Source of the DNA: a virus
Taxonomy: Duplodnaviria > Caudoviricetes
IMG/VR virus record: IMGVR_UViG_3300030118_006581
Location: 1 to 57,887 of that record
Direction: 5' to 3' (one strand)
DNA length: 57,887 nt
Shown: piece by piece, positions 1 through 57,887 of the stretch
How positions within the stretch are numbered: the first letter of the stretch is position 1
Layout: the number at the start of each line of letters is the position of its first letter
The notes under the pieces: model-generated
Told to the model about the DNA's origin: nothing
The model's database searches: none
The model's input: the letters and a program-made list of their open reading frames with translations, nothing else
Position numbers and translations under genes: made by a program

Positions 1-1961
1 TCGTCGAATCGACGTGTGTTGTATCCGTCAAGTGAAATACTGTTTAAAATCTTATTTGGGTTGTCAGAAGAGAAAACATAATCTAATCCGAATCCAATAT
101 TTTTTCCTCTTTCATATGTTGGTGAAAAGGTATGTTCCACGGTTGAAAAATTTACCCTCGTAGATCGACTTCTATTATTAGCAAAACCAGTTACCACTGG
201 ATTATCTGCCCGTCCAAAAGGATCTTGTGGATAAAATTTCTCTAGCTTAGAGTATACAAAATGTATGCCAAGATCAATTATGTTTTCTAGATCTTTAATA
301 ATCTGTAAATCAACACGCCCGCCGTTTATCTCAAACTGATTTTGATAATATTGTTCCAATTCTATTGCTTGACCGGATGGACTTAACGCTCCTATAAAGA
401 TGTCATAAGTCTTTACCGTTTCAAATATCTTTTCAGATACGTTGATATTTTCTCCATCAATAGGTGCTGTAATAGATTTTATATCTGCTAATAGTTTCCC
501 CGTGTTGGGATCTGTGATTGAGTCATCACCTGTTAAATAATCATATATTAACTTAGTCGATCTTTTCAAACCATACATTGAATTTGCCAACCTTCGCATC
601 ATATCAGGAGAGTTATCTATTATAGTGCATTCGGCAATATATTGATAAGTTCCATTGTTTTGATAATTAACGTCTTGAGAAGTGCCAAAATTGTCATATC
701 CTTCATAAAAACAGATTCGAGATGTCTCAGGGAGACCCAGTAAATTTACGTTAGCTTTTTCTATTTTTTCAACTAAAACCTTTGGAAACTCCTTGTTCGG
801 TCCTTTAACAGAACTTTTCCCTATGGTCCCAAGATCATTACTTGCTAAGTATCCAGAGGTCTTAACATATTGTCTATACACTTCTACTGAAATTATCGAT
901 GATAGTTTCCGTGGGGATAGATCGCTGCCTCCCGAAATTAAAATCTCTGCAAGTTCATTATTTTTATATACAAATGGAAACAAACCATTCTTTGCTAAAT
1001 ACGCTTGGACATCAAAGGCAAAGATAAATCTATTGTTCTCTTTAGTATCTCGGGTGAGCCATAGATCAGAAAAATAATTTTCCTTTTTTAGAATTTTATT
1101 TATTTCATAATTTTTACTTTTCTGGAAAGTTGTAAAAAGTTCTTCTACTTTATCCGCAATATTTGTATATCTCTTAACTGCAATATCACTTGGTAATTCT
1201 TCAATTATTCTTAATTTGTCTCTATCTACATTTTCCTCAACTTTTTGTTGCCCCATCCCAACAAAAGGGTTTTCTTTTGAAACCGAAATAAAAGTAGTTT
1301 TTCTCCCTAAAGGAGTAACGGATGAAATAATTGTGGTTCCCGTATTGATAGTAAAATTATCTTCAGGATCGTCTTTTAATATATTTGGTATATCAGTATC
1401 GTAAGCAAAAGCATAAAGAGACAACTGCTCTATGTCTTCCATTGTTTCTGGAAGGTCTATTCTTATTAAGTCCAAAAGTGCTATCTGGTTTTTTCTGTTT
1501 GCTATAATTTCATCGATGGCGACATCATAGATAATAATATCTTTAGCTACCGATGAGCCTTCACCTAAGCGAGATATTCGATGAGGAGTCACAAGACTAA
1601 GAGCTTCTAAATCAGTGGATACAGGAGAAAATGGACTAGAAGAATTTAAATATTGTCCTATTTTATTTGTTTGTTGTCTTAAGAAGATATTATATTCCGT
1701 ACTTGTTACGTTATCATCGGCTCCGAGGTCAATATTATTATACTCATTGTAGCGCTGAGAAATGTAATCCATAACCCGTGCTGCTTGTTCTGACACTGCG
1801 AACACCATTCTTAAATTTACTTTTTCTAAATTATCACTTTGACGTGGTAAATGAATGTTAGAAGATACTACTAAGCTATTAATAGTCTTATCGGTGTTTG
1901 TATCCTTCTTTTTTTCAAGCACAATAGAATCAATGCGGATGTCTGATATTAGTTTAGTCAT
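1..1961 (-). CDS. Large hypothetical protein (>650 aa), runs off the left edge; probable virion protein
   Basis: ATG at 1961 (MTKLISDIRIDSIVLEKK...), 5 nt after the stop of the 306-aa gene. Frame is open where spot-checked at both ends. Its absence from the ORF track is what is expected if no stop falls inside the window. Confidence 0.8.
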   Translation of the reverse strand, partial: MTKLISDIRIDSIVLEKKKDTNTDKTINSLVVSSNIHLPRQSDNLEKVNLRMVFAVSEQAARVMDYISQRYNEYNNIDLGADDNVTSTEYNIFLRQQTNKIGQYLNSSSPFSPVSTDLEALSLVTPHRISRLGEGSSVAKDIIIYDVAIDEIIANRKNQIALLDLIRIDLPETMEDIEQLSLYAFAYDTDIPNILKDDPEDNFTINTGTTIISSVTPLGRKTTFISVSKENPFVGMGQQKVEENVDRDKLRIIEELPSDIAVKRYTNIADKVEELFTTFQKSKNYEINKILKKENYFSDLWLTRDTKENNRFIFAFDVQAYLAKNGLFPFVYKNNELAEILISGGSDLSPRKLSSIISVEVYRQYVKTSGYLASNDLGTIGKSSVKGPNKEFPKVLVEKIEKANVNLLGLPETSRICFYEGYDNFGTSQDVNYQNNGTYQYIAECTIIDNSPDMMRRLANSMYGLKRSTKLIYDYLTGDDSITDPNTGKLLADIKSITAPIDGENINVSEKIFETVKTYDIFIGALSPSGQAIELEQYYQNQFEINGGRVDLQIIKDLENIIDLGIHFVYSKLEKFYPQDPFGRADNPVVTGFANNRSRSTRVNFSTVEHTFSPTYERGKNIGFGLDYVFSSDNPNKILNSISLDGYNTRRFD

Positions 1962-1966
1962 AATTA

Positions 1967-2887
1967 TTATCCATCATTCTGTCCGTTCAAATCAAACCCT
2001 GATGCATCTGAAAGTTCACAAGGATCAATTGGGTTTCTATCAACCTTCCTACTATACAATGTTGAGTTAGTTGGTAAAGATATTCCAACAATCTCATCAT
2101 CAACAGAAATGTCTAGAAAAAATTCAACAAAACTATCATTCAGTATTGGAAAAGTGTTGCTGATCTGATCTTCTGTTCCCTGGATCCTGTCAGCTAATGT
2201 GTATGGATCTAATTGATTTGACAATAAACTCGCCTTATCCGATTTATCATTTATAAACCCTAATGACTTATGTAGTCCATCTGTACCCGATACATACACC
2301 TCTATGTCAAAATTGCCGTTTCCTTTAAAAATTGTGTTAAGCTCTTGTACGTCTATGATAAACTTGTCACTATTGATAAGAGTTAAAACTTTATCATCAG
2401 AATCTGGAATATCCATACTTTCATAGTTAATATTAAGGGTTGCGCTCATCTGAGGGATAGTGCTCTCTGCATTATAATTTGCGCCTGGATGAAAACCAAC
2501 GTCACTTATATCTAAAACATTTATTTTCCAAGACGGATTATAAACAGAGTTTGGATCACTATTGCCTAACATTCTGTAAAAAGAGGAATTCCAAACATTG
2601 TCTTGTGAAAAATCATCCCTGTTTCTTGCCGAAGCTAACGAGAAAACTGAACCTGGTGTTGACGTAAATCTTGTTACAGGTTTAAGCCTAGGGGTCTCGT
2701 TAGCGATCCTATTTGTCACTTGATTCTGGGTCTCTGTTATACTAGCATAAGATCCATCATAAAGAATTGACTTGTCATAAAAAGCGTAATATGCTGGTGA
2801 CAAAGTTCCACTGGCGAACTGTTGTCTGCCATACGGCGTAAGTTCGATATTTATTACTTCTTCTTTTTGATCGAAAAAACGGACCAT
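1967..2887 (-). CDS. Hypothetical virion/baseplate-region protein (306 aa)
   Basis: Long ORF in the structural block; N-terminus FFDQKEEVINIELTPYGR...YYAFYD resembles structural proteins of large myoviruses. Function inferred from context. Confidence 0.6.
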   Translation of the reverse strand: MVRFFDQKEEVINIELTPYGRQQFASGTLSPAYYAFYDKSILYDGSYASITETQNQVTNRIANETPRLKPVTRFTSTPGSVFSLASARNRDDFSQDNVWNSSFYRMLGNSDPNSVYNPSWKINVLDISDVGFHPGANYNAESTIPQMSATLNINYESMDIPDSDDKVLTLINSDKFIIDVQELNTIFKGNGNFDIEVYVSGTDGLHKSLGFINDKSDKASLLSNQLDPYTLADRIQGTEDQISNTFPILNDSFVEFFLDISVDDEIVGISLPTNSTLYSRKVDRNPIDPCELSDASGFDLNGQNDG

Positions 2888-2891
2888 ATCT

Positions 2892-2897
2892 TAAATA
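2892..2897 (-). promoter_or_regulatory. Candidate late-promoter element TATTTA, 4 nt before ATG
   Basis: GA-TATTTA-AGAT-ATG; same geometry at four other genes. Confidence 0.55.
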
Positions 2898-2910
2898 TCC
2901 TCAAACATTA

Positions 2911-5900
2911 TTATTTGTTGCCCGCTTTTTCGTCAATGACAGCTTGTGTTAGTTTAGCCTCAACCTCTTCATACTCTTTATCAAGGTCAGGACGGAAACC
3001 AACCTTAGAGTCAATTTTAATAGCCTCAACTAATGAACAGTAATCATAAGGCCAATTAAATGTTGGGTTATCCAAAGAGTGTTTTGAGATGTATGCATTT
3101 TTAGCAAAGTCATCCCTATCGCCCAAGATCCTTTCCACTTGATCACTGGGGAGTCCCTGAAGAGTTAAGAACTCTTTGGAATTATCGTAACCGAGAGCAT
3201 TTGGTCCATCTACCTCTTGTATAATCATTTCACCATAAGTTGATATACCTTTTTGCTTAACCTTAAACACAAGCCATTTAATTTCCGGGAAGAACCCTTG
3301 TTTACAGGCTTTCTCTGCTATGTCTAAAAGGTCATATCGTGGGATACCGTCTCTCACTGCTCCCACATTGATCTGCTCCTTGAGTACCTCTGGGAACTGT
3401 TGTGGTGTTTCTTCTACGTTTGTCCCCGGCATATAATGATCTATGGCAGAAAAACTAAAATTCATTTTTCGTGATAGGTCTGGCATAATTCCTTGCCAGA
3501 TATCAGCAAGATCCTGCTTTGTTAAAGTAGCACGATGCTCCATTAAATATATGACGGGTATTTGAGTTATATCCTCACCTGCCATTATTTCATCGTATTC
3601 ATCTCCGCCAAAGGGATTAATGGTTCTTGGAATAGAAGGATAACCCTTTGGAACCAAACCAATTAATTTTTGAGCTAAGGCTGGTGGGAATGAGTATTTT
3701 GTAAAGTTCTTTCGGAACTCTTTTATTTTTGGTCCCAATTCTGATGGATTACACTGTAATGTTATCAGCTTGGGTTCGCCGTTCTCATCTAGATAAAATG
3801 GTAATGCTACAACACCCTCAGATATTGAATTTTCTCCATCCTCTGCTAGTTCTCCTAATCTTTTAGCTTTTGTGGGATCAAAGCCTTTTCGAATGATTTC
3901 CTTGCTATCAAAACCACACAAATCAGCTAAAGAATCTACAGATCTATTTGAATCAATTACAAACTTAGGTATCTTTTTAACGTAATTGTAACGTCCGGTA
4001 TTTGTAGCAGTGACATTTGCTACCAGATCATATTCTTCATCGGCTCCGGTTGGGATATCTTTTATATACATATATACACCCTCGCCTTCGTCGGGTGTAG
4101 AGCCGTATTGATGCCACATACCTTGAGCAGAACTTGTAAATTCGGAAGCGTTGACTGACGATGAAAAGTTATATCCCACTGTCGTAGATGCAGGAATAAC
4201 TGAAGTTGCTGCTGCTCCGCCAGCAAATGGACCCCCAACAGTCATAGATGATGGGGAGATTGGTCCCCCCACAATATTCCTAATGACGCTTCCATTTATT
4301 GCTGTCCCAACAACACTGCAAGTAAGTGCTATAAGAGTATCTGTATGAACCGCCTGGACATCAAGGTCACCATTGCTAAATGCAAAATTAATTCCCGAAG
4401 CGATCTGTTGGGCAGCCGCTGAATCTTTGTCTACTAAAGACGAACTAAATGCTATTAAATATTCTGTCGCTGAAGCTCTCAAATTAGAAGTCTCTGCGCC
4501 AGCTAAGATAAATTCAACAGCATTAGAACTTCCTGTAATGGCAAATGATTCCAAGGAGTCTGCTGCGGTCAACAAAGCGTCATAATCAACCACCGTCATA
4601 GATGCAGTAGCTGCGGTGCCCGAGGTAGCTGGAATTTCTGGTGTTCTTATTATATTCGGAAAATCTAATATTGGACTTTCCCATTTTGGCATAATTGTCC
4701 ATTTGTTAGGATCTGATGATTTATATGAAGACCCCGCCGAAGTTGCAAACTCATTCCCTATATTAATTGAGGCGTCAATATCCATTCTGTTTAGCCACGC
4801 CCTATTCCATAAATAAGCTGGTGTTGTCGTTGTCGTGAGTGTATTTCCATAAGAGTCAACAAATGATCCTGAAGTTGCATCATAATAACTTCCGCTTTCG
4901 TTTAAGAAGTCAATGAAAACTTCGCCTCGATCATTATCCAAAATTTCATTTAGAGTATATTCTTTTTTATCCCCAGTTGGCATAAAAGTGATTCGAGCTA
5001 ACGATGGTCCATAATAATACGGCGGCGCAAAAGGTGCGTACTCACCTCGGTGCTTAGGCCAATTAGAGCCCGAAGGTGTCCAAGAGCCTGAAGCTGCAAC
5101 GACTTCCCAGGGCTTATAAATGTAGCTTGTATTTGTTGAAGGTCCAAACGCAGCAGGGTTACTGTACATATTAAATTGATCAGTCTTCATTAGACCAATT
5201 TCCATCATATATGCTTTTTTAGGATCGACAGCCACTGTTCGAGCCGCTGTAGTAACTTCTTGAGACCCCTTAGAGGGATTACCAAACTGAGAGACAAATT
5301 TAGTCAACTTTCCAGGAGAACCAAACTTGTTGTTTTTAGTTTTTAAGAAAAACTGTGGTACGTTTGCTATAAAGTTTGACACTGCCTTTTTATATAAATT
5401 ATTTGAGTCAATTGCGCCCTCTGAAAACGAAGCGGTGACTTTAAGATGCAAAAAGGCATTAATGTCTGACATCACTGTTGCTTGTGAGCCGGTTAATGTT
5501 TCTAGATCCGCACTCAAGTAATCTTCAGGTGACAGAATTGATTCAAAAGGTAACCTATCAGCCCAATATAAAGCATTTACATCAGGATTAGACCAATCAA
5601 AATTATTTCTATTTCTTCGACTGTTTCCTGGTATCACACCGTTAGATGCAGCACCGCCTGTTATATTACCATACAGGGCTCCAAAAAGTGGATGACCAAT
5701 TTTATATTGTGGTAGTAGTGGATCGGCTTGGATCGCTTGCTGTTTTCCAAATCCCCCAGAGTTTCGGTTGACTCTGCGGATAGGATAGTCTACAGCGATC
5801 CCCGATTTAATTGAATTATACATAATACCAGGCGCAAAATATGGTCTGAGCAATGCTCTCCATTGGCTTCGTTCGCCAGCTTCCGACCCCGTAAATAAAG

Positions 5901-8900
5901 CATAAGGAGCATAAGACTGTGAGAACAAAGTTGATATTTCTAATGTTCTGTTAACTGGATAGAAACCATTATATGGTAAAAGTTTTATGATGGCGTCGGA
6001 ACTGATTTCTAAATGTCGTGGATAGTTGTTAAAAATAAAGTTTACATCACCCTTATCATATGACATAAAGTCAGACAAAAATTCCATATTGTCTGTAGTC
6101 GCATATCTAGTATAAAAGTTTGTATTTGTGCCATCAAAGTTGGTTGTGTTTGCACCCGTTATCTCAAGTGACGACGAAATAGCAGTAAATACAGAACGAT
6201 TAGTTTTAAATTGAGATATATGCTCACTTACACGATATTCAGGAACAATAGTGTGAGCCTTTGCTTTTAACCTAAGATCTTGAGCCCAATCTTCGTAGCT
6301 ATTATAAAATGGATATTCTCTAGGAGCAAGAAGACCTTTACTTTCACCATCAACATATAGTCGCTCAGAGCCAGCAGTCCAAGGCGGTCTAGAAAAAGGT
6401 CCCCCTGGAATACGAGGCTCAGCAGAAGCAGACCCGAAATTTGGCTTGCTAGCTGATCCCAGATTTCCAGTTACAAAAGCTATACTATAAACATATTGAG
6501 AGGACACTATGTCTGATAGAGTATAAGTGCTAAGACTACTTGTATTATATACAGGATTGCTATCTGTCATGCGATCCTCTACTGTTCCAAAATTGGTCAT
6601 CATAAGTTCACCACAAGCAGTGGTAGATTGATCAGCCAAAATTACAGGCGCAGAAAATGCTCCTGTGTTGAAAGTTGCCCCAGCGTAAGTATGGGATAAA
6701 TCAGACCACAGATAAGAATCCATTGGCCACATAGAGGCAGTGCCTGGAACGGATGCTGCGGCAATTTGTGTTGATGGATTTCGTGGATTGTATGGAAGTT
6801 GATCTCTTCGTCGAACCACGTATCCTTGGGATGTAGTAAACGGTGCAACTAGTCTTGGTGCTTGTCGATTGTCTCTTTTCTCTATTGAGGGAAGATAAAA
6901 CAAAACATCAAAGTTATTATAAAAAGTTGTCACAGTATCAATAAAAGCGTCATTTCTCCAGTATGAGTTTTGAAATGCTAGACGAGCACGACTACCAGAA
7001 GTATAAGTATTAATCTCTCTTGGGAAGATGGTCTCATTGTAAGCAAACATTTTTATCATATTGATGCCATTTACAGAGGCATTTGTGTCGCTATTTTTTT
7101 GTTCCCGTAAAACTTCATATGGTCGCTTGATCTTGTTAAAAGCAAACTTAACATCGCCTTTAAGTTGCCTGTTAAGTTCACGGTTTGCAAAACCCATTAA
7201 CGAATTGCCGTAACTGTATTCTAACCCAAGAGTTATTTTATTGTCCGTAGTATCAGAAGGTGACCCTATAAAAGTCTCTATTTGGTGTGTCAAGGGTTTA
7301 TATTTAGAAGTTATTGGCGGCTCAGTAATTTGCTGCGAATAAAAAGTTGTTATTGTATTACCTGCTTGATCCGTTGTGGTTTTAGAGTTTGTTGATGCGG
7401 CATTATTAACTGCATTGTTACTGAATATTGTTTGGGGCAACAAATCATAGGTGTTGGTTTTTCTTAAATTACGAGCAGCATTTTTATATTGTGCTCCCAA
7501 TTGCGCCCACGGTGCGCTATATGGTGTACCATAATCAGTCCAAACATAATGCACTAGACCATCCGAAGCTGTATATGCAGACCTGCCAAAAGGTGTAGAT
7601 AGGGCTGCTTTTGTTAGGAAAATATGTTCTGGATATTTAGACCCAGACAAAACATAGTTGCTGTATGTATTAGTGTTGGAACCCGACAAAGAGAAAAACC
7701 ACTGAGTGCTGTCTCCAGCCGGAATTGGTCTATTGAAGAAATAAGTGTCAAAAAGATTCCCTGTTACAAATGTGTTATTAGAGGAGACTATACGCTGTGT
7801 CTCATTTCTTTGTACCTTATAAACTGCTGCTATAGTAGCACTAGTGCCAGATTCAAAACCTCCAAATAAAGTATGAGTCCCAAGCTTTTTCAGATAAGGC
7901 ATACGCACTGCCAAGTTTCTAAAAGGCAGTGCAGAATTAGGAGAAAATTGATCAGAGGCTACGTCTCTAAATTGCTGCTTGGAAGTCTGTTTTCCGCCAG
8001 GAGCGCTGAACCGATTAACGAAAATGGTGTCATTAGTTCTACGTGATGCTATTTGACGAGGTGCTGGGTAGTCTGCTGAACCTACAAGCCCTGCTGTTCT
8101 TCTGGCTGGGGTTGTGATAAAAGCACTTGGGGCACTGTAGTTATAATTGACAGTATTAAATGCCAGGTCCATATTAGTTGCTGCACGGTTAGCAGTCTGG
8201 ACTACTTCATAGTTTTTGACATAGTTGCCAACCACTCTAACGCTATCAGAAGTAAATAATGTTTTTATGTTCCCAATATTTACTGGTGCTTTGGGACCAA
8301 GACCTCTTAGGTACTTCCCTTGAGGATTACCAACCGTAGGTTCATTCATGGTCCTTGATATATCCCTGCCTCCACTAAATGTAGGTGTCGGAGTTACAAT
8401 ACCAGACGCAACCGCATTTCCACCAAAAGCTGTGCCATTGTCTCTCGTTCCTACAAACGTGCCTTTTACATTAACATAATTAAATCCTGGTACTCCGTTA
8501 TAAACTACGGTGATCGGTAGATTGTCCGCAGAGGCAGCCAGGGTTAAACTTCTGGATATTGCGTCAGCAGCGCTATCAGAATCAAGTGCATCTTTAATGC
8601 CCATAACTGTTTTAGTTGAATCCGCTATATTGACGGCATCACTAAACGTTGCTGAAAAAGATATTCCTCCAAGTGTCAAGGTTAATACTTTGCCATTAAA
8701 GCCGTCAGCGATGGGATCTGCTCCTACATCAACTTCTATGAGGCTTTGTGCTATAAGTCCAGGATCTAACGTAATATTGAATGACTCTTGTCGTTCCGTA
8801 GTTCTTAGTGGTGCATTATGTCGAGAAAGAATCCCACCCACATACCTTTCAGTAAATGGTCCCTGGAGGGGTACTTCTCCCTGGTAAGACTGAATTTTGT

Positions 8901-9480
8901 CATCATGTAAATTAGCAAAGTCCACATTACCAAAACCATTTGCAGCCAAGGTCGCTTGGTAACCATCCGTTACACTCGAACTAAAAAGACTGAACGGTAC
9001 AACCTCTTCGCTGTTGTATGTTTTTCCATCTATGGTTACACCAAAAGACACTCTCTTTTTGGTATTTGGATATATTTCATTCCTGATATTAAGTTCTTGG
9101 TCAAAAGCTGTGAACGTCTTATCACCTAGGTGATATTTCTTATTCAGTGGTTGATTACTACCACCTCGAATTGGATTATCAATTTCGGCATCTAAATTAT
9201 AAATCCTTCTCCTATCGGATTCCTTTTGAACTTCTCTTTTAACTGATTGTCTAGTATAGAGAACATCTCCGGATGATGATAGGGGAGCAACATACCTTGG
9301 TGCTCTTTCTTTCCACCATATGGCATTATCCGCCTGATTAAGCGGAGTGGGTGCGTGATTAAAAGACCACCCATGTGATCCTTGAAGATTAAGTCTTACC
9401 TTACTCCGCTGATTTGATCCACCTATAATTCGCTTTGAGGGCTTTGGTGGAGCGGAGTTTATAATAGTTTTATTAGCCAT
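2911..9480 (-). CDS. Giant virion structural protein (2189 aa)
   Basis: Ser/Thr/Gly/Asn-rich, beta-rich composition; downstream of baseplate wedge genes; two internal modules ending in F(S/A)GG. Confidence 0.65.
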   Translation of the reverse strand: MANKTIINSAPPKPSKRIIGGSNQRSKVRLNLQGSHGWSFNHAPTPLNQADNAIWWKERAPRYVAPLSSSGDVLYTRQSVKREVQKESDRRRIYNLDAEIDNPIRGGSNQPLNKKYHLGDKTFTAFDQELNIRNEIYPNTKKRVSFGVTIDGKTYNSEEVVPFSLFSSSVTDGYQATLAANGFGNVDFANLHDDKIQSYQGEVPLQGPFTERYVGGILSRHNAPLRTTERQESFNITLDPGLIAQSLIEVDVGADPIADGFNGKVLTLTLGGISFSATFSDAVNIADSTKTVMGIKDALDSDSAADAISRSLTLAASADNLPITVVYNGVPGFNYVNVKGTFVGTRDNGTAFGGNAVASGIVTPTPTFSGGRDISRTMNEPTVGNPQGKYLRGLGPKAPVNIGNIKTLFTSDSVRVVGNYVKNYEVVQTANRAATNMDLAFNTVNYNYSAPSAFITTPARRTAGLVGSADYPAPRQIASRRTNDTIFVNRFSAPGGKQTSKQQFRDVASDQFSPNSALPFRNLAVRMPYLKKLGTHTLFGGFESGTSATIAAVYKVQRNETQRIVSSNNTFVTGNLFDTYFFNRPIPAGDSTQWFFSLSGSNTNTYSNYVLSGSKYPEHIFLTKAALSTPFGRSAYTASDGLVHYVWTDYGTPYSAPWAQLGAQYKNAARNLRKTNTYDLLPQTIFSNNAVNNAASTNSKTTTDQAGNTITTFYSQQITEPPITSKYKPLTHQIETFIGSPSDTTDNKITLGLEYSYGNSLMGFANRELNRQLKGDVKFAFNKIKRPYEVLREQKNSDTNASVNGINMIKMFAYNETIFPREINTYTSGSRARLAFQNSYWRNDAFIDTVTTFYNNFDVLFYLPSIEKRDNRQAPRLVAPFTTSQGYVVRRRDQLPYNPRNPSTQIAAASVPGTASMWPMDSYLWSDLSHTYAGATFNTGAFSAPVILADQSTTACGELMMTNFGTVEDRMTDSNPVYNTSSLSTYTLSDIVSSQYVYSIAFVTGNLGSASKPNFGSASAEPRIPGGPFSRPPWTAGSERLYVDGESKGLLAPREYPFYNSYEDWAQDLRLKAKAHTIVPEYRVSEHISQFKTNRSVFTAISSSLEITGANTTNFDGTNTNFYTRYATTDNMEFLSDFMSYDKGDVNFIFNNYPRHLEISSDAIIKLLPYNGFYPVNRTLEISTLFSQSYAPYALFTGSEAGERSQWRALLRPYFAPGIMYNSIKSGIAVDYPIRRVNRNSGGFGKQQAIQADPLLPQYKIGHPLFGALYGNITGGAASNGVIPGNSRRNRNNFDWSNPDVNALYWADRLPFESILSPEDYLSADLETLTGSQATVMSDINAFLHLKVTASFSEGAIDSNNLYKKAVSNFIANVPQFFLKTKNNKFGSPGKLTKFVSQFGNPSKGSQEVTTAARTVAVDPKKAYMMEIGLMKTDQFNMYSNPAAFGPSTNTSYIYKPWEVVAASGSWTPSGSNWPKHRGEYAPFAPPYYYGPSLARITFMPTGDKKEYTLNEILDNDRGEVFIDFLNESGSYYDATSGSFVDSYGNTLTTTTTPAYLWNRAWLNRMDIDASINIGNEFATSAGSSYKSSDPNKWTIMPKWESPILDFPNIIRTPEIPATSGTAATASMTVVDYDALLTAADSLESFAITGSSNAVEFILAGAETSNLRASATEYLIAFSSSLVDKDSAAAQQIASGINFAFSNGDLDVQAVHTDTLIALTCSVVGTAINGSVIRNIVGGPISPSSMTVGGPFAGGAAATSVIPASTTVGYNFSSSVNASEFTSSAQGMWHQYGSTPDEGEGVYMYIKDIPTGADEEYDLVANVTATNTGRYNYVKKIPKFVIDSNRSVDSLADLCGFDSKEIIRKGFDPTKAKRLGELAEDGENSISEGVVALPFYLDENGEPKLITLQCNPSELGPKIKEFRKNFTKYSFPPALAQKLIGLVPKGYPSIPRTINPFGGDEYDEIMAGEDITQIPVIYLMEHRATLTKQDLADIWQGIMPDLSRKMNFSFSAIDHYMPGTNVEETPQQFPEVLKEQINVGAVRDGIPRYDLLDIAEKACKQGFFPEIKWLVFKVKQKGISTYGEMIIQEVDGPNALGYDNSKEFLTLQGLPSDQVERILGDRDDFAKNAYISKHSLDNPTFNWPYDYCSLVEAIKIDSKVGFRPDLDKEYEEVEAKLTQAVIDEKAGNK

Positions 9481-9484
9481 TTAG

Positions 9485-9490
9485 TAACTA
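9485..9490 (-). promoter_or_regulatory. Candidate late-promoter element TAGTTA, 4 nt before ATG
   Basis: AC-TAGTTA-CTAA-ATG. Confidence 0.55.
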
Positions 9491-9506
9491 GTTCCTTGTC
9501 TAATAT

Positions 9507-12500
9507 CTATCCAAAGTTTGGTCCATTTAGACCAGGGCGTAAAGCTCGCTCGGCGTCAAATCCTCGTGCGAAATCTTCAAGTCTTCCAGCTTGAATCTGT
9601 TCTGGTGGTAGAAGTTCATCACCTCCCAAATCACCCGGATTGGAATTAGCTGGGCGGCGGCGAGGATTGCTGGCTGGACTCCCAGGAGCGCCGTCAACAC
9701 CTATTTGTGTATTGTTACCGTTTATATCACCTGTAATTTCATTTCCTCCTGATAAAGATCCAGGTGGTTTCAATAAAGGCGCACGATGTTGAATCTTATT
9801 TCTTTCGAGAGCATGGCTTTCAACTAAATTTCTTACATTGGGGGCGTATCGAGCAGATGCCGGCATAAGCTGATCCAACATCTCGGTCATAGCTGTATCT
9901 AGCCACTTATAGTAGTCAAGATACTTTTGTAAGTCTGGTATGTCGTTTCGAACTTTACGGAAAAATATTTCACGTAACTTTTCCATATGCTTATAATTCA
10001 TTCGATATTTGTTAACTGGTTCACCAATAAGGTTATTAAACTCTTTAATCGATGCGAACAAATGCAACATACGATTTGAGATGCTTCGATACATACTCTT
10101 CTCAATAGCAAAATAAGTACTTGATGGTTTTTTAAATGTTCCAAATATTTCATCGTCAACCGACAGAACTTTTACCATTTCGTTGCCAGCAATATATTCA
10201 GGCGGCAACAATTTATCAGCGTAAACATATTGTTTTCTAACTGGTGTTGAACTTGCTGTAAAAAAGTCACCTCGTCCTGTGTGTTGGCGAAGATTGATTG
10301 GGCTAAAAATAGATCCCTGATATGAGGACTCATAATCTGTTCCAACCGAGCCGGACGATGCATCTTGGACTATAAAGCGACCACTAGCATCAGAGCCAGT
10401 AACTTCAGCAAACTCCCAATTTAATGCCAGAGTCTGTATACTAGGTATGTAGACCCCAGCACTCGCTGTTTGAAACAAATATGCATTTCTTGAAGGGTGC
10501 AAGGACCCGTGAGTATCCACTTGTTTAGCCTGCAAGTCTACAACAGCAGGTGAAATGTAATCGGTCCAATATCTGGCGCTAGATGCACGAACATCTGAAG
10601 ATATCAAAGTACTTCCCGTAAAATTAGTTTTATGTGCCCCTACATAAATTCTTTTAGCTGTATTAACTATAGCAGAACCTGATGCGTAAGTCAAGTCAGT
10701 AGTCACATTAAAATAATTTTCTTTTTTGCCGGTGTTATAATTAACTCCATAAAATCCAAGTTCGTATCCAGAAGTTGCGACAGTTGTTCCCAATACACCG
10801 TTAGAGAATGGATATTTTTTTGGTTTTAAGGTAAGAGATAAATTCCATCTCTCGTTATTATAAACATTTCTAAAAATACTTGAACTAAGCAACGTATTTC
10901 CAGCCCGATCTTTTACAAGAAAAAACGCATCCCTGACCTTAAAATCTGGAGATGTTACCTCAGCGAATTCTCCTGGGCTTTTTACAGCATATACTTGTAG
11001 TCCGTGATCATTTGCGGCGGCTTTCCAAGTCAAATCTGTTGATGTTTGAGTTTCGATATTAGGAGTATGAAAACCATAAAGTGATGAACTTATCACCTGT
11101 GGGACTAAATAGGGTAAAGTATCTTGCTCATCTTTATTTGGAAATACAAACTCACTTTGAAGGGAAAATGCATACTCAGACAATTGATTAGAGCCAGTGA
11201 TTAAACCTACAGAATTAGAATTAGAAGAATCATAGTATTGGTATACGACCGCATCGTCATCTGATTGATTTAATAACCCTGTAAAATCTACATATTTTTT
11301 TGTACTGACCGAACTAAGGTAGCTGCTTGTTAATTCAAAATCCATATCGTCTGAATATGTGTTGAATGCTAATATCTCCTCTCCAACACCTAAACAGCGT
11401 ATAAAGTTTCTAATTGACTTCTGGTTACCTTTAGACTTCAGTATAAAATTTAAGTTATTATAAATGTTTTTATAAATTGAATTTTTAATATCTACCAATT
11501 GTTGATCAAAATTTATTTGCTCATCTCTTTGGAAAAACTGAGACAGTAAATCTGCGTTTTCAAATAGTTCCGGTGTTTGAATTCCATAATTTTCTATAAG
11601 TCGATCATTGTGAGGAAATTCATCAATCGAATCAGATAAAGAGCCGCTAACATATTGATTATACTTTAATTCCTTTAAAAAAGTTAATTGGTTATATAAG
11701 GTGTCAAAATAACTAGAAACTATCTGAGTTAGGGCTACGATCTCACTTCCGCTATTCTCATCCTCTTCAATCACCCAATTAGGCAAATGATTTAGCAATC
11801 GGGCGTTATTAATTCCATCATAAACAGAGCCACTTTGCTCATACCTTAATTTTGTGGTTAAATAATTGGGGTTATTTGTTCTTACAATCGGATCTCCACG
11901 CTCTGTGATTGATTGCATCGAAAGCTGATCTATAGCGGAGCCTGTGTTTCTTGCAATGGCTACAGCCGTGCTATAATTTACATATGTTCCATTTGAAACT
12001 CTTCCAGAATAATCTAACATTGTTTGGTCCACAGAGGATGTACCTGTTATTCCTTCATTGAACTTAAAATATACGCCCAAAGAGACGTTGGCATCATACT
12101 TATCACTTCCGCCCTCAACATTTGTAAACCAGTGGCGGCCTATCTGTTCGGCATTACGAGCCTTTTTCCAGAACCTAAATTCATCTAAAGAAGCAGAAAG
12201 CTTTCCTGATCCCTCGGCTGTGGTTCCAAAGCCTTCCGGTGCTTGGCGCAAAGCGCCAATGTTAGCTATCATTGTTCCAGTCACAGCGCCGATAGCGCCC
12301 GAACCAGTTACACCTGTCTCAATACAAGTGCCGTTTACAAAAAGATCAACAGTAGGGACATTAGTAGAGGTATTGAACCTGAACGAAAAGTTTCTCCAAG
12401 TAGCGTCGGAAATTGTTATTTGTCCTGGCGTACTTGGAATAGCAGTTTCGGTGAACCCATTTGATCCAGAACGCATTGTAACAAAAAATTGAGTTTCCGA

Positions 12501-13166
12501 ACCTGAGTGGATTGCTATACGAAGCCTCCCATAAGTAGCACTTGATGAATTTGTTGTTGAGACGCCATTTGTCAAATCCAAGACAGCCATCTTCCTAGCT
12601 GTACCGGTAGTAATCAAAGCGTCTTTTTTCAAGAAAAATTCAACGGTTGTTCCATTAGTTCCGCCAAATTCCAAGTTAGATGTTCTATCTTTAGCTACAT
12701 TGAATTTTGTATTCTTATGAGGACCTCCTTTAACCTGTATGTAATTTGTAGTTGCTGAGGATTCATCGTATCCTGATGAACTTAGTTTATCTACTGTGTA
12801 AGGCTGTCCTATTGAGACAAAACCCGTTGATCGAGGATAAGTTACCTCTAGAGTATATTTTTCAAGTGGATTTATATTGTTATAAAAATCTGTCTTTTCA
12901 AGACCTGATCCATCATAGGGATAATCGCTGGCTATAAATTCAAAGGCGTTTTTATAATATTTCTCGGCGGATCCAAATTTTACAAATTTTTCTGGATCTG
13001 AGTAATCTATGGGTGGAAGAAAATAATCTTGCTTTTCTGTTAGAGCTTTTAAATGAGCTTCGGACTCAACCCCACTTCCAAGAGTGTTAGGCGCACTACT
13101 CTTTAAGTATTTGCTTACCGTAGTGCCCTGTTTGTTGTTCTGATATAAACTCTTTAAGCTGCTCAT
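9507..13166 (-). CDS. LamG/concanavalin-A-like domain virion (baseplate-associated) protein, 1219 aa
   Basis: LamG hallmarks TVEFFLK...WRNFSF...LFVNG...LDEFRFW...VYFKFNEG; wedge-like segment ILKSKGNQKSIRNFIRCLG; baseplate context. Confidence 0.65.
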   Translation of the reverse strand: MSSLKSLYQNNKQGTTVSKYLKSSAPNTLGSGVESEAHLKALTEKQDYFLPPIDYSDPEKFVKFGSAEKYYKNAFEFIASDYPYDGSGLEKTDFYNNINPLEKYTLEVTYPRSTGFVSIGQPYTVDKLSSSGYDESSATTNYIQVKGGPHKNTKFNVAKDRTSNLEFGGTNGTTVEFFLKKDALITTGTARKMAVLDLTNGVSTTNSSSATYGRLRIAIHSGSETQFFVTMRSGSNGFTETAIPSTPGQITISDATWRNFSFRFNTSTNVPTVDLFVNGTCIETGVTGSGAIGAVTGTMIANIGALRQAPEGFGTTAEGSGKLSASLDEFRFWKKARNAEQIGRHWFTNVEGGSDKYDANVSLGVYFKFNEGITGTSSVDQTMLDYSGRVSNGTYVNYSTAVAIARNTGSAIDQLSMQSITERGDPIVRTNNPNYLTTKLRYEQSGSVYDGINNARLLNHLPNWVIEEDENSGSEIVALTQIVSSYFDTLYNQLTFLKELKYNQYVSGSLSDSIDEFPHNDRLIENYGIQTPELFENADLLSQFFQRDEQINFDQQLVDIKNSIYKNIYNNLNFILKSKGNQKSIRNFIRCLGVGEEILAFNTYSDDMDFELTSSYLSSVSTKKYVDFTGLLNQSDDDAVVYQYYDSSNSNSVGLITGSNQLSEYAFSLQSEFVFPNKDEQDTLPYLVPQVISSSLYGFHTPNIETQTSTDLTWKAAANDHGLQVYAVKSPGEFAEVTSPDFKVRDAFFLVKDRAGNTLLSSSIFRNVYNNERWNLSLTLKPKKYPFSNGVLGTTVATSGYELGFYGVNYNTGKKENYFNVTTDLTYASGSAIVNTAKRIYVGAHKTNFTGSTLISSDVRASSARYWTDYISPAVVDLQAKQVDTHGSLHPSRNAYLFQTASAGVYIPSIQTLALNWEFAEVTGSDASGRFIVQDASSGSVGTDYESSYQGSIFSPINLRQHTGRGDFFTASSTPVRKQYVYADKLLPPEYIAGNEMVKVLSVDDEIFGTFKKPSSTYFAIEKSMYRSISNRMLHLFASIKEFNNLIGEPVNKYRMNYKHMEKLREIFFRKVRNDIPDLQKYLDYYKWLDTAMTEMLDQLMPASARYAPNVRNLVESHALERNKIQHRAPLLKPPGSLSGGNEITGDINGNNTQIGVDGAPGSPASNPRRRPANSNPGDLGGDELLPPEQIQAGRLEDFARGFDAERALRPGLNGPNFG

Positions 13167-14650
13167 ACATCATCTTCTTCTATTTTAAATTTGAATACCT
13201 CGGGTTGCTCTCTATATTCACCTTGTAAATAGTAAGCAAACTTAATTCCATACATATACCCAGGCTCCAAGCAAGAAGTGTCCATTTCAAAATAGTTCCC
13301 GCTTACATCATAGGATAAGCGAGTGAAGTTGTTGTTTGAACTTCCAGTTCCAAATGGGATGATTTCTAAATTATCTATTGACCTATGAATACTGTAATAG
13401 GCGTCTTCAATCACAGTGGTATCAACCGCAGCATTAGCAACTGTATAGATGTTTGGACTCCAGTCTTTATCTCTAACAAATACACGTAGTCTTGGCTTTT
13501 GTCCTTTTTTATAACTGTCGTCTAGATTTGTAATTGTTGTCAAATAAACTGTATCATACAGCAAATCACTGGTTGCTACTGGCTTTGGCTCAAATGATCC
13601 TGTATGGAATTCTATCCTAGATGCTCCAGATCCTGTGTGCCATACGTCAAAGAGTGTTGTAAAACTACTAGTTGAAGCAAACGATGCCGTATAAACACCA
13701 GATATAGTGTTACCATTCTCAACCAACAATCCAGCAGTGAGGGATGATCCAGACGTTCCGGCAGAGTTTACTACAGTTAAAGCATTACCAACTGGTGATG
13801 TGCTTCCAGAATAAACTGCGACAGATAACTTATTACCTGTTAACCCTGGAATGTTTGCTAATTGTCCTCTGATAACATTATACAAATACAAAGTGTTTAA
13901 GTTATTTGCCGCAGAGGCCATACTGCTGCTAATAAAAAAGTTCCCTCGGTTATCTTTTCTTCCCGAATCCCAGCGGGCTTCGAGAGTTGGTTGGTAATGA
14001 TAAAATTCACTGGTTCTTGAGAAGAACATTTTAGTGTACAGAGAATCAGTACCAGATACAGCAGCGTCTGGGAACTTTAACAAAAATCCATAATTTGAGG
14101 TTCCGCCGAGCCACTTATAAACTTGCTCAGATACATCAACAGAGATATTCTCTAGTCCTGTGTCAAAAGAAATACTAGCTGAAGTATTTGCTCCCCTGAT
14201 AAAAGAACCACCAGTTGATGCCCAAGATACGCCAGAAGATGCCGAAATCCAGTTTGATACACCAGCATCTGTATAATTGTCCATATCTAAACCCCTACCC
14301 TCATTCCAACTTTGAGACAACATCATCAGGTCTAAAGTGAAGTTTTCAGGAGTTGAGTTTCCATGAGGGGCATTGTACATATTTAAATGAAATTTAATAC
14401 TACCTGAATCAGTGGGGAGTGTTCCGTTCCCCATATCTGTCTGGATAGTATCTACTGGGAACTGAATTATAACTCTACTTTGTTCGGCGCTTGCGGCGGA
14501 GATAGAGGCAGATGTTTGTCCAATAATTACAAACGTCTCTAATATGTCGGCAGCACCCATATTAGACCCTGTTGCATTTGTGATAAGGTTAGATTCAAAA
14601 GCGTTAGTAATTGTATTGTCTTTTGTTGCGTAATATTTTTTTATACCCAT
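13163..14650 (-). CDS. Virion structural protein, possible DNRLRE/CBM96-like N-terminal domain (495 aa)
   Basis: ATKDNTI...SRVIIQF...SWNEG...DVSEQVYKW...NYGFLLK...PTLEARW pattern; ATGA overlap with the next gene. Confidence 0.55.
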   Translation of the reverse strand: MGIKKYYATKDNTITNAFESNLITNATGSNMGAADILETFVIIGQTSASISAASAEQSRVIIQFPVDTIQTDMGNGTLPTDSGSIKFHLNMYNAPHGNSTPENFTLDLMMLSQSWNEGRGLDMDNYTDAGVSNWISASSGVSWASTGGSFIRGANTSASISFDTGLENISVDVSEQVYKWLGGTSNYGFLLKFPDAAVSGTDSLYTKMFFSRTSEFYHYQPTLEARWDSGRKDNRGNFFISSSMASAANNLNTLYLYNVIRGQLANIPGLTGNKLSVAVYSGSTSPVGNALTVVNSAGTSGSSLTAGLLVENGNTISGVYTASFASTSSFTTLFDVWHTGSGASRIEFHTGSFEPKPVATSDLLYDTVYLTTITNLDDSYKKGQKPRLRVFVRDKDWSPNIYTVANAAVDTTVIEDAYYSIHRSIDNLEIIPFGTGSSNNNFTRLSYDVSGNYFEMDTSCLEPGYMYGIKFAYYLQGEYREQPEVFKFKIEEDDV

Positions 14651-14651
14651 C

Positions 14652-16448
14652 TTATACTATAACTCCAACTACATCAGTATTAGGTAGCAAAATCTCTGCT
14701 ACTGCGTCAGGTGGAATCCTCAGATACCTACCATCATTGGAAAGATTAGAATTTATGTCATAAACAACATTACTATATGTTCCACCAACACGATTATATA
14801 ATTCAACACTCTTTGTATCTGTTACTCCTGGGACATCATTTAGAACTTTATAAATATCAGAGATGTAAATTGATTCGCCTAGTCCAAACTTTATTGTTAG
14901 AAAATTATCATTTATTGCCTTATTGCATTGCTGCAACAGATCAAAGCGATTAATATCAATATCAGGGATTACCTGGTATCTTATTCCAATATTTATTACT
15001 TTCCCGTCGAGTATATCAATTGTGTCATTTATCATTCGGTAGTTATCAAGCCACACTTTAAGATTATCTTTTAGTACAGAGTTGGAAATAGTCAAGTTTC
15101 CGTTCTCATCCTCGGACAAAACAAACATATTCAGGTTTCTTTTCAAAGAGTTGTCATCTCTCACAATATTTGCTCTTTTAATTTTTCCAAATTTTGCAGG
15201 CATGCGATAAGCAAGATTCATATAATCTTCTCTTGTTACTGCACGATTTTGAGCAGCAAATGTTCCAAATGCTCTAGTTCTTATTTCATCGGCAGTTAAA
15301 GGCTCTGTATCCCCTAAAATTGGACTTTCATTATCAACTTCAATAGAAGAAAGCATTATTGATATAACATCCTCTGATAATGCAGATCGATCTCTAAAAA
15401 GTAAATTAGAATTGATCATATTATTAATAGATCCAACAGCAGCGTTTGCAATATTAGAAGTATTTGCTGTATAAGTAATTGTTAAAGTTGTATTTACTGG
15501 AACAACTCCAAATTTATCTGTCTTTATTAAATTTGTTGGATCAAAAGTTGTTTCAGTTACATAAGGCTTACTATTAACATTCAACACTACGTCGGCTGGG
15601 TCAGCAACTAAATCGCCAGTCAAATTATTCTCGGAACCATACCCGAACTGAACGCTTGTTGTATTATCAGGATTAAACTCTACAACGTATCTCCTTGGGA
15701 CAGGAGTTAATCTCATGGAGAAAGGAACAGACTCTCTAGAACTACTATCAACATTTTCCATCTGAGAGATTACAACATCTTGGGACAAATTCTCAACTTC
15801 AAAATATTCATTACCTTGAGAGTCTTTAATTGAAAGTATCTCCGTTATGTTATTTCTATCCAAAGATAATTTTAAAAACCTTTGATAATTTCCAACAGTT
15901 ATTTGTTCTTCAAACTGTTGGCCAGATACAATTTGTCCGAATGCTTTTACAGCAAAATAAGTTGGGTTACCTGTTGCTGCATCAGTTCTAGCAACAGTTA
16001 TTTCGTTATTGGAATCAGAAAAATCAACGTTACTTGCTAGTGTGTATGTTGCTCCATTGTCGCCAGACAAGATGCTACCTTTTTGAAGGATGGGGAAATA
16101 GTTCAAATCCGGGGCTCTAGAATTTGGTGCAACAGGGACAAGCATAAAAATTGCCACCTGCCCAGTAGATTTAGCAGCACCCTGGTTCTTAAAGCCAAGA
16201 GTTTCTGACAAACGAATAACATTATCATATCTAATAGCGCTATCTAGAAAGCTTTCGTTAGCCTGAAAATCAGCATAAAAAGATAACTGATCTCCGACGT
16301 AGGCAACCAAATCTAACATTAAAGCCCCGAATGAGGCTTCACTAAAATCTTTGAAAGTAGTAGGATAGTAACGCTTAGCATAGTTTTCTAAGTCTTCTTT
16401 AATAGACTCAAAGTCTCTGCTAGTATAGTTTATCGGTCTTTTAGTCAT
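14652..16448 (-). CDS. Baseplate wedge subunit, T4 gp6-like / baseplate J family
   Basis: INYTSRDFESIKEDL...DFSEAS...LDLVAYVGDQLSFYAD...NESFLDSA N-terminus and AQNRAVTREDY motif; adjacent to gp25-like gene. Confidence 0.9.
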   Translation of the reverse strand: MTKRPINYTSRDFESIKEDLENYAKRYYPTTFKDFSEASFGALMLDLVAYVGDQLSFYADFQANESFLDSAIRYDNVIRLSETLGFKNQGAAKSTGQVAIFMLVPVAPNSRAPDLNYFPILQKGSILSGDNGATYTLASNVDFSDSNNEITVARTDAATGNPTYFAVKAFGQIVSGQQFEEQITVGNYQRFLKLSLDRNNITEILSIKDSQGNEYFEVENLSQDVVISQMENVDSSSRESVPFSMRLTPVPRRYVVEFNPDNTTSVQFGYGSENNLTGDLVADPADVVLNVNSKPYVTETTFDPTNLIKTDKFGVVPVNTTLTITYTANTSNIANAAVGSINNMINSNLLFRDRSALSEDVISIMLSSIEVDNESPILGDTEPLTADEIRTRAFGTFAAQNRAVTREDYMNLAYRMPAKFGKIKRANIVRDDNSLKRNLNMFVLSEDENGNLTISNSVLKDNLKVWLDNYRMINDTIDILDGKVINIGIRYQVIPDIDINRFDLLQQCNKAINDNFLTIKFGLGESIYISDIYKVLNDVPGVTDTKSVELYNRVGGTYSNVVYDINSNLSNDGRYLRIPPDAVAEILLPNTDVVGVIV

Positions 16449-16465
16449 AATATTCTTTCCCGATA

Positions 16466-16870
16466 TTAATTAGTCATTGTCGAAGTTATTATTAACTCAT
16501 CTTTTTCGTTAAAAGGTTGTATAGTATATTTTATAATAACTCTGACTTCATTCAATTGCAAAGTTGAGTCTTCATCACTTGTTAAAAAATCTATGTTTTC
16601 TAAAGAGATTGATGGAATATAGAATGATACCTGTTTATTGATTGTTTCTGCTATTGTTCCAAAAGTAACAGAATTAACTCCTTCAAAAAGAAATCTATAA
16701 AGACCAACTCCAAATTCGGGAACCATTGGTCTTTCGCCAGGTATCGTAAGAATAAGCATTTTTAGATTCTGCCGAAATGTTTCTTTCAGCGTTTTGTTTA
16801 ATTGATAAGGTCCGTCTGTTTTATCGTAGACTAACGGTAACCTTGGTGATATGCCTTGTAGTTTACTCAT
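16466..16870 (-). CDS. Baseplate wedge subunit, GPW/gp25 family
   Basis: QNLKMLILTIPGERPMVPEFGVGLYRFLFE signature; 134 aa; precedes gp6-like gene. Confidence 0.92.
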   Translation of the reverse strand: MSKLQGISPRLPLVYDKTDGPYQLNKTLKETFRQNLKMLILTIPGERPMVPEFGVGLYRFLFEGVNSVTFGTIAETINKQVSFYIPSISLENIDFLTSDEDSTLQLNEVRVIIKYTIQPFNEKDELIITSTMTN

Positions 16871-19800
16871 TTCTGTTAATTAGTGTTTCCAATATACTTT
16901 TCTCTTCCAATCTTCCCTGAAGACTTACATTGTAGTTTCTGTACAAGTTGGGCAAATATATTCTAAAAAATCTTTCCGAAAGCGATTTTACTACTCTTTC
17001 AACATATAAGTCTGGAGCGCCGTCAGGCAAAACGGGTTGCTGCGCAAACTCAAGGAGATCAATTGAAATATCTGTAATATCTTCTCCAGCCTGTTGACGG
17101 CGGAGACGCTCATATTGTTCACGCTCTTTTAAATTAAACGTTTCAAATATGTTCGCTAATTCATCAAAATACAAAGAAGGCATTCGATCACTTGGGAAAA
17201 TTGTGTCAATACCGTTTCGTCCTAAGCCTGTCCTTCCCTGTATCTCTTGTGCAAGAAGTAATTCTATTCTAAGCACAGTTTGGGCTAACTCCTCACGATC
17301 ACCCCTTTGAATATTGTACCATTCCCTAGCGGTATAGGTTCTGCCCTGTCCTGGATTTGTGTATTGGGTGGAAGGATTATAAAAAAGATTATTCAAAATT
17401 ATCAACTTTTCTCTTACCGCAGTTAACAACTCTTCAGAAATGCGGTCAGATAAGTTTTGTGGTATGGGCTCATAACCACCCCCCATATCAATATCGTCTC
17501 CCACTAGGTTCGCAGGGCTAAAATAATCAGGGAATATGTCTAGTAACGTAGCTGGTACAGAGGGCTCATCAGGCGAAAATTTGACTGTTGAATTAACCGA
17601 AGTTAAAAACAACAAATCTCGAAGTCTTAAAATTCTATCATCAGTTAATAAGCTGTCGCTAATCTCTTCCGTGAGGGTGCGCAACCTTTCTTCGACTTGA
17701 TCAGAAGAATAATAAACTACTTCCTGAGTTCCATCATAGTAACGAACACTCACAGGGAACCCTACGAAAGGAGTACTAAACTTTGTTACAAGTTCACCCT
17801 TTATTGCTGTCAGAAGATTATCATCTGCATTCGCATTTTGCACTAAAATTCTATATTGTGTATCACTATATCTGTTTGCATATTTTATGCCACGATCATA
17901 ATAGATCATATAGGATGCTATCTGAAAAGCAATTGGAAAATAGTAAGCTCCAGCCAATAATCCTAATTGAGTTATCTGATTACCATTATAAAACTGACCT
18001 ATAATTGATTGTGCTGCTCGTGCTTGGGCTGCATCCTCAATTCCATATCTTGCAAAATCTACATTAAACAAAAGTCTATAGAATTTAACAAGAGTGTTTT
18101 CATACCTTTGCTTAATATTAGCCGGTGATTCTGGGTCAAAAACAGATCTATTTACTGATTTATATTCAGATAGTCTAGAAATGTTCTGTAATATACCAAC
18201 GTACATTGATTCTATGATATTCCTCACATTTGCTGAGGGACTTAAATCATCAGATATCGCTGGGTTGTTTTTAAATTTATTGTCTTCTAGGTCTTGTGGG
18301 AAAACAAGCTTAACATATTGAATTGATTCATACAAGGGTCCAATCATTTCTTTTGCAGTTAATTCATCTGTTATTTTTTTGTAGAGATAATCTGTAATTA
18401 ATTTTACTGTACCTACACTATTCCAACAAGGATATACACGAGCTAAAGGCATAACATTCATAAAAAATGAAATCATTCTAGTTTGTATAACTTGAATAGC
18501 TGATTCCGCTCGAAGGGTGTCCTCCGCTGTTACACATATATCATCTGTTTTTTCCAGAGGTAGTTTTGCAACAGCCGAGACATAACGTGGCATGCGTCTT
18601 CTTCCGGTGTCATTAATAACAGCATTGTCAATCTGGGTGTCTATTCTTTCTCTGTAATTTTGCATACTTGTAAGATCAACATCTCTATCAAGTGCTCTCA
18701 GCGCCAACTGTTCATTGGTTGGATTTTCAAATGGTAGTCCTACAGAAAAGTTTGAATAAAGTTCAAACATTCCTCCAGAATACAAAGGAGGTAATAGTGT
18801 ATCATTTATAAACAACTTATAATTATTATCAACACGGTAAGTGAAATCACCTATTTGTAAATTGTTAAAAATTCTATAATCTACAGATTGAAAATCACCG
18901 TTTTCTGTTATGGTTTGTGTGTTTGACGATACAGATCTTTCGTTATGTATTAAGCCGGCAGGGTTATAGTATGCAACGGTTGGTGTTTGTCGATCTGCAT
19001 CCCAATACACTATTCGTATATCTCCTTTAGATGGATTTGAACAGTAAAGATTTGACGCTCCAGCATACCCAACATAAGGAGAAAAGGACTCTTGTTGCTT
19101 TAAATATCCATATGTAGCATTTGATATTTTATTAAGTTGTGTCTTTTCACTAGTTGATGGGTCTCCATCATTATCAAGCGGTTGATATACTCGTCTTAAA
19201 CTATCTGGGGACAACAAAGCAGTCCCTTGGGATTCTGCATTATTTAATATTTTTTTCAGTGGAGATGGTGCGTTAACTATTGAATAATACGCAATTCCAT
19301 AAATATCAAACGGCTTTGTGACGGGGCTTCGATATTGGGGAAGAGGTAATTTAGGTAATTCCCCAGGCAAAGCATATGTCATCCATATATAATTATAAAC
19401 AACGTCAGATGTCCAGCCATTTCTTCTTGACCCTATTTGACCACCAGTTAGGGTGACATCACCATCACCATCAACTTCAACAGTTATTGTTGTTCTTTGT
19501 CCATGTCCGGCAGGGGTCATAAAAAATACATCTCCATTTGAAGATTTATAAAGCTGATTTATGCTACACTCTCTTAGTTTAGTTCCAAGTTGGTAATATA
19601 TTTCCGTTCCTAGCTTAGAGTTGTATACATTGTAGTCATAATTTTGAACCCTTTTTTGTTCTTTCCCAAAAAGATCAGAAAACAGTTCTGCTATTGATTC
19701 AGATATAGAGTTACTTATACTTGCTATAAATTCTAGCAAATCATCATACCAAGTCATTGTTGGCAATGAATCTATCAATCTCTCAATTTGAAATTTAATG

Positions 19801-22685
19801 TTAGCTAAGTCTCTTAACCAGTTGCATAGATTATTAATTTTATTAATCTTATCGCTGACTATATCTGCATACTGAGCTTCTATTTCCGGTATGTCAAAAT
19901 TTAATTCTAAAGGATTTGTATAACTCTCTCTTTGGTCGCAATATGCCTCAAGAGGAGAGCGAAATGGCAAATCACCAAACCTACCTTGATTTTCTATTGC
20001 ATCACCCAAGAGGACAAAGAAATCAATTATTTTGTTGTTTGAAAAATTTAAACTATTATAATCATTAGGGTCTATAGTTAAAAGATCAGGTGTCCCTGGA
20101 TTTGAAAAGGGAGATATATAATTCACAACGTGAATACTGGATACAGTCTCAAATATATGACTAATCAGTTCGTTACTAGCATCCCCATCTAGAAGTTGCT
20201 GCAATTCAACTGGAGTTGACATTTCTGAAACGTCCTCTAACAGATTTTGTATTTGTTCTAGTGTCGCTGGAGATGTTTGTCCCTCATTGTCAATATTAAA
20301 AAGATTTGCTAATCGGGCGATTTCTACTAAATCCACCTCTTCAACAAAGTTTCTCAGATCAGTAAAACCAAAATCCTGTTTTTTAAATGAATTTCTTAAA
20401 CCACTGGCTGGTCTTTTATTGCCTTCGGGTCCACAGCCAAGTAAGGCATTAACAACATCTTTTGCAACACCTGCTATGATGGACTTTATAAAGTTTTGAA
20501 GTATTGTCTCAATGGCTTTTTGGTACACTTTAGATTGTTTTGGCTTAAGTCCAATCATTTTTCTTTTCTTAAACTCGATTTTTATTGGTTGATCTAGAGT
20601 TTCTCTAACCAAAGAATTGACAACTGGAGGAGCGCCAATTGGATCTAAAAAATTATCCTCAATAAAATCACCTAAAACATCTAGAGAGCAAAATATTTGC
20701 TGATTGACAGCACGTTCAATCTCTTGTATTGCACGAGTAGGATTATCAGCATATCTAGCTGCATCAGAAATTCTTGCTTTAGTTGTTTCGTCCTCTATGA
20801 CCTCTTGTCGCAGTAAAATAATAGTTTCTCGTATTAGTGATCTAATTTTTGTTTTTCCTGTGGCAGCTTGCCAAAACCTTAAAGCATATTTGGCTGCCTT
20901 TGCTTGCCCTGTGTTACAATCAATACTACTCAAGGTTGAAGCCATTCGATAGCTTAACGGCCTATTTGAAAACAGTCTTTCATACTCAGACGGATCTACC
21001 CTGGAAAGCTCTGAAAGTTTTGTAAACAAGTTCTTTCTTTTTAGTCTCAGTCTTTCATTCTGTTCTCTTGTATTATTTGCACGCTTCGCCCTAATTGCAT
21101 CAATTCTTGAGGGCGGGTAAGAATACTTTGACAAAAAATCTAAAGCAGGCTCTCTTGTTGTTGGCGTTGTATTTCGTACTTCTGTGTATATCTCATAGCT
21201 ATTTTTCAGAAAAGAAAAACTAGTCGGCGTTAAAAGAGAAAAAGCATTAGCAATTCTAGCCTGCTCCTCATTGATATTAAGATAGGTTGTATTACCAGTT
21301 CCTTGATAATAGAAACTTCCGTTAATACAAATATGATCTAATAAATAATCCTTGGTAAAGAACATCTGGACGAAATCATCATCCTCTAGGGATATTTTGT
21401 TATACCCATAAAATAAAGACAATAAATCAAAGAATGATTCAAGACGGTCTACTTCCCTAGCAAGGTCAATTCCATTAAGAACCTGTGGCGTAAAACCATC
21501 ATCTAAAAGCTTTTCATTATATTCTCCCAATACACCTCGAACAGAAAACATATATCTCAGCATATCTTCGATCTGGAAAGTAACACTCCTCGTGGACTTG
21601 TTCTGGTCGCCGATTATCCTCTTTGCTTTTTGTAGAGTAGATAATTCATACTCCTCATAAGATGGTCTATTATTAGTTTCTGTAGAATCTGGGAGATTAT
21701 TAACATCGTTTGAATCTATCTGCAAACAATATATCCATCGAGATCCTGGTCGAAGATCTCTGTAGGATAACAGAGCAAATGTATCAGGAGTACCATATTT
21801 TGATAATAAATTTTGAAAGTTTGCTTCCGAGTTTTTTCCCGTGAGCTTTAATATTTCACGAATACTGGTTTCTACTGCATCATTATATCTTCCTCTTTGA
21901 CTTTCTGACAAACGAGCAAAGAAGCTAATCCTGGCGCTAGTAACTGGTTCTGCTCTTAAGAAGTTAAAAGCATAAGCAGCAGGTTCAGTGCGTCCAGTTC
22001 GTTTAACGTAGTAGAATTTTAAATCAACTGGGTTGTAATACACACGATCATTATCTTCTCCAGGAAGTCCATTTTTTCTCCAGTCGTATAAATCTACATT
22101 AGAGTCAGAACTTATATATGTTGTTACGCTTGGGCTCAAGTTCAGTAGATCAATACCAGCATTATCACTGTACTGGATATCTGGCAACCCTAGTGCATTT
22201 CTTAATTGATTTTTGTATTGCTTGGAGTGGGCGGAAGGAACTGCAATCAAATTTGCTATATCTTGATTAAGGTCTGGTCTATCGTTATCGTTTCTGTATT
22301 CTTCTTTATATGTCAACTCGGAAGTATTAGAAGAGTACTTCTCTAAAGAACCATTCTCTCTCAATTGTTCAACCACGCTTTGTAAAGCAGCTATAGAGTC
22401 GGTATCGCTGATTTCTTCTGCACTATTATTCACTACTCTGCCATTTTGAGGGTAAAGCGCAAAATATGCAAGCATATCGTCTGTAGTGATTGTCCTATCA
22501 CGATCTACTAACTCTTTGCCGATTTTGGGGAACTCATAGAAGAATAGATAACTTTCGTGAATAGCGTCAATGACAAACTTATTAGATTCATTCTCATAGT
22601 CGTAACCCAAGCCTCGCCTAGAGTCTGTATCAACAGTCTCAGCGTATGGGTTTATTATTCTTCGTTGCCTATCTGTTAGTGCCAT
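16863..22685 (-). CDS. Giant hypothetical protein (1940 aa), probably virion/baseplate hub region
   Basis: Long ORF between the spike-like genes and gp25; largely helical composition; no recognisable motif. Confidence 0.55.
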   Translation of the reverse strand: MALTDRQRRIINPYAETVDTDSRRGLGYDYENESNKFVIDAIHESYLFFYEFPKIGKELVDRDRTITTDDMLAYFALYPQNGRVVNNSAEEISDTDSIAALQSVVEQLRENGSLEKYSSNTSELTYKEEYRNDNDRPDLNQDIANLIAVPSAHSKQYKNQLRNALGLPDIQYSDNAGIDLLNLSPSVTTYISSDSNVDLYDWRKNGLPGEDNDRVYYNPVDLKFYYVKRTGRTEPAAYAFNFLRAEPVTSARISFFARLSESQRGRYNDAVETSIREILKLTGKNSEANFQNLLSKYGTPDTFALLSYRDLRPGSRWIYCLQIDSNDVNNLPDSTETNNRPSYEEYELSTLQKAKRIIGDQNKSTRSVTFQIEDMLRYMFSVRGVLGEYNEKLLDDGFTPQVLNGIDLAREVDRLESFFDLLSLFYGYNKISLEDDDFVQMFFTKDYLLDHICINGSFYYQGTGNTTYLNINEEQARIANAFSLLTPTSFSFLKNSYEIYTEVRNTTPTTREPALDFLSKYSYPPSRIDAIRAKRANNTREQNERLRLKRKNLFTKLSELSRVDPSEYERLFSNRPLSYRMASTLSSIDCNTGQAKAAKYALRFWQAATGKTKIRSLIRETIILLRQEVIEDETTKARISDAARYADNPTRAIQEIERAVNQQIFCSLDVLGDFIEDNFLDPIGAPPVVNSLVRETLDQPIKIEFKKRKMIGLKPKQSKVYQKAIETILQNFIKSIIAGVAKDVVNALLGCGPEGNKRPASGLRNSFKKQDFGFTDLRNFVEEVDLVEIARLANLFNIDNEGQTSPATLEQIQNLLEDVSEMSTPVELQQLLDGDASNELISHIFETVSSIHVVNYISPFSNPGTPDLLTIDPNDYNSLNFSNNKIIDFFVLLGDAIENQGRFGDLPFRSPLEAYCDQRESYTNPLELNFDIPEIEAQYADIVSDKINKINNLCNWLRDLANIKFQIERLIDSLPTMTWYDDLLEFIASISNSISESIAELFSDLFGKEQKRVQNYDYNVYNSKLGTEIYYQLGTKLRECSINQLYKSSNGDVFFMTPAGHGQRTTITVEVDGDGDVTLTGGQIGSRRNGWTSDVVYNYIWMTYALPGELPKLPLPQYRSPVTKPFDIYGIAYYSIVNAPSPLKKILNNAESQGTALLSPDSLRRVYQPLDNDGDPSTSEKTQLNKISNATYGYLKQQESFSPYVGYAGASNLYCSNPSKGDIRIVYWDADRQTPTVAYYNPAGLIHNERSVSSNTQTITENGDFQSVDYRIFNNLQIGDFTYRVDNNYKLFINDTLLPPLYSGGMFELYSNFSVGLPFENPTNEQLALRALDRDVDLTSMQNYRERIDTQIDNAVINDTGRRRMPRYVSAVAKLPLEKTDDICVTAEDTLRAESAIQVIQTRMISFFMNVMPLARVYPCWNSVGTVKLITDYLYKKITDELTAKEMIGPLYESIQYVKLVFPQDLEDNKFKNNPAISDDLSPSANVRNIIESMYVGILQNISRLSEYKSVNRSVFDPESPANIKQRYENTLVKFYRLLFNVDFARYGIEDAAQARAAQSIIGQFYNGNQITQLGLLAGAYYFPIAFQIASYMIYYDRGIKYANRYSDTQYRILVQNANADDNLLTAIKGELVTKFSTPFVGFPVSVRYYDGTQEVVYYSSDQVEERLRTLTEEISDSLLTDDRILRLRDLLFLTSVNSTVKFSPDEPSVPATLLDIFPDYFSPANLVGDDIDMGGGYEPIPQNLSDRISEELLTAVREKLIILNNLFYNPSTQYTNPGQGRTYTAREWYNIQRGDREELAQTVLRIELLLAQEIQGRTGLGRNGIDTIFPSDRMPSLYFDELANIFETFNLKEREQYERLRRQQAGEDITDISIDLLEFAQQPVLPDGAPDLYVERVVKSLSERFFRIYLPNLYRNYNVSLQGRLEEKSILETLINRNE

Positions 22686-22695
22686 ACCTGCTTAC

Positions 22696-23598
22696 CTAGT
22701 TTACATTATTAAATTTACTACGAAAATTGTACTTTGCAAACGGATTGATCTTACTATAGTTCATTTTATGAAAAGCAAAGTTTAACTCTTGCGTTTGTAA
22801 ATTGCCAAGTGATAGACTACACTTTCTCAATAATGGAAGTATGGCTGGTGCAGCCGGAGGTAAAAAGCCAAACATTAATGATCCTATCTGGGTTATCATC
22901 TCAACGGATGTTGAAACCTCCGAATGCAAATCATTAATCAACTCCAAAAGATTGTCCAAAACCTCCGCAAGATCATCACCTTTTACCATTGGCTGTAGAT
23001 CAGTATCATTATTCCCAGCAATTAAATCAATGCCTTGAATATTATCTCCAATAAACATACCAGCGGCACCGTTGTAAGCATCTGTGCTTGTTACTAACTT
23101 TATACCTTCTCTACCAATGATTCGCACAGAATCAGCTTTTATGGCAATTGCTGATCGGTTTGTCAGATTGCCAACTTTTCCTTTCGCTAATCCAAAATAT
23201 TCTTTAGAATCAATATCTGCCCTCTGGGAAATGTATATACGAGCAGAGTCAAGTTCAGTGCTTTTATTTGTTAATACTTTGCCCCCGTCATTGTCAACTT
23301 CTCGTGCAAGAATACCAGACAACCCAGCAATTATATCAATACACCCCACATTAGTGTTGGCTGACGCACCTTTACCACTTGACTCGCTCCCAGGACGATC
23401 ACGCCCTTGAATAATAATCGTGTTATGTTTGCCTTGAATAACATTTTCAGACTCTTTAATATTATAGCTTGGATTTGGACCCAGAATATCTGATTGATAA
23501 TAACCTGAATATTCTTGTGCTTCAAGCTTTGGAGAGTTCTCTTTTATTTCTTCTTTACCATTTGAAAGGAGCGCATCGGTTATTGTTTTTCCTAACAC
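22696..23598 (-). CDS. Putative baseplate spike / gp5 C-terminal-like protein (300 aa)
   Basis: Short beta-repeat segment SAIAIKADSVRIIGREGIKLV, then QPMVKGDDL and a helical tail, as in phage spike proteins; lies after the M23 gene. Confidence 0.5.
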   Translation of the reverse strand: MLGKTITDALLSNGKEEIKENSPKLEAQEYSGYYQSDILGPNPSYNIKESENVIQGKHNTIIIQGRDRPGSESSGKGASANTNVGCIDIIAGLSGILAREVDNDGGKVLTNKSTELDSARIYISQRADIDSKEYFGLAKGKVGNLTNRSAIAIKADSVRIIGREGIKLVTSTDAYNGAAGMFIGDNIQGIDLIAGNNDTDLQPMVKGDDLAEVLDNLLELINDLHSEVSTSVEMITQIGSLMFGFLPPAAPAILPLLRKCSLSLGNLQTQELNFAFHKMNYSKINPFAKYNFRSKFNNVN

Positions 23599-23599
23599 T

Positions 23600-24760
23600 T
23601 TAAGCCCCCTTTTTCTGGTAAAAATTATTACCTATAAAAAATGCCATTGGGTCTTTTTTATCGCCAGCAGCGAACGGCGTCGAAGAATTAGTAACATATT
23701 CAAAATGTAAGTGAGGTCCGCTACTTGTCCCTGAATTAGCCGAGAAACCTATTGGCTGACCTCTTTTTACTTTTTGCCCATTCTTAACAACTGGATATCT
23801 TAAATGACTCTGAAGGTGAGCGTAAAGGGTGAAGAAAGGCTTTGGTGTTCCTCCTTCTTTTGTACTGTAAGTTGTATGTTTTATAAATATATAATACCCG
23901 TAGCCTTTGGTCGGTCCACCCTTATTAGTTCGTAGAGTAACAACGCCATCCAAAGCGGCGAAGATAACTTCTCCAATAGGCGCAGTAAAATCTACACCGT
24001 AGTGCGGCTCTGTCCTTTTTCTAACAGGATGAAATCTCTCTAAATCAAAAGGAGACGTGACATTTATATTTCTAACTGGTGGTGCTGGTATTAAGAGCTT
24101 CTCTCCAGAGGGTGTTATTGTTGGCTCCTCTCCTACTGGTTCTACTTCCCCAAGTCGAAAAACCTTTTCACATGGATCTGGGAGTTGTTTCTCTTCGTCT
24201 GGGAGTATTGATCGACAAGCATCTCCTATATCAATATCCCACTTGCCAGTAAGATGCCCCTCAATACTTATAACTTTACCTGTTTCCATATGGCTAGAAA
24301 ACTGGGCCCGAGGATTATTAAACTGAACTGTCACTATGTCGCCAGGCTTTAACATTGGAGCGCCAGTTCCATACACATATTTAACCATAGGATAAAAACC
24401 TATAGCAGGGTCGTTTGATCTTTTCGCTTCTGGTATCCAATAATGTCGTGTATCACTTAAGACCATTACTCTGATCATTTGATACTCAACTCCTGCTTCC
24501 TCATTTTTAACCGTCTCGTAAAAAGACTTTATATTATCGTCTGTTCTTAAGACCAAAGCATGAACAAGAGTTAAGTTCAAAGCCCTATTAGGAGTATTAA
24601 CTTTTCTAATTAAACCCTTCAGGGTTCCCATCGGAGTTGAACGATCTAAATCCCACGCATTAGCGGCTAGATCAGTACCAGTAGACATTTCATTTTTAAG
24701 AAGCTGACGAACCTTATCGTCAAATACTGTTGGTTTAGCCGTCTTTTTAGGAGTGGTCAT
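23600..24760 (-). CDS. M23 peptidoglycan endopeptidase with N-terminal OB-fold-like region; probable tail-associated lysin
   Basis: M23 zinc motifs HYGVD (HxxxD) and GPHLHFE (HxH), plus YAHL and VKRGQPIG; N-terminal PGDIVTVQF resembles the gp5/Vgr OB-fold. Confidence 0.88.
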   Translation of the reverse strand: MTTPKKTAKPTVFDDKVRQLLKNEMSTGTDLAANAWDLDRSTPMGTLKGLIRKVNTPNRALNLTLVHALVLRTDDNIKSFYETVKNEEAGVEYQMIRVMVLSDTRHYWIPEAKRSNDPAIGFYPMVKYVYGTGAPMLKPGDIVTVQFNNPRAQFSSHMETGKVISIEGHLTGKWDIDIGDACRSILPDEEKQLPDPCEKVFRLGEVEPVGEEPTITPSGEKLLIPAPPVRNINVTSPFDLERFHPVRKRTEPHYGVDFTAPIGEVIFAALDGVVTLRTNKGGPTKGYGYYIFIKHTTYSTKEGGTPKPFFTLYAHLQSHLRYPVVKNGQKVKRGQPIGFSANSGTSSGPHLHFEYVTNSSTPFAAGDKKDPMAFFIGNNFYQKKGA

Positions 24761-24761
24761 T

Positions 24762-25052
24762 TCAATCCTCCTTTAAAATATCAAACAACTGATTCTTATC
24801 ATCGTCTGTAAGACCCGTTTGACCAGAGGACTGATCTTTCTTATAGACTAATGTGGCTAATTTTACTAATTGCTCATTGCTTCTTTGTAATGTTTCAACA
24901 AATTTAGCAGCGGTGGCACCAGAATCAGAGTATCTTTCTTTTGATACATTTAAATACTCCTTAAGATTATCTAGGAGTATCTCTGTTTCTTGTCTGTCCT
25001 TGTTTATATTTTCAAGGGCCTGTTCAATTAACGAGTTTAGATCTTTTTTCAT
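24762..25052 (-). CDS. Small coiled-coil hypothetical protein (96 aa)
   Basis: Clean ORF packed between neighbours; preceded by TACTTA-N4-ATG. Confidence 0.7.
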   Translation of the reverse strand: MKKDLNSLIEQALENINKDRQETEILLDNLKEYLNVSKERYSDSGATAAKFVETLQRSNEQLVKLATLVYKKDQSSGQTGLTDDDKNQLFDILKED

Positions 25053-25056
25053 ACAA

Positions 25057-25062
25057 TAAGTA
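25057..25062 (-). promoter_or_regulatory. Candidate late-promoter element TACTTA, 4 nt before ATG
   Basis: CC-TACTTA-TTGT-ATG. Confidence 0.55.
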
Positions 25063-25067
25063 GGATG

Positions 25068-25757
25068 CTAGCTAATTTCTCCGTCATTCCATTTTTTCTT
25101 GAAAGTACGATATCTTTCCCTCATCTTATTAAGAGCACTAACAATTTGTTTAGTATTGAGACCCGTTATCTCTCTCATATACAAATACACTGCTTTTTTG
25201 TTGAAAATTTCAATTTGTTCAATATTTTCCATAAGAGTCATCACAGCATTCAAAACCTTCTCTTCGTTAGGCTTGAGTTTTAATTTTTGCCAACTGCTGA
25301 TTTCTGTAAGGAGAGAGTTCCAAAATTGTTTCTCTTCAATCTCAGTTAATAAACTAGCATCGGATCCAGAAGATATTGCTTCTACTTCACGGACCATTTC
25401 GTCATAATTAACTTCACGTCGGTTTTTCTTTGTTTGTTTTTTTGCCTTGTGCGTAAACCAATTCTTGGTTACAACAGAGAAATATGAAAATGCTTTCTTC
25501 CCCTGGGAAGGGTCGAATTTTCCTAGGATAGTGGTAAGCCAAATTTTGCAATCATCTTTGTGATATTCAATATTCTCAAGGGAGGTAAACTTATAAGTAT
25601 AAACTATCTTATCTACCAATTCATCAAAAGCAGGCTGTATGTGCTGAATGTAAAGTTCTGATCTTTTTGACAAACTTTCTGTATTACAGTAGTCAACTAT
25701 GGCTTTCTCAGTTATCTCCGTAAAGTAATAATTATTTTTCTTCTTCTTTCTAGGCAT
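25068..25757 (-). CDS. Phage RNA polymerase sigma factor, sigma70 region-2 / T4 gp55-like (probable late sigma)
   Basis: NYYFT...AIVDY N-terminus and KFDPSQGKKAFSYFSVVTKNWF correspond to the region 2.3-2.4 pattern (FDP..G..F.Y) of sigma70/gp55 proteins; C-terminal HTH-like EITGLNTKQIVSALNKMR. Confidence 0.75.
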   Translation of the reverse strand: MPRKKKKNNYYFTEITEKAIVDYCNTESLSKRSELYIQHIQPAFDELVDKIVYTYKFTSLENIEYHKDDCKIWLTTILGKFDPSQGKKAFSYFSVVTKNWFTHKAKKQTKKNRREVNYDEMVREVEAISSGSDASLLTEIEEKQFWNSLLTEISSWQKLKLKPNEEKVLNAVMTLMENIEQIEIFNKKAVYLYMREITGLNTKQIVSALNKMRERYRTFKKKWNDGEIS

Positions 25758-26055
25758 TAGTATTCTCTAGCTCTGTTTCTGTAAGCTCCTGATTTGCTCT
25801 TATATAAAGTTGTATCTCATCAGCTAACTTACCTGTGTGTTCAAGTAAAGCTTCTAGGGTGGCATCACCATAAAAAATATCTCTACCATACACATCTGAT
25901 AAATGGTTTTCGTATTCAGCTACTGAATTAAATATCCCTCGGGCTTCTTCATTGGTCATCTCTAGATAGTTAAGAAGCTTTCGTGTATACCAAACAAAAA
26001 CAATATTAATAATCGCTGAGGATGTTAATAAAACTGATAGTAGTATAGTTGTCAT
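25750..26055 (-). CDS. Small protein with N-terminal transmembrane helix (101 aa)
   Basis: Hydrophobic ILLSVLLTSSAIINIVFVWY followed by RK; overlaps both neighbours. Confidence 0.7.
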   Translation of the reverse strand: MTTILLSVLLTSSAIINIVFVWYTRKLLNYLEMTNEEARGIFNSVAEYENHLSDVYGRDIFYGDATLEALLEHTGKLADEIQLYIRANQELTETELENTNA

Positions 26056-26315
26056 TTTTGTTTGTGAATTCTTTTCTTTTGTTTCTTTTTGTACTCTTCT
26101 AAAGTTTTTTTACCTTCTTCGATTGCTTTGTTAACTTCAGTTCCTGTTTTTTCCTTATCGACTGTAACCTTTTTTGTTACCTGTAAAACAGTTGATAAAT
26201 TTTTCCGTATGTCTTTAGAATTACACAACGGACACTCCACGTCTTTCTCTTTATACGAATGTCGGATATTAACCTGTTTGCCACACCCGAGACAATCATA
26301 AAGATATAGAGGCAT
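26052..26315 (-). CDS. FmdB-family zinc-ribbon protein
   Basis: MPLYLYDCLGCG...CPLCNS (MPxYxYxCxxC...CPxC). Confidence 0.85.
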   Translation of the reverse strand: MPLYLYDCLGCGKQVNIRHSYKEKDVECPLCNSKDIRKNLSTVLQVTKKVTVDKEKTGTEVNKAIEEGKKTLEEYKKKQKKRIHKQK

Positions 26316-26488
26316 TATTCAGTTTCAAAAACTTGAGTCTTTACAGTTGGTGGATTTGTTACTACAACTTCACCATTTTCAACTTCCAAGTTCCAGTCAG
26401 CTAACATCTCTGTTATATCTGTTTGTTCCGCCAAACACTTTTGAAGTGTCATCAATAGCGCTCCTACAGCTTGATTTGAAAACTTCAT
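26315..26488 (-). CDS. Small hypothetical protein (57 aa), not in the ORF track
   Basis: MKFSNQAVGALLMTLQKCLAEQTDITEMLADWNLEVENGEVVVTNPPTVKTQVFETE*; AAGGAG RBS; TAATG overlaps at both ends, filling the gap exactly. Confidence 0.85.
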   Translation of the reverse strand: MKFSNQAVGALLMTLQKCLAEQTDITEMLADWNLEVENGEVVVTNPPTVKTQVFETE

Positions 26489-27480
26489 TATTCTTCTCCT
26501 TTCATATTATTAACCTGATTAATGACATTATCCCAGCCGCCTGTGAATGGAACCGCCTTATCATCAATATAAGCAAAAGCTCTTGGTTTTTCAGCAGTAA
26601 CCTTTGACACATATTGTGCCATATCATGCTTTTTAAGCCATTCCCAGACTAGTTCAGAGCCAGTTCTTCCATTTACTAATCCTCGATCTGGTTTTGCCTT
26701 ACAGGTATAAATGATGACTGTATGATCTCTAGATAGTTTTTGCAGTGCTTCCTTGGAACCCTCAACTGGGTCATCGTAGATTGTGCCGTCATGATATCCC
26801 TTTGAGCATTTGTGGATTACCCCATCAAAGTCAATACCAATATTTACCTGCTCATCTGGATAACTGTGTTTTCTGACACTTGGACCTTTCCAATTAATTT
26901 TCTCTAAGTCGTCAGGGGAATTTTTACCGATCGGAGGGCACTCCTTGCCTGAACCATGAGTCAACTGGTATTGCAGTAGCAAAGTTAAAACTTCTGCTGT
27001 GTGGTAGTATTCGGCTCCAAGAACTACTTGGGCTAATCCTTTAATTTCTTCTTCAATAGGATTAGACGTTACCAAAGCTGTCCTTAATCCGTTATCCGAA
27101 GCCCATTGAAGTGCCTTGATTACATCTTTTGATTTCCCAGACGAAGATATCCCATATACTAGAGACTTTTTCATTTGAGATTTAGTCTTAGTGCAAGTTC
27201 TTTGTTGCAGCCAAGCAACCATCCATTGGTCAAAACTTGTATCGTTAATCAAGGAAGTTGCTACTACACAACTCCCAGGACACATAGCGTTCTTTGTCCC
27301 ATTGGATAGTCTTGTCATATCTACAGCGGTGTGATCAGCAACACCCATGTTTCCGCCGTGTCCAAGAACATAGATATCATCACATTCATTATAATATTCT
27401 TGTAACTGTCTCCATTCTTTTGAGCTTATAGTTTCGTAAAATTTACTCTCTAGATTTTCAATGTCAAGTGCTGAACTCAT
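26488..27480 (-). CDS. SIS-domain sugar-phosphate isomerase (GmhA-like) fused to a HAD phosphatase
   Basis: SIS motifs VLGHGGN and GISSSGKSKDVIKAL; C-terminal HAD motifs IDFDGVI and YIDDKA. Confidence 0.8.
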   Translation of the reverse strand: MSSALDIENLESKFYETISSKEWRQLQEYYNECDDIYVLGHGGNMGVADHTAVDMTRLSNGTKNAMCPGSCVVATSLINDTSFDQWMVAWLQQRTCTKTKSQMKKSLVYGISSSGKSKDVIKALQWASDNGLRTALVTSNPIEEEIKGLAQVVLGAEYYHTAEVLTLLLQYQLTHGSGKECPPIGKNSPDDLEKINWKGPSVRKHSYPDEQVNIGIDFDGVIHKCSKGYHDGTIYDDPVEGSKEALQKLSRDHTVIIYTCKAKPDRGLVNGRTGSELVWEWLKKHDMAQYVSKVTAEKPRAFAYIDDKAVPFTGGWDNVINQVNNMKGEE

Positions 27481-28160
27481 TTAATTCCTAGCTCCTTATA
27501 AAATTCTAAAAGTCCGGTTGTATCCATTCCTAATGCTATAATACCATAATCTGAATATTTCTTTAGATATTTTTTAACTTCTGTTGGAATATGGACTGCC
27601 ATCTTTTCTTTTGGTATTAATTTTTCCATTTTCTTAATTGCGTTTAGATACAAGTTTGAACCAAAATCTCCCGGTACTCCAAGACTAGCGGATAGATCAT
27701 AAGGTCCTATCATATAATAGTCAAAATTATGACTCATTATCTCCTCTAAATTATTTACGCCATCAATAGTTTCAATCTGAGCTATAACAGAAGGTGGTTC
27801 TGATATTAAAGGTGACAATCCCCATTTATTAGCCCTGGTTAAACCAAGCCCTCTACGTCCGCCGTGTTTTGGGAATTTGCAAGAATTCATTATTTTGTTA
27901 CACTGACGTGTATTTTCAACGGTAGAAAAAATTAAACCTGTCGCTCCTGCGTCCAGACACATCCTAATGCTTGATTTTGTTGGAACCATCAATCTAACAA
28001 AACATTTCCTATTCAATGAAGTTATAGTCTGAATACAATTATAAATTGTTTCATTGTTGTAGGATGCGTGCTCTGTATCTATAACAACACCGTCAACGCC
28101 AGTGTGGCATAAAATCTCTGATACAACTGGTGATGGTATTTGTTGCCAAGCTAATTTCAT
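27477..28160 (-). CDS. HpcH/HpaI-family class II pyruvate aldolase
   Basis: IDTEH, VR, LDAGATG, AQIET, IGPYDLSASLG motifs. Start placed at ATG 28160 (MKLAWQQ), just after the upstream stop. Confidence 0.88.
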   Translation of the reverse strand: MKLAWQQIPSPVVSEILCHTGVDGVVIDTEHASYNNETIYNCIQTITSLNRKCFVRLMVPTKSSIRMCLDAGATGLIFSTVENTRQCNKIMNSCKFPKHGGRRGLGLTRANKWGLSPLISEPPSVIAQIETIDGVNNLEEIMSHNFDYYMIGPYDLSASLGVPGDFGSNLYLNAIKKMEKLIPKEKMAVHIPTEVKKYLKKYSDYGIIALGMDTTGLLEFYKELGIK

Positions 28161-28164
28161 TATA

Positions 28165-28860
28165 TTATACTTTCCTGACAAATGCGCTCGGTGCGATATA
28201 ATTTAGGTTTTCTACTTGTACGTCTTTGTCTTTAAAAAATTTGTCTACACCTTGCGATTCTGACCAGTGATGAAAAGCATATTCATCGAACACTACAATA
28301 CCACCTCTAGACACCCTATCCCAAGCAGCCTCAAGAACGTCGTATGTTGGTTGTGCTAGATCAAGATCCAAATAGAGAAGAGATATCTTTAACCCAGGTT
28401 TATTCGAAATATATTCTGGCATTGTTTTAGAAATATCACCTGCAATTAACTCATAGTCGTGATCTTGAAACCCCGCTTCTTGAATAACATTTTCAAGATA
28501 ATTTTGATAGTTATGATCGTGACTAAAATTTCTTTTTTTAAAAAGCGTAGACATCGCTAATTTATCTTGCGATGATAAAGTTTCAATCAGACTATCTGTA
28601 TCAAAAAAATCAAATCCTAAAACTTTTTTCCCAGAGTTTGGATTAAGATATTTTTTCAATTTAAGAAAAGTTAAAATACCTGTTCCCTTGAAAACACCAC
28701 ACTCAACAATATCGCCAGGAATATCTTTAACTTCATTCATCAAAAGCGTTCTAGCTAAAAGCTTCCCAAAAACCTTTGTATCATCACTTAAGATAAACCC
28801 GTTGAAACTATCAAAAAGGGATTGGCTAGTTTTTACTATTTCTAAATCTTTTATTTCCAT
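28165..28860 (-). CDS. TylF/MycF/NovP-family sugar O-methyltransferase
   Basis: PGDIVECGVFKG, GFDFF, LYLDLDL, GGIVVFDEY. Confidence 0.87.
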   Translation of the reverse strand: MEIKDLEIVKTSQSLFDSFNGFILSDDTKVFGKLLARTLLMNEVKDIPGDIVECGVFKGTGILTFLKLKKYLNPNSGKKVLGFDFFDTDSLIETLSSQDKLAMSTLFKKRNFSHDHNYQNYLENVIQEAGFQDHDYELIAGDISKTMPEYISNKPGLKISLLYLDLDLAQPTYDVLEAAWDRVSRGGIVVFDEYAFHHWSESQGVDKFFKDKDVQVENLNYIAPSAFVRKV

Positions 28861-29288
28861 TATTTAAAGTTCCCAACAAAGTCAGAGCAAATACCCTCAA
28901 GATTAGAGTCGTCTGGTATCTTTTGATCATTTCTTAATACTAGTATACCACCTTCTAATGGTTCCTTATCGGGGTAAATCCATATTTTCCCCTTGGAAGT
29001 CAATGTGTAATCATCTTTATCGTGCCAGAAACAGTGAATTTTTGGGTTTTTAAGCATTGCACTTAAAGCTTGTGAATTTTTAGCATGGCACCATAATCCT
29101 TCTTTTTCTAGAAAGCTTTCAGAAATTTTATATTCAGGATCATCATGACCAAGATAATAAACCCCCAACACATTCCAAACATCTACTTCAACATCATAGC
29201 CTGCCATTAAAGCTTCCTCAATATACTCAGGCATATTCTCTCTGTTTGTTTTTCCTTGAATGTTGCCACGATGAGCTATTAGCTTCAT
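28860..29288 (-). CDS. Short GDPD/PLC-like phosphodiesterase-fold protein
   Basis: IAHRGN...EN...GYDVEVDVW...LGHD...WCHAKN...GICSD. Confidence 0.75.
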   Translation of the reverse strand: MKLIAHRGNIQGKTNRENMPEYIEEALMAGYDVEVDVWNVLGVYYLGHDDPEYKISESFLEKEGLWCHAKNSQALSAMLKNPKIHCFWHDKDDYTLTSKGKIWIYPDKEPLEGGILVLRNDQKIPDDSNLEGICSDFVGNFK

Positions 29289-29289
29289 A

Positions 29290-30663
29290 TCATTCCTTAT
29301 AATTTCTCAGGTATGTGTCTAAATCTTCTGGTGTCCCTATACCCCACATTTTTTTGGTTGGAAAGATTTTAATCTTCTTATCATCTGCAATAGCCTCATT
29401 AAATACAGGACAAACATAAAACTCGTTATTAACCCTGATATCCTTTTCAATCATCTGTTCAGCATATTTAACATAGTCAGAGCCGTGTTTCCAATAATAA
29501 ATCCCAGTGGTAGCAATATTACTGATTGGTTTCTTTTCTGCTACTTCCGTTACATACCCATCAGGACCTAGTTTGGCGAAACTCCACTTTGGATGAGTAG
29601 CTTCAAAAGTTAACATACCACCATCGATATTATCTGCCATCATAGAATACATAAATTCATTACTGTCCCACTCTAGAAACTGGTCTGAATTTGCATAGAG
29701 TAAGGGCTCATCATTATTAATAAATTCTTTTGCTAACAGTGTTGTACAAGCAGCACCCTCTGTTAGTCCATCTGTATAAATAACCTCACACCCTGGAGAG
29801 ATCAATTGTAAAAGATGTTTTATGTTGTATCTTTCTTCATGTTCCTTGCGGACCACAAAAATATGCTGCGCATCTATATTCAAGTTTTCAACAACAAGTT
29901 GAATCATTGGCTTTCCGTTAACTTCAATTAAAGGTTTTGGAAAAGCATAGCCAGCCTTTTGAAAGCGAGAACCTTCGCCAGCCATTGGAATAAGAACCTT
30001 CATATCTCCCCCTTGCCATTTTGGTCTAGACAAAGTTTTAGGACGATTCTTCTCAATAAATCCAAAAACCTTTTCTTTTGTTACATCTTCACTGTTCATT
30101 ACACCGCATACGTGAGCGCCAGCACGCTGTGCTGCTTCCCGTCCAATATGTGAATCTTCAATAATTACAGTCTCTTGAGGTCCGACTTCCGCCTTTACCA
30201 TACATTTAAGATAAATTTCTGGATTTGGCTTAGGGTTTCTTACGTCCTGATTAGAGTAGAAAAAATCAACATACTCCATAAATCCTTTGCGCAACAAAAC
30301 CATCTTTATGGTTTCTCTGATAGAATTTGAAGCAACCGCAATTTTAAGACCCTCTTGTTTAAGGTCTCTCAACAAATTACAGATTCTTTCGTCTCGACCA
30401 TATTCATTTGATATTATATTGATTGTATGTTTTTGTTTGTTTTTCCATACAGAATGGTGACTCTCCAGAGGGAGCCCCTTCATCTCTGTGAGCATCTTTA
30501 ATTTCTTACTGGTTGGTAGTCCATCAAATGTTGATAGGTGTTCTTCTCTTTCAACAATATACTTTGGATCTACCTCTTTTAGAGAGCGGTTTAGAGCTTC
30601 ATAATGAAGTTCCCTAGCATCTACCAATACGCCATCCAAATCAAAAACTACTAATTTAATCAC
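29290..30663 (-). CDS. HAD phosphatase fused to sugar-phosphate nucleotidyltransferase
   Basis: N-terminal FDLDGVL, ASNS, KPNP, IEDS; C-terminal IPMAGEGSRF...PKPLI, NSDQ, EKKPIS, GTPEDL. Confidence 0.88.
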   Translation of the reverse strand: MIKLVVFDLDGVLVDARELHYEALNRSLKEVDPKYIVEREEHLSTFDGLPTSKKLKMLTEMKGLPLESHHSVWKNKQKHTINIISNEYGRDERICNLLRDLKQEGLKIAVASNSIRETIKMVLLRKGFMEYVDFFYSNQDVRNPKPNPEIYLKCMVKAEVGPQETVIIEDSHIGREAAQRAGAHVCGVMNSEDVTKEKVFGFIEKNRPKTLSRPKWQGGDMKVLIPMAGEGSRFQKAGYAFPKPLIEVNGKPMIQLVVENLNIDAQHIFVVRKEHEERYNIKHLLQLISPGCEVIYTDGLTEGAACTTLLAKEFINNDEPLLYANSDQFLEWDSNEFMYSMMADNIDGGMLTFEATHPKWSFAKLGPDGYVTEVAEKKPISNIATTGIYYWKHGSDYVKYAEQMIEKDIRVNNEFYVCPVFNEAIADDKKIKIFPTKKMWGIGTPEDLDTYLRNYKE

Positions 30664-31589
30664 TTCCTAAACCTTTCATTATCTTTAAATGGGTGCTTGT
30701 CAATATCTTCACACTTGTTGAGATCAAGCCAGAAATCACCCTCTCTCCAGCCAACATAGTTTTGTTCCTCAAGTGTTTCAACATCTTTTTCAAAATAATA
30801 ATATTGTATAAAGTTCGGAACTGTTGGTAAATTTGGTGGGTTATCAACAAAATCTTGAGACCATCTCGTTAACCACCCAGTATAAGCGGGCTGTGTTTTC
30901 CAAGTGTCTTTCCACTTCCAATACAAAATTTGTGATGTATGATACCAACCTTCTCTCGATATACTATTCGACTTCTCTTTTCTCCACTCAGGTTCACCAC
31001 CTTGATATTCTGATGTATCTAGTGGTAGTGCATCTTGACTGTTTAATAGTCTGCCATGGATCTTGTCATTTATTAAGGACTTTTCTTTGTTTAAGATTAG
31101 AGCCCTAATATAATAGTCAGCCTCTTTGTTTGCTGGTGTTATAAAACGCTCATCCCATAAGCCTATTCTTTTTACCGCTTCTGGTCTATAGCTAATAATA
31201 TTATCGCCCAATTGCCCTGTGACAAAAGTATACTTCTTGTGCATTTTTAAAAGATTTGTTGCCCATTTTGGGTCTAATACAATATCGTTCTGCATTGTCA
31301 CAACAATTTTTGCCTCTGGATTGTTCAAGTCCTTGAATCCATGCACAAGTGCCTGATTCCAGTTTCTTGCTAAATTACCTGTATCCCAATCAGGTCTGGC
31401 GTTGTTGTGAATTACATTTACCTTGTTTCGGAATCTTTCCTCTAGAAAAAAATCACTGTGATTGTTGATAACATTTACTTCCGTATCAGAAACAAGCGAA
31501 AAATCTGTCTTATTAAATAAGGTATCCAAGGTTTTGTTTAGTATATCTTGCCTTCTATACGTTACAATATAAATCTTGATATTTTTCAT
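30660..31589 (-). CDS. GT-A fold (GT2-like) glycosyltransferase
   Basis: IVTYRR, INN, ARNWNQAL, MQND, IGLWDERF, EADY. Confidence 0.8.
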   Translation of the reverse strand: MKNIKIYIVTYRRQDILNKTLDTLFNKTDFSLVSDTEVNVINNHSDFFLEERFRNKVNVIHNNARPDWDTGNLARNWNQALVHGFKDLNNPEAKIVVTMQNDIVLDPKWATNLLKMHKKYTFVTGQLGDNIISYRPEAVKRIGLWDERFITPANKEADYYIRALILNKEKSLINDKIHGRLLNSQDALPLDTSEYQGGEPEWRKEKSNSISREGWYHTSQILYWKWKDTWKTQPAYTGWLTRWSQDFVDNPPNLPTVPNFIQYYYFEKDVETLEEQNYVGWREGDFWLDLNKCEDIDKHPFKDNERFRK

Positions 31590-32251
31590 TTTCCATTTAC
31601 CTTATCAAACAAAGCCTCAGCAACCATGAAATCAAACTCAGTATCAACATCTACTGATTCTATATCATCCAACATAAGCGGATAAAATTTATTCCCAAGA
31701 ATATTTTTATTTTGTATCATTATTTCCCTGGGTAATATGTTTGCTGCAAAGTTCAAAGCATATACATCAGGTAAATCCTGAGATCTTGGATGATTTTTAG
31801 GATCATAGTTTATAGCTGCATTATCAAGCCATAGATACTCTCTAATATAATTAGCCGTAACTACTGAATCATATTCTTCTCTATCTTTGTATAGGTCAAT
31901 GCACTCTTGAACTGTCTCATCTTTTATAAGTGGGCTCGTTACTGGTGTCCATAATATATCCTTACAATCCAAAGAGGAAGCTAAGTGAACATATACATCC
32001 CCCATAGGAACTGTGTCACTAGCATAAAATGGATTTCTTTTCATAGTAGTCGCACCAAGAGAGTTTGCTAATTCTAACATACCCTCATCATCAGATGTTA
32101 CAACTATGTTATTAATACCACTTAATCTTGTTGCTTGTTCTATTTTCATTTGGAGCATGTTAGAACTTCCAAATGGTCTTATATTTTTTCCTGGTACACG
32201 CTTAGATCCACCTCTTACTGCAATTAAAACAGTAATATCAGTATCTCTCAT
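31586..32251 (-). CDS. Acylneuraminate (CMP-ulosonate) cytidylyltransferase, NeuA/CMAS family
   Basis: AVRGGSKRVPGKNIR, VTSD, TSPL, PRSQDLP, DVDTEFDF. Confidence 0.9.
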   Translation of the reverse strand: MRDTDITVLIAVRGGSKRVPGKNIRPFGSSNMLQMKIEQATRLSGINNIVVTSDDEGMLELANSLGATTMKRNPFYASDTVPMGDVYVHLASSLDCKDILWTPVTSPLIKDETVQECIDLYKDREEYDSVVTANYIREYLWLDNAAINYDPKNHPRSQDLPDVYALNFAANILPREIMIQNKNILGNKFYPLMLDDIESVDVDTEFDFMVAEALFDKVNGK

Positions 32252-32982
32252 AATTGACCTCCGTTTACATCAATTGCTGCTCCTGCAATATATGATGCAG
32301 CCGAAGAACATAAAAATAATATTGGTAAAGCTTGTTCTTTTGTAGTTGCAATTCTTCTGACAGGTATACTATGTTCTAGCTTTTCTATTTGCTCTGTAGT
32401 CATAGATTCTTGCAGCATCTCTGTCATTGTCTGCGAGGGGCAAACACAATTCACAAGAATATTGTGTTTTGAGACTTCATTCGACAACTGTTTAGTTAAG
32501 CCAATTATGCCATATTTACTAGACGTGTAATGAACACCACTTACAATACTTTTATTTCTTCCTGCGATTGATGAAACATTTACAATCCTGCCGAAGTTTT
32601 TTTGTTTCATTATCTCAACTGCTAACTTAGAAGTATAATAGAATGATTTAAGATTAGTGCTCATCACTCTGTCCCACTCATCACTATCAATATCTTCTAT
32701 AGGACAACACAAGTTAGTTCCAGCAACATTGATTAAAAAATCTAGTGTTTTAATCGAATCAAAAGCTAGTTTTATACTTAATTGATTTCTTAAATTACAC
32801 CCTATGTGGTGACAGCCATCTATCTTCGGATCTGTTCGTGATAAACAATATACAATTGCACCCGAATCTATAAATCTTTTGACAACCTCAAGTCCAATAC
32901 CTTTACTTCCGCCTGTAACTACAACTGTCTTGCCTGTGAAATCAAAAGATATATCATTCATCTTCATATACGTGATCCACAT
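32248..32982 (-). CDS. Classical SDR oxidoreductase (true start probably 32961 or 32967)
   Basis: TGGSKGIG, NVAG, NVSS, YTSSK (YxxxK), NCVCP, VNGG. Confidence 0.9.
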   Translation of the reverse strand: MWITYMKMNDISFDFTGKTVVVTGGSKGIGLEVVKRFIDSGAIVYCLSRTDPKIDGCHHIGCNLRNQLSIKLAFDSIKTLDFLINVAGTNLCCPIEDIDSDEWDRVMSTNLKSFYYTSKLAVEIMKQKNFGRIVNVSSIAGRNKSIVSGVHYTSSKYGIIGLTKQLSNEVSKHNILVNCVCPSQTMTEMLQESMTTEQIEKLEHSIPVRRIATTKEQALPILFLCSSAASYIAGAAIDVNGGQL

Positions 32983-33385
32983 CCGGCCTGGTTATCGCAT
33001 ATCTTACCCCTGGTTTATCTCCCACACACTTTATGTGATGCCAGACGCCACAAGGAACTACAATAATGTCATTCGTAGTAACAGTTCTTGTTCCTATACC
33101 ATCTATCCACCACTCCCAAGTTCCATCTAAAATAACCCAGTTCTCATCGGCGTCATGATGATAATGTTTTCTATTTCCTTCGCCTGGTTGTTGTTGAATT
33201 ACAACACCCCCAAACAATTCATTGTAAGCAATTCGTACAGCCCAAGACCCCATACCAAGATCTTTTCTTAATTCTTCTAGATTTACGGTTGAACAATTTT
33301 CATACTTTTTAAGTTCGGATACTGGTACACCGTCGTCTTTAAGGACACTTATAAGGTTACTATCTGATTTCTTTTTTTCACTCAT
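32954..33385 (-). CDS. Cupin-domain protein
   Basis: PGEGNRKHYHHDADENW...G...VPCGVWHHI; start set at ATG 33385, just after the upstream stop. Confidence 0.85.
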   Translation of the reverse strand: MSEKKKSDSNLISVLKDDGVPVSELKKYENCSTVNLEELRKDLGMGSWAVRIAYNELFGGVVIQQQPGEGNRKHYHHDADENWVILDGTWEWWIDGIGTRTVTTNDIIVVPCGVWHHIKCVGDKPGVRYAITRPDVDHVYEDE

Positions 33386-33386
33386 A

Positions 33387-35285
33387 TTATCTTGTCTCAT
33401 GTTTAAATTTAGGTAACCTAGAAAATTTATCTATTCTTTCTGTAACCTTTTGGGAGTATAGCATATTAATTACGTCTTCGTCAAGCTTGAACCTATCGTC
33501 TTTCATCAAAATATTTTTGCAGTGCATCATTTGCGATAATTGGTCATGAAGTATATGGTCTGGACCAAATGGAGTCCCTGATACACCGTATGTGTCAGTA
33601 TATAGTTTATTGTATTTCCCTTGATCGTTTTGTGGTATCCCAGTGTTATAAAAATCCAAACCATATACAGACAACTTAATTAAGGGATAACGAAGCAAGT
33701 GGTTCAATGCTCCATAGCCTGAATTAAAGTTTGCCGAGTGCCTTTGGAATTGTTTATTGTTGAAGTTTTCTACATGTTGTTTAGGGTAAATTTGCCAGTA
33801 AAGAGCCCATCTGTCCCAAGTACCATCTTCATTTTTTAGGTGAACAAATGGAATATCTAAAGATTTAAAAACATTTTCATAAACTTGATCGATGTATGCC
33901 CACTGATTATTTGGCAGTTGGTGGCTTACAGTATCGTTAGCAATTATAAATTTTGGTCTTTCTTCTTTTGAAATATTATTCAAATGCTCAACAATGGGTG
34001 GCCCATAATTTGCATTAAGACAACTTTGTATTATATCTGTCCGTGTGCCGAAATCTTTCTCATTGGGAATTCCGTGCTGGATTCTAACTACGACATCATG
34101 GGAGTCGATTTCTTTACCTTTACCCTGTCCATTCAGGCGAGGAGCAGGACCAACAAACGCAACACTTTTACCGTCAAGGTAATTGTACAAATCTTGATCA
34201 ACTATACATTCATTGTGAAATAAAGATTTGTGGTCTTCAAGTTTATGATAAATATCAACACACTCGTTAACTTCTATTTTTTTACCTGATATCTTATTGT
34301 TAATTTCGTTTGTTATCTCAACCCAAGGGTTACTAGTTTTCTTGAAATCTTCAAAGGTTAAGCTTTCTAGATGTTCTCTAGCTGTGCTGTACGAATCATC
34401 TTTCAGGGGTGCTATCTTTTCTTCTACTTCAAGATTTATATTTGCAAACCTCTCATGAGATAGATCAAAAAAATTCTCAATGGACTGTATGTCCAAATAA
34501 TTGTCCTGCTTTTGCATCATCTTTGGCTTTAAACCTTTTGACAAAACCAAGTTAATAAAAGTATTTTTTATATGAAGTGAATCTCTTAGCTCTTGTTGGT
34601 TACTACCGTCACCCAAAATCTTACTTTTTTTGAATGCAGGCATAATCCAAGCCCACATCTCATCCATTCGATATTTACTCCAAGCACCATTTTGATTATG
34701 TGGTGTTTCCAGATCTGTTACCCCATTATCATAAAGCATCTTATGACTACAAACAACATGCCTAAGAAAAGGAATCTCTAGAATATTAAAAAGATGACAA
34801 GCATCGACACCACCACCAAACCTAGTAACCATTGGAAAGAACCAACTCATTAACGAATGGTGAACTATTTTTAAACCACAATGTGTAAAAGGTATTACTG
34901 AATGGTCTGCTGAATTGTAATACTCTTTATTTTCAGCAAAAGGAGTTATTAGTCCTTTACCTGGATAGTATGTTAAGACAGCGGGTTCAAAATCCTGTAG
35001 GTCTTCACAGATCTGATCTAGTGCGTTTTTATCTCTTTGAGGTCTTAACACATAATCATAATCTACAAACGCATAATATTCGTACTCCTTTGGTACTAGT
35101 TCGGCTAAAATATTTCTAGTTTCTACCCAGGTTGTATTAGGGCAAAACTTAATGGCGTCTTTATTTTCCTTATCGTGGGTTACAAAGTAAAAATCACTAT
35201 GTTCTTTATCTTTAAATAACTCAACATGATCTTTATTAGGTTCTTCAGGAGTTACTTGCAGAACACATAATCTCTTCTTAATCAT
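33387..35285 (-). CDS. Two-domain glycosyltransferase: N-terminal GT-A-like domain plus C-terminal GT29 sialyltransferase-like domain
   Basis: N-terminal ETRN...FVDYD (DxD). C-terminal VAFVGPA...GKEIDSHDVVVRI...DFGTRTD matches sialylmotif L; NSGYGAL...LSVYGLDFY matches motif S; late HDQLSQ resembles motif VS. Confidence 0.75.
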   Translation of the reverse strand: MIKKRLCVLQVTPEEPNKDHVELFKDKEHSDFYFVTHDKENKDAIKFCPNTTWVETRNILAELVPKEYEYYAFVDYDYVLRPQRDKNALDQICEDLQDFEPAVLTYYPGKGLITPFAENKEYYNSADHSVIPFTHCGLKIVHHSLMSWFFPMVTRFGGGVDACHLFNILEIPFLRHVVCSHKMLYDNGVTDLETPHNQNGAWSKYRMDEMWAWIMPAFKKSKILGDGSNQQELRDSLHIKNTFINLVLSKGLKPKMMQKQDNYLDIQSIENFFDLSHERFANINLEVEEKIAPLKDDSYSTAREHLESLTFEDFKKTSNPWVEITNEINNKISGKKIEVNECVDIYHKLEDHKSLFHNECIVDQDLYNYLDGKSVAFVGPAPRLNGQGKGKEIDSHDVVVRIQHGIPNEKDFGTRTDIIQSCLNANYGPPIVEHLNNISKEERPKFIIANDTVSHQLPNNQWAYIDQVYENVFKSLDIPFVHLKNEDGTWDRWALYWQIYPKQHVENFNNKQFQRHSANFNSGYGALNHLLRYPLIKLSVYGLDFYNTGIPQNDQGKYNKLYTDTYGVSGTPFGPDHILHDQLSQMMHCKNILMKDDRFKLDEDVINMLYSQKVTERIDKFSRLPKFKHETR

Positions 35286-36265
35286 AATAAACCTTTTGTA
35301 CCATTTTCATCAAACCATTTGTCATACCACTCAATTGTTTTTGAGAGTCCCTCTTCCAAATTGACCACTGGCACATAAGAAGTTAAACTTTCTAACTTAG
35401 ATGTATCGGGACATCTTCTGTCCACGCTTCCCCTTGGGGCATCTCTAATATCATATTCATCATCGTTATTATACCAGAGGTTTACTTTTTTTGCAAGATC
35501 AATAATTTTTATTTCTTCCTTGTCGTTCCCAATGTGAAAAATGCCGCTCTCATTGCACTTAGATAATTCATAAGTTGCTTTTACTGCATCATCAATATAA
35601 CAAAAAGCTCTGGTCTGTTTATCACCAAATATCTTAAAAGGCATTTCATTATTTTTGGCTCTCAGGACAAATTGAGGTATTACGTGCTTGGTACCCATCC
35701 TTGGTCCATATATGTTGTGATACCTAATAATTTGATAATCTAATCCAAATTGCTTACTAAAACTGTTTAGAATAATTTCACAGGCCAACTTACTACCGCC
35801 GTATGAATATCTCTCATTCATAACATCTTCAATTGTACAATGAATTTTTTCATCAGTTGGCACCAAGCTTTGATCTCTCTGGATTGATCCAGCATAGACT
35901 TCTGAAGAGGATGTAAACACGAATTTAGTTTTAGATTCTTTATATTTCTCTAGCAATAACATCGTGCTTTTTATAGCAACTTCCATTACTGTATAAGGTA
36001 TTGTATAAAAATTTTCTGTTCCATTTATAGCCGCCAGATGAAATATTACATCATAGTCATCATCCAGTTTTTGAAGATCTTCAACCTTCGTAAGGTCAGC
36101 TTCGATAAACTTAGTGCCATCTATTTTTAAAATATCCTCTATGAAGCTATCAACCTGTCCTCTTTTGTTGTTGTCACATAGATGCGTCTCGTTACCTTGT
36201 TGGGCACAATAACGGGACAGATAAGACCCTATAAATCCACTGGCTCCCGTTACTAATATCTTCAT
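35282..36265 (-). CDS. NAD-dependent nucleotide-sugar epimerase/dehydratase/decarboxylase (extended SDR)
   Basis: TGASGFIG, HLAA, SSSEVY, YGGSK, RYHNIYGP, TRAFCYIDD. Confidence 0.92.
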   Translation of the reverse strand: MKILVTGASGFIGSYLSRYCAQQGNETHLCDNNKRGQVDSFIEDILKIDGTKFIEADLTKVEDLQKLDDDYDVIFHLAAINGTENFYTIPYTVMEVAIKSTMLLLEKYKESKTKFVFTSSSEVYAGSIQRDQSLVPTDEKIHCTIEDVMNERYSYGGSKLACEIILNSFSKQFGLDYQIIRYHNIYGPRMGTKHVIPQFVLRAKNNEMPFKIFGDKQTRAFCYIDDAVKATYELSKCNESGIFHIGNDKEEIKIIDLAKKVNLWYNNDDEYDIRDAPRGSVDRRCPDTSKLESLTSYVPVVNLEEGLSKTIEWYDKWFDENGTKGLL

Positions 36266-37059
36266 TATTTTCTCATCCCATCATATACAGTTACTTTATA
36301 TTTGCTATTCTCTTCTAAAATCATCTTAAAAAAACCAATATCAAGGTTTTTTTCCTCAACCAATTTTGATATGGCTAGAGTATCCTTGGGCAAACAAACT
36401 CCACCAAATCCTCTGAAATTGTCATTACACTGAAGGTATGAATCATTTATATGATCTCTTAGCACTAAGGAATTTTTAATGTCTGTATAAGAAGCGTCTA
36501 GTTCTTTGCAGACTTCATAAAAACTGTTTGCAAGAGTTATCAAAGTTGCATTGTAAATATTGTTGTAATATTTTACTAGTTCTGCCTCTGTCCTGGATAA
36601 TTTTCTAAACTGCGAAGGATATGATCCGTGGGCTTCTTTTATCTTTTCATAACATTCCTCACAATCAGTTCCGATTACGCACAAGTCGTGATTTTCAATA
36701 AAATCAATAACTGCACATCTTTCCCTCAAGAACTCAGGAACAAATGCTATTTTTAGCTGCGGGTATTTGTCCGCTAGTTTCTGTGTTGTACCAGGAGAAA
36801 CAGTAGATTTTATAACAACAATCCCAGAATAATTATTAGATTCTAGATTTACAATAGATTCCTCTACGATAGTAGTGTCACAAAAGCCATTCTCATCTGG
36901 GGGAGTGGGTACACAAATAAAACAGATATCACTGCCAAGAACATCTTCAAACTTTGACTCCTTTGCAGGATCGTAAAAGCTCATTTTATGCCCAAGTTCT
37001 AAAAAACCTGTATAAACAGCGTTGCCAACAACACCAAGTCCCAAAACTCCTATTTTCAT
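36265..37059 (-). CDS. UDP-glucose/GDP-mannose 6-dehydrogenase family (short form)
   Basis: GLGVVG, CVPTP, KSTVSPGTT, PEFLRE, AELVKY, GFGGVCLPKD (catalytic Cys). Confidence 0.9.
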   Translation of the reverse strand: MKIGVLGLGVVGNAVYTGFLELGHKMSFYDPAKESKFEDVLGSDICFICVPTPPDENGFCDTTIVEESIVNLESNNYSGIVVIKSTVSPGTTQKLADKYPQLKIAFVPEFLRERCAVIDFIENHDLCVIGTDCEECYEKIKEAHGSYPSQFRKLSRTEAELVKYYNNIYNATLITLANSFYEVCKELDASYTDIKNSLVLRDHINDSYLQCNDNFRGFGGVCLPKDTLAISKLVEEKNLDIGFFKMILEENSKYKVTVYDGMRK

Positions 37060-37646
37060 TTAAAAACCTCCATCTTTCTCAAATCAGGCCAGTCATCTAA
37101 AGTCCATTGCCTAGGTGTTGACTCTTTTGCCGCTGGTAGTTTTTCTAGTCCAAGTTTGGCTGTTTCTGGAGTCATATAATAATGGTATCCTACTGTGCTT
37201 ATATTTTGAGATGCCCAAGGGATGTCTGGCTCCCTACCATCATAAGACATTTTTTTCAATTTTTTATAGTCTTCCAAATTATCGCATAATATTACACCGC
37301 CACGACCTAAAGCTAGATGCTTTCTGAACTGAAAACTTACGCACATAAAAGTGTTTGGTATATAACTATCCTTTTTCCAAAGAACGGCAGCATCAATTAT
37401 ATTTGTGCCTCCAAGATAGTAATAATCAAGCCAATCTTCCTCTTTCCACTCAAGTTCTATATTTAACTTTTTGGATAAAAGAGGGATAGAAATATAAGTC
37501 TGAGTTGGGACAATAATCTTATCTACGTTTTTATATCGTAAGCAAAGTTCTATCCCGTGTGTACAGCAATCAACTGCCACAGCGTATGGAGCACCAAAAA
37601 AAGATGCTATCTCATTTTCAAATTCTTTTACTACCTCAAAACTCAT
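37056..37646 (-). CDS. DegT/DnrJ/EryC1/StrS-family PLP sugar aminotransferase (short form)
   Basis: FENEIA...YAVAVDCCT, IDAA, SFQFRKHL (PLP Lys), GRGG, GYHYYM; start at the ATGA overlap 37646. Confidence 0.82.
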   Translation of the reverse strand: MSFEVVKEFENEIASFFGAPYAVAVDCCTHGIELCLRYKNVDKIIVPTQTYISIPLLSKKLNIELEWKEEDWLDYYYLGGTNIIDAAVLWKKDSYIPNTFMCVSFQFRKHLALGRGGVILCDNLEDYKKLKKMSYDGREPDIPWASQNISTVGYHYYMTPETAKLGLEKLPAAKESTPRQWTLDDWPDLRKMEVFK

Positions 37647-38182
37647 TTTTTGCACTCCACGTTTAAACTCATCAAAGTTCCATTTTCCTTATCCATATGG
37701 GGTAAATATGCTTGAGAGTGATCATCGAATTTTGAATGGGAGGTATCTCTCCAGTCATATTTCTTAACCTCACTAAAGCCTGAATCCTCTAGCTCTCGCT
37801 TAAGCGATGGAAAATCATAAACTGTCCTATGATATATTGTCTCTTCGCCCATGGGCATCCTGCCATATAAAAGCCCAACAAATTTGTCGAGAGAATAACC
37901 CTCTTCCGTGTATAGTCTTGAAATTTCTGTAAAGTTAGGAACTGCGACTCTCAATGTGCCACCAGGTTTTAATATTCTTCTCCATTCACCAAGGACTGAT
38001 GGGATTTCCTGCCTATCAAAATATTCTACAACGTGTGAGGCATATATTAAATCGACTGTATTCTCACCAAATTGACTTAGATCAACAATGGATTCATAAT
38101 CTAGATGATCGTAATCTCCAGAATCTATATGAATCCATTCTTTTCCAAAATCTCTCCAGCCGCATCCCATATTTATTTTCAT
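37643..38182 (-). CDS. Class I SAM-dependent methyltransferase
   Basis: INMGCG, HID, IYASHVVEY, RILKPGGTLRVAVP. Confidence 0.88.
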   Translation of the reverse strand: MKINMGCGWRDFGKEWIHIDSGDYDHLDYESIVDLSQFGENTVDLIYASHVVEYFDRQEIPSVLGEWRRILKPGGTLRVAVPNFTEISRLYTEEGYSLDKFVGLLYGRMPMGEETIYHRTVYDFPSLKRELEDSGFSEVKKYDWRDTSHSKFDDHSQAYLPHMDKENGTLMSLNVECKK

Positions 38183-38595
38183 TATAAATACCTTTTATCC
38201 AGTGATTGACCTTCATAAGGTCCGGTCTTGTATTCATAGACAATCGTATCATCCTCAAGTATCTCATAAGTATGAGCGCCTTCAAGTGTAAAACTAGCAT
38301 CACCAGGTTTTAAGATAGGTGTTGCCAGGATTGTTTCGTTGTCTATGTCATACATATAACACTTAACACTGCCTTGTATTACAATCCAAGATTCTTGTGC
38401 TATTTGTTCTTTATATGTTCTTTCTTTTTTTATATGGTAATGTGGTTGAAAATTTTTACCTTGTTCAAGTTTCATAGTTGCACATTGAATGAATTGGTCT
38501 TCAGGAACTATATCTGTTCTACCATCCACATCCTCTAATCTATTAATCATATGAAGTAGGAGGTCTGGGTTTATCTTTGAATAGATCTTTAACAT
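38182..38595 (-). CDS. WbuC-like cupin-fold protein
   Basis: PHYH, QESWIVIQG, LKPGD, GAHTYEILED, EYKTGPY. Confidence 0.75.
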   Translation of the reverse strand: MLKIYSKINPDLLLHMINRLEDVDGRTDIVPEDQFIQCATMKLEQGKNFQPHYHIKKERTYKEQIAQESWIVIQGSVKCYMYDIDNETILATPILKPGDASFTLEGAHTYEILEDDTIVYEYKTGPYEGQSLDKRYL

Positions 38596-39284
38596 TTTAT
38601 CGCCTCCTCAATACTCATTTTTTTAAAACACTTTAGATTAGATATGGGGCTGCAATTTACCACTTCTATATCAGCGTGTGCAGCCCTATATGCAAACATA
38701 TTCCAAGTTGGCATATGAAATTTAATACCATCAGGAATATTATATTGATCACCTTTTTGTTGATAGTCATCAAACCAATAGTTCGGGTTCTTATCTGGTG
38801 TTTTATCCATAATCAGCCCAGGTCCGTCTTTTTTACTGCCGTCAACAAATTCAACATAGTTACAGTCTACACCCAAAAGGATAATTTTTTTATACCCCAT
38901 ACAAACAGCCGCCGAACAAGCGTTAGCACCACTATTACCATTATCGTGAAACTGAGTAAAACAATCTTCTGAATGATTCATCTTGTTGGTGCTACCATAC
39001 GGTAGCATATTTACAAATTGGAAATTATCTTTGTCACTTAAGTTCCTTATGTAAAAATGCTTTTTAAATTTACCTGAATCGATAAGATCAATGAAGCTTT
39101 GTTGGTGATTATCTGTTACACGATAATCAAAGCAGCCGTGATAGGTAGGCCACCAGTCTAAACGAGGATAGGCTCGATAGGCAGAATTTAATCCAAATGT
39201 GTCAATACCATCTAGCATAGAAAAATCAACATCCTTAAGGGATGGACCATTTCCCATAATAACTATCGTTTCACTCTTAGTCAT
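38589..39284 (-). CDS. Maf/DUF115 (CstII/GT42-like fold) protein, possible ulosonate transferase
   Basis: VIMGNGPSLK, FGLN, MGYKKIILLGVDC, VVNCS. Confidence 0.7.
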   Translation of the reverse strand: MTKSETIVIMGNGPSLKDVDFSMLDGIDTFGLNSAYRAYPRLDWWPTYHGCFDYRVTDNHQQSFIDLIDSGKFKKHFYIRNLSDKDNFQFVNMLPYGSTNKMNHSEDCFTQFHDNGNSGANACSAAVCMGYKKIILLGVDCNYVEFVDGSKKDGPGLIMDKTPDKNPNYWFDDYQQKGDQYNIPDGIKFHMPTWNMFAYRAAHADIEVVNCSPISNLKCFKKMSIEEAIKC

Positions 39285-40128
39285 AAAAACTCCAAAATGT
39301 AGAACACCTTGTGTTCATATGTTCTCGACAAGATTCAGCACTATTAGCCCAAGATTCATATCTGTGTTGGACGTTTTCATTTAATATAGTTTCACACCCT
39401 AGCATTTGCGCTTCCATAACAAGCCTAGGACAAGTATCTGCACCATCAGGTAAAAATATAAGACCCTTTGAAGTAGACAATTTTATTAGTAATTCGTGAT
39501 AAGGTAAACCAGCAACTACTTCTGCCTCTAATGAGTTATCTTGCGCATACTTGACACATTTTTCATAACCCTTAATCCAAGAGTTTGTTCTAACAATAAG
39601 ATATTTGTCGTTTTTTTCATTGTCTCTTATCGAGTCAATAAATCTTAAATCACCCTTTGAAAAAACAGAATTTAAAGTTTCTGTATTTTCTTCTTTGATT
39701 GTCTTAACCCTCTGTAAGAAGATATTCTTTTGCGCATCGCTCATAAACCAGATTTTTTTTGCATACCCATAAAAGGCTAAATTTATCTTGTTCTCTTTTA
39801 TATCTGCACAATCACACTCCTGACCTGTTTGAATTCTGTGAAGATCCAAAGATCTGAATTTACAGAATTTGTAGTCGTACTCGACTATAGAATAATTTAC
39901 ATTTTTAATCAAATGAAGTTTTAACCTGTAATCAAGCGAAACAAAATTTAATACAACCCAGTGAGCTTCTTTATATTGGTTGATTACAGAGCTTGTAAGC
40001 TCAGCACATCTTATCTTTATTATGTTTTTATTATTGGGTCTCCCTTGGATAATAGCCTCCGAGGTAAGCTCCGCTCCACCAACATAATCTTCAGCAAAAG
40101 CATCAGCTAAGAATATCATAAGACTCAT
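39277..40128 (-). CDS. GT-B fold glycosyltransferase-like protein
   Basis: GGAELT N-terminus, KG, DTCPRLVMEAQMLGC (D-x7-E variant of the GT4 motif). Confidence 0.75.
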   Translation of the reverse strand: MSLMIFLADAFAEDYVGGAELTSEAIIQGRPNNKNIIKIRCAELTSSVINQYKEAHWVVLNFVSLDYRLKLHLIKNVNYSIVEYDYKFCKFRSLDLHRIQTGQECDCADIKENKINLAFYGYAKKIWFMSDAQKNIFLQRVKTIKEENTETLNSVFSKGDLRFIDSIRDNEKNDKYLIVRTNSWIKGYEKCVKYAQDNSLEAEVVAGLPYHELLIKLSTSKGLIFLPDGADTCPRLVMEAQMLGCETILNENVQHRYESWANSAESCREHMNTRCSTFWSFYD

Positions 40129-41417
40129 ATTAAATCATCCAAAAGTGAATCCACTTCATCCTCATATTCTTGAACTGTTTTTAAATACGGAGAAAGTTCT
40201 TCGTTATTGAAATCCTTATACATACCCTTAATAACTTTTAGATTGTTTTTTTCTCTAAGATAATTTGAAAGATTTTTAGAATCTTCTAGGAACGATTCTT
40301 TATTCCTTCGGATAAAATTAAGAGACTTCTTAAAGGAGTCTTCTTTTGGATAAGCCCAAATACAAGACTCAGTAATTAAACCAGGCATCAAATGTTGTTG
40401 TTCTACAGGTTTTAAGTCATAAGCTACTTTGATAAAGTGGCTTTTAAGCTTAGTATTTCCAGCCCTGTTTTTACTGGGGGCTCTAAGAAAATCCAAATGG
40501 CCAGACCAGTTTGTTGCTATAATTGGAATACCGTTACAAGCTGCTCTAAAGATAGGTATACCAAAGCCTTCGCCATGTGTGGCTGTAACATAACAGTCAA
40601 TATAGTCTGGATTATATAATGACTCCATCTCTTGTTCTGTTAAACTACCGTGAACGAAATAAACCTTACACTTTCTACTAGGCGCTATAGCTTGAAGAGT
40701 TGCTTCAATATCCTGCTTTGTTGCATAGAAATCCATAGTACTATTATTATGCATATGTGTTTTTACAATAAGTCCTACTTCTTCATCATCTTTAAAGTTC
40801 TCTATAAACCATTTTAATGTCATCCTAAAGTTTTTTCTTGGTGCCATTTGAAGAACAGTAAGAAAGTTAAACTTTGTTTTAATATTCATACCTTTATAGA
40901 TGTCTATTTGTTCCACAGTATCATCGTGTCCAAATGGTATAACTGTGATTGGACACGAAATCCCAACACCGTTTTCATCTTTTGTATTTTTAAGGTTTTC
41001 TTTTGCGTGATTGGATACAACCAAGATATGCTTCATAGTGTTACATTTAGCAACCCATTCCGATGGTGCAAATGTTGTTTCTAAAGCGGCCGTGACACCT
41101 ATGTCGTGTGGGGACATAGGCTGGAATTCATTAGGTGGTCTCACTTGGTAAGTGGCAGTAAATAAGTCATTTATATTAATATTACCTTGAGCATCCTGTC
41201 GAGATACAAAAAGCCGATTTGTTTTGTCAATAAGATTTTTATACTTTTCGTAATATTTTGAACTACGACTAGTTGCAGCCCACTGAGTGTCTTGGACATA
41301 GACTTCTATTGTGTCTTGTAGTTCCAACAGTGAATCCAGTAATGTTCTTGCGTGTTCACTGTAACCTGATAGGTTACAAACGGGACCAACCACTAAGATT
41401 TTAGGTTTATTAATCAT
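40125..41417 (-). CDS. GT4-family glycosyltransferase
   Basis: SGYSEHAR, RKN, GEGFGIPIFRAACNGIPIIATNWSGHLDF. Confidence 0.88.
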   Translation of the reverse strand: MINKPKILVVGPVCNLSGYSEHARTLLDSLLELQDTIEVYVQDTQWAATSRSSKYYEKYKNLIDKTNRLFVSRQDAQGNININDLFTATYQVRPPNEFQPMSPHDIGVTAALETTFAPSEWVAKCNTMKHILVVSNHAKENLKNTKDENGVGISCPITVIPFGHDDTVEQIDIYKGMNIKTKFNFLTVLQMAPRKNFRMTLKWFIENFKDDEEVGLIVKTHMHNNSTMDFYATKQDIEATLQAIAPSRKCKVYFVHGSLTEQEMESLYNPDYIDCYVTATHGEGFGIPIFRAACNGIPIIATNWSGHLDFLRAPSKNRAGNTKLKSHFIKVAYDLKPVEQQHLMPGLITESCIWAYPKEDSFKKSLNFIRRNKESFLEDSKNLSNYLREKNNLKVIKGMYKDFNNEELSPYLKTVQEYEDEVDSLLDDLI

Positions 41418-42673
41418 AATTCTACTGTCCTAATATTATTGTATTTCTTTCTACTATCCCAAGATCCTCTCTCCTCATGAACCCGCAACATCAAATCAAC
41501 CCACTGTTTCTTAAAAACATCAAAATTGTAGTTATTCTTAACGTGTTGTTGTCCAAGTTCGCCAAGTTCTTTTAATTGTTGGGGAGTTTTTTTATACATT
41601 TCTAGAAGAGCGTTAATAAAATCGTCTTTATTGATTCTATCCTCGTAAATGTATGGCACCTGCTGCGATCCAATAACCGCCTTAGAACTTGGTTCAATTC
41701 CAATTCCAAACCATTTCTCTCCATCTGTGACTTGTTCCTGCAAACCGCCTGTCATATTAACAATAATTGGAGTGCCGCAAGATAGAGACTCAAGAGTTGC
41801 CAACCCGAACCCCTCTGCATCTGAAATATTAACTGTGCAATCAGCCATTGTGTAAAGCGCTGCTAATTGTTCAGCCTGAAGTTTATTGGTGGAAAGAAAA
41901 ATCTCTCCGTCATTAAACCCTAAATGAGAAGCAAGGTAATGCAATGGTTGCCCATGAGGATCGGTAGGGTCAGTATGCATAAACAAACAAACCTTTGATC
42001 GATCTACATCCTCCCTCTCTAGAAATTCCTTGAACCAATACACCAAACTACCAGACTGTTTTCTTCTAGCGTTCCGATTATTCCAGAAGAATATGAATTT
42101 ATCTTTTAGTGTTGGATTTATTTTATATAGGTCGTCTATTTCTTTCGAGGGTCTTGGATAGAAATGATCTGAATTTACTGCGTGTGGAACATATTCTTCC
42201 TCCACTTCTGGGCATACATTCTGAACTATATCACTTGTGACTTTCGAAATACTTGCGACCACATCATTAGCATCATAATATCTCTTATTGAATTTTGGGT
42301 ATGGATAATTATCCCAAACGTGATAATAAACCATAGGTAGTTTATCTCGAATCTGATCGTCTATTGACCATAACCATTCATAAAAACGTGGGTCGGTCAT
42401 AAAATATAGGATATCTGGTTTTCGATCTCTGATGAACTGGCTAATCATTTGAGGATTACCATAACCATCAACTGGGAATATTTCCCAAAATCCTGGATAT
42501 CCTTCGATTCTTTTAGGTTCATAGTTTTGATGCTTGATCGCTCCTCCAAGAGAGATCACATTAAACTTGCCACTATTAAGAAGAGCTTCTATAACATATT
42601 TTGTCTGGGTTCCCACTCCAGAAGGCAACAAAGGGTGGTCACTTATGGTCATAACCGTAATTTTTTTATCCAA
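41414..42673 (-). CDS. GT4-family glycosyltransferase
   Basis: SDHPLLPSGVG, NRNARRK, EGFGLATLESLSCGTPII (E-x7-E). Confidence 0.92.
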   Translation of the reverse strand: MDKKITVMTISDHPLLPSGVGTQTKYVIEALLNSGKFNVISLGGAIKHQNYEPKRIEGYPGFWEIFPVDGYGNPQMISQFIRDRKPDILYFMTDPRFYEWLWSIDDQIRDKLPMVYYHVWDNYPYPKFNKRYYDANDVVASISKVTSDIVQNVCPEVEEEYVPHAVNSDHFYPRPSKEIDDLYKINPTLKDKFIFFWNNRNARRKQSGSLVYWFKEFLEREDVDRSKVCLFMHTDPTDPHGQPLHYLASHLGFNDGEIFLSTNKLQAEQLAALYTMADCTVNISDAEGFGLATLESLSCGTPIIVNMTGGLQEQVTDGEKWFGIGIEPSSKAVIGSQQVPYIYEDRINKDDFINALLEMYKKTPQQLKELGELGQQHVKNNYNFDVFKKQWVDLMLRVHEERGSWDSRKKYNNIRTVEL

Positions 42674-42682
42674 TTTAATACC

Positions 42683-43522
42683 TCATTTGCAATACTCAGT
42701 CCTATAAAATTCACAGACACCTGGGCGGTGTTTGCAACTCGTACAAGAATTTCTGTTTTTAATATATCGTTCTTTTGTAATATTGTATAGGGCTGTAGTC
42801 AAAGATTTTAATGCATCTGTCGTTCTTTTTTTAGCCGCCGTAATTCTAACAAACTCTACTTTTTTTCCAGGCTTGGCAGTACGCTTTAAAAGAACAAAGT
42901 GACAATCAATATCTTTGGGATCAACATCATACTTTTGCGAATAAAAATGCTTATACAATACAAGCTGATAGGCCATAACCTTATCACTTTTCTTTTCACG
43001 ACGCCAACCCCAGGAGCAAGTCTTCCAATCGATTAGGTGAACCTTCTCATCTTTCTTAGAATGAACTACAAGGTCAATAAAACCTTTGAAATTTTTTTCT
43101 GCTTCCGTGAACTCTGTGATGGGTTGGTACAAAAACTCCTCAGCAGCTAAAACGTGCCAATCCTCGCCAAGTTTCCCAAATTTTTCTACTAGTGAGCGGT
43201 AAAGGTCGGGAATAATCTCAATGCCGTGAGCCATCCACAAAGGCAGGTCAAAGTCGTTAGCCGCTCTCTGTTGTTCATCAGCCGGCAGGGCTTTGAGTTC
43301 CTTTACAAACTGCTCCTTAAGCAAGGTAGTGATCTTTTCCTGAGATCTATACTGTTCAGTCTTTGTGAGAGTTTCCTCACATAGGGTATGTAAAGCTTTT
43401 CCAAAGGCAGTGTAAATATTGCCTTCAAACTTATTAATCTTATCAATATAGGTAAGCTTGTGATAGTGTGGGCAAATAAGCCAATTCTTCCACTCTGAAT
43501 AAGAGATATGTTTTCCAGCCAA
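42683..43522 (-). CDS. PD-(D/E)XK nuclease, RecB/AddB/Cas4-like, with Cys cluster
   Basis: ISYS...CP, FGKALH, E, GFIDL, IDWKT, QLVLY, C-terminal CTSC-x6-C; TTG start. Confidence 0.88.
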   Translation of the reverse strand: MAGKHISYSEWKNWLICPHYHKLTYIDKINKFEGNIYTAFGKALHTLCEETLTKTEQYRSQEKITTLLKEQFVKELKALPADEQQRAANDFDLPLWMAHGIEIIPDLYRSLVEKFGKLGEDWHVLAAEEFLYQPITEFTEAEKNFKGFIDLVVHSKKDEKVHLIDWKTCSWGWRREKKSDKVMAYQLVLYKHFYSQKYDVDPKDIDCHFVLLKRTAKPGKKVEFVRITAAKKRTTDALKSLTTALYNITKERYIKNRNSCTSCKHRPGVCEFYRTEYCK

Positions 43523-43537
43523 AGTTCCGTCGCTTTC

Positions 43538-44197
43538 TTAGTTGTTGACGAGTTCATCGATCTTGTTATATAGTTCCGGGCTAATTTTCTTTAGTTTTTG
43601 TTTACTTCCCAGAAAATACTGCTCAAATCCAGTAGCAAAGTATTCACGCAATGAAACAGAACTATAGGGTCGAATAAACATCCCAGAAGTAATCATTCTG
43701 AGTAGGTTTTTACCGACTCGCTTATAAAGAAACTGATCAAAATCCTCATCGAACTTAAGGTTTTTAAAATCATACTCCTGTGTCCAATATCCTTCTGACC
43801 TCAGTTCAAATTCCAACTCATATCTTTTTTTGAGAAACTCTTTTTTTATTTTTTGATCACCATAAATTTGTTCCGGGTATAGAACTTCTGCGTGGTGTGC
43901 AAATTCGTGAACAATATCATCTATCAAATCAGCAGCATTATCTTGATCTTGAGTTATATAAAAAACACCGTCTTTATACAGGGCATTAGCTTCACGATCA
44001 TCAAAAATTTCTTGGTGACCTATCTGCACTCCCTTAAGTCCACTAAATAATTTAGATGGTATTAGCTTCTCTACAGAGCGAAAAATAGCTTGGGCATCAA
44101 CGTTATCTGGTAGTTGATCTTTTTGATAAACAGGGACATTCCCAAACCGAAAATGCCTAGTGGTATTTTTTACCTTCTCAAAAACATATTCTCTCAT
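43538..44197 (-). CDS. Zincin-like metalloprotein (HExxH)
   Basis: IVHEFAHH plus downstream Y...REYFATGFE third-ligand pattern. Confidence 0.65.
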   Translation of the reverse strand: MREYVFEKVKNTTRHFRFGNVPVYQKDQLPDNVDAQAIFRSVEKLIPSKLFSGLKGVQIGHQEIFDDREANALYKDGVFYITQDQDNAADLIDDIVHEFAHHAEVLYPEQIYGDQKIKKEFLKKRYELEFELRSEGYWTQEYDFKNLKFDEDFDQFLYKRVGKNLLRMITSGMFIRPYSSVSLREYFATGFEQYFLGSKQKLKKISPELYNKIDELVNN

Positions 44198-45498
44198 AAT
44201 ATCTCCGAAGCAAGGGTTGCCAATTGTGATCTCTCACCTTTAGTTAGTGTGATATGTCCAGCAATGTCATAATTTTTAAATTTTTCTACTGCATGAGTCA
44301 AACCATTTGATACTGAATCTACATAGGAATTGTCTATTTGTTGTATATCACCTGTAAGAACTAACTTTGTCCCATGTCCTACCCTTGTTATTATAGTCTT
44401 TAATTCGTGTGCTGTCAAGTTTTGAGCCTCATCAACAATCATAAAAGCATTTGCGATAGAACGACCTCGAATATAAGTCATTGCCTCAATTTCAATAACT
44501 CCCTGTTCTACCTGCATATCTAGAGCAGTGCGGTCACCAAAGAGATGCTCCAAATTATCTCGAATTGGAGCGATCCACGGCAACATCTTCTCCTCTAAAG
44601 TCCCAGGCAGAAATCCAATATCTCTGCCCATTGGTTGCACTGGACGGGTAATTATAAGTTTGTCATAACCACCAGAAGCACCAGTAGTGTTAATGACTTG
44701 TTCCAATGCACAAGCTGTAGCTAACAATGTTTTACCAGTGCCAGCCGGACCTGTCAAGGACATTATATGAATATTTTTATCAAATAATAAATCCATAGCA
44801 TATTGTTGCTCTTTATTTCTTGCTGAGAGACCCCATATGTTTTTGTATTTATTTACTTTTTTTAAAGGTTTATTCTCTCCTTCATAGCGGCAAATCGCTG
44901 ACTTATTTGTTCCTTCGTTTTTAAGAAGAAGGAATTGATTGGGAAACAGTCTCTTCTTCTGCTCCGGGAGGACAAATGGCTCTCCTGTATAAAATCTATC
45001 AATAAGTGAGAAGTCCACTTCCAATTCTTGAGTACCAGTGAATAAATTTTCTACAGAATTAATAACCTTTTGTGGTTGATAGTCAAAACACTCTATACCA
45101 TAAGCATCACACTTGACTCTCATATTGAGATCCCGAGACACTACAGCGATCTCGTGACCTTTCTTTTTTAATCGGAGGGCGACGGCAATAATTTTATTAT
45201 CTGAGTCATCCTCTTTCATCCCAGCGGGTAGGAAATTTGCATCATAATGAGCCGCAAAGACTTTACCCTTGCCCCTCCCAAGCGCAACTCCTTCCATAAG
45301 ACTACCTTTTGAGCGCAACGCATCCAATACCCTGTTCATAGTTCGGGCATTAAGACCGGCAGTATCTTGACGGTGTTTATGTTTATCTATCTCATCTAAT
45401 ACAATTGTTGGGATTGCAATATTATTTTTCCCAAATGCCAATATGGAACCTGCCTCTGTAAGATACACATTTGTATCTAAAATGATGGTTTTCTTCAT
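44194..45498 (-). CDS. phoH: PIN-domain PhoH-family ATPase (PhoH2/YlaK type)
   Basis: N-terminal PIN (ILDTNV, DEID, DNKII, SRDLNMRVK); Walker A GPAGTGKT, GFLPG, RGRS, DEAQN, GDIQQID; ATG 45498 with GGGGGA RBS. Confidence 0.93.
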   Translation of the reverse strand: MKKTIILDTNVYLTEAGSILAFGKNNIAIPTIVLDEIDKHKHRQDTAGLNARTMNRVLDALRSKGSLMEGVALGRGKGKVFAAHYDANFLPAGMKEDDSDNKIIAVALRLKKKGHEIAVVSRDLNMRVKCDAYGIECFDYQPQKVINSVENLFTGTQELEVDFSLIDRFYTGEPFVLPEQKKRLFPNQFLLLKNEGTNKSAICRYEGENKPLKKVNKYKNIWGLSARNKEQQYAMDLLFDKNIHIMSLTGPAGTGKTLLATACALEQVINTTGASGGYDKLIITRPVQPMGRDIGFLPGTLEEKMLPWIAPIRDNLEHLFGDRTALDMQVEQGVIEIEAMTYIRGRSIANAFMIVDEAQNLTAHELKTIITRVGHGTKLVLTGDIQQIDNSYVDSVSNGLTHAVEKFKNYDIAGHITLTKGERSQLATLASEIL

Positions 45499-45525
45499 AT
45501 ATTCCCCCAAATAAGTGGGTTTATA

Positions 45526-45531
45526 TAATTA
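45526..45531 (-). promoter_or_regulatory. Candidate late-promoter element heading the phoH-glycosylation-sigma gene run
   Basis: AC-TAATTA-TA between the tmRNA terminator and the phoH RBS. Confidence 0.5.
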
Positions 45532-45545
45532 GTTCTCAGGGTAAT

Positions 45546-45568
45546 AAAAAAGCCGCCCGAAGGCGGCT
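45546..45568 (-). terminator. Rho-independent terminator after tmRNA
   Basis: Minus strand AGCCGCC-TTCG-GGCGGCT-TTTTT; C(UUCG)G tetraloop. Confidence 0.9.
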
Positions 45569-45891
45569 GGTGGAGGTAGGGAGAATCGAACTCCCGTCTT
45601 GTCTAGTTCCATAAAGAGGTCATTCACAAGGTTAGGTCTGTTTTTTTCGTCAGACAGCCCACTTGACTAGATCATTTTATTGTGGCTAAAATAATCAAAA
45701 GCACTTACAAAGACACAGTACGGCTTTCTGTTTTTTGGCTGCCGTCGCCTCAAGTCAAGTCAGGTTATTAAGCTGCTTGTGCTAGTTGAAAATCGTCGTT
45801 TGCGATTAGAAGTTAAGCGTTTTTAGTGAGCCACGCTTCCCTCACCCTTGCACCTTTTTTACTTTCCTATCAATCGATACCGGTTACCCCC
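45568..45891 (-). ncRNA. ssrA: tmRNA, one-piece, 324 nt; tag peptide ANDDFQLAQAA* at 45803-45768
   Basis: 5' GGGGGTA pairs with 3' TACCTCC-ACCA with G3:U; T-arm GGGAG-TTCGATT-CTCCC; pk1 GTGAG/CTCAC + AAGCGT/ACGCTT; resume codon GCA, tag ends AA then TAA TAA. Confidence 0.96.
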
Positions 45892-45902
45892 ATTCACTTA
45901 AT

Positions 45903-45931
45903 GTTATATAATACAACGAAGAACTTGTCAA
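45903..45931 (-). promoter_or_regulatory. Sigma70-type promoter for tmRNA
   Basis: TTGACA (45931-45926), 17-nt spacer, TATAAC (45908-45903), 11 nt upstream of the mature 5' end. Confidence 0.85.
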
Positions 45932-46039
45932 ATTATTTATATTTCTATATATGCTAGCAAGCTATCAAGCTCCAATAAAGCTAGAAAAAGTAAGAAAAGT
46001 AGAAAAGAGTTTTTTTTCGTTGTTTAACAGCTTGCAGCT

Positions 46040-46067
46040 ATTATAACGAAGCCTGACAAAGTGTTAA
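46040..46067 (-). promoter_or_regulatory. Possible second sigma70-type promoter upstream of tmRNA
   Basis: TTAACA-N16-TATAAT on the minus strand. Confidence 0.45.
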
Positions 46068-46078
46068 GGAAGAATTTT

Positions 46079-46855
46079 TTAAAGATCTAATTCCATATCA
46101 ACCCCTTGTTCAACATCATCTGTAGGGTCTTCTTTTTCCTCTTCATATTCTGGAGTAGAGACGGGAGACAAATCGTTCTGAAGTTCGTCTTCGAATTTAT
46201 CGAAATATAAAAGTAGATTCGTAACAAGATAGTCATAAAAAACATCCTTGTCTTTTTCATCTGCTAACATATCATAAGCATCAACAATTTGTTTTTCTAC
46301 CCTTTTATATGAAGCTTGAGCAAAGTTTCTACCAGTTTCATTCTGATCGTCTAGTTTTATGAAGTCATCTTCATCTGAATCGCCATCGCCATCAACATCA
46401 ATGAATTCACCTTCTATTGATTGTGCTTCTTTTCCGTCATCTTGTGGATCAAGATCTATGGATATTTTTTCTAACAGTGTATCTCTGTCAATTTCATACT
46501 CTATATCTTCAGTTTGTTTTTCACCCTGTGTGTTAGCTTCTATGGGTCTTAAGGAGTTTTCAACTGCGTGTACAATATGATTTTTAAAAGATTCTCTTTG
46601 TTCCTCTGAGGTGGTCAGCATTTTGTAATCATCTTGGAGTGTTGGAATAATATTCTGCAAAAGATCAGCAAGAACATTAATACCTGTACTACGACTAGCT
46701 TCTTCTGTACCGGTCTCAGCTTCAATCAATTTACGAACAACTTTTCTTATCTTTTCCTCAGCAAGTCTCTGCTGGTCCAGCTTTAAAGCTATTCTTTTAC
46801 GGATATGCTCCCTGATAAGTTCTTCAGCGATTAGTTGTTCTCGGTCAATAGTCAT
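46079..46855 (-). CDS. Acidic hypothetical protein (258 aa), possible head-internal protein
   Basis: Very Asp/Glu-rich; N-terminal LIAEELIREHIRK...IRKVVRKLIEAE helical leader. Confidence 0.65.
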   Translation of the reverse strand: MTIDREQLIAEELIREHIRKRIALKLDQQRLAEEKIRKVVRKLIEAETGTEEASRSTGINVLADLLQNIIPTLQDDYKMLTTSEEQRESFKNHIVHAVENSLRPIEANTQGEKQTEDIEYEIDRDTLLEKISIDLDPQDDGKEAQSIEGEFIDVDGDGDSDEDDFIKLDDQNETGRNFAQASYKRVEKQIVDAYDMLADEKDKDVFYDYLVTNLLLYFDKFEDELQNDLSPVSTPEYEEEKEDPTDDVEQGVDMELDL

Positions 46856-46865
46856 AGTATTATAA

Positions 46866-49800
46866 TTATCTCCGTCTTTGACGTTTTGCTCTTCTAACTT
46901 TTGGACGGCTAGTTTTAGAGCGGGTTTTGTTAGGGTAAACAGGTTTCATTCCCAAGGGTAGAGAGTAGCCACCAACACCCCCAGCAGACATCTCATCAAT
47001 GGTATCGTCTATCACTGAATTCAGTCTTTCAGTTTGAGGAATTAAAGAATTCCACAGAGCCTCTCCGTCAATTGATGGCGGAGCATAAGATAAGAAAGTT
47101 TCTTTATCTCTCTCAGCAATTGCTTTTCTCATATCACGAGCACTATAAACAATACCATCCTTGGATTGGACAGGATCTTCAACGATGTCTTCTACATTTA
47201 CACCGGGGTTATGACGCTCAGCATACGATTGCGCACGATCAAAGCGAGTATCCCCTACATCCTTACTACTCTTAACTAAAAGAACCGTATCTCCATCGGA
47301 GGCTGACTCAGGATCAGCAACAAATTCATAGACTGCCTGAACTGGACTGCGGTAGTCTGCAATTTTTGCAGTAATGTTTGGTTCACCGTTCTCAAGGTAT
47401 TCTTCCCAGATACGCAAACTTTGCGCATTGCTTACTTCTGGATAATCAACGGGAGAAATTAAAACAATCACCTCATCAACATCAGACCGTTTAGCAATTT
47501 TATTCACATAATCAAAGTGACCACGATGTGGTGGTTTAAACTTACCAGGGAATAGAGCTATACGCTTACCTTCTTTTTCAGTAATAACTTGAGTGGTGTT
47601 ATTTAGTGATTCGTTTCTTTGGGCTGGTGCTGATTTATCTTTAGCAACTTGAGTTTTCATCTCTTGTCCGATAATTTCACTATTTTTAATAGCTCCATCA
47701 CCAGCAGTAATAGCATCACTCCTATCACCGTAAGTGAAGTATCCATCTATGTCATCAGATAAATTTTTTGTAGCCTTGAAAATTTCTTCAATAGAACCCT
47801 CAAGAACGCCCATATAGTTTTCAGCAACAGCAACAATTCTATCAGTTGAAACGGGTAAATTACCAATAATCTTAAACCCTGATATATCTGAAGATATTCC
47901 TGTACCTTTTTTAGTATCGGGGACGATCTCTGTAGCAGAAATACTCCAGCTTCTGCCCTTTGCGCTCTGTTCCTCTGTTAATAAATCAGTTTTCCAAAGT
48001 TCTCTTTGTTCTTCAATAGTTAATCTAACAAGTCCCTCTTCTGCGAGTTCAGGATTATTTTCAACAGGCTGTGTCTCTTCTTCGGGTTGGGTAGCTTGAG
48101 TATCTTGTTGTTTTAAACGAGCTTCTTTTTCTTTCTTTGCCTTCTCATACTTAGCAGCCATGGCATCCCTTTTTTGGGCGCTATATCCGTATGTATTTTT
48201 AAGAAGCTCATACCTAACGGGCCATTCAGCAGCAGCATAGAGCTTCTTTAATTCTTCCACTTGTTTTACGACGTTATTTTTGTATTTCAGTAATCTTCTA
48301 TCGTATTTAGCGAGTAGATCTGCTGATAATTTTTTATCTTTTTTACCAGGGTAAACAAGGGGTTTATCACCGGAACCAAAAAGTTCATATTTGGCTTTTT
48401 CTTGTTTGCCGGAAGTTAGTAACTCTATAACATTGTCTCGTGTGATAGCAAATTGCTGAATTTGAATTTCATCGCCTAATTTTCTTGTGACAATGTAGAG
48501 CATCTCTGGATAAGTATTTAAAGCTTCTACAAGGTTTGTAAAACTTCCCTCTATTTTTCCACCTTCTTTTAATAATTTTAGACTAACAGGGATTCCCGCA
48601 ACACCTTCTATAGTTTTGAACGCTATAATATCCTCAATGGGTTTACTACCGTCATCAGGGTCTACTACCTGTTCTCCAGAGAACATGGCTGCTAGAAATC
48701 CTTCAAGCACAAAACCGGCTGACGACTCAGTGAAGCTATTAATCACCGCAGATAAAGACTCTAGAAAAATAAGAGTACTAATAATTCTTCGTGGCGATCT
48801 CATATTAGTATCAAAATTAGCTCTATCAATTATATCGTCAAATTTAGCTTGAATATTAGCACCACCTGAAATTGTTGCAAAAATCTTCTCAACCTGTTTT
48901 CTTTCCATGGATTGAGGCTTGCCCCAAGACTCATTAGGGGAGAACTTAGGAAGATTTAAAATAAATTGTCTTGCTCTTTCTTTCTTAATATTATTTTCTT
49001 TCTCTGTTATGATTGGTTTGTCAACAACTAGAGATTCTTTTGTACTTCTTTTTAGGTTCCCGTAGCGGAACATCCCAAGTATCTGATTTAGCGGAGCAAA
49101 GTTGCCCGCAAACTTGTATGTGTGTCCATTATAATCAAAGACCACCGCCTCTACTGGCGTAGTAATCGTAGAAAAGTCCTTGATTTTGTTGAGGTGACGC
49201 TGCATAACAGCCATGGCTTCGGGATTCTCAGTACCAACTGAAGTGATTTCTTTTACAGCGTTCGCAAGCTCATTCTTGAGACGCATTACTTCTTTGTTAT
49301 TATCTTCGATAAAGATACTTCTAAGACCTTTTAACAGTTCAACTGTAAAGTCGTGGATAGCTAACTCTAATGGTTCAACAGATTGTTGAAGCAATACTTT
49401 ACTACCCGCTATTATTGAGTTAAGGTCTTGCAAATCTTGAGGATTCAAGCCTTTCTTGAGTGCTCGCAGTCCTATGTTTCCGGGAAGCTTAAGAATATAA
49501 TTTATTATCTCTTCTTTTAAATTTCTAGGTAATTCAGAATCAATACCATTCATTAACCTTTTGTACATATAATCAAGGATAGTGGAGTCATCATTTAATC
49601 CCTCTTTCCTCATCTCATTATTAATGCGATTAAAAGCTTGATTTAGGGCTTGTCCATCATCTTCAATTTTTTTAATGTCTACTAAAGCTCTTCGTGCTAA
49701 ATTAAAATCATCGCTGTGAAGTTGGTTCTCCATTCTCTCCATAGCATTATCAAGAGTTTCAAGAGTTCCTCTGGGAATTGGTGATTGATCTCCAGTTTCA

Positions 49801-50255
49801 CGATCAAACACAAAGTGACCAACGTCGTGTATTTTTAGTGTTTTATCATCGTAGAGGATAACATTTGCATTACCTGGATCCATAACCTCAGCATTGTACC
49901 AAATATTTGTGTTGGGTCCAAAGATTCTCTCTTTCTCTTCGTCTGATAACGCCTCAACAGCTTTTTCAAAAGTAGCAAAGCCGCCACTAAAAGCCTTTTC
50001 TAACCCTCCACGACCAGCAAACTTTTGTGCAAGCCCTGCGGCATCTAAACCGCCAGACTTTAAATTTCCTTTGTTACGGGCTCCCTTGGCTTTTCCCTCG
50101 GGAATAGAATAAGAAAGAAATAGATTTTGACCGTCTACTTTTTCTTCAGCAGTCAGTTCACCATTAGCAGCAGCTTCAAGGATCTCCTTCATTTCACCAA
50201 ATGTTAAATCTCTATTTTCATAGAGATGATCCATGTGACCAGCTACGCCACCCAT
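46866..50255 (-). CDS. 1129-aa fusion: ligase-like nucleotidyltransferase domain + PD-(D/E)XK-like middle domain + HxGH cytidylyltransferase-like domain
   Basis: EEKVDGQN (KxDG motif I), ARN, EAVVF...YKF (motifs IV/V); middle GFVLEGFLAA...PIEDI...VSLK; C-terminal FPGKFKPPHRGH and SARDMR. Confidence 0.72.
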   Translation of the reverse strand: MGGVAGHMDHLYENRDLTFGEMKEILEAAANGELTAEEKVDGQNLFLSYSIPEGKAKGARNKGNLKSGGLDAAGLAQKFAGRGGLEKAFSGGFATFEKAVEALSDEEKERIFGPNTNIWYNAEVMDPGNANVILYDDKTLKIHDVGHFVFDRETGDQSPIPRGTLETLDNAMERMENQLHSDDFNLARRALVDIKKIEDDGQALNQAFNRINNEMRKEGLNDDSTILDYMYKRLMNGIDSELPRNLKEEIINYILKLPGNIGLRALKKGLNPQDLQDLNSIIAGSKVLLQQSVEPLELAIHDFTVELLKGLRSIFIEDNNKEVMRLKNELANAVKEITSVGTENPEAMAVMQRHLNKIKDFSTITTPVEAVVFDYNGHTYKFAGNFAPLNQILGMFRYGNLKRSTKESLVVDKPIITEKENNIKKERARQFILNLPKFSPNESWGKPQSMERKQVEKIFATISGGANIQAKFDDIIDRANFDTNMRSPRRIISTLIFLESLSAVINSFTESSAGFVLEGFLAAMFSGEQVVDPDDGSKPIEDIIAFKTIEGVAGIPVSLKLLKEGGKIEGSFTNLVEALNTYPEMLYIVTRKLGDEIQIQQFAITRDNVIELLTSGKQEKAKYELFGSGDKPLVYPGKKDKKLSADLLAKYDRRLLKYKNNVVKQVEELKKLYAAAEWPVRYELLKNTYGYSAQKRDAMAAKYEKAKKEKEARLKQQDTQATQPEEETQPVENNPELAEEGLVRLTIEEQRELWKTDLLTEEQSAKGRSWSISATEIVPDTKKGTGISSDISGFKIIGNLPVSTDRIVAVAENYMGVLEGSIEEIFKATKNLSDDIDGYFTYGDRSDAITAGDGAIKNSEIIGQEMKTQVAKDKSAPAQRNESLNNTTQVITEKEGKRIALFPGKFKPPHRGHFDYVNKIAKRSDVDEVIVLISPVDYPEVSNAQSLRIWEEYLENGEPNITAKIADYRSPVQAVYEFVADPESASDGDTVLLVKSSKDVGDTRFDRAQSYAERHNPGVNVEDIVEDPVQSKDGIVYSARDMRKAIAERDKETFLSYAPPSIDGEALWNSLIPQTERLNSVIDDTIDEMSAGGVGGYSLPLGMKPVYPNKTRSKTSRPKVRRAKRQRRR

Positions 50256-50494
50256 TACTTATCCTCTGTGAGTACTTTTAATTCTTCTTCAAGAGCATTT
50301 ACACGCTCATTTAGAGATCTTACGTGGCGCTTAATAGAACGTATATGTTCTTTTGCTAATTGGACTCTTCCAGAGTCTCTTTTGTTAGTAACTCTAATAC
50401 TAGATACAATATCATAAAGAGCTTGAACAGAAGCTCCAGCATCTACTTTAAACTCTTCATTTAGAAGAAACTTCTTAGTCAGCCTTTTTAGCAC
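50255..50494 (-). CDS. Small coiled-coil hypothetical protein (79 aa)
   Basis: ORF overlapping both neighbours; heptad-like C-terminus. Confidence 0.65.
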   Translation of the reverse strand: MLKRLTKKFLLNEEFKVDAGASVQALYDIVSSIRVTNKRDSGRVQLAKEHIRSIKRHVRSLNERVNALEEELKVLTEDK

Positions 50495-50660
50495 TGGACT
50501 TCTTCACTTTCTTGGGTGCTTTTGCAGCCTCAGCTTTAGGTGCAGCTTTAGGTGCAGCTTTAGGTGCGGCCTTGGGTGCAGGTGCTGCTGCTCTACGTGC
50601 AGCATCTCTTGCTGCAACTCTTGCAGCCCTTCTTGCTTTTCTTACTCGTGGACTAGGCAT
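50475..50660 (-). CDS. Small basic Ala/Lys/Arg/Pro-rich histone-H1-like protein (61 aa)
   Basis: AGGAGG RBS; Arg-rich N-terminus then PKAA repeats. Confidence 0.75.
   Translation of the reverse strand: MPSPRVRKARRAARVAARDAARRAAAPAPKAAPKAAPKAAPKAEAAKAPKKVKKSSAKKAD
50531..50578. repeat. 12-bp coding tandem repeat (CAGCTTTAGGTG x3 plus one degenerate copy)
   Basis: Directly visible; encodes the APKA/PKAA units. Confidence 0.9.
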
Positions 50661-50742
50661 TATTAATTCCTCCTAATATTTGACTCTAAGTCATTATAAA
50701 TAGTAAGCAGCAAAGCTATATTCTTATATTGTTGTCTTATTT

Positions 50743-50994
50743 TTAGGATGAACCAGTAGGAAGGGCAACCAGCATACTGCCAGTGACTCCAAGTTGAAAA
50801 GTTTTAGCTTGTCCTAAATGATTAGTTCCTTGAATAAAAAGCCCAGCGTTGGGTTCAGTAATATAAACTGATCCGGAATTTTGCTGTGAGCCGTGAATAT
50901 GCCCTTCCTCTAGTGCTTTGTCTAAAGCCTTTGTAGCTTCTGCTTTAAGTTGTAGAATAGATGAAACGTGACCTAGGAATCTTCTCTTCTTCAT
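50743..50994 (-). CDS. Small putative virion protein (83 aa) sharing a C-terminal motif with the 694-aa fibre
   Basis: GLFIQGTNHLGQAKTFQLGVTGSML vs GLFLQGTDSSGSTARFQVVVQGGML. Confidence 0.65.
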   Translation of the reverse strand: MKKRRFLGHVSSILQLKAEATKALDKALEEGHIHGSQQNSGSVYITEPNAGLFIQGTNHLGQAKTFQLGVTGSMLVALPTGSS

Positions 50995-51461
50995 TATGAA
51001 CTACCACCGTCATACCCTAAAGTTTCATCAGTTACATCTAATCTATAATGTCTGTCAACATATCCGAATATATTAACTTTATCATTTGATGTTGTTGATG
51101 CATAAATAGAAACATTTTTATGTGGAACACCAGGATAAATTTGTTGAAGCCCTTCTCGATTGAGTACTTGAATAACAAATGTTTTTTTAGCGTCTGAAAA
51201 AGCAGCCGCAGGTGCTGTACTACTAGGAACTACTGCTATAGTTAAATTCAAATCACTACTTGAATCATGATTTGCTGCCCACAGAAAAACCTCATCAAAA
51301 GCATAATCAGTTGTTGTGTGAACTAAAGTTGTCCCTGATACATTAAGTGGGACAGTCGAGCTATCGCCAGATAAAGCATTGCGACTTCTTAATATGCCTT
51401 TAGTATTGTATGCACCACCAGATAGTGACGGAGCAGACAATTGATTCCCTAACTTAGTCAT
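50994..51461 (-). CDS. Hypothetical beta-rich protein (155 aa), probably virion-associated
   Basis: AAGGAGG RBS; DEVFLWAAN...VNIFGYVDR beta-sandwich-like pattern. Confidence 0.6.
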   Translation of the reverse strand: MTKLGNQLSAPSLSGGAYNTKGILRSRNALSGDSSTVPLNVSGTTLVHTTTDYAFDEVFLWAANHDSSSDLNLTIAVVPSSTAPAAAFSDAKKTFVIQVLNREGLQQIYPGVPHKNVSIYASTTSNDKVNIFGYVDRHYRLDVTDETLGYDGGSS

Positions 51462-51500
51462 ACTGAAGCCTCCTTGTCGTTTTATAAATACTCTTAAGAA

Positions 51501-51695
51501 TTATATTTTTTCGTCTCCAAATAAATTTACTATTTGCACGCCCCGTGTGGGTTTAGTTTCTTCTTTTGTGATAACCTGATTAATTTCATAATCTACTACA
51601 GGTATCTCTAGAGCAATTTCTTCACTTACCGGCTTTTTTGCTGGCTGTTTTTTTCGGTATATTGTAACAATTACTGTCTTGTAATTGCTTGGCAT
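51501..51695 (-). CDS. Small hypothetical protein (64 aa)
   Basis: AAGGGGG RBS; fits between neighbours. Confidence 0.6.
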   Translation of the reverse strand: MPSNYKTVIVTIYRKKQPAKKPVSEEIALEIPVVDYEINQVITKEETKPTRGVQIVNLFGDEKI

Positions 51696-51710
51696 TTTAT
51701 CCCCCTTATG

Positions 51711-52643
51711 TTACAGAGGTTCAAAACCTCCATCATCTTTAACGGAACCAATGTGAAAATATTCATGAAGATTGTTGTGCAAATTTTGCATCATCTTGAT
51801 CATAGTAGAATCTGTTTTATCTTGATTGTTGTTTAATTTTTGCCATACTTGCATTTCGGCTTTAGCAATTGAGTTTCTCAAAAATACTTTTATTGCAAGA
51901 AGTGGTGATGCAACACCAATGTTTTCCATCGACCGATACCCAGCAAAAATATTGCCAATCAATTCATTATTACTATTAACAATTGGAGACCCGCTGCTTC
52001 CTGGTTTAGTTGGCATACTATACATTGCATAGCCTTCTGGTGAATACCCTGTAAAATATCCGTCAAATGTTAGAACCATTCTTGGAAAAACAATACCATG
52101 AGGTGCAGCCATATTATAAGCAAGTTGTCCTCTTTTAGGTCGATCTTTGGCTACTTTAAGAATTGGTGGCTTAGTTAGTACAGTATTTACTCTGAGTAGG
52201 CAAAGATCAAATCTTTTATCAATGGCAACCACATCAGCATTATATTTAAAACCATTGTAATCAACAATAGTAAATTTTTGACCCATATGAGTTACCACTA
52301 CACTATCTATTTTTCTTTCTTTCATAAATGTACTACGACAAGAATGCCCTGCACTTAAAACATAACTTACATCACTTGAGACTTCACTGTGTTTAATAAA
52401 AGACCCAGATGAAACAGCACGAGATTTTGCGTTTTGACATTTGACTTTATTGTCCTTATCAAGTTCACATCCTTTCCAAAGTGTATCACTTCTTAGTTGA
52501 ACAAAGGATTTTACTGGAAAATTATGCCTTAGTGGTTTTGCCTTGTTATGGTAAGAAGTACAGGCACCAGAACAGCTTGCAACCGTAACATATAACAGGG
52601 TGATTAAACACACTCTAAGGGTATCCGTAATTATTCGTATCAT
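51711..52643 (-). CDS. Trypsin-like (S1) serine protease, exported, possibly a lipoprotein
   Basis: Triad motifs LSAGHSC, FDLCLL, PGSSGSP; hydrophobic N-terminus with VASC lipobox-like site. Confidence 0.87.
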   Translation of the reverse strand: MIRIITDTLRVCLITLLYVTVASCSGACTSYHNKAKPLRHNFPVKSFVQLRSDTLWKGCELDKDNKVKCQNAKSRAVSSGSFIKHSEVSSDVSYVLSAGHSCRSTFMKERKIDSVVVTHMGQKFTIVDYNGFKYNADVVAIDKRFDLCLLRVNTVLTKPPILKVAKDRPKRGQLAYNMAAPHGIVFPRMVLTFDGYFTGYSPEGYAMYSMPTKPGSSGSPIVNSNNELIGNIFAGYRSMENIGVASPLLAIKVFLRNSIAKAEMQVWQKLNNNQDKTDSTMIKMMQNLHNNLHEYFHIGSVKDDGGFEPL

Positions 52644-52647
52644 AAAA

Positions 52648-52653
52648 TAACTA
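52648..52653 (-). promoter_or_regulatory. Candidate late-promoter element TAGTTA, 4 nt before ATG
   Basis: AA-TAGTTA-TTTT-ATG. Confidence 0.5.
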
Positions 52654-52727
52654 TTTCCGAATAAAGAGTTTCAGTCTATTTAAGTTGTAATAAGTTACAA
52701 ACGCACAAACCAAGAAGGTGTTATAAG

Positions 52728-53027
52728 ATGTTGTCAATGTGTCAAAAAATGATCAAAATAGCCGCTTTTGTATTAGCGGCTTTAGTTTTATTCCCCTCAA
52801 ATGCTATCTCAGAGCCAAAAACTTCTGATTTGCAGCCAATTTGGGAAAAGATCAATGGTGAGTGGAAATTTAATGAAATAAAGAGACAAAAGCACCAAAG
52901 TCTTGTCTATGTTATAACTACAACTGAGAATAACTCCAGCAAAAACATACTTACTAAAGAAATGGTGAAACTTCCCTTCATCCAGATCATCGATGAGAGT
53001 AAGAAAGAGGGAATATCACTTCACTAG
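52728..53027 (+). CDS. Small exported hypothetical protein
   Basis: Signal-peptide-like KIAAFVLAALVLFPSNAIS; first gene of the plus-strand island. Confidence 0.6.
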   Translation: MLSMCQKMIKIAAFVLAALVLFPSNAISEPKTSDLQPIWEKINGEWKFNEIKRQKHQSLVYVITTTENNSSKNILTKEMVKLPFIQIIDESKKEGISLH

Positions 53028-53043
53028 TTTTTTAGGAGAACAT

Positions 53044-53517
53044 ATGACAAGAGTATTAACTAATAGATGGGTGCTCTTGTGTGTTCTTTGTGTGACAATT
53101 GCAGTCTCCTCGTTTTTAATATATAAAAACAATTTTCAGCCAGAATTAGTATTATCAAAAGACATAACTTATTATCTACCTGGACAAAGAGATAATTGTA
53201 AATGGATATTACAGGCAGATAATAATTTAAGAAACATAGCTGGCGAAACAACTGAAATTAGAATAGGTATACCCGAAGTTCAAGCGGGCGGTTATCTAAG
53301 CGGCCGCATAGAAGTGGGACAACATAATAATCTGATGCTTGCTTTTGTCCCCCCAGGGACACAAAAGAACAAAGTTCCTGTTATTCTAACAGCAGACTAT
53401 TCTGAACAAGAATTGCCGATCAATTTTTTAAGGTTTAGGTGGGTACAAAGCAGCACAATAACTATTCTTATATTTTCCTCCGAAGAAATGTGTATCGCCT
53501 CTAGGGGTAAAAAATAA
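53044..53517 (+). CDS. Membrane-anchored hypothetical protein (157 aa)
   Basis: AGGAG RBS before ATG 53044; N-terminal TM WVLLCVLCVTIAVSSFLIY; TAATG overlap with the next gene. Confidence 0.7.
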   Translation: MTRVLTNRWVLLCVLCVTIAVSSFLIYKNNFQPELVLSKDITYYLPGQRDNCKWILQADNNLRNIAGETTEIRIGIPEVQAGGYLSGRIEVGQHNNLMLAFVPPGTQKNKVPVILTADYSEQELPINFLRFRWVQSSTITILIFSSEEMCIASRGKK

Positions 53518-54764
53518 TGAGATTCTTACCCTTACTGTTTGCTCTTAGTGCTATCTCTGGGTGTGAAGAAGATAGGCTTGTCAAGATTGAGTGCATTCCT
53601 GGTGAAAAACTTGTATGTGATGAGCACGGTCAAGACTTCCCTGCGGCTGATCCTATTGATATCGCACAAAGAGCAGGTCAGTGTTCTTACGGTTTAAAAA
53701 CTTGCACAACAAGTGGCTGGTCAGAATGTGTGGGAGCACGAGGACCTTCTGAAGAAATCTGTGATGGCATAGACAATGATTGTGATGCTGCCATTGATGA
53801 AACCTACCCAGAAATACATCAGCTTTGTGGGTTTGAAGAAAACGTTGATTATGGGGTTGGTATTTGTACACCTGGTGTTATGAAATGTGACAACGGGGGT
53901 TTATATTGTGATGGTCACGTTGGACCTACTGAAGAAACGTGTGATGGGGTTGATAATAATTGTAATGGAACTGTTGACGAAAATATTCCAAACTCAACTG
54001 CTGTTGTTTGTTACGAAGGTCCAGACGGAACTTTAGGCATTGGAGAATGTCGAGCAGGAATTAGGTACTGTACTGACGGCAACTTTGGTGGACCTTGTGA
54101 TAATCAAACTTTGCCAACCTTAGAAAGATGTGACGATCTGGATAATGATTGTGACGGTGAGGTTGATGAAGGTTTTGATAATCGTGGTGTAGATTTAGTT
54201 TTTGTTCTCGATATATCCGGATCCTTCAGGGATGAGATAGACTCAATGATTCAAGGCATAACTCCCCTCTTAGACGACCCGATAACGAGCACATTTCGCT
54301 TTGGACTAGTTGTTGTAGGTGCTAGGGGCGGTGATGACTTAAGACCGCAAAATTACCTCGCAAGAATGGTGTCTGATTTTGTCTATGCTGACGAGTTTCT
54401 TGCTGTGATAGAGGCCGGCAGAATGATACCAAGTGCTGGACAAGAGCCAACAATTGATACAATGTACTGGTCAATGAATACTTATCCATTTTCGTGGAGA
54501 CCAGATGCACAAAAAGTTATTATAACAATGACTGACGAAGAAGCACAGACAATGAACGAGCACCCTATGTCTTGTTTGGAGATAGGTGAACTATCAAATA
54601 CTTTAGGTTTCGAACTATTTGTATTTGCCCTTGAACAACACCATAACACATTTATTAACTGTGTAAGAGGTGAAAGAGACCGACTGTACACACCTACAGC
54701 AAATTCAGAAACTGTATTTTTACAGATCAGAGCTATATTCGAAGACCTTTGTATCGGTCGTTAA
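53517..54764 (+). CDS. Lipoprotein with three Cys-rich (MopE-related, ExCDxxDNxC) repeats and a C-terminal vWA domain
   Basis: Lipobox ISGC; repeats EICDGIDNDCD, ETCDGVDNNCN, ERCDDLDNDCD; MIDAS DISGS, later TDEE. Confidence 0.88.
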   Translation: MRFLPLLFALSAISGCEEDRLVKIECIPGEKLVCDEHGQDFPAADPIDIAQRAGQCSYGLKTCTTSGWSECVGARGPSEEICDGIDNDCDAAIDETYPEIHQLCGFEENVDYGVGICTPGVMKCDNGGLYCDGHVGPTEETCDGVDNNCNGTVDENIPNSTAVVCYEGPDGTLGIGECRAGIRYCTDGNFGGPCDNQTLPTLERCDDLDNDCDGEVDEGFDNRGVDLVFVLDISGSFRDEIDSMIQGITPLLDDPITSTFRFGLVVVGARGGDDLRPQNYLARMVSDFVYADEFLAVIEAGRMIPSAGQEPTIDTMYWSMNTYPFSWRPDAQKVIITMTDEEAQTMNEHPMSCLEIGELSNTLGFELFVFALEQHHNTFINCVRGERDRLYTPTANSETVFLQIRAIFEDLCIGR

Positions 54765-55034
54765 TTACTCTTCTTCAGTTTCTAAATCTGGAATTTCCCC
54801 GATTAAATCTGCTAGATTTTGCAGTTCTTTAATGCTTTCTTCTAATCCCTCAATTACATTCTGAACTTCTGTAAGAATATCAACACTGTTTCCTTCTTGT
54901 AGTGAATCACTAACTTGTGCTGTATTTTCTTGGAATCTAGTACCTAAACGACCAATTACCAGAGATAGGCTATTTCTAGCTATTCCTCTTATGTCTTCTT
55001 CTAAAACTTTAAATGATATCTTTTTTAACTTCAT
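54765..55034 (-). CDS. Small hypothetical protein (89 aa)
   Basis: ORF convergent with the vWA gene, 1 nt from the upstream stop. Confidence 0.65.
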   Translation of the reverse strand: MKLKKISFKVLEEDIRGIARNSLSLVIGRLGTRFQENTAQVSDSLQEGNSVDILTEVQNVIEGLEESIKELQNLADLIGEIPDLETEEE

Positions 55035-55035
55035 T

Positions 55036-55605
55036 TTATTTCCCCGTAAAGTGACTTATGATTGTTCTTAAAACCAGATCTTTTTCTTCATCTGTTTTTG
55101 CAACGTGAAAAGACCAAGCTGCTGTGCTCTTTTGAGTATGTATCTTCTTAGAAAGTAAAACAACATTATTTTCTAAAATTTGTATTGATTCTGGTGTTAG
55201 TTCCATTAACTCTATATTCAGGTTGCCTGCCAATTCTAGTAAGGTCGCTAGATCATTTTCCTGATAAGCTAAAGAAGCTTTAGAAAACATACCAGATAGA
55301 GTATCATCTCCAATCTTATCAGGATGAGTTTTTTCTGCTATCTTTCTGTAGAGCTTTTTTACATCATTGTTTTTTTTGTTTTTGGTTGCCTCGACTTCTT
55401 CAGATGTTTCCTCTTTGTTTTGTACATCTGGGTTTGGTTTTGTAATTTTGTTTTCAAATATCCTTTTGTATTCTTCAGGGTACCTTTGTTCTATCATTTC
55501 CCTTATTTGTTTATCTGATTGCAGACAAATCTCATCAACCTCTTCTTTTTCAAGAATGAGATAAGAATGTTGAAGTGTAAGTTTCTTAATTTTGATGGAA
55601 GACAT
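55036..55605 (-). CDS. J-domain-like (DnaJ HPD motif) protein
   Basis: VKKLYRKIAEKTHPDK...AY. Start reassigned to ATG 55605 because the track's longer start lies at the terminator hairpin. Confidence 0.78.
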   Translation of the reverse strand: MSSIKIKKLTLQHSYLILEKEEVDEICLQSDKQIREMIEQRYPEEYKRIFENKITKPNPDVQNKEETSEEVEATKNKKNNDVKKLYRKIAEKTHPDKIGDDTLSGMFSKASLAYQENDLATLLELAGNLNIELMELTPESIQILENNVVLLSKKIHTQKSTAAWSFHVAKTDEEKDLVLRTIISHFTGK

Positions 55606-55609
55606 AATA

Positions 55610-55615
55610 TAAATA
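55610..55615 (-). promoter_or_regulatory. Candidate late-promoter element TATTTA, 4 nt before ATG
   Basis: CC-TATTTA-TATT-ATG immediately after a strong terminator, so a new promoter is needed here. Confidence 0.62.
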
Positions 55616-55618
55616 GGT

Positions 55619-55648
55619 AAAAGGACGGGGGACCGAAGCCCCCCGCCC
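55619..55648 (-). terminator. Rho-independent terminator after the fibre gene
   Basis: GGGCGGGGGGC-TTCG-GTCCCCCGTCC-TTTT; 11-bp stem with two G:U pairs, UUCG loop. Confidence 0.9.
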
Positions 55649-55682
55649 ACAAGAACCTATACTACGGTAAATCAACTACTTA

Positions 55683-57767
55683 TTAAGCAGCGTCAGCACC
55701 GTCAGCAGCAGCAGATGTTCCACCAGACTCAGAAGGCAGAGCCATTCCTGTCTTCAACTGTAACATTCCACCTTGTACAACAACCTGGAATCTTGCTGTG
55801 CTTCCGCTAGAGTCTGTACCTTGAAGGAAAAGACCAGTGGCGGCTGTGCCGTTTGCATCAAACACTATATTTTCGCCAGCGGCGGTACGGTGAATAGAAG
55901 CTGCAAGCTTGTCACTAGTGACAGATGCGTTAAGAATCTTAGCACTATTGACTGCATCGGCTTGGAGTTCGGCTGTACCTACACCCAAAGCAACGATTTC
56001 AGTTTTTCCGACTCGGCTAGCAGCGATAGAAAGAGCACCGCTTGAAACACTGAAGTCAGCACCAGAACCAACGAAATCACCAATGCGCTCGACCGTGGCT
56101 TTCTTGTTGGTACCACCGTCACCATCATCGACAGCGAAGGTATCAGCGGCAACAAGGGCTGCGCCGATTTCATCCATTCCGTCGATATCAAGAGCAAGGT
56201 CACTCACAGCAGCAGAGCCGTTGTAAGATGACACAGCGACACCACCCTTAGAGGCAGCAGTCAACGTATTAAGGGCTGAGCCTAGAGCAACACCAGAGAT
56301 GGTGCTGTTTGCCAACTTATTGTTAGCAATCGAACCAGCCAACATAGCGTTGGTGATACCAGAAGCCTTAACACGCAATGTGTCGCTGTTGGTTTCAATA
56401 GAGCTATCGTCAACGTTGACAGCAAGAGAACCAGCAGACAAAGCGAGACCATCGCCAGCAACACTAGCAGACAATTCTAACTTACCTGTTCCACCAGAAA
56501 GATCAAACTGGAACGATTGATGACTAGCAGACAAGCTGATAACATCGGAATTTAGAGCCGATGAATCAATACCTTGTCCTGCTGTAAAGTCGCCTTCACT
56601 CTGCAAAAAGTTGAGTGCTGCAATAATAGAACCTGACGAGTTAACGAAACTCGAATGAAGTGCTCGACCAGCGACTCTATCGGCAGAAACTGCTGTAAGA
56701 CCTTCAACTGGAATTGCCTGGAATTGACCAGCGCTAGAACCTGAAACGAAGCCACCAAGGACTCCGGCATGTAACTGATAAGGGATAGCATCGCTACCTG
56801 ATAACATTGTACCAGCCATACTATTTCCTCCACCTAAAGTTATTTGGACCGAACTAGAGTCCACCGCTGAATTATCATTGGTAGCTCTAATTTTATATGA
56901 AACTGTTTCTGTGATCGTAACTGATTTGGAACTTAATCCTAAAACGTCTTCAGTACTATTAAGTAGTCCTCCGACATACTTAAGTAACTCTAATTTTGTT
57001 TCTCCTGAAACACTCCAAGAAAGTGTCACAGTATCTCCACTATTTTCTACCGAATTAGCGGAAGAAGAGAAAGAACTTATTGATGGATTTCCACTATGAA
57101 AAGTAACAGGTTCAGGAGTACTAGGATCAAAATCAGCTTGTGAGAATGATACTGCCTCCTCAGTCCAGAAAAAATCCTGAATATATCCTTTTACCCCAGT
57201 AGCTGCTGCATTAATATCAGCACCTAATGTTGGACTAGATGAATTATCAATTTCATATGATACAGTTGAAGATCCCTGCTCAGTGCCATTAATATATAAT
57301 TTTGTTGTTCCAGAATTACGCTGGACCATAATGTGCCACCATTGATTAGCAGCACCGGCACCAAGGTAATAATTGATAATCAAATCATGATTAGCATCAC
57401 CTGGAACTTCATCATCGTTTTCAACATAAACCCCGATCGATCCGTTATGATTATAAATACGGAAAGGGTTACCTCCTGAATCAGGACCTGTAGCAAATAG
57501 CCTATCGTATGATGTAAGCTGAGTGGGGTGAAACCAGAAACCAACTGTGTAGTCTCCAGTTCCTACATCAAAAACACTAGGGGTATTGAATGTAATACTA
57601 TCACTAAAATTAGCCATGAACATTGCTTGCTGCCCAAACAATTTTTGAGCAGTAGCCATTGCCACACCATTATTTTGAGTGATAGCTGTGTTACCTAGAG
57701 CGTCGGTAAAATTTCCATCATAAGCTTTAAAATGTACTTTTGCATTAGTTGGCGAAAATACAGCCAT
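55683..57767 (-). CDS. Virion fibre/decoration protein: LamG + Ig-like domain + fibre-shaft repeats (694 aa)
   Basis: LamG (DYTVGFWF, WWHIMVQR, LYING, GYIQD); Ig-like GDTVTLSWSV...YKIRATN; shaft repeats ITNAMLAGSIANNKLANS, AVNSAKI, SVTSDKLA; AGGAGG RBS. Confidence 0.8.
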   Translation of the reverse strand: MAVFSPTNAKVHFKAYDGNFTDALGNTAITQNNGVAMATAQKLFGQQAMFMANFSDSITFNTPSVFDVGTGDYTVGFWFHPTQLTSYDRLFATGPDSGGNPFRIYNHNGSIGVYVENDDEVPGDANHDLIINYYLGAGAANQWWHIMVQRNSGTTKLYINGTEQGSSTVSYEIDNSSSPTLGADINAAATGVKGYIQDFFWTEEAVSFSQADFDPSTPEPVTFHSGNPSISSFSSSANSVENSGDTVTLSWSVSGETKLELLKYVGGLLNSTEDVLGLSSKSVTITETVSYKIRATNDNSAVDSSSVQITLGGGNSMAGTMLSGSDAIPYQLHAGVLGGFVSGSSAGQFQAIPVEGLTAVSADRVAGRALHSSFVNSSGSIIAALNFLQSEGDFTAGQGIDSSALNSDVISLSASHQSFQFDLSGGTGKLELSASVAGDGLALSAGSLAVNVDDSSIETNSDTLRVKASGITNAMLAGSIANNKLANSTISGVALGSALNTLTAASKGGVAVSSYNGSAAVSDLALDIDGMDEIGAALVAADTFAVDDGDGGTNKKATVERIGDFVGSGADFSVSSGALSIAASRVGKTEIVALGVGTAELQADAVNSAKILNASVTSDKLAASIHRTAAGENIVFDANGTAATGLFLQGTDSSGSTARFQVVVQGGMLQLKTGMALPSESGGTSAAADGADAA

Positions 57768-57887
57768 ACTTATTCCTCCTAGGAAAAGAGAAATATAACT
57801 CTAGTGATAACTTTTTGGAAAACTAATTAAAAACTATTTTTCACAGAAACAGCTTATAATGATCTCAAGCTGTTAGTATCGCCCGAG

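Follow-up and report, generated by a model that had tools for sequence, protein, structure and literature searches.

The window analyzed here, the whole 57,887-nucleotide stretch of DNA of IMG/VR record IMGVR_UViG_3300030118_006581, is from an uncultured T4-like marine phage. The record covers about 32% of a genome; gene absences given below apply to the ORFs of the window only. Using Pfam and NCBIfam searches and the synteny of 29 related IMG/VR loci, we delimited a co-directional glycan gene cluster on the minus strand (26488..42673). In ascending order of coordinates, it encodes an SIS isomerase, an HpcH aldolase, a TylF methyltransferase, a HAD+NTP-transferase protein, a GT2-like protein, a cytidylyltransferase, an SDR protein, a cupin, the glycosyltransferase that is the subject of this study, a LegB-like dehydratase, a short NDP-sugar dehydrogenase, a 199-aa LegC-like protein, a methyltransferase, a WbuC cupin, an MptE/CST-I-like protein, an unknown protein of 283 aa, and two GT4 proteins, all on the minus strand. 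The cluster abuts baseplate genes, namely gp25 (16466-16870) and a baseplate wedge gene. The cytidylyltransferase (31586..32251, minus strand; Pfam CTP_transf_3, 56.5 bits) is of the CMP-ulosonic acid synthetase type and is the presumed donor maker; its best NCBIfam model was PseF (6.8e-24), below the cut-off of that model. The cluster gene at 38589-39284 matched Pfam CST-I weakly. The ORFs of the window include no synthase of the NeuB or KdsA type; the gene content of the cluster suggests that a CMP-activated sugar is made by way of an aldolase. It probably makes and attaches an acidic, sialic-acid-like sugar.

The gene of interest is a minus-strand ORF (33387..35285; stop codon at 33387-33389) that encodes a two-domain glycosyltransferase of 632 aa. 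Its overlaps of 4 nt with the upstream gene and of 14 nt with the downstream cupin gene place it inside an operon. The peptide quoted in the initial annotation, VAFVGPAPRLNGQGKGKEIDSHDVVVRIQHGIPNEKDFGTRTD, is indeed present in this ORF (residues 375-417; 34035-34163, minus strand), but the range then assigned to the feature, 33387-34200, spans only the C-terminal part of the gene. We found 165 homologues at E ≤ 0.001, and the 120 matches listed were 616-673 aa long and 46-95% identical; the Atlas cluster that contains the protein has 193 members, 99% of them viral. PHROGs and NCBIfam searches returned nothing for the protein, and neither did tblastn against 50,697 GenBank phage records, a collection that may omit near-identical records and in which no cultured phage carries the gene. 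The family profile matched only once over the whole record. With hhalign, no relation was found between the C-domain profile and the MptE-like protein of the cluster (probability 0.3%), or between the N-domain profile and the GT2-like protein (probability 0.1%). The AF2 model of all 632 residues (pLDDT 91.3) divides into an N-terminal domain (aa 1-285), a helical linker (aa 286-337; 34275..34430, minus strand) recognized from the secondary structure of the model and lying outside both sets of structurally aligned residues, and a C-terminal domain (aa 338-632). Its pTM of 0.89 suggests that the two domains are held in a fixed mutual arrangement.

The N-terminal domain (34431..35285, minus strand) has a GT-A, GT2-like fold in the model. 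VIA-align placed it closest to TarP (6hnq; Z 14.6 over 209 residues at 4.0 Å; model range 1-291), followed by TarS, WrtF, and RmlT at Z of about 14 (down to 13.9). With these GT2-type enzymes it has in common the GT-A fold, over about 200-215 residues, and a DxD motif, whereas its sequence is only 7-14% identical to theirs and lacks a Pfam GT2 match. Indeed, no Pfam family was assigned to it, PF00535 (Glycos_transf_2) giving no match on the protein at E ≤ 10, and its profile found nothing significant among PDB sequences (best E 0.63, to an unrelated protein). The DxD metal/nucleotide-sugar motif, D75-Y-D77 (35055..35063, minus strand), follows the strand E70-74 of the model, and both aspartates are conserved without exception, in all 37 family members as well as in all 29 stand-alone relatives. 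Fold and motif together bear out the proposal that the protein is a fusion to an N-terminal DxD glycosyltransferase domain. The domain also occurs as stand-alone proteins of about 250-300 aa and lies in the Atlas near mostly viral clusters of the DUF5672/DUF707 type. Among 34 relatives of the domain, PF00535 was matched by the multi-domain protein P0147 only, where the best stretch (residues 476-600) is far from the N-domain-like part (1661-1930). Since 4 of these 34 (P0125, P0147, P0187, and P0202) carry an MptE-like domain in place of the GT29-like one, the N-domain has been paired repeatedly with a sialyltransferase fold. The two activities are separable, because 4 of the 29 related loci contain the N-domain with no C-domain within 8 kb.

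The C-terminal domain (33390..34274, minus strand) was described by the initial annotation as a GT29 sialyltransferase domain. The sole Pfam family to match the protein at E ≤ 10 was PF00777 (Glyco_transf_29), with an E value of 3.1e-6 and 27.2 bits against a curated cut-off of 23, so that the Pfam search proposed at the outset came out positive. The match is confined to aa 374-419, that is, to 48 of the 272 profile positions (56-103), and corresponds to sialylmotif L rather than to the whole catalytic domain. A similar result was obtained with the family profile against PDB sequences, where the best 6 of 8 matches were GT29 enzymes, aligned over motif L only (best E 0.015). With a broader profile built from 52 diverse relatives, the best 14 of 18 PDB matches were all sialyltransferases: ST6Gal1 (1e-8), ST3Gal1 (6.2e-8), CstII (1.7e-5), ST6GalNAc2 (3.1e-5), and ST8Sia3 (3.4e-5) were among them, and the alignment with ST6Gal1 reached the start of motif S. 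Among relatives of the C-domain, 46 of 49 matched PF00777 at E ≤ 0.001, and 42 of these reached 23 bits or more. Searching for short forms of the C-domain recovered fragments of the protein's own family only. In one cellular relative, from the genome of Autumnicola tepida (locus L051), PF00777 was matched over positions 40-265 of 272; by phmmer against the PDB this relative aligned over motif L and nothing further, and its BLASTP alignment with the window's C-domain was too heavily gapped to be reliable. We also considered a chance origin of motif L, which is rejected by the PF00777 score, the profile matches to the PDB, and the fold search.

Sialylmotif L, the CMP-sugar-binding motif with a Rossmann-type start, is represented by aa 374-424 (34014..34166, minus strand), which read SVAFVGPAP...IDSHDVVVR...DFGTRTDIIQSCLN and align residue by residue with ST3Gal1, ST6Gal1, and ST6GalNAc2, in line with the PF00777 match; all 52 diverse relatives have D397 and G413. 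Downstream, profile alignment and conservation delimit a sialylmotif S-like segment, NFNSGYGALNHLLRYPLIKLSVYGLDFY (aa 519-546; 33648..33731, minus strand), in which NSGYGALNHLL...VYGLDF (aa 521-545) corresponds to motif S without the cysteine of that motif. Here the family consensus NTGlaailiLL stands opposite SSGMLGIIIMM of ST6Gal1, G542 and F545 are invariant in all 52 relatives, and G523 is conserved in at least 90%. A VS-like motif, HDQLSQ (H580 to Q585; 33531..33548, minus strand), follows. H580 is invariant in 52 of 52 relatives and is the putative counterpart of the conserved histidine of the animal enzymes, and Q585 (at least 90%) would occupy the position of the animal glutamate. The S-like and VS-like motifs noticed earlier downstream of L are thus both present. 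The VS consensus of animal enzymes is given as H-x4-E, with the histidine as catalytic base (PMC8433944), and H580 is a putative catalytic base. Motif III, for which the same source gives the consensus (H/y)-Y-(Y/W/F/h)-(D/E/q/g), has no clear match in the protein; only as candidates can the conserved Y558 and Y562, which lie downstream of motif S, be named.

A wide VIA search of the C-domain model against 48,161 PDB chains placed it in the GT-A-variant sialyltransferase fold, the top four chains all being GT29 enzymes: 2wnf (Z 13.3; 194 residues, 3.4 Å), 6apj (12.7), 4js1 (12.0), and 5bo8 (11.3). After the GT29 chains came the GT42 enzyme Cst-I (2p56, 10.0), an MptE kinase (8sd5, 9.1), Maf (5mu5, 8.4), and SteA (8.1), after which Z fell to 5.3. 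Foldseek gave the same ranking, with E values from 2e-6. The suggested comparison of a predicted structure with ST3Gal and ST6Gal enzymes therefore turned out in favor of GT29. The fold is common to enzymes of other kinds, such as the MptE-type HPPK and SteA, and this, together with the replacement of the VS glutamate by glutamine and the lack of a clear match to motif III, would fit a C-domain that is an MptE-like kinase or some other enzyme with this fold, or that is inactive and serves as a scaffold. We consider this highly improbable, as GT29 is clearly the better structural match (Z 13.3 versus 9.1), sialyltransferases lead the profile matches, PF01973 did not match the protein at E ≤ 10, the histidine at the VS position is invariant, and the domain is tightly linked to cytidylyltransferases (see below). 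The reading of the C-terminal half as a GT29-type domain is one on which Pfam, profile-versus-PDB comparison, PDB fold search, and Foldseek all agree.

Other transferases of this fold offer closer or more distant parallels. Campylobacter Cst-I and CstII (GT42) are bacterial enzymes, soluble or peripheral and, like the phage protein, without disulfides, and the CstII (1ro7) profile match runs from motif L to the VS region (profile positions 21-221). However, GT42 scores below GT29 both in sequence (27.8 versus 38.4 bits) and in structure (Z 10.0 versus 13.3), and Pfam PF06002 (CST-I) did not match the protein. The Maf/MptE-like (PF01973) flagellin nonulosonic-acid transferases belong to the same fold superfamily; these transferases work in the cytoplasm, with CMP-Pse or CMP-Leg as donor and a protein as acceptor. 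Animal GT29 enzymes (ST3Gal1, 2wnf/2wnb; ST6Gal1, 4js1; ST6GalNAc2, 6apj; ST8Sia3, 5bo8) are the best matches in structure, over 194-213 residues, and in sequence profile (1e-8 to 3e-5). They are inverting, metal-independent CMP-sugar transferases (PMC8433944). Nevertheless, the phage protein is only 12-21% identical to them, has a long family-specific insert between motifs L and S (aa ~425-515), and lacks the type II anchor, the disulfide, and the VS glutamate. Its cysteines are at positions 7, 48, 93, 136, 163, 179, 342, 360, 422, and 589; as the S-like motif (aa 519-546) and the start of motif L are both free of them, no L-S disulfide can form, and the absence of these cysteines was seen correctly from the start. 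A 19-residue Kyte-Doolittle scan found no hydrophobic anchor or segment (highest mean 1.10). Because both the L-S cysteines and an anchor are absent, the protein should be cytoplasmic, which agrees with the earlier suggestion of a disulfide-free cytoplasmic GT29 and not with a GT29 of the animal type.

The label "eukaryote-type" that was first given to the domain is, by contrast, misleading, since disulfide-free prokaryotic GT29 proteins were reported in 2018. Petit et al. (Sci Rep 8:2946, PMC5811610) describe prokaryotic GT29-like homologues, 21-23 bacterial sequences and one archaeal, in which sialylmotifs L, S, III, and VS are present, whereas a transmembrane anchor and the cysteines of the L-S disulfide are not. 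Many of them come from marine organisms, and they are there of untested function; the words "virus" and "phage" do not occur in the main text. By that description the window's C-domain shows the same stripped-down pattern, and it differs from that set in being phage-borne, in its fusion to an unclassified GT-A domain, and in having glutamine for glutamate in VS. Consistent with a prokaryotic and viral distribution, our family profile found 2,297 proteins in a metagenome/genome library at E ≤ 0.001, one motif pattern alone retrieved 187 confirmed stretches in IMG/VR, and a profile scan of genome contigs, which used a 14-row alignment, located relatives at 28 loci in diverse bacterial and archaeal genomes. 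In the literature searched, no published report of a phage-encoded GT29 was found, an absence that is not proof. The protein is a phage-specific, fused form of prokaryote/virus-type GT29 relatives.

Gene neighborhoods bear on the donor. Of the 29 related IMG/VR loci, near-duplicates included, 28 have a cytidylyltransferase homologue at a distance of no more than 8 kb. Among 47 other viral GT29-like loci, dereplicated by hand, 26 have one within 5 kb, in every case on the same strand (39/66 before dereplication), and 8 have a NeuB homologue (10/66 before dereplication). All of these are raw counts, read without a random-locus baseline. In two proteins, P0226 and that of locus L042, the GT29-like and cytidylyltransferase domains are fused. 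Because a cytidylyltransferase is nearby in so many loci, the donor is probably a CMP-ulosonic acid. Unlike that of the animal enzymes, it is probably not Neu5Ac.

Taken together, we give a probability of roughly 0.6 to the protein being a bifunctional glycosyltransferase, soluble and cytoplasmic, that serves a glycan pathway of the phage, with a C-domain that uses a CMP-ulosonic acid and an N-domain that uses an NDP-sugar. In this scheme the cytidylyltransferase of the cluster would make a CMP-activated 2-keto-3-deoxy (ulosonic) acid, which the C-domain (aa ~338-632) would most likely transfer with inversion, H580 acting as the presumed general base and neither metal nor disulfide being required. 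The N-domain would most likely add an NDP-activated sugar to the same growing glycan by means of its DxD motif, and the fusion would thereby make two neighboring linkages. The sequential addition of two sugars, put forward in the initial annotation, is a reasonable inference from the domain fusion. The sugar may be Pse/Leg-like, Kdo-like, or another, and the acceptor may be a virion protein, a host envelope glycan, or, less likely, DNA.

One form that this pathway could take is the decoration of the phage's own virion proteins (capsid, tail, or fibers) while they are still unassembled in the cytoplasm, so that the particle acquires a coat of acidic sugar. We regard this as plausible, at somewhat under even odds. 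It specifies the acceptor within the bifunctional-glycosyltransferase reading, as a sub-case that does not contradict it. The ORFs of the cluster contain no transmembrane-like segment except one weak hydrophobic window within the SDR protein, Pfam and NCBIfam named no flippase, polymerase, or polyprenyl-phosphate transferase in it, and the baseplate genes are next to it. Glycosylated virions are established in mycobacteriophages (Freeman et al. 2023, as cited in PMC12619734 and PMC12801897). Elsewhere, GT29-like genes sit within head modules, in 3 of 13 viral and 2 of 12 genome loci whose neighbors were scanned. Locus L040 encodes a capsid protein, NeuB, a cytidylyltransferase, a methyltransferase, a GT8+GT29 fusion, and a head-tail connector; L042, a capsid protein, a HAD protein, and the GT29-like+cytidylyltransferase fusion; and L085, a portal, a Clp protease, a capsid protein, a KdsA-like synthase, a GT29-like protein, and a cytidylyltransferase. 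At L078 and L083, a DUF6260 protein, which we read as capsid-like, is encoded 1-2 kb upstream of giant GT29-like proteins, and that of L078 also matches Linocin_M18. However, most of the scanned loci (10/13 viral, 10/12 genomic) have no structural gene within 5-6 kb, the cluster is not adjacent to the capsid gene in this T4-like group, and no acceptor motif or glycoprotein was found.

The cluster could instead act on lipid-linked or envelope glycans of the host and so rewrite its surface polysaccharide, be it LPS O-chain or capsule, in the course of infection; a block to superinfection would be one example of a purpose. Glycosyltransferase clusters of pelagimyophages and cyanomyophages, where they lie in the hypervariable host-recognition region, have been read in this way (PMC7029224, PMC12801897), and the GT29-like gene at the A. 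tepida locus does belong to a polysaccharide cluster, one that also contains a Bac_transf initiating transferase gene and two GT4 genes. Soluble glycosyltransferases can work on host carriers at the cytoplasmic face; nonetheless, the phage cluster encodes no membrane step, a lytic T4-like phage has little time for envelope remodeling, and the recurrence of GT29-like genes in the head modules of other phages argues in another direction. We therefore hold host-surface rewriting to be possible yet somewhat unlikely. Improbable in our view is a glycan hypermodification of phage DNA, akin to T-even glucosylation and other phage DNA glycosylation, even though the phage is T4-like, all enzymes of the cluster are cytoplasmic, and hypermodification of DNA with diverse glycans by phage glycosyltransferases has been described (Pyle et al.). 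The window, as about a third of a genome, contains no hydroxymethylase or other base-modifying gene, and the six GT domains and sugar-tailoring enzymes resemble an oligosaccharide pathway. Moreover, we know of no transfer of a CMP-ulosonic acid to DNA.

For the family, a phage-borne GT29 relative matters in several ways. All sialoglycans of animals are made by GT29 enzymes, and where this family originated is a matter of debate. With a large branch carried by phages, the view would extend past the 21-23 bacterial sequences of 2018. Animal GT29 enzymes express poorly in Escherichia coli; enzymes of the type described here should express in this host, because they need no disulfides, anchor, or glycosylation, and they may serve for making sialosides or other ulosonic-acid glycosides. 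On a more speculative and rather doubtful view, it would be routine for tailed phages, abundant marine T4-like ones included, to give their own particles a coat of acidic ulosonic-acid glycans by means of soluble, disulfide-free GT29-type transferases. The sugar would be made here by a PEP-independent, HpcH-type pyruvate aldolase route rather than by NeuB or KdsA, and the large viral and prokaryotic GT29-like pool, not eukaryotes, would be the home ground of the family and a plausible source of the eukaryotic enzymes. The trio of a GT29-like gene, a cytidylyltransferase, and a synthase that recurs beside the capsid genes of several phages points to virions decorated with acidic sugars. Such decoration would add to the interaction of phages with hosts and grazers a layer that has been little explored.

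The sialylmotif L peptide quoted in the initial annotation lies at residues 375-417 of a 632-aa ORF (window 34035-34163 (-)), and the range first assigned to the domain, 33387-34200, is just the 3′ part of that ORF, 33387-35285 (-). The ORF overlaps its upstream neighbor by 4 nt and its downstream neighbor by 14 nt, inside a co-directional gene run that extends from window 42673 down to 26488 (-). The record, a 57.9-kb IMG/VR virus fragment with an estimated completeness of 32%, carries phage genes for a gp25 baseplate protein, PhoH, and an M23 peptidase; its baseplate wedge protein shares ~30% identity with its counterparts in Flavobacterium and Microcystis myophages. The glycan cluster sits between the baseplate/fibre block and PhoH. 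Three very large ORFs flank the baseplate genes (window 2911-9480, 9507-13166, and 16863-22685 (-); 2,189, 1,219, and 1,940 aa), just one of them with a Laminin_G_3 domain; they probably belong to the fibres or the baseplate periphery and are possible candidates for glycan acceptors.

The proposed GT29 identity of the C-terminal domain was borne out in Pfam, where PF00777 (Glyco_transf_29) matched the target with an E value of 3.1e-6 and 27.2 bits (curated cut-off 23). It was the sole Pfam family at E ≤ 10, and the match was limited to motif L (residues 374-419; positions 56-103 of the 272 in the profile); PHROGs and NCBIfam gave no match for the target. Searched against PDB sequences, the single sequence retrieved ST6GalNAc2 alone (E 0.67), and a profile built from 37 full-length members of the family gave GT29 enzymes as the best six of eight matches, again over motif L (best E 0.015). 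The relation to GT29 became significant when the C-domain profile was widened with 51 diverse stand-alone relatives, 23-61% identical: the hits were ST6Gal1 (1e-8), ST3Gal1 (6.2e-8), the GT42 enzyme CstII (1.7e-5), ST6GalNAc2 (3.1e-5), and ST8Sia3 (3.4e-5), the best 14 of 18 matches were all sialyltransferases, and the ST6Gal1 alignment ran from motif L through to the start of motif S. PF00777 was found at E ≤ 0.001 in 46 of 49 C-domain relatives, 42 of which reach the 23-bit cut-off.

Structure prediction led to the same family. The AlphaFold2 model of the whole protein was confident (pLDDT 91.3, pTM 0.89), and the C-domain modeled by itself reached a pLDDT of 86.6. When the C-domain model was aligned to 48,161 representative PDB chains by a method independent of Foldseek, four GT29 chains came first: ST3Gal1 (2wnf; Z 13.3 over 194 aa, 3.4 Å), ST6GalNAc2 (6apj; Z 12.7), ST6Gal1 (4js1; Z 12.0), and ST8Sia3 (5bo8; Z 11.3). 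They were followed by the GT42 enzyme Cst-I (2p56; Z 10.0), an MptE-type HPPK (8sd5; Z 9.1), Maf (5mu5; Z 8.4), and SteA (9hmy; Z 8.1), beyond which Z fell to 5.3; Foldseek returned the same order. From the sequence and structure rankings together, the C-domain as modeled is a sialyltransferase-fold domain whose nearest family is GT29 by both measures. The predicted function of the target is that of a GT29/GT42-type CMP-sugar transferase.

Across 52 diverse C-domain sequences, D397, G413, G542, F545, and H580 (full-protein numbering) are invariant (52/52), and K373, V378, G379, P380, I393, D394, R401, D417, G523, L531, Y562, Q585, and D602 are each present in at least 90%. The conserved residues make up an L motif (VGPAP...ID-x-x-D-x-V-x-R...D-x-G-x-R-T-D) and, as had been noticed from the target alone, S-like (N-S/T-G...G-x-x-F) and VS-like (H-x4-Q) motifs downstream of it; motif III was sought in the target, and no clear match was identified. 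The VS consensus of animal GT29 enzymes is H-x4-E, with histidine as the catalytic base (PMC8433944); the target family keeps the invariant histidine, but glutamine replaces the glutamate. The cysteines of the target are at positions 7, 48, 93, 136, 163, 179, 342, 360, 422, and 589. The S-like motif contains none of them, and neither does the beginning of motif L, in keeping with the reported loss of the L-S cysteines; the animal L-S disulfide is therefore impossible in the target. No hydrophobic segment was found in the target (maximum 19-residue Kyte-Doolittle mean 1.10), from which the protein should be soluble and cytoplasmic. In short, it has the fold, the L motif, and the S motif of GT29, whereas the disulfide, the anchor, and the full-length profile match of animal-type GT29 are all missing.

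The second glycosyltransferase domain with a DxD motif, also anticipated in the initial annotation, is supported by the model, in which residues 1 to ~285 match GT2-type GT-A glycosyltransferases. In the whole-model comparison its best structural match was TarP (Z 14.6, 209 aa, 4.0 Å), and TarS, the fucosyltransferase WrtF, and RmlT had Z ~14; no Pfam family matched the N-domain, nor did its profile match PDB sequences significantly. The DxD residues D75 and D77 ('FVDYDY') are invariant in 37/37 family members and 29/29 stand-alone relatives, as is R57. A language-model atlas placed the N-domain near mostly viral DUF5672/DUF707-type clusters and GT2.

At E ≤ 0.001 the target has 165 homologues; the 120 listed are 616-673 aa long, 46-95% identical, and largely from marine metagenome collections. 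Its atlas cluster has 193 members, 99% of them viral, and the GenBank phage collection contained no cultured phage with the gene. An exhaustive profile search gave 2,297 proteins at E ≤ 0.001, in which each domain also occurs alone or in other fusions. The fusions seen among C-domain relatives include those to a cytidylyltransferase (P0226), to GT2 or GT7C domains (P0177, P0235, P0250, and P0264), and to methyltransferases, as well as tandem GT29-like repeats. An MptE-like domain, of the same fold superfamily as GT29, occurs in 4 of 34 N-domain relatives (P0125, P0147, P0187, and P0202), and the N-domain is thus repeatedly paired with a sialyltransferase-fold domain. The metagenomic P0147 (1,932 aa) is a giant multi-glycosyltransferase with four GT2 stretches, GT7C, an MptE-like domain, an intein-splicing match below cut-off, and the N-domain at its C-terminus. 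Among the 29 IMG/VR family loci, the N-domain stands alone in four, the C-domain has diverged strongly in three (~30% identity), and the alignment falls into two separate pieces in one; the two halves of the target are therefore separable modules.

Immediately downstream of the target in the window come a cupin gene (32954-33400), an SDR gene, and a cytidylyltransferase gene (31586-32251), whose product matches CTP_transf_3 at 56.5 bits and, as its best NCBIfam model, PseF at 6.8e-24, below that model's cut-off. The cluster further encodes an HpcH/HpaI class II aldolase and a SIS isomerase (26488-28181 (-)), a LegB-like dehydratase and a short NDP-sugar dehydrogenase (35282-37059 (-)), a 199-aa LegC-like protein (37056-37655 (-)), a 231-aa MptE/CST-I-like protein (38589-39284 (-)), a GT2-like protein, a HAD/beta-phosphoglucomutase-like domain fused to a sugar-1-phosphate nucleotidyltransferase, a TylF methyltransferase, another methyltransferase, a WbuC cupin, and two GT4 proteins; no homologue of NeuB or KdsA turned up among the ORFs of the window. 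By tblastn (E ≤ 1e-5, within 8 kb) in the 29 related loci, which were not dereplicated and include several near-duplicates, homologues of the cytidylyltransferase, the MptE-like protein, and the WbuC cupin were each present in 28, the HAD-NTP transferase in 26, the LegC-like protein in 25, the GT2-like protein in 24, the HpcH aldolase and the 32954-33400 cupin in 22 each, the SIS isomerase in 21, and the SDR in 17. The LegC-like protein matches only parts of DegT/LegC aminotransferases, normally about 360-380 aa, and is 36-82% identical across its 25 loci; it is probably a genuine short protein and not the product of a recent truncation. Close counterparts of the LegB-like dehydratase (60-62% identity) occur only in the related loci L017 and L019, with 23-28% identity in 11 others. 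The 264-aa NDP-sugar dehydrogenase, short for its family and matching only the N-terminal and central dehydrogenase domains, has homologues in the same two loci alone (2/29), and together the two genes resemble a variable cassette that has been inserted immediately upstream of the target. The MptE/CST-I-like protein is the cluster's second sialyltransferase-fold product; it matches CST-I and MptE-like weakly (31.1 bits, below the cut-off of 34.6), is not detected by the target profile, and may add another ulosonic acid or link the first one to protein, as Maf does.

A CMP-activated ulosonic acid is the probable donor, supported mainly by the linkage of GT29-like and cytidylyltransferase genes. 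In distant GT29-like viral loci, a cytidylyltransferase homologue lies within 5 kb in 39/66 and NeuB in 10/66, or in 26/47 and 8/47 after dereplication by hand, counts made without a random-locus control and from a set of 47 that still contains three near-identical pairs; all 26 cytidylyltransferase genes share the strand of the GT29-like gene. The synthase varies, being NeuB in L040 and a KdsA-like DAHP_synth_1 protein in L085, so the acid is probably not the same in all clusters. The window's own set (LegB-like, LegC-like, PseF-like, HpcH aldolase, SIS) would fit a Pse/Leg-like nonulosonic acid or a Kdo-like acid, and on either route the PEP-dependent synthase would give way to a pyruvate aldolase. 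As in the window, an HpcH/HpaI class II pyruvate aldolase adjoins the cytidylyltransferase near a GT29-like gene in two unrelated viral loci (L079:4227-5608 and L089:5747-7143), a recurrence that hints at an aldolase route to the activated acid sugar that is independent of PEP. Elsewhere, in two bacterial MAG loci (L031 and L034), GT29-like genes stand in tandem arrays of two or three; next come genes for a 2-hydroxyacid dehydrogenase, a cytidylyltransferase, and a HAD hydrolase, and in L034 a YheC/D ATP-grasp gene lies immediately upstream of the array. In three IMG/VR loci (L075, L082, and L094) the cytidylyltransferase adjoins the GT29-like gene, with a cupin fusion in L075 and L082, beside an SDR, a dehydroquinate-synthase-like protein, and a class III aminotransferase, a set that presumably resembles the Shewanella Kdo8N pathway (KdnA/KdnB). 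A Clostridia MAG locus has an ORF (L032:8130-8921 (-)) matching Pfam 'Sea anemone cytotoxic protein' (actinoporin-type; 1.2e-25) 1.5 kb from its GT29-like gene, to which it is probably unrelated.

In its placement the window's cluster is similar to the hypervariable 'host recognition cluster' found in pelagimyophages, whose glycosyltransferases have been interpreted as host O-chain modifiers (PMC7029224); we regard modification of the host envelope as a somewhat doubtful reading and DNA as a highly improbable acceptor. Our tentative preference, with a probability of about 0.4, is that the cluster's sugar decorates the virion. The cluster ORFs contain no transmembrane-like segment, bar one weak hydrophobic window inside the SDR, and Pfam and NCBIfam named no flippase, polymerase, or initiating phosphotransferase among them. 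Furthermore, five other viral or proviral loci carry their GT29-like gene within the head module or next to it (2 of 12 genome loci and 3 of 13 viral loci with neighbors scanned). These encode capsid, NeuB, cytidylyltransferase, methyltransferase, a GT8+GT29 fusion, and a head-tail connector (L040:1529-8919); capsid, HAD, and a GT29-like+cytidylyltransferase fusion (L042:4095-7926); portal, Clp protease, capsid, KdsA-like synthase, GT29-like protein, and cytidylyltransferase (L085:28-6921); and, in L078 and L083, a DUF6260 protein 1-2 kb upstream of GT29-like proteins of 1,008 and 1,224 aa. We read the DUF6260 protein as capsid-like, and that of L078 also matches Linocin_M18. In these modules the sugar synthase, cytidylyltransferase, and GT29-like genes sit either between capsid and connector or immediately behind portal, protease, and capsid. 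The remaining scanned loci had sugar genes only or nothing recognizable.

Beyond viruses, one motif pattern identified GT29-like domains at 28 confirmed loci in genomes, with labels including Clostridia, Limnochordia, Gammaproteobacteria, Bacteroidota, Dehalococcoidia, Poribacteria, Rhizobiaceae, Streptomyces, and a Pacearchaeota MAG, among others. The same pattern gave 187 confirmed stretches in IMG/VR, some on giant-virus MAG contigs (L077, L107, and L117); the GT29-like gene of L077 is surrounded by ankyrin-repeat genes. Petit et al. (2018) described 21-23 bacterial GT29-like sequences that carry the four sialylmotifs but lack both the anchor and the disulfide cysteines, and they proposed that eukaryotic GT29 originated in bacteria; viruses and phages are absent from the main text (PMC5811610). 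Given that bacterial set, disulfide-free GT29 outside eukaryotes is already known. In the accessible literature on phage GT29 and sialyltransferases, we found no printed report of a phage-borne GT29 branch, of a GT29 fusion to an unclassified DxD GT-A domain, or of GT29 fixed in a conserved phage ulosonic-acid cluster. Measured against that literature, the phage-borne branch itself, its fusion to the DxD GT-A domain, and its fixed place in the conserved cluster appear to be new.

Follow-up and report, generated by a model that had tools for sequence, protein, structure and literature searches.

A candidate capsid-cargo polyprotein with hydrophobic-x-Glu motifs at its module borders in an uncultured T4-like marine phage

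Described systems and the layout of the locus

According to the available text of PMC9026906, T4 gp21 cleaves after Glu in L/I-X-E, propeptides of 7–65 amino acids are removed from T4 virion proteins, and T4 capsid-targeting sequences are 10–19 amino acids long. T4 Alt and the internal proteins IPI-III have short leaders ending in hydrophobic-hydrophobic-x-Glu, as do half of the N family described below and cyanophage C-type enzymes, and the parallel extends to a gp21-family protease in related genomes and to an enzyme as head cargo, as far as the available parts of the sources describe it (PMC9026906, PMC8442874). The polyprotein analyzed here differs from Alt and IPI-III in that it combines several enzymes in a single chain, separated by candidate cut sites, in that it has no leader of its own, and in that it is known from sequence alone. 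To our knowledge, RNA-ligase-like and HIGH nucleotidyltransferase enzymes are not among the head proteins of T4. Polyvalent proteins are said to be single chains in which a MuF or portal domain often serves as anchor. These descriptions set them apart from the present polyprotein, in which no MuF or portal anchor was seen and the joints resemble protease sites; like it, they and the head-packaged myovirus effectors studied by Iyer, Aravind and co-workers combine several conflict-type enzyme domains in one large phage protein, for which delivery together with the DNA is presumed. Packaging of 2H, Nudix, and ART domains in phage heads is reported in the available portions of PMC9503650 and PMC7824862. 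The nearest counterpart in gene order is a cyanomyovirus pair, DUF6267 and "cytidylyltransferase" (S-SZBM1 gp141 and gp140), in which a protein of ~400 amino acids is followed by a HIGH nucleotidyltransferase as in the N and C domains here, as two genes rather than a fusion; gp140 was identified by LC-MS in CsCl-purified cyanophage virions (PMC9146016, available part). A literature search gave no description of the N-C fusion or its processing, and no assay of the N-C family.

The window is a stretch of 57,887 nucleotides (IMGVR_UViG_3300030118_006581) from an uncultured T4-like marine phage, a fragment that is 32% complete and lacks head genes. The open reading frame (ORF) encoding the polyprotein was confirmed (Table 1), and by sequence comparison it belongs, as a fusion, to a module of U, N, C, and X that is conserved in marine T4-like phages. 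The small protein U, with L-x-E at both termini (N-terminal ..LTKKFLLNE, C-terminal ..LKVLTEDK), is conserved upstream of N in 53/79 loci. X is present at 72/79 loci; in many relatives it is joined to the C-terminal end of N-C, with 45 matching stretches among long homologues (E down to 1e-52). The downstream tmRNA was recovered with Rfam RF00023 (88.8 bits, E 3e-33), and a downstream tmRNA on the same strand was found in 26/60 related loci. The neighborhood holds the tmRNA, PIN-PhoH, an exonuclease, and sugar genes, with no head-gene block. A T4-type late promoter (TATAAATA) was not found upstream of the U-N cluster on the minus (coding) strand; in the whole window the sequence occurs 9 times against 6.8 expected.

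Table 1. Coordinates of the polyprotein, its parts, and neighboring features in the window
Feature	Position	Strand	Description
Whole ORF	46866..50255	-	1129 aa; N-linker-M-linker-C-basic tail
N domain	49041..50255	-	aa 1-405; RNA-ligase-like covalent nucleotidyltransferase (predicted); begins MGGVAGHMDH
Linker copy 1	48996..49040	-	aa 406-420; KESLVVDKPIITEKE; candidate cut after E418 (I-T-E)
M module	47616..48995	-	aa 421-880; possible PD-(D/E)xK nuclease core
Linker copy 2	47571..47615	-	aa 881-895; NESLNNTTQVITEKE; candidate cut after E893
C domain	47001..47570	-	aa 896-1085; HIGH-motif (PPHRGH) nucleotidyltransferase, PPAT/NMNAT type (predicted)
Tail	46866..47000	-	aa 1086-1129; IDE|MSAGGVGGYSLPLG, then very basic end (..RPKVRRAKRQRRR)
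Upstream gene U	50255..50494	-	79 aa; stop overlaps the ATG of the ORF (TAATG)
Downstream gene X	46079..46855	-	258 aa, acidic; starts MTIDREQLIAEELIRE
Phage tmRNA	45568..45891	-	directly downstream of X; tag ANDDFQLAQAA; ARAGORN
Trypsin-fold serine protease	51711-52643	-	Trypsin_2 E 1.6e-13; weak Peptidase_S7 match

The N, C, and M modules

An earlier sequence-only reading had divided the polyprotein into a KxDG ligase-like domain, a restriction-endonuclease-like domain, and an HxGH nucleotidyltransferase. The first assignment was confirmed by invariant motif residues and by ligase matches of the predicted structure. Motif I is K39-V-D41-G42, in which K39, D41, and G42 do not vary across 62 sequences; E123 is nearly invariant and E369 and K381 are invariant, and these residues were matched to motifs III, IV, and V by inspection alone. 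When the AlphaFold model of N (pLDDT 92.6) was searched with Foldseek, archaeal RNA ligases ranked at the top (8ucf, E 6.3e-4; 2vug, prob 0.99). VIA-align returned modest Z scores for NgrRnl (Z 8.4, rmsd 4.1, 187 aligned) and T4 Rnl1 (Z 8.3, rmsd 4.0, 179 aligned), and the 50 matches listed were mostly RNA or DNA ligases, with two capping enzymes. Judged from the model, N is an RNA-ligase-like KxDG nucleotidyltransferase with a predicted activity. It shares with the ATP-dependent RNA ligases (T4 Rnl1, T4 Rnl2, NgrRnl, archaeal Rnl3, and fungal Trl1) the nucleotidyltransferase fold, KxDG, and, by inspection, acidic and Lys residues that are conserved close to the C-terminal strands, and is unlike them in its Z of just 7–8.4 over about 190 of 420 residues, a helical insert of ~170 amino acids that divides the fold, a conserved N-terminal GG..GHM.H element, and a sequence that matches no Pfam ligase family. 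Searches of Pfam, PHROGs, and NCBIfam with the whole protein gave no match for N or M. A tblastn search of 50,697 phage records located N only in Microcystis phage Mel-JY01, for which a literature search gave no paper, and in two uncultured megaphages, and so yielded no close relative in culture.

The HxGH nucleotidyltransferase likewise held up, through its signature and through family-profile matches to PPAT/NMNAT. The signature follows the first strand of C (..LFPGKFKPPHRGHFD..), and PG.FKPPH is conserved in relatives. With the window protein, Pfam CTP_transf_like scored 17.8 bits, under the 21-bit cut-off, and NCBIfam gave partial matches to the C domain; PF01467 was matched by 35 of 62 relatives (E <= 0.01), and the family profile matched PPAT/NMNAT structure chains over about 150 residues (E 6.8e-8). 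By these profile comparisons C belongs to the HIGH-motif superfamily, though its own sequence alone falls short of the Pfam threshold, and its activity is predicted. In the same 50,697 phage records, tblastn with C gave only weak matches, in 13 Stenotrophomonas phage records.

The family profile aligns in its C part with the virion protein S-SZBM1 gp140 (E 5e-18), and 119/120 gp140 homologues start with M(R/K)F.(Q/E)F(I/L).E|A, a leader closely similar to the capsid-targeting sequence of T4 as given in PMC8442874 (available part). Its partner gp141, which is not named in the available text or tables of the virion paper (PMC9146016), has short motifs in the same order as N (H-L-E-H-L-E-D, K-W-D-G, E-G-F-V...K), as seen by inspection. 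An identification of N with DUF6267 (PF19782) was rejected, as homology was not shown: the window protein had no match at E <= 1, 0/62 relatives matched, a DUF6267 search of the window gave no hit at E <= 10, and hhalign profile-profile comparison of N with DUF6267 gave E values of 0.044 and 0.065, which are not significant. S-SZBM1 gp139 was considered as a counterpart of M or X and set aside, having no significant likeness to either.

For the restriction-endonuclease-like middle domain a weak likeness was found. Foldseek with the M model gave nothing at E <= 1e-3, and many of its weak rows (prob <= 0.69) were PvuII, EcoRV, HincII, DpnI, SwaI, and Hjc; in the protein atlas, the nearest named cluster to M was RE_Eco47II (score 0.82). 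Residues E518, P539-I540-x-D542, and S558-L559-K560 are invariant in 66 sequences, with Ser in the expected second-acid position and the catalytic assignment made by inspection. Searches of M against solved structures with phmmer and a profile gave nothing useful, and the VIA-align lists for the 505-residue M model were discarded as uninformative on the core fold, being filled by a C-terminal helical hairpin. M is possibly a PD-(D/E)xK nuclease. Elsewhere it is a free-standing phage protein of 420–590 amino acids with a fast-evolving central part, and in the three genomes examined it adjoins a gene with a product that, by reading, starts like a GroEL-type chaperonin.

Insertion of M and the motifs at module borders

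A phmmer search of 1.84 billion representatives yielded 2876 hits (clusters at 50% identity). In the set formed by the best 150 of these and Mel-JY01, direct N-C fusion was the commonest architecture (115/151), and M was carried only by P0003 and the fragment P0050. The N-C linkers in the family are variable and 10–50 amino acids long. Across 150 representatives and 79 loci, the slot between N and C contained M in 2 representatives and 5 loci, and one insert of ~100 amino acids in P0033; variable modules mostly sit before N or after C, not between. One member (P0024) has an N-terminal Peptidase_M23 cell-wall hydrolase, and three have domains of the 2H phosphoesterases, which heal RNA ends. No free-standing M was found within 10 kb of the module in the 74 other loci (79 examined, 5 with inserted M). 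On the N+C tree, a quick tree (the M tree was made with FastTree), the presence and absence of M implies at least 3–4 changes inside one well-supported clade. From these comparisons, M is an insert placed into the N-C linker. The middle slot had been read as an exchangeable cargo cassette, with homologues expected to join the ligase-like and HxGH domains through a single ITE linker or to carry other cargo. M is optional and gained or lost among close relatives, and homologues with the direct, single-linker fusion exist, but one cargo type was seen rather than varied cargo.

The motif ESL-x6-ITEKE is present twice in the polyprotein, at aa 407-420 and aa 882-895. Both ITEKE copies lie where the sequence-only reading had placed them (aa 416-420, nt 49010-48996, and aa 891-895, nt 47585-47571), with ESL ahead of both at equal spacing, and the intervening domain, given there as ~470 amino acids, measures 460 (aa 421-880). 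A plain repeated 5-mer is unremarkable, being found in 2187/5000 shuffles of the polyprotein, while the gapped 3+x6+5 repeat was produced in 0/5000. The reported synonymous differences in ITE are correct (ATA/ATT, ACA/ACT, and GAG/GAA), and a fourth in Ser (TCT/TCA) brings the total to 4 of 8 conserved residues with different codons. The suggested conservation of the motif at the protein level is borne out, as only 28/45 bases are common to the two copies and synonymous sites of conserved residues differ. In this clade the linker reads ..ESL..VITE..|GKR and flanks M on both sides, as also in the M-bearing relatives L014 and L003. A single copy is found in close relatives without M, namely L018 and L015 (NESLN..VITEED|GKR), L012, L005, and P0004; in L018 the linker NESLNVDAKVITEED|GKR leads straight from the ligase-like domain to the HxGH domain. 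The exact ITE is kept at the borders in nearer relatives, but distant M-bearing ones keep only some L/I/V-x-E: L011 and L072 have no ITE at the second border, only V-K-E further upstream. Identity between the window and L014 is 87% for N, 93% for linker 1, 50% for M, 100% for linker 2, and 94% for C; at the sequence level, the linkers are conserved like the catalytic domains and M is not. In the predicted structure (M model), aa 396-412 have pLDDT < 50 and aa 414-434 form a helix. The ITEKE of copy 1 falls at the start of this modelled helix, where protease access would perhaps be harder, which counts against cutting.

Similar motifs recur at other borders. At the start of N in 143 aligned homologues, 71 begin with M/V-GG and the other 72 have a leader or upstream domain of 5–623 amino acids; L/I/V/M-x-E directly precedes GG in 72/72 of the latter (71 in the automatic register, P0111 one residue later). 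Mel-JY01, with domain order C-N, reads NIIAE|GGLGGHM at the border. An L/I-x-E directly before GG could instead be part of the N fold and not a cut site. [LIVM]xE occurs in 105/114 N-C linkers, compared with 56.9 +/- 4.9 (maximum 71) in 1000 shuffles, and within 20 amino acids before the conserved core in 64/65 free-standing M proteins, compared with 36.9 +/- 3.8; linkers and leaders alike abound in Glu and hydrophobic residues, and these shuffles leave shared ancestry in place. Free-standing M has leaders of 33–120 amino acids, and ITE418 of the fusion sits at the same place before the core, where these leaders end. The tail motif, L/I-x-E followed by (M/I)S..GG.V.G, is seen again across the family, a strict pattern matching 75/152 proteins. 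By sequence, L/I/V-x-E marks module borders across the family, and the candidate border sites in the polyprotein are I-T-E418, I-T-E893, and I-D-E1088.

Proposed head loading and processing, and competing explanations

Peptidase_S77, the family of T4 gp21, was detected over the Pfam cut-off in 8/11 records holding the module and in 6/6 of those at least 90% complete; the genomes with it include the M-bearing relative G005, and Mel-JY01 also encodes one. The window's own head protease was not seen because the window is a fragment without head genes. The polyprotein has no targeting leader, starting with MGGVAGHM with an in-frame stop two codons upstream; given this, its entry into the prohead is a guess.

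The proposal that the protein is capsid-packaged and cut into injected enzymes is partly supported by these sequence comparisons: capsid loading of the polyprotein and its cleavage into separate enzymes are probable. The normally free-standing M has been placed in the N-C linker, with linker on both sides; the rest of the account, from cleavage at the joints, packaging, and ejection to every enzymatic activity and target, is inferred. As with T4 Alt and the T4 internal proteins, the polyprotein would be synthesized late and join the prohead core, perhaps with the help of its basic tail and of U and X, partners that carry leaders. A gp21-type head protease would cut after Glu in L/I-x-E, at I-T-E418, I-T-E893, and perhaps I-D-E1088, and the N, M, and C pieces would stay inside the head until they pass into the cell along with the DNA. 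There they may act on RNA ends or nucleotides, the most likely role being repair or modification of tRNA- or tmRNA-type RNA against RNA-cutting defenses of the host. We regard this as the best explanation, with confidence slightly better than even; the failure to find a late promoter and a neighborhood that is no head-gene block speak against it.

The polyprotein might instead remain whole as a cytoplasmic multi-domain RNA-repair or processing enzyme, like fungal Trl1 or Pnkp/Hen1, with the duplicated linker an insertion scar kept as a good flexible spacer and the L/I-x-E motifs acidic, helix-prone spacers. The RNA-ligase-like N, the three relatives with 2H domains, the tmRNA, tRNAs, and PIN-PhoH adjoining the module, the lack of a leader, the failure to find a late promoter, and the partly helical motif copy 1 all fit such an enzyme, and RNA ligase-nuclease fusions such as Rnl2-HNH are known (PMC7824862, available part). 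Left unexplained are the 72/72 leaders that end in L/I/V-x-E before GG while the other half starts with M-GG, linkers as conserved as the catalytic domains beside a fast-evolving M, the leader of free-standing M that ends at the same point, and a homologous cyanophage enzyme in virions with a leader like those of T4 targeting; we consider an uncleaved enzyme unlikely, though a serious contender. The repeated flanks could also be chiefly recombination borders at which M is gained and lost, at the DNA level or between linker copies, with no proteolysis involved. Deletion between direct copies would restore the exact single linker of M-less relatives, and the repeated gain and loss of M on the N+C tree and the 50% identity of M between flanks that are 93–100% identical are in keeping with this; the copies, however, share just 28/45 bases, with synonymous differences that point to conservation of the protein, and recombination borders are compatible with cleavage sites rather than opposed to them. 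As the main explanation it seems improbable to us.

Very improbable is cutting by the neighboring trypsin-fold serine protease in place of the head protease, as in RNA-virus polyproteins. Besides its Trypsin_2 match (Table 1), it has homologues no more than 10 kb from the module at 50/79 loci, in two different arrangements, but PhoH is equally syntenic (57/79 loci), such that neighborhood alone says little, and the parallels with the cyanophage and T4 favor gp21. Both the protease and its homologues start with a lipoprotein signal peptide (strict lipobox in 32/50; ..TVASC in the window) and should therefore be exported to the periplasm, and on this signal the neighboring S1 protease was rejected as the processing enzyme.

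If cutting by a gp21-type head protease is correct, a broader reading is possible, which we hold tentatively: marine T4-like phages would link cargo enzymes into polyproteins for capsid loading through a junction code, hydrophobic-x-Glu, at which the head protease cuts, and the cargo would be an RNA-end repair or modification kit. The U-N-C-X genes, and others such as M, 2H phosphoesterases, or a cell-wall hydrolase, would then be free to fuse, split, or insert without ceasing to be delivered as separate enzymes, which would explain the shuffling of cargo genes without loss of delivery and would extend T4-type capsid targeting from small internal proteins to multi-enzyme polyproteins. The kit, an RNA-ligase-like enzyme, a nucleotidyltransferase, and a nuclease for repair or modification of RNA ends, would enter with the DNA and act with the phage tmRNA and tRNAs before phage gene expression, a new way to pre-empt defenses that cut tRNA or mRNA. 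A leader combined with L/I-x-E may offer a handle for predicting injected proteins in uncultured T4-like phages, and the N-C family abounds in ocean phages, with 2876 matching clusters at 50% identity.

Duplicated linker and the three parts of the ORF

The window is a 57.9-kb piece of an uncultured virus record (~32% complete); among its genes are those for T4-type baseplate wedge proteins, an M23 peptidase, a sugar-biosynthesis block, an exonuclease, and PIN-PhoH. The ORF studied here comprises an RNA-ligase-like part (N), a middle module (M), and an HxGH nucleotidyltransferase (C). ITEKE was located at amino acids 416–420 and 891–895, as the sequence-only reading had it, with ESL nine residues ahead of each copy, and synonymous codon differences were found at four of the eight conserved residues. 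Across the 45 nt of each linker copy, 28 of 45 bases are identical. A plain repeated 5-mer is common by chance, being present in 2187 of 5000 shuffles of the ORF protein; the eight-position gapped repeat was recovered in none of 5000. The duplicated motif is real and non-random.

Coordinates of the ORF, its parts, neighboring genes, and other features
Feature	Position	Strand	Description
ORF	46866–50255	minus	1129 aa
N	aa 1–405		RNA/DNA-ligase-like by structural matches
M	aa 421–880		middle module
C	aa 896–1085		HxGH signature
Gene X	46079–46855		258 aa, acidic; just downstream of ORF
Gene U	50255–50494		79 aa; just upstream of ORF
Phage tmRNA	45568–45891	minus	tag ANDDFQLAQAA; Rfam RF00023, 88.8 bits
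Trypsin-fold serine protease	51711–52643	minus	lipoprotein signal peptide ..TVASC
Histone-H1-like protein	50475–50660	minus	61 aa, very basic
Protein by PhoH	43538–44197	minus	219 aa; sub-threshold Peptidase_M90 (23 bits), weaker ATLF (Pfam)
Giant ORFs, baseplate region	2911–9480; 9507–13166; 16863–22685	minus	2189, 1219, and 1940 aa
MopE-motif protein	53517–54764	plus	415 aa
M homologue and chaperonin-like gene	L097 7492–10850; L098 4623–7720; L099 6801–12452		three near-complete relatives

Searches of Pfam, PHROG, and NCBIfam gave no match for N. Its predicted fold is confident (pLDDT 92.6), and the best structural matches of the model are mostly RNA and DNA ligases, along with two capping enzymes. 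Foldseek retrieved archaeal Rnl3-type ligases (E = 6e-4), and VIA-align gave Z scores of 8.4 for NgrRnl, 8.3 for T4 Rnl1, 7.8 for TbREL1, and 7.5 for both T4 Rnl2 and Trl1. Residues K39, D41, and G42 of the KxDG motif, as well as E369 and K381, are invariant among 62 relatives; the ligase matches and the invariant KxDG bear out the proposal of a KxDG ligase-like domain. When searched alone, C scored 17.8 bits against Pfam CTP_transf_like, just below the 21-bit cut-off. PF01467 was matched by 35 of 62 relatives, and a profile of the family matched PPAT and NMNAT structures over ~150 residues (E = 7e-8), which, with the HxGH signature, upholds its assignment as a nucleotidyltransferase. The restriction-endonuclease-like character proposed for M fared less well: the model is moderately good (pLDDT 79.7) and Foldseek returned nothing at E ≤ 1e-3, the part that stood being weak Foldseek rows rich in restriction endonucleases (with one Holliday-junction resolvase) and RE_Eco47II as the nearest named cluster in a protein atlas (0.82). 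The invariant M residues E518, P539-I-x-D542, and S558-L-K560 would fit a PD-(D/E)xK variant; overall, support for M as a nuclease is weak.

Spread and origin of the middle module

A full phmmer search resulted in 2876 matches. Among the best 150 of these and the protein of Microcystis phage Mel-JY01, 115 are direct N-C fusions with a variable linker of 10–50 aa, and M is present in just two, P0003 and the fragment P0050; the N-M-C architecture was found in 5 of 79 related IMG/VR loci. In close relatives without M, the single linker is the motif itself, reading NESLN..VITEED followed by GKR in L018 and L015, NESLNNSTVITEVE followed by GKR in L012, and KESLAARAKVLTEKD followed by GKK in L005. 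Direct N-C homologues joined through one motif copy had been predicted, and these four loci contain them. As the M-less relatives have one such linker, the window has the linker of its clade at either end of an inserted module.

M is normally a free-standing protein of ~420–590 aa, which is encoded elsewhere in the genome in four of five near-complete genomes with an M-less N-C gene; none of the other 74 loci has a free-standing M within 10 kb of the module (the gene set U, N, C, X). A quick maximum-likelihood tree was built for N+C, and its seven M-bearing rows are all confined to a single 18-row clade (support 96). Presence and absence of M require four changes on this tree, and supported branches force three or more of these; M was therefore gained or lost repeatedly. 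Fused sequences group among free-standing ones in a FastTree of M, and the fused M may still have a single origin. To call the middle position an exchangeable cargo slot is an overstatement. Identity between the window and locus L014 is 87% in N, 93% in linker 1 (N-M border), 50% in M, 100% in linker 2 (M-C border), and 94% in C; the linkers are constrained as much as the catalytic domains, and M is fast-changing, above all at amino acids 600–800. In three near-complete relatives, a free-standing M homologue lies near a gene with a GroEL-type chaperonin-like start, judged by eye on the N-terminal sequence; the two are directly adjacent in two relatives and ~2.4 kb apart in the third.

Candidate cleavage sites and proposed capsid loading

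The best explanation, which we consider somewhat more probable than not, is that the ORF encodes a polyprotein processed by the head protease and loaded into the capsid, from a widespread enzyme module in which the M insert is optional. The main rival is a cytoplasmic RNA-repair enzyme that stays uncleaved and in which insertion of M doubled the linker; we consider it less likely. Of 143 homologues with an aligned start of N, 71 begin M/V-GG; the other 72 carry leaders that range from 5 to 623 aa, and each of them shows L/I/V/M-x-E immediately ahead of GG (P3 residue L in 57, I in 10, V in 3, and M in 1; P0111 is one residue out of register). Leadered and leaderless genes would thus give one mature N-terminus, as expected from a propeptide cut. 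In the Mel-JY01 protein, where C is ahead of N, the junction reads ..NIIAE followed by GGLGGHM. The pattern [LIVM]xE occurs in 105 of 114 N-C linkers (56.9 ± 4.9, maximum 71, in shuffles) and within 20 aa ahead of the conserved core in 64 of 65 free-standing M proteins (36.9 ± 3.8 in shuffles), in controls that keep the relatedness among sequences and on segments that are Glu-rich. In the fusion, N and the linker stand in place of the free-standing M leader, with I-T-E418 at the same spot. Beyond the C part, L/I-x-E occurs in 75 of 152 proteins, with (M/I)S..GG.V.G and a segment rich in Lys after it; the window protein has IDE followed by MSAGGVGGYSLPLG and then a basic tail. The candidate cut positions in the ORF protein are thus I-T-E418, I-T-E893, and I-D-E1088. 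The four comparative results support, though they do not prove, a role of the joints as protease cut sites. Counter to cleavage and packaging, the model places part of motif copy 1 in a helix, and ITE is absent at border 2 in L011 and L072, two distant relatives that bear M.

Peptidase_S77, the family of the T4 head protease gp21, was found above the Pfam cut-off in 8 of 11 module-holding records, including all six that are ≥90% complete and that of the M-bearing relative L039, and is also encoded by Mel-JY01. The family member P0024 has at its N-terminus a cell-wall hydrolase of the Peptidase_M23 family, an activity typical of those that virions bear. According to PMC9026906, gp21 cleaves on the C-terminal side of Glu in L/I-X-E, propeptides of 7–65 aa are removed from T4 virion components, Alt is trimmed at both ends, and T4 internal proteins have capsid-targeting sequences of 10–19 aa. 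In cyanophage S-SZBM1, the "cytidylyltransferase" gp140 has a match to the C portion of the family profile (E = 5e-18). According to PMC9146016, LC-MS of CsCl-purified virions identified 30 proteins, gp140 and its neighbor gp139 being two of them. An N-terminal M(R/K)F.(Q/E)F(I/L).E with Ala next to it is present in 119 of 120 gp140 homologues, a leader very like the T4 capsid-targeting sequence given in PMC8442874; the leader of gp140 itself is nine residues long and ends ..F-I-I-E. The gene ahead of gp140 encodes gp141, which belongs to Pfam DUF6267 (E = 4e-130) and whose short motifs resemble those of N and come in the same order; its homology to N is not significant, and it is not named in the text and tables of PMC9146016. 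Also weighing against capsid loading, the window protein itself lacks a leader, the window (a ~32% complete fragment) has no head genes, and a T4-type late promoter was not found ahead of the cluster.

Genomic neighborhood

Many long homologues have a C-terminal extension to which gene X is homologous (E down to 1e-52), and X adjoins or is fused to N-C in 72 of 79 loci. Gene U is kept in 53 of 79; its protein starts ..LTKKFLLNE and ends ..LKVLTEDK directly ahead of the ORF ATG. The start of gene U is overlapped by the gene for the histone-H1-like protein, an Ala/Lys/Pro-repeat protein (..APKAAPKAAPKAAPKAE..) with a homologue in only 1 of 79 loci. The tmRNA lies between gene X and PIN-PhoH, and 26 of 60 related loci have a same-strand tmRNA downstream of the module, often with tRNA genes or clusters. 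Three relatives have 2H phosphoesterase domains. This tmRNA/tRNA context, the 2H domains, and the ligase-like fold point to a putative activity on RNA ends. For myoviruses, polyvalent proteins with several domains have been discussed already, as have packaged enzymes of the 2H, Nudix, and ART types (PMC9503650, PMC7824862).

In 50 of 79 loci, a homologue of the trypsin-fold protease is encoded no more than 10 kb from the module, in one of two arrangements: upstream of it on the same strand, or adjoining PhoH on the opposite strand. Despite this synteny, it was rejected as the processing enzyme on account of its lipoprotein signal, and it is presumably periplasmic. The 219-aa protein by PhoH is probably a small zinc peptidase. 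The three giant ORFs are nearly without family matches, the only domain being Laminin_G_3 in the 1219-aa protein. The 415-aa protein, encoded on the opposite strand amid structural genes, has metal-binding motifs of the MopE type and matches von Willebrand A weakly.
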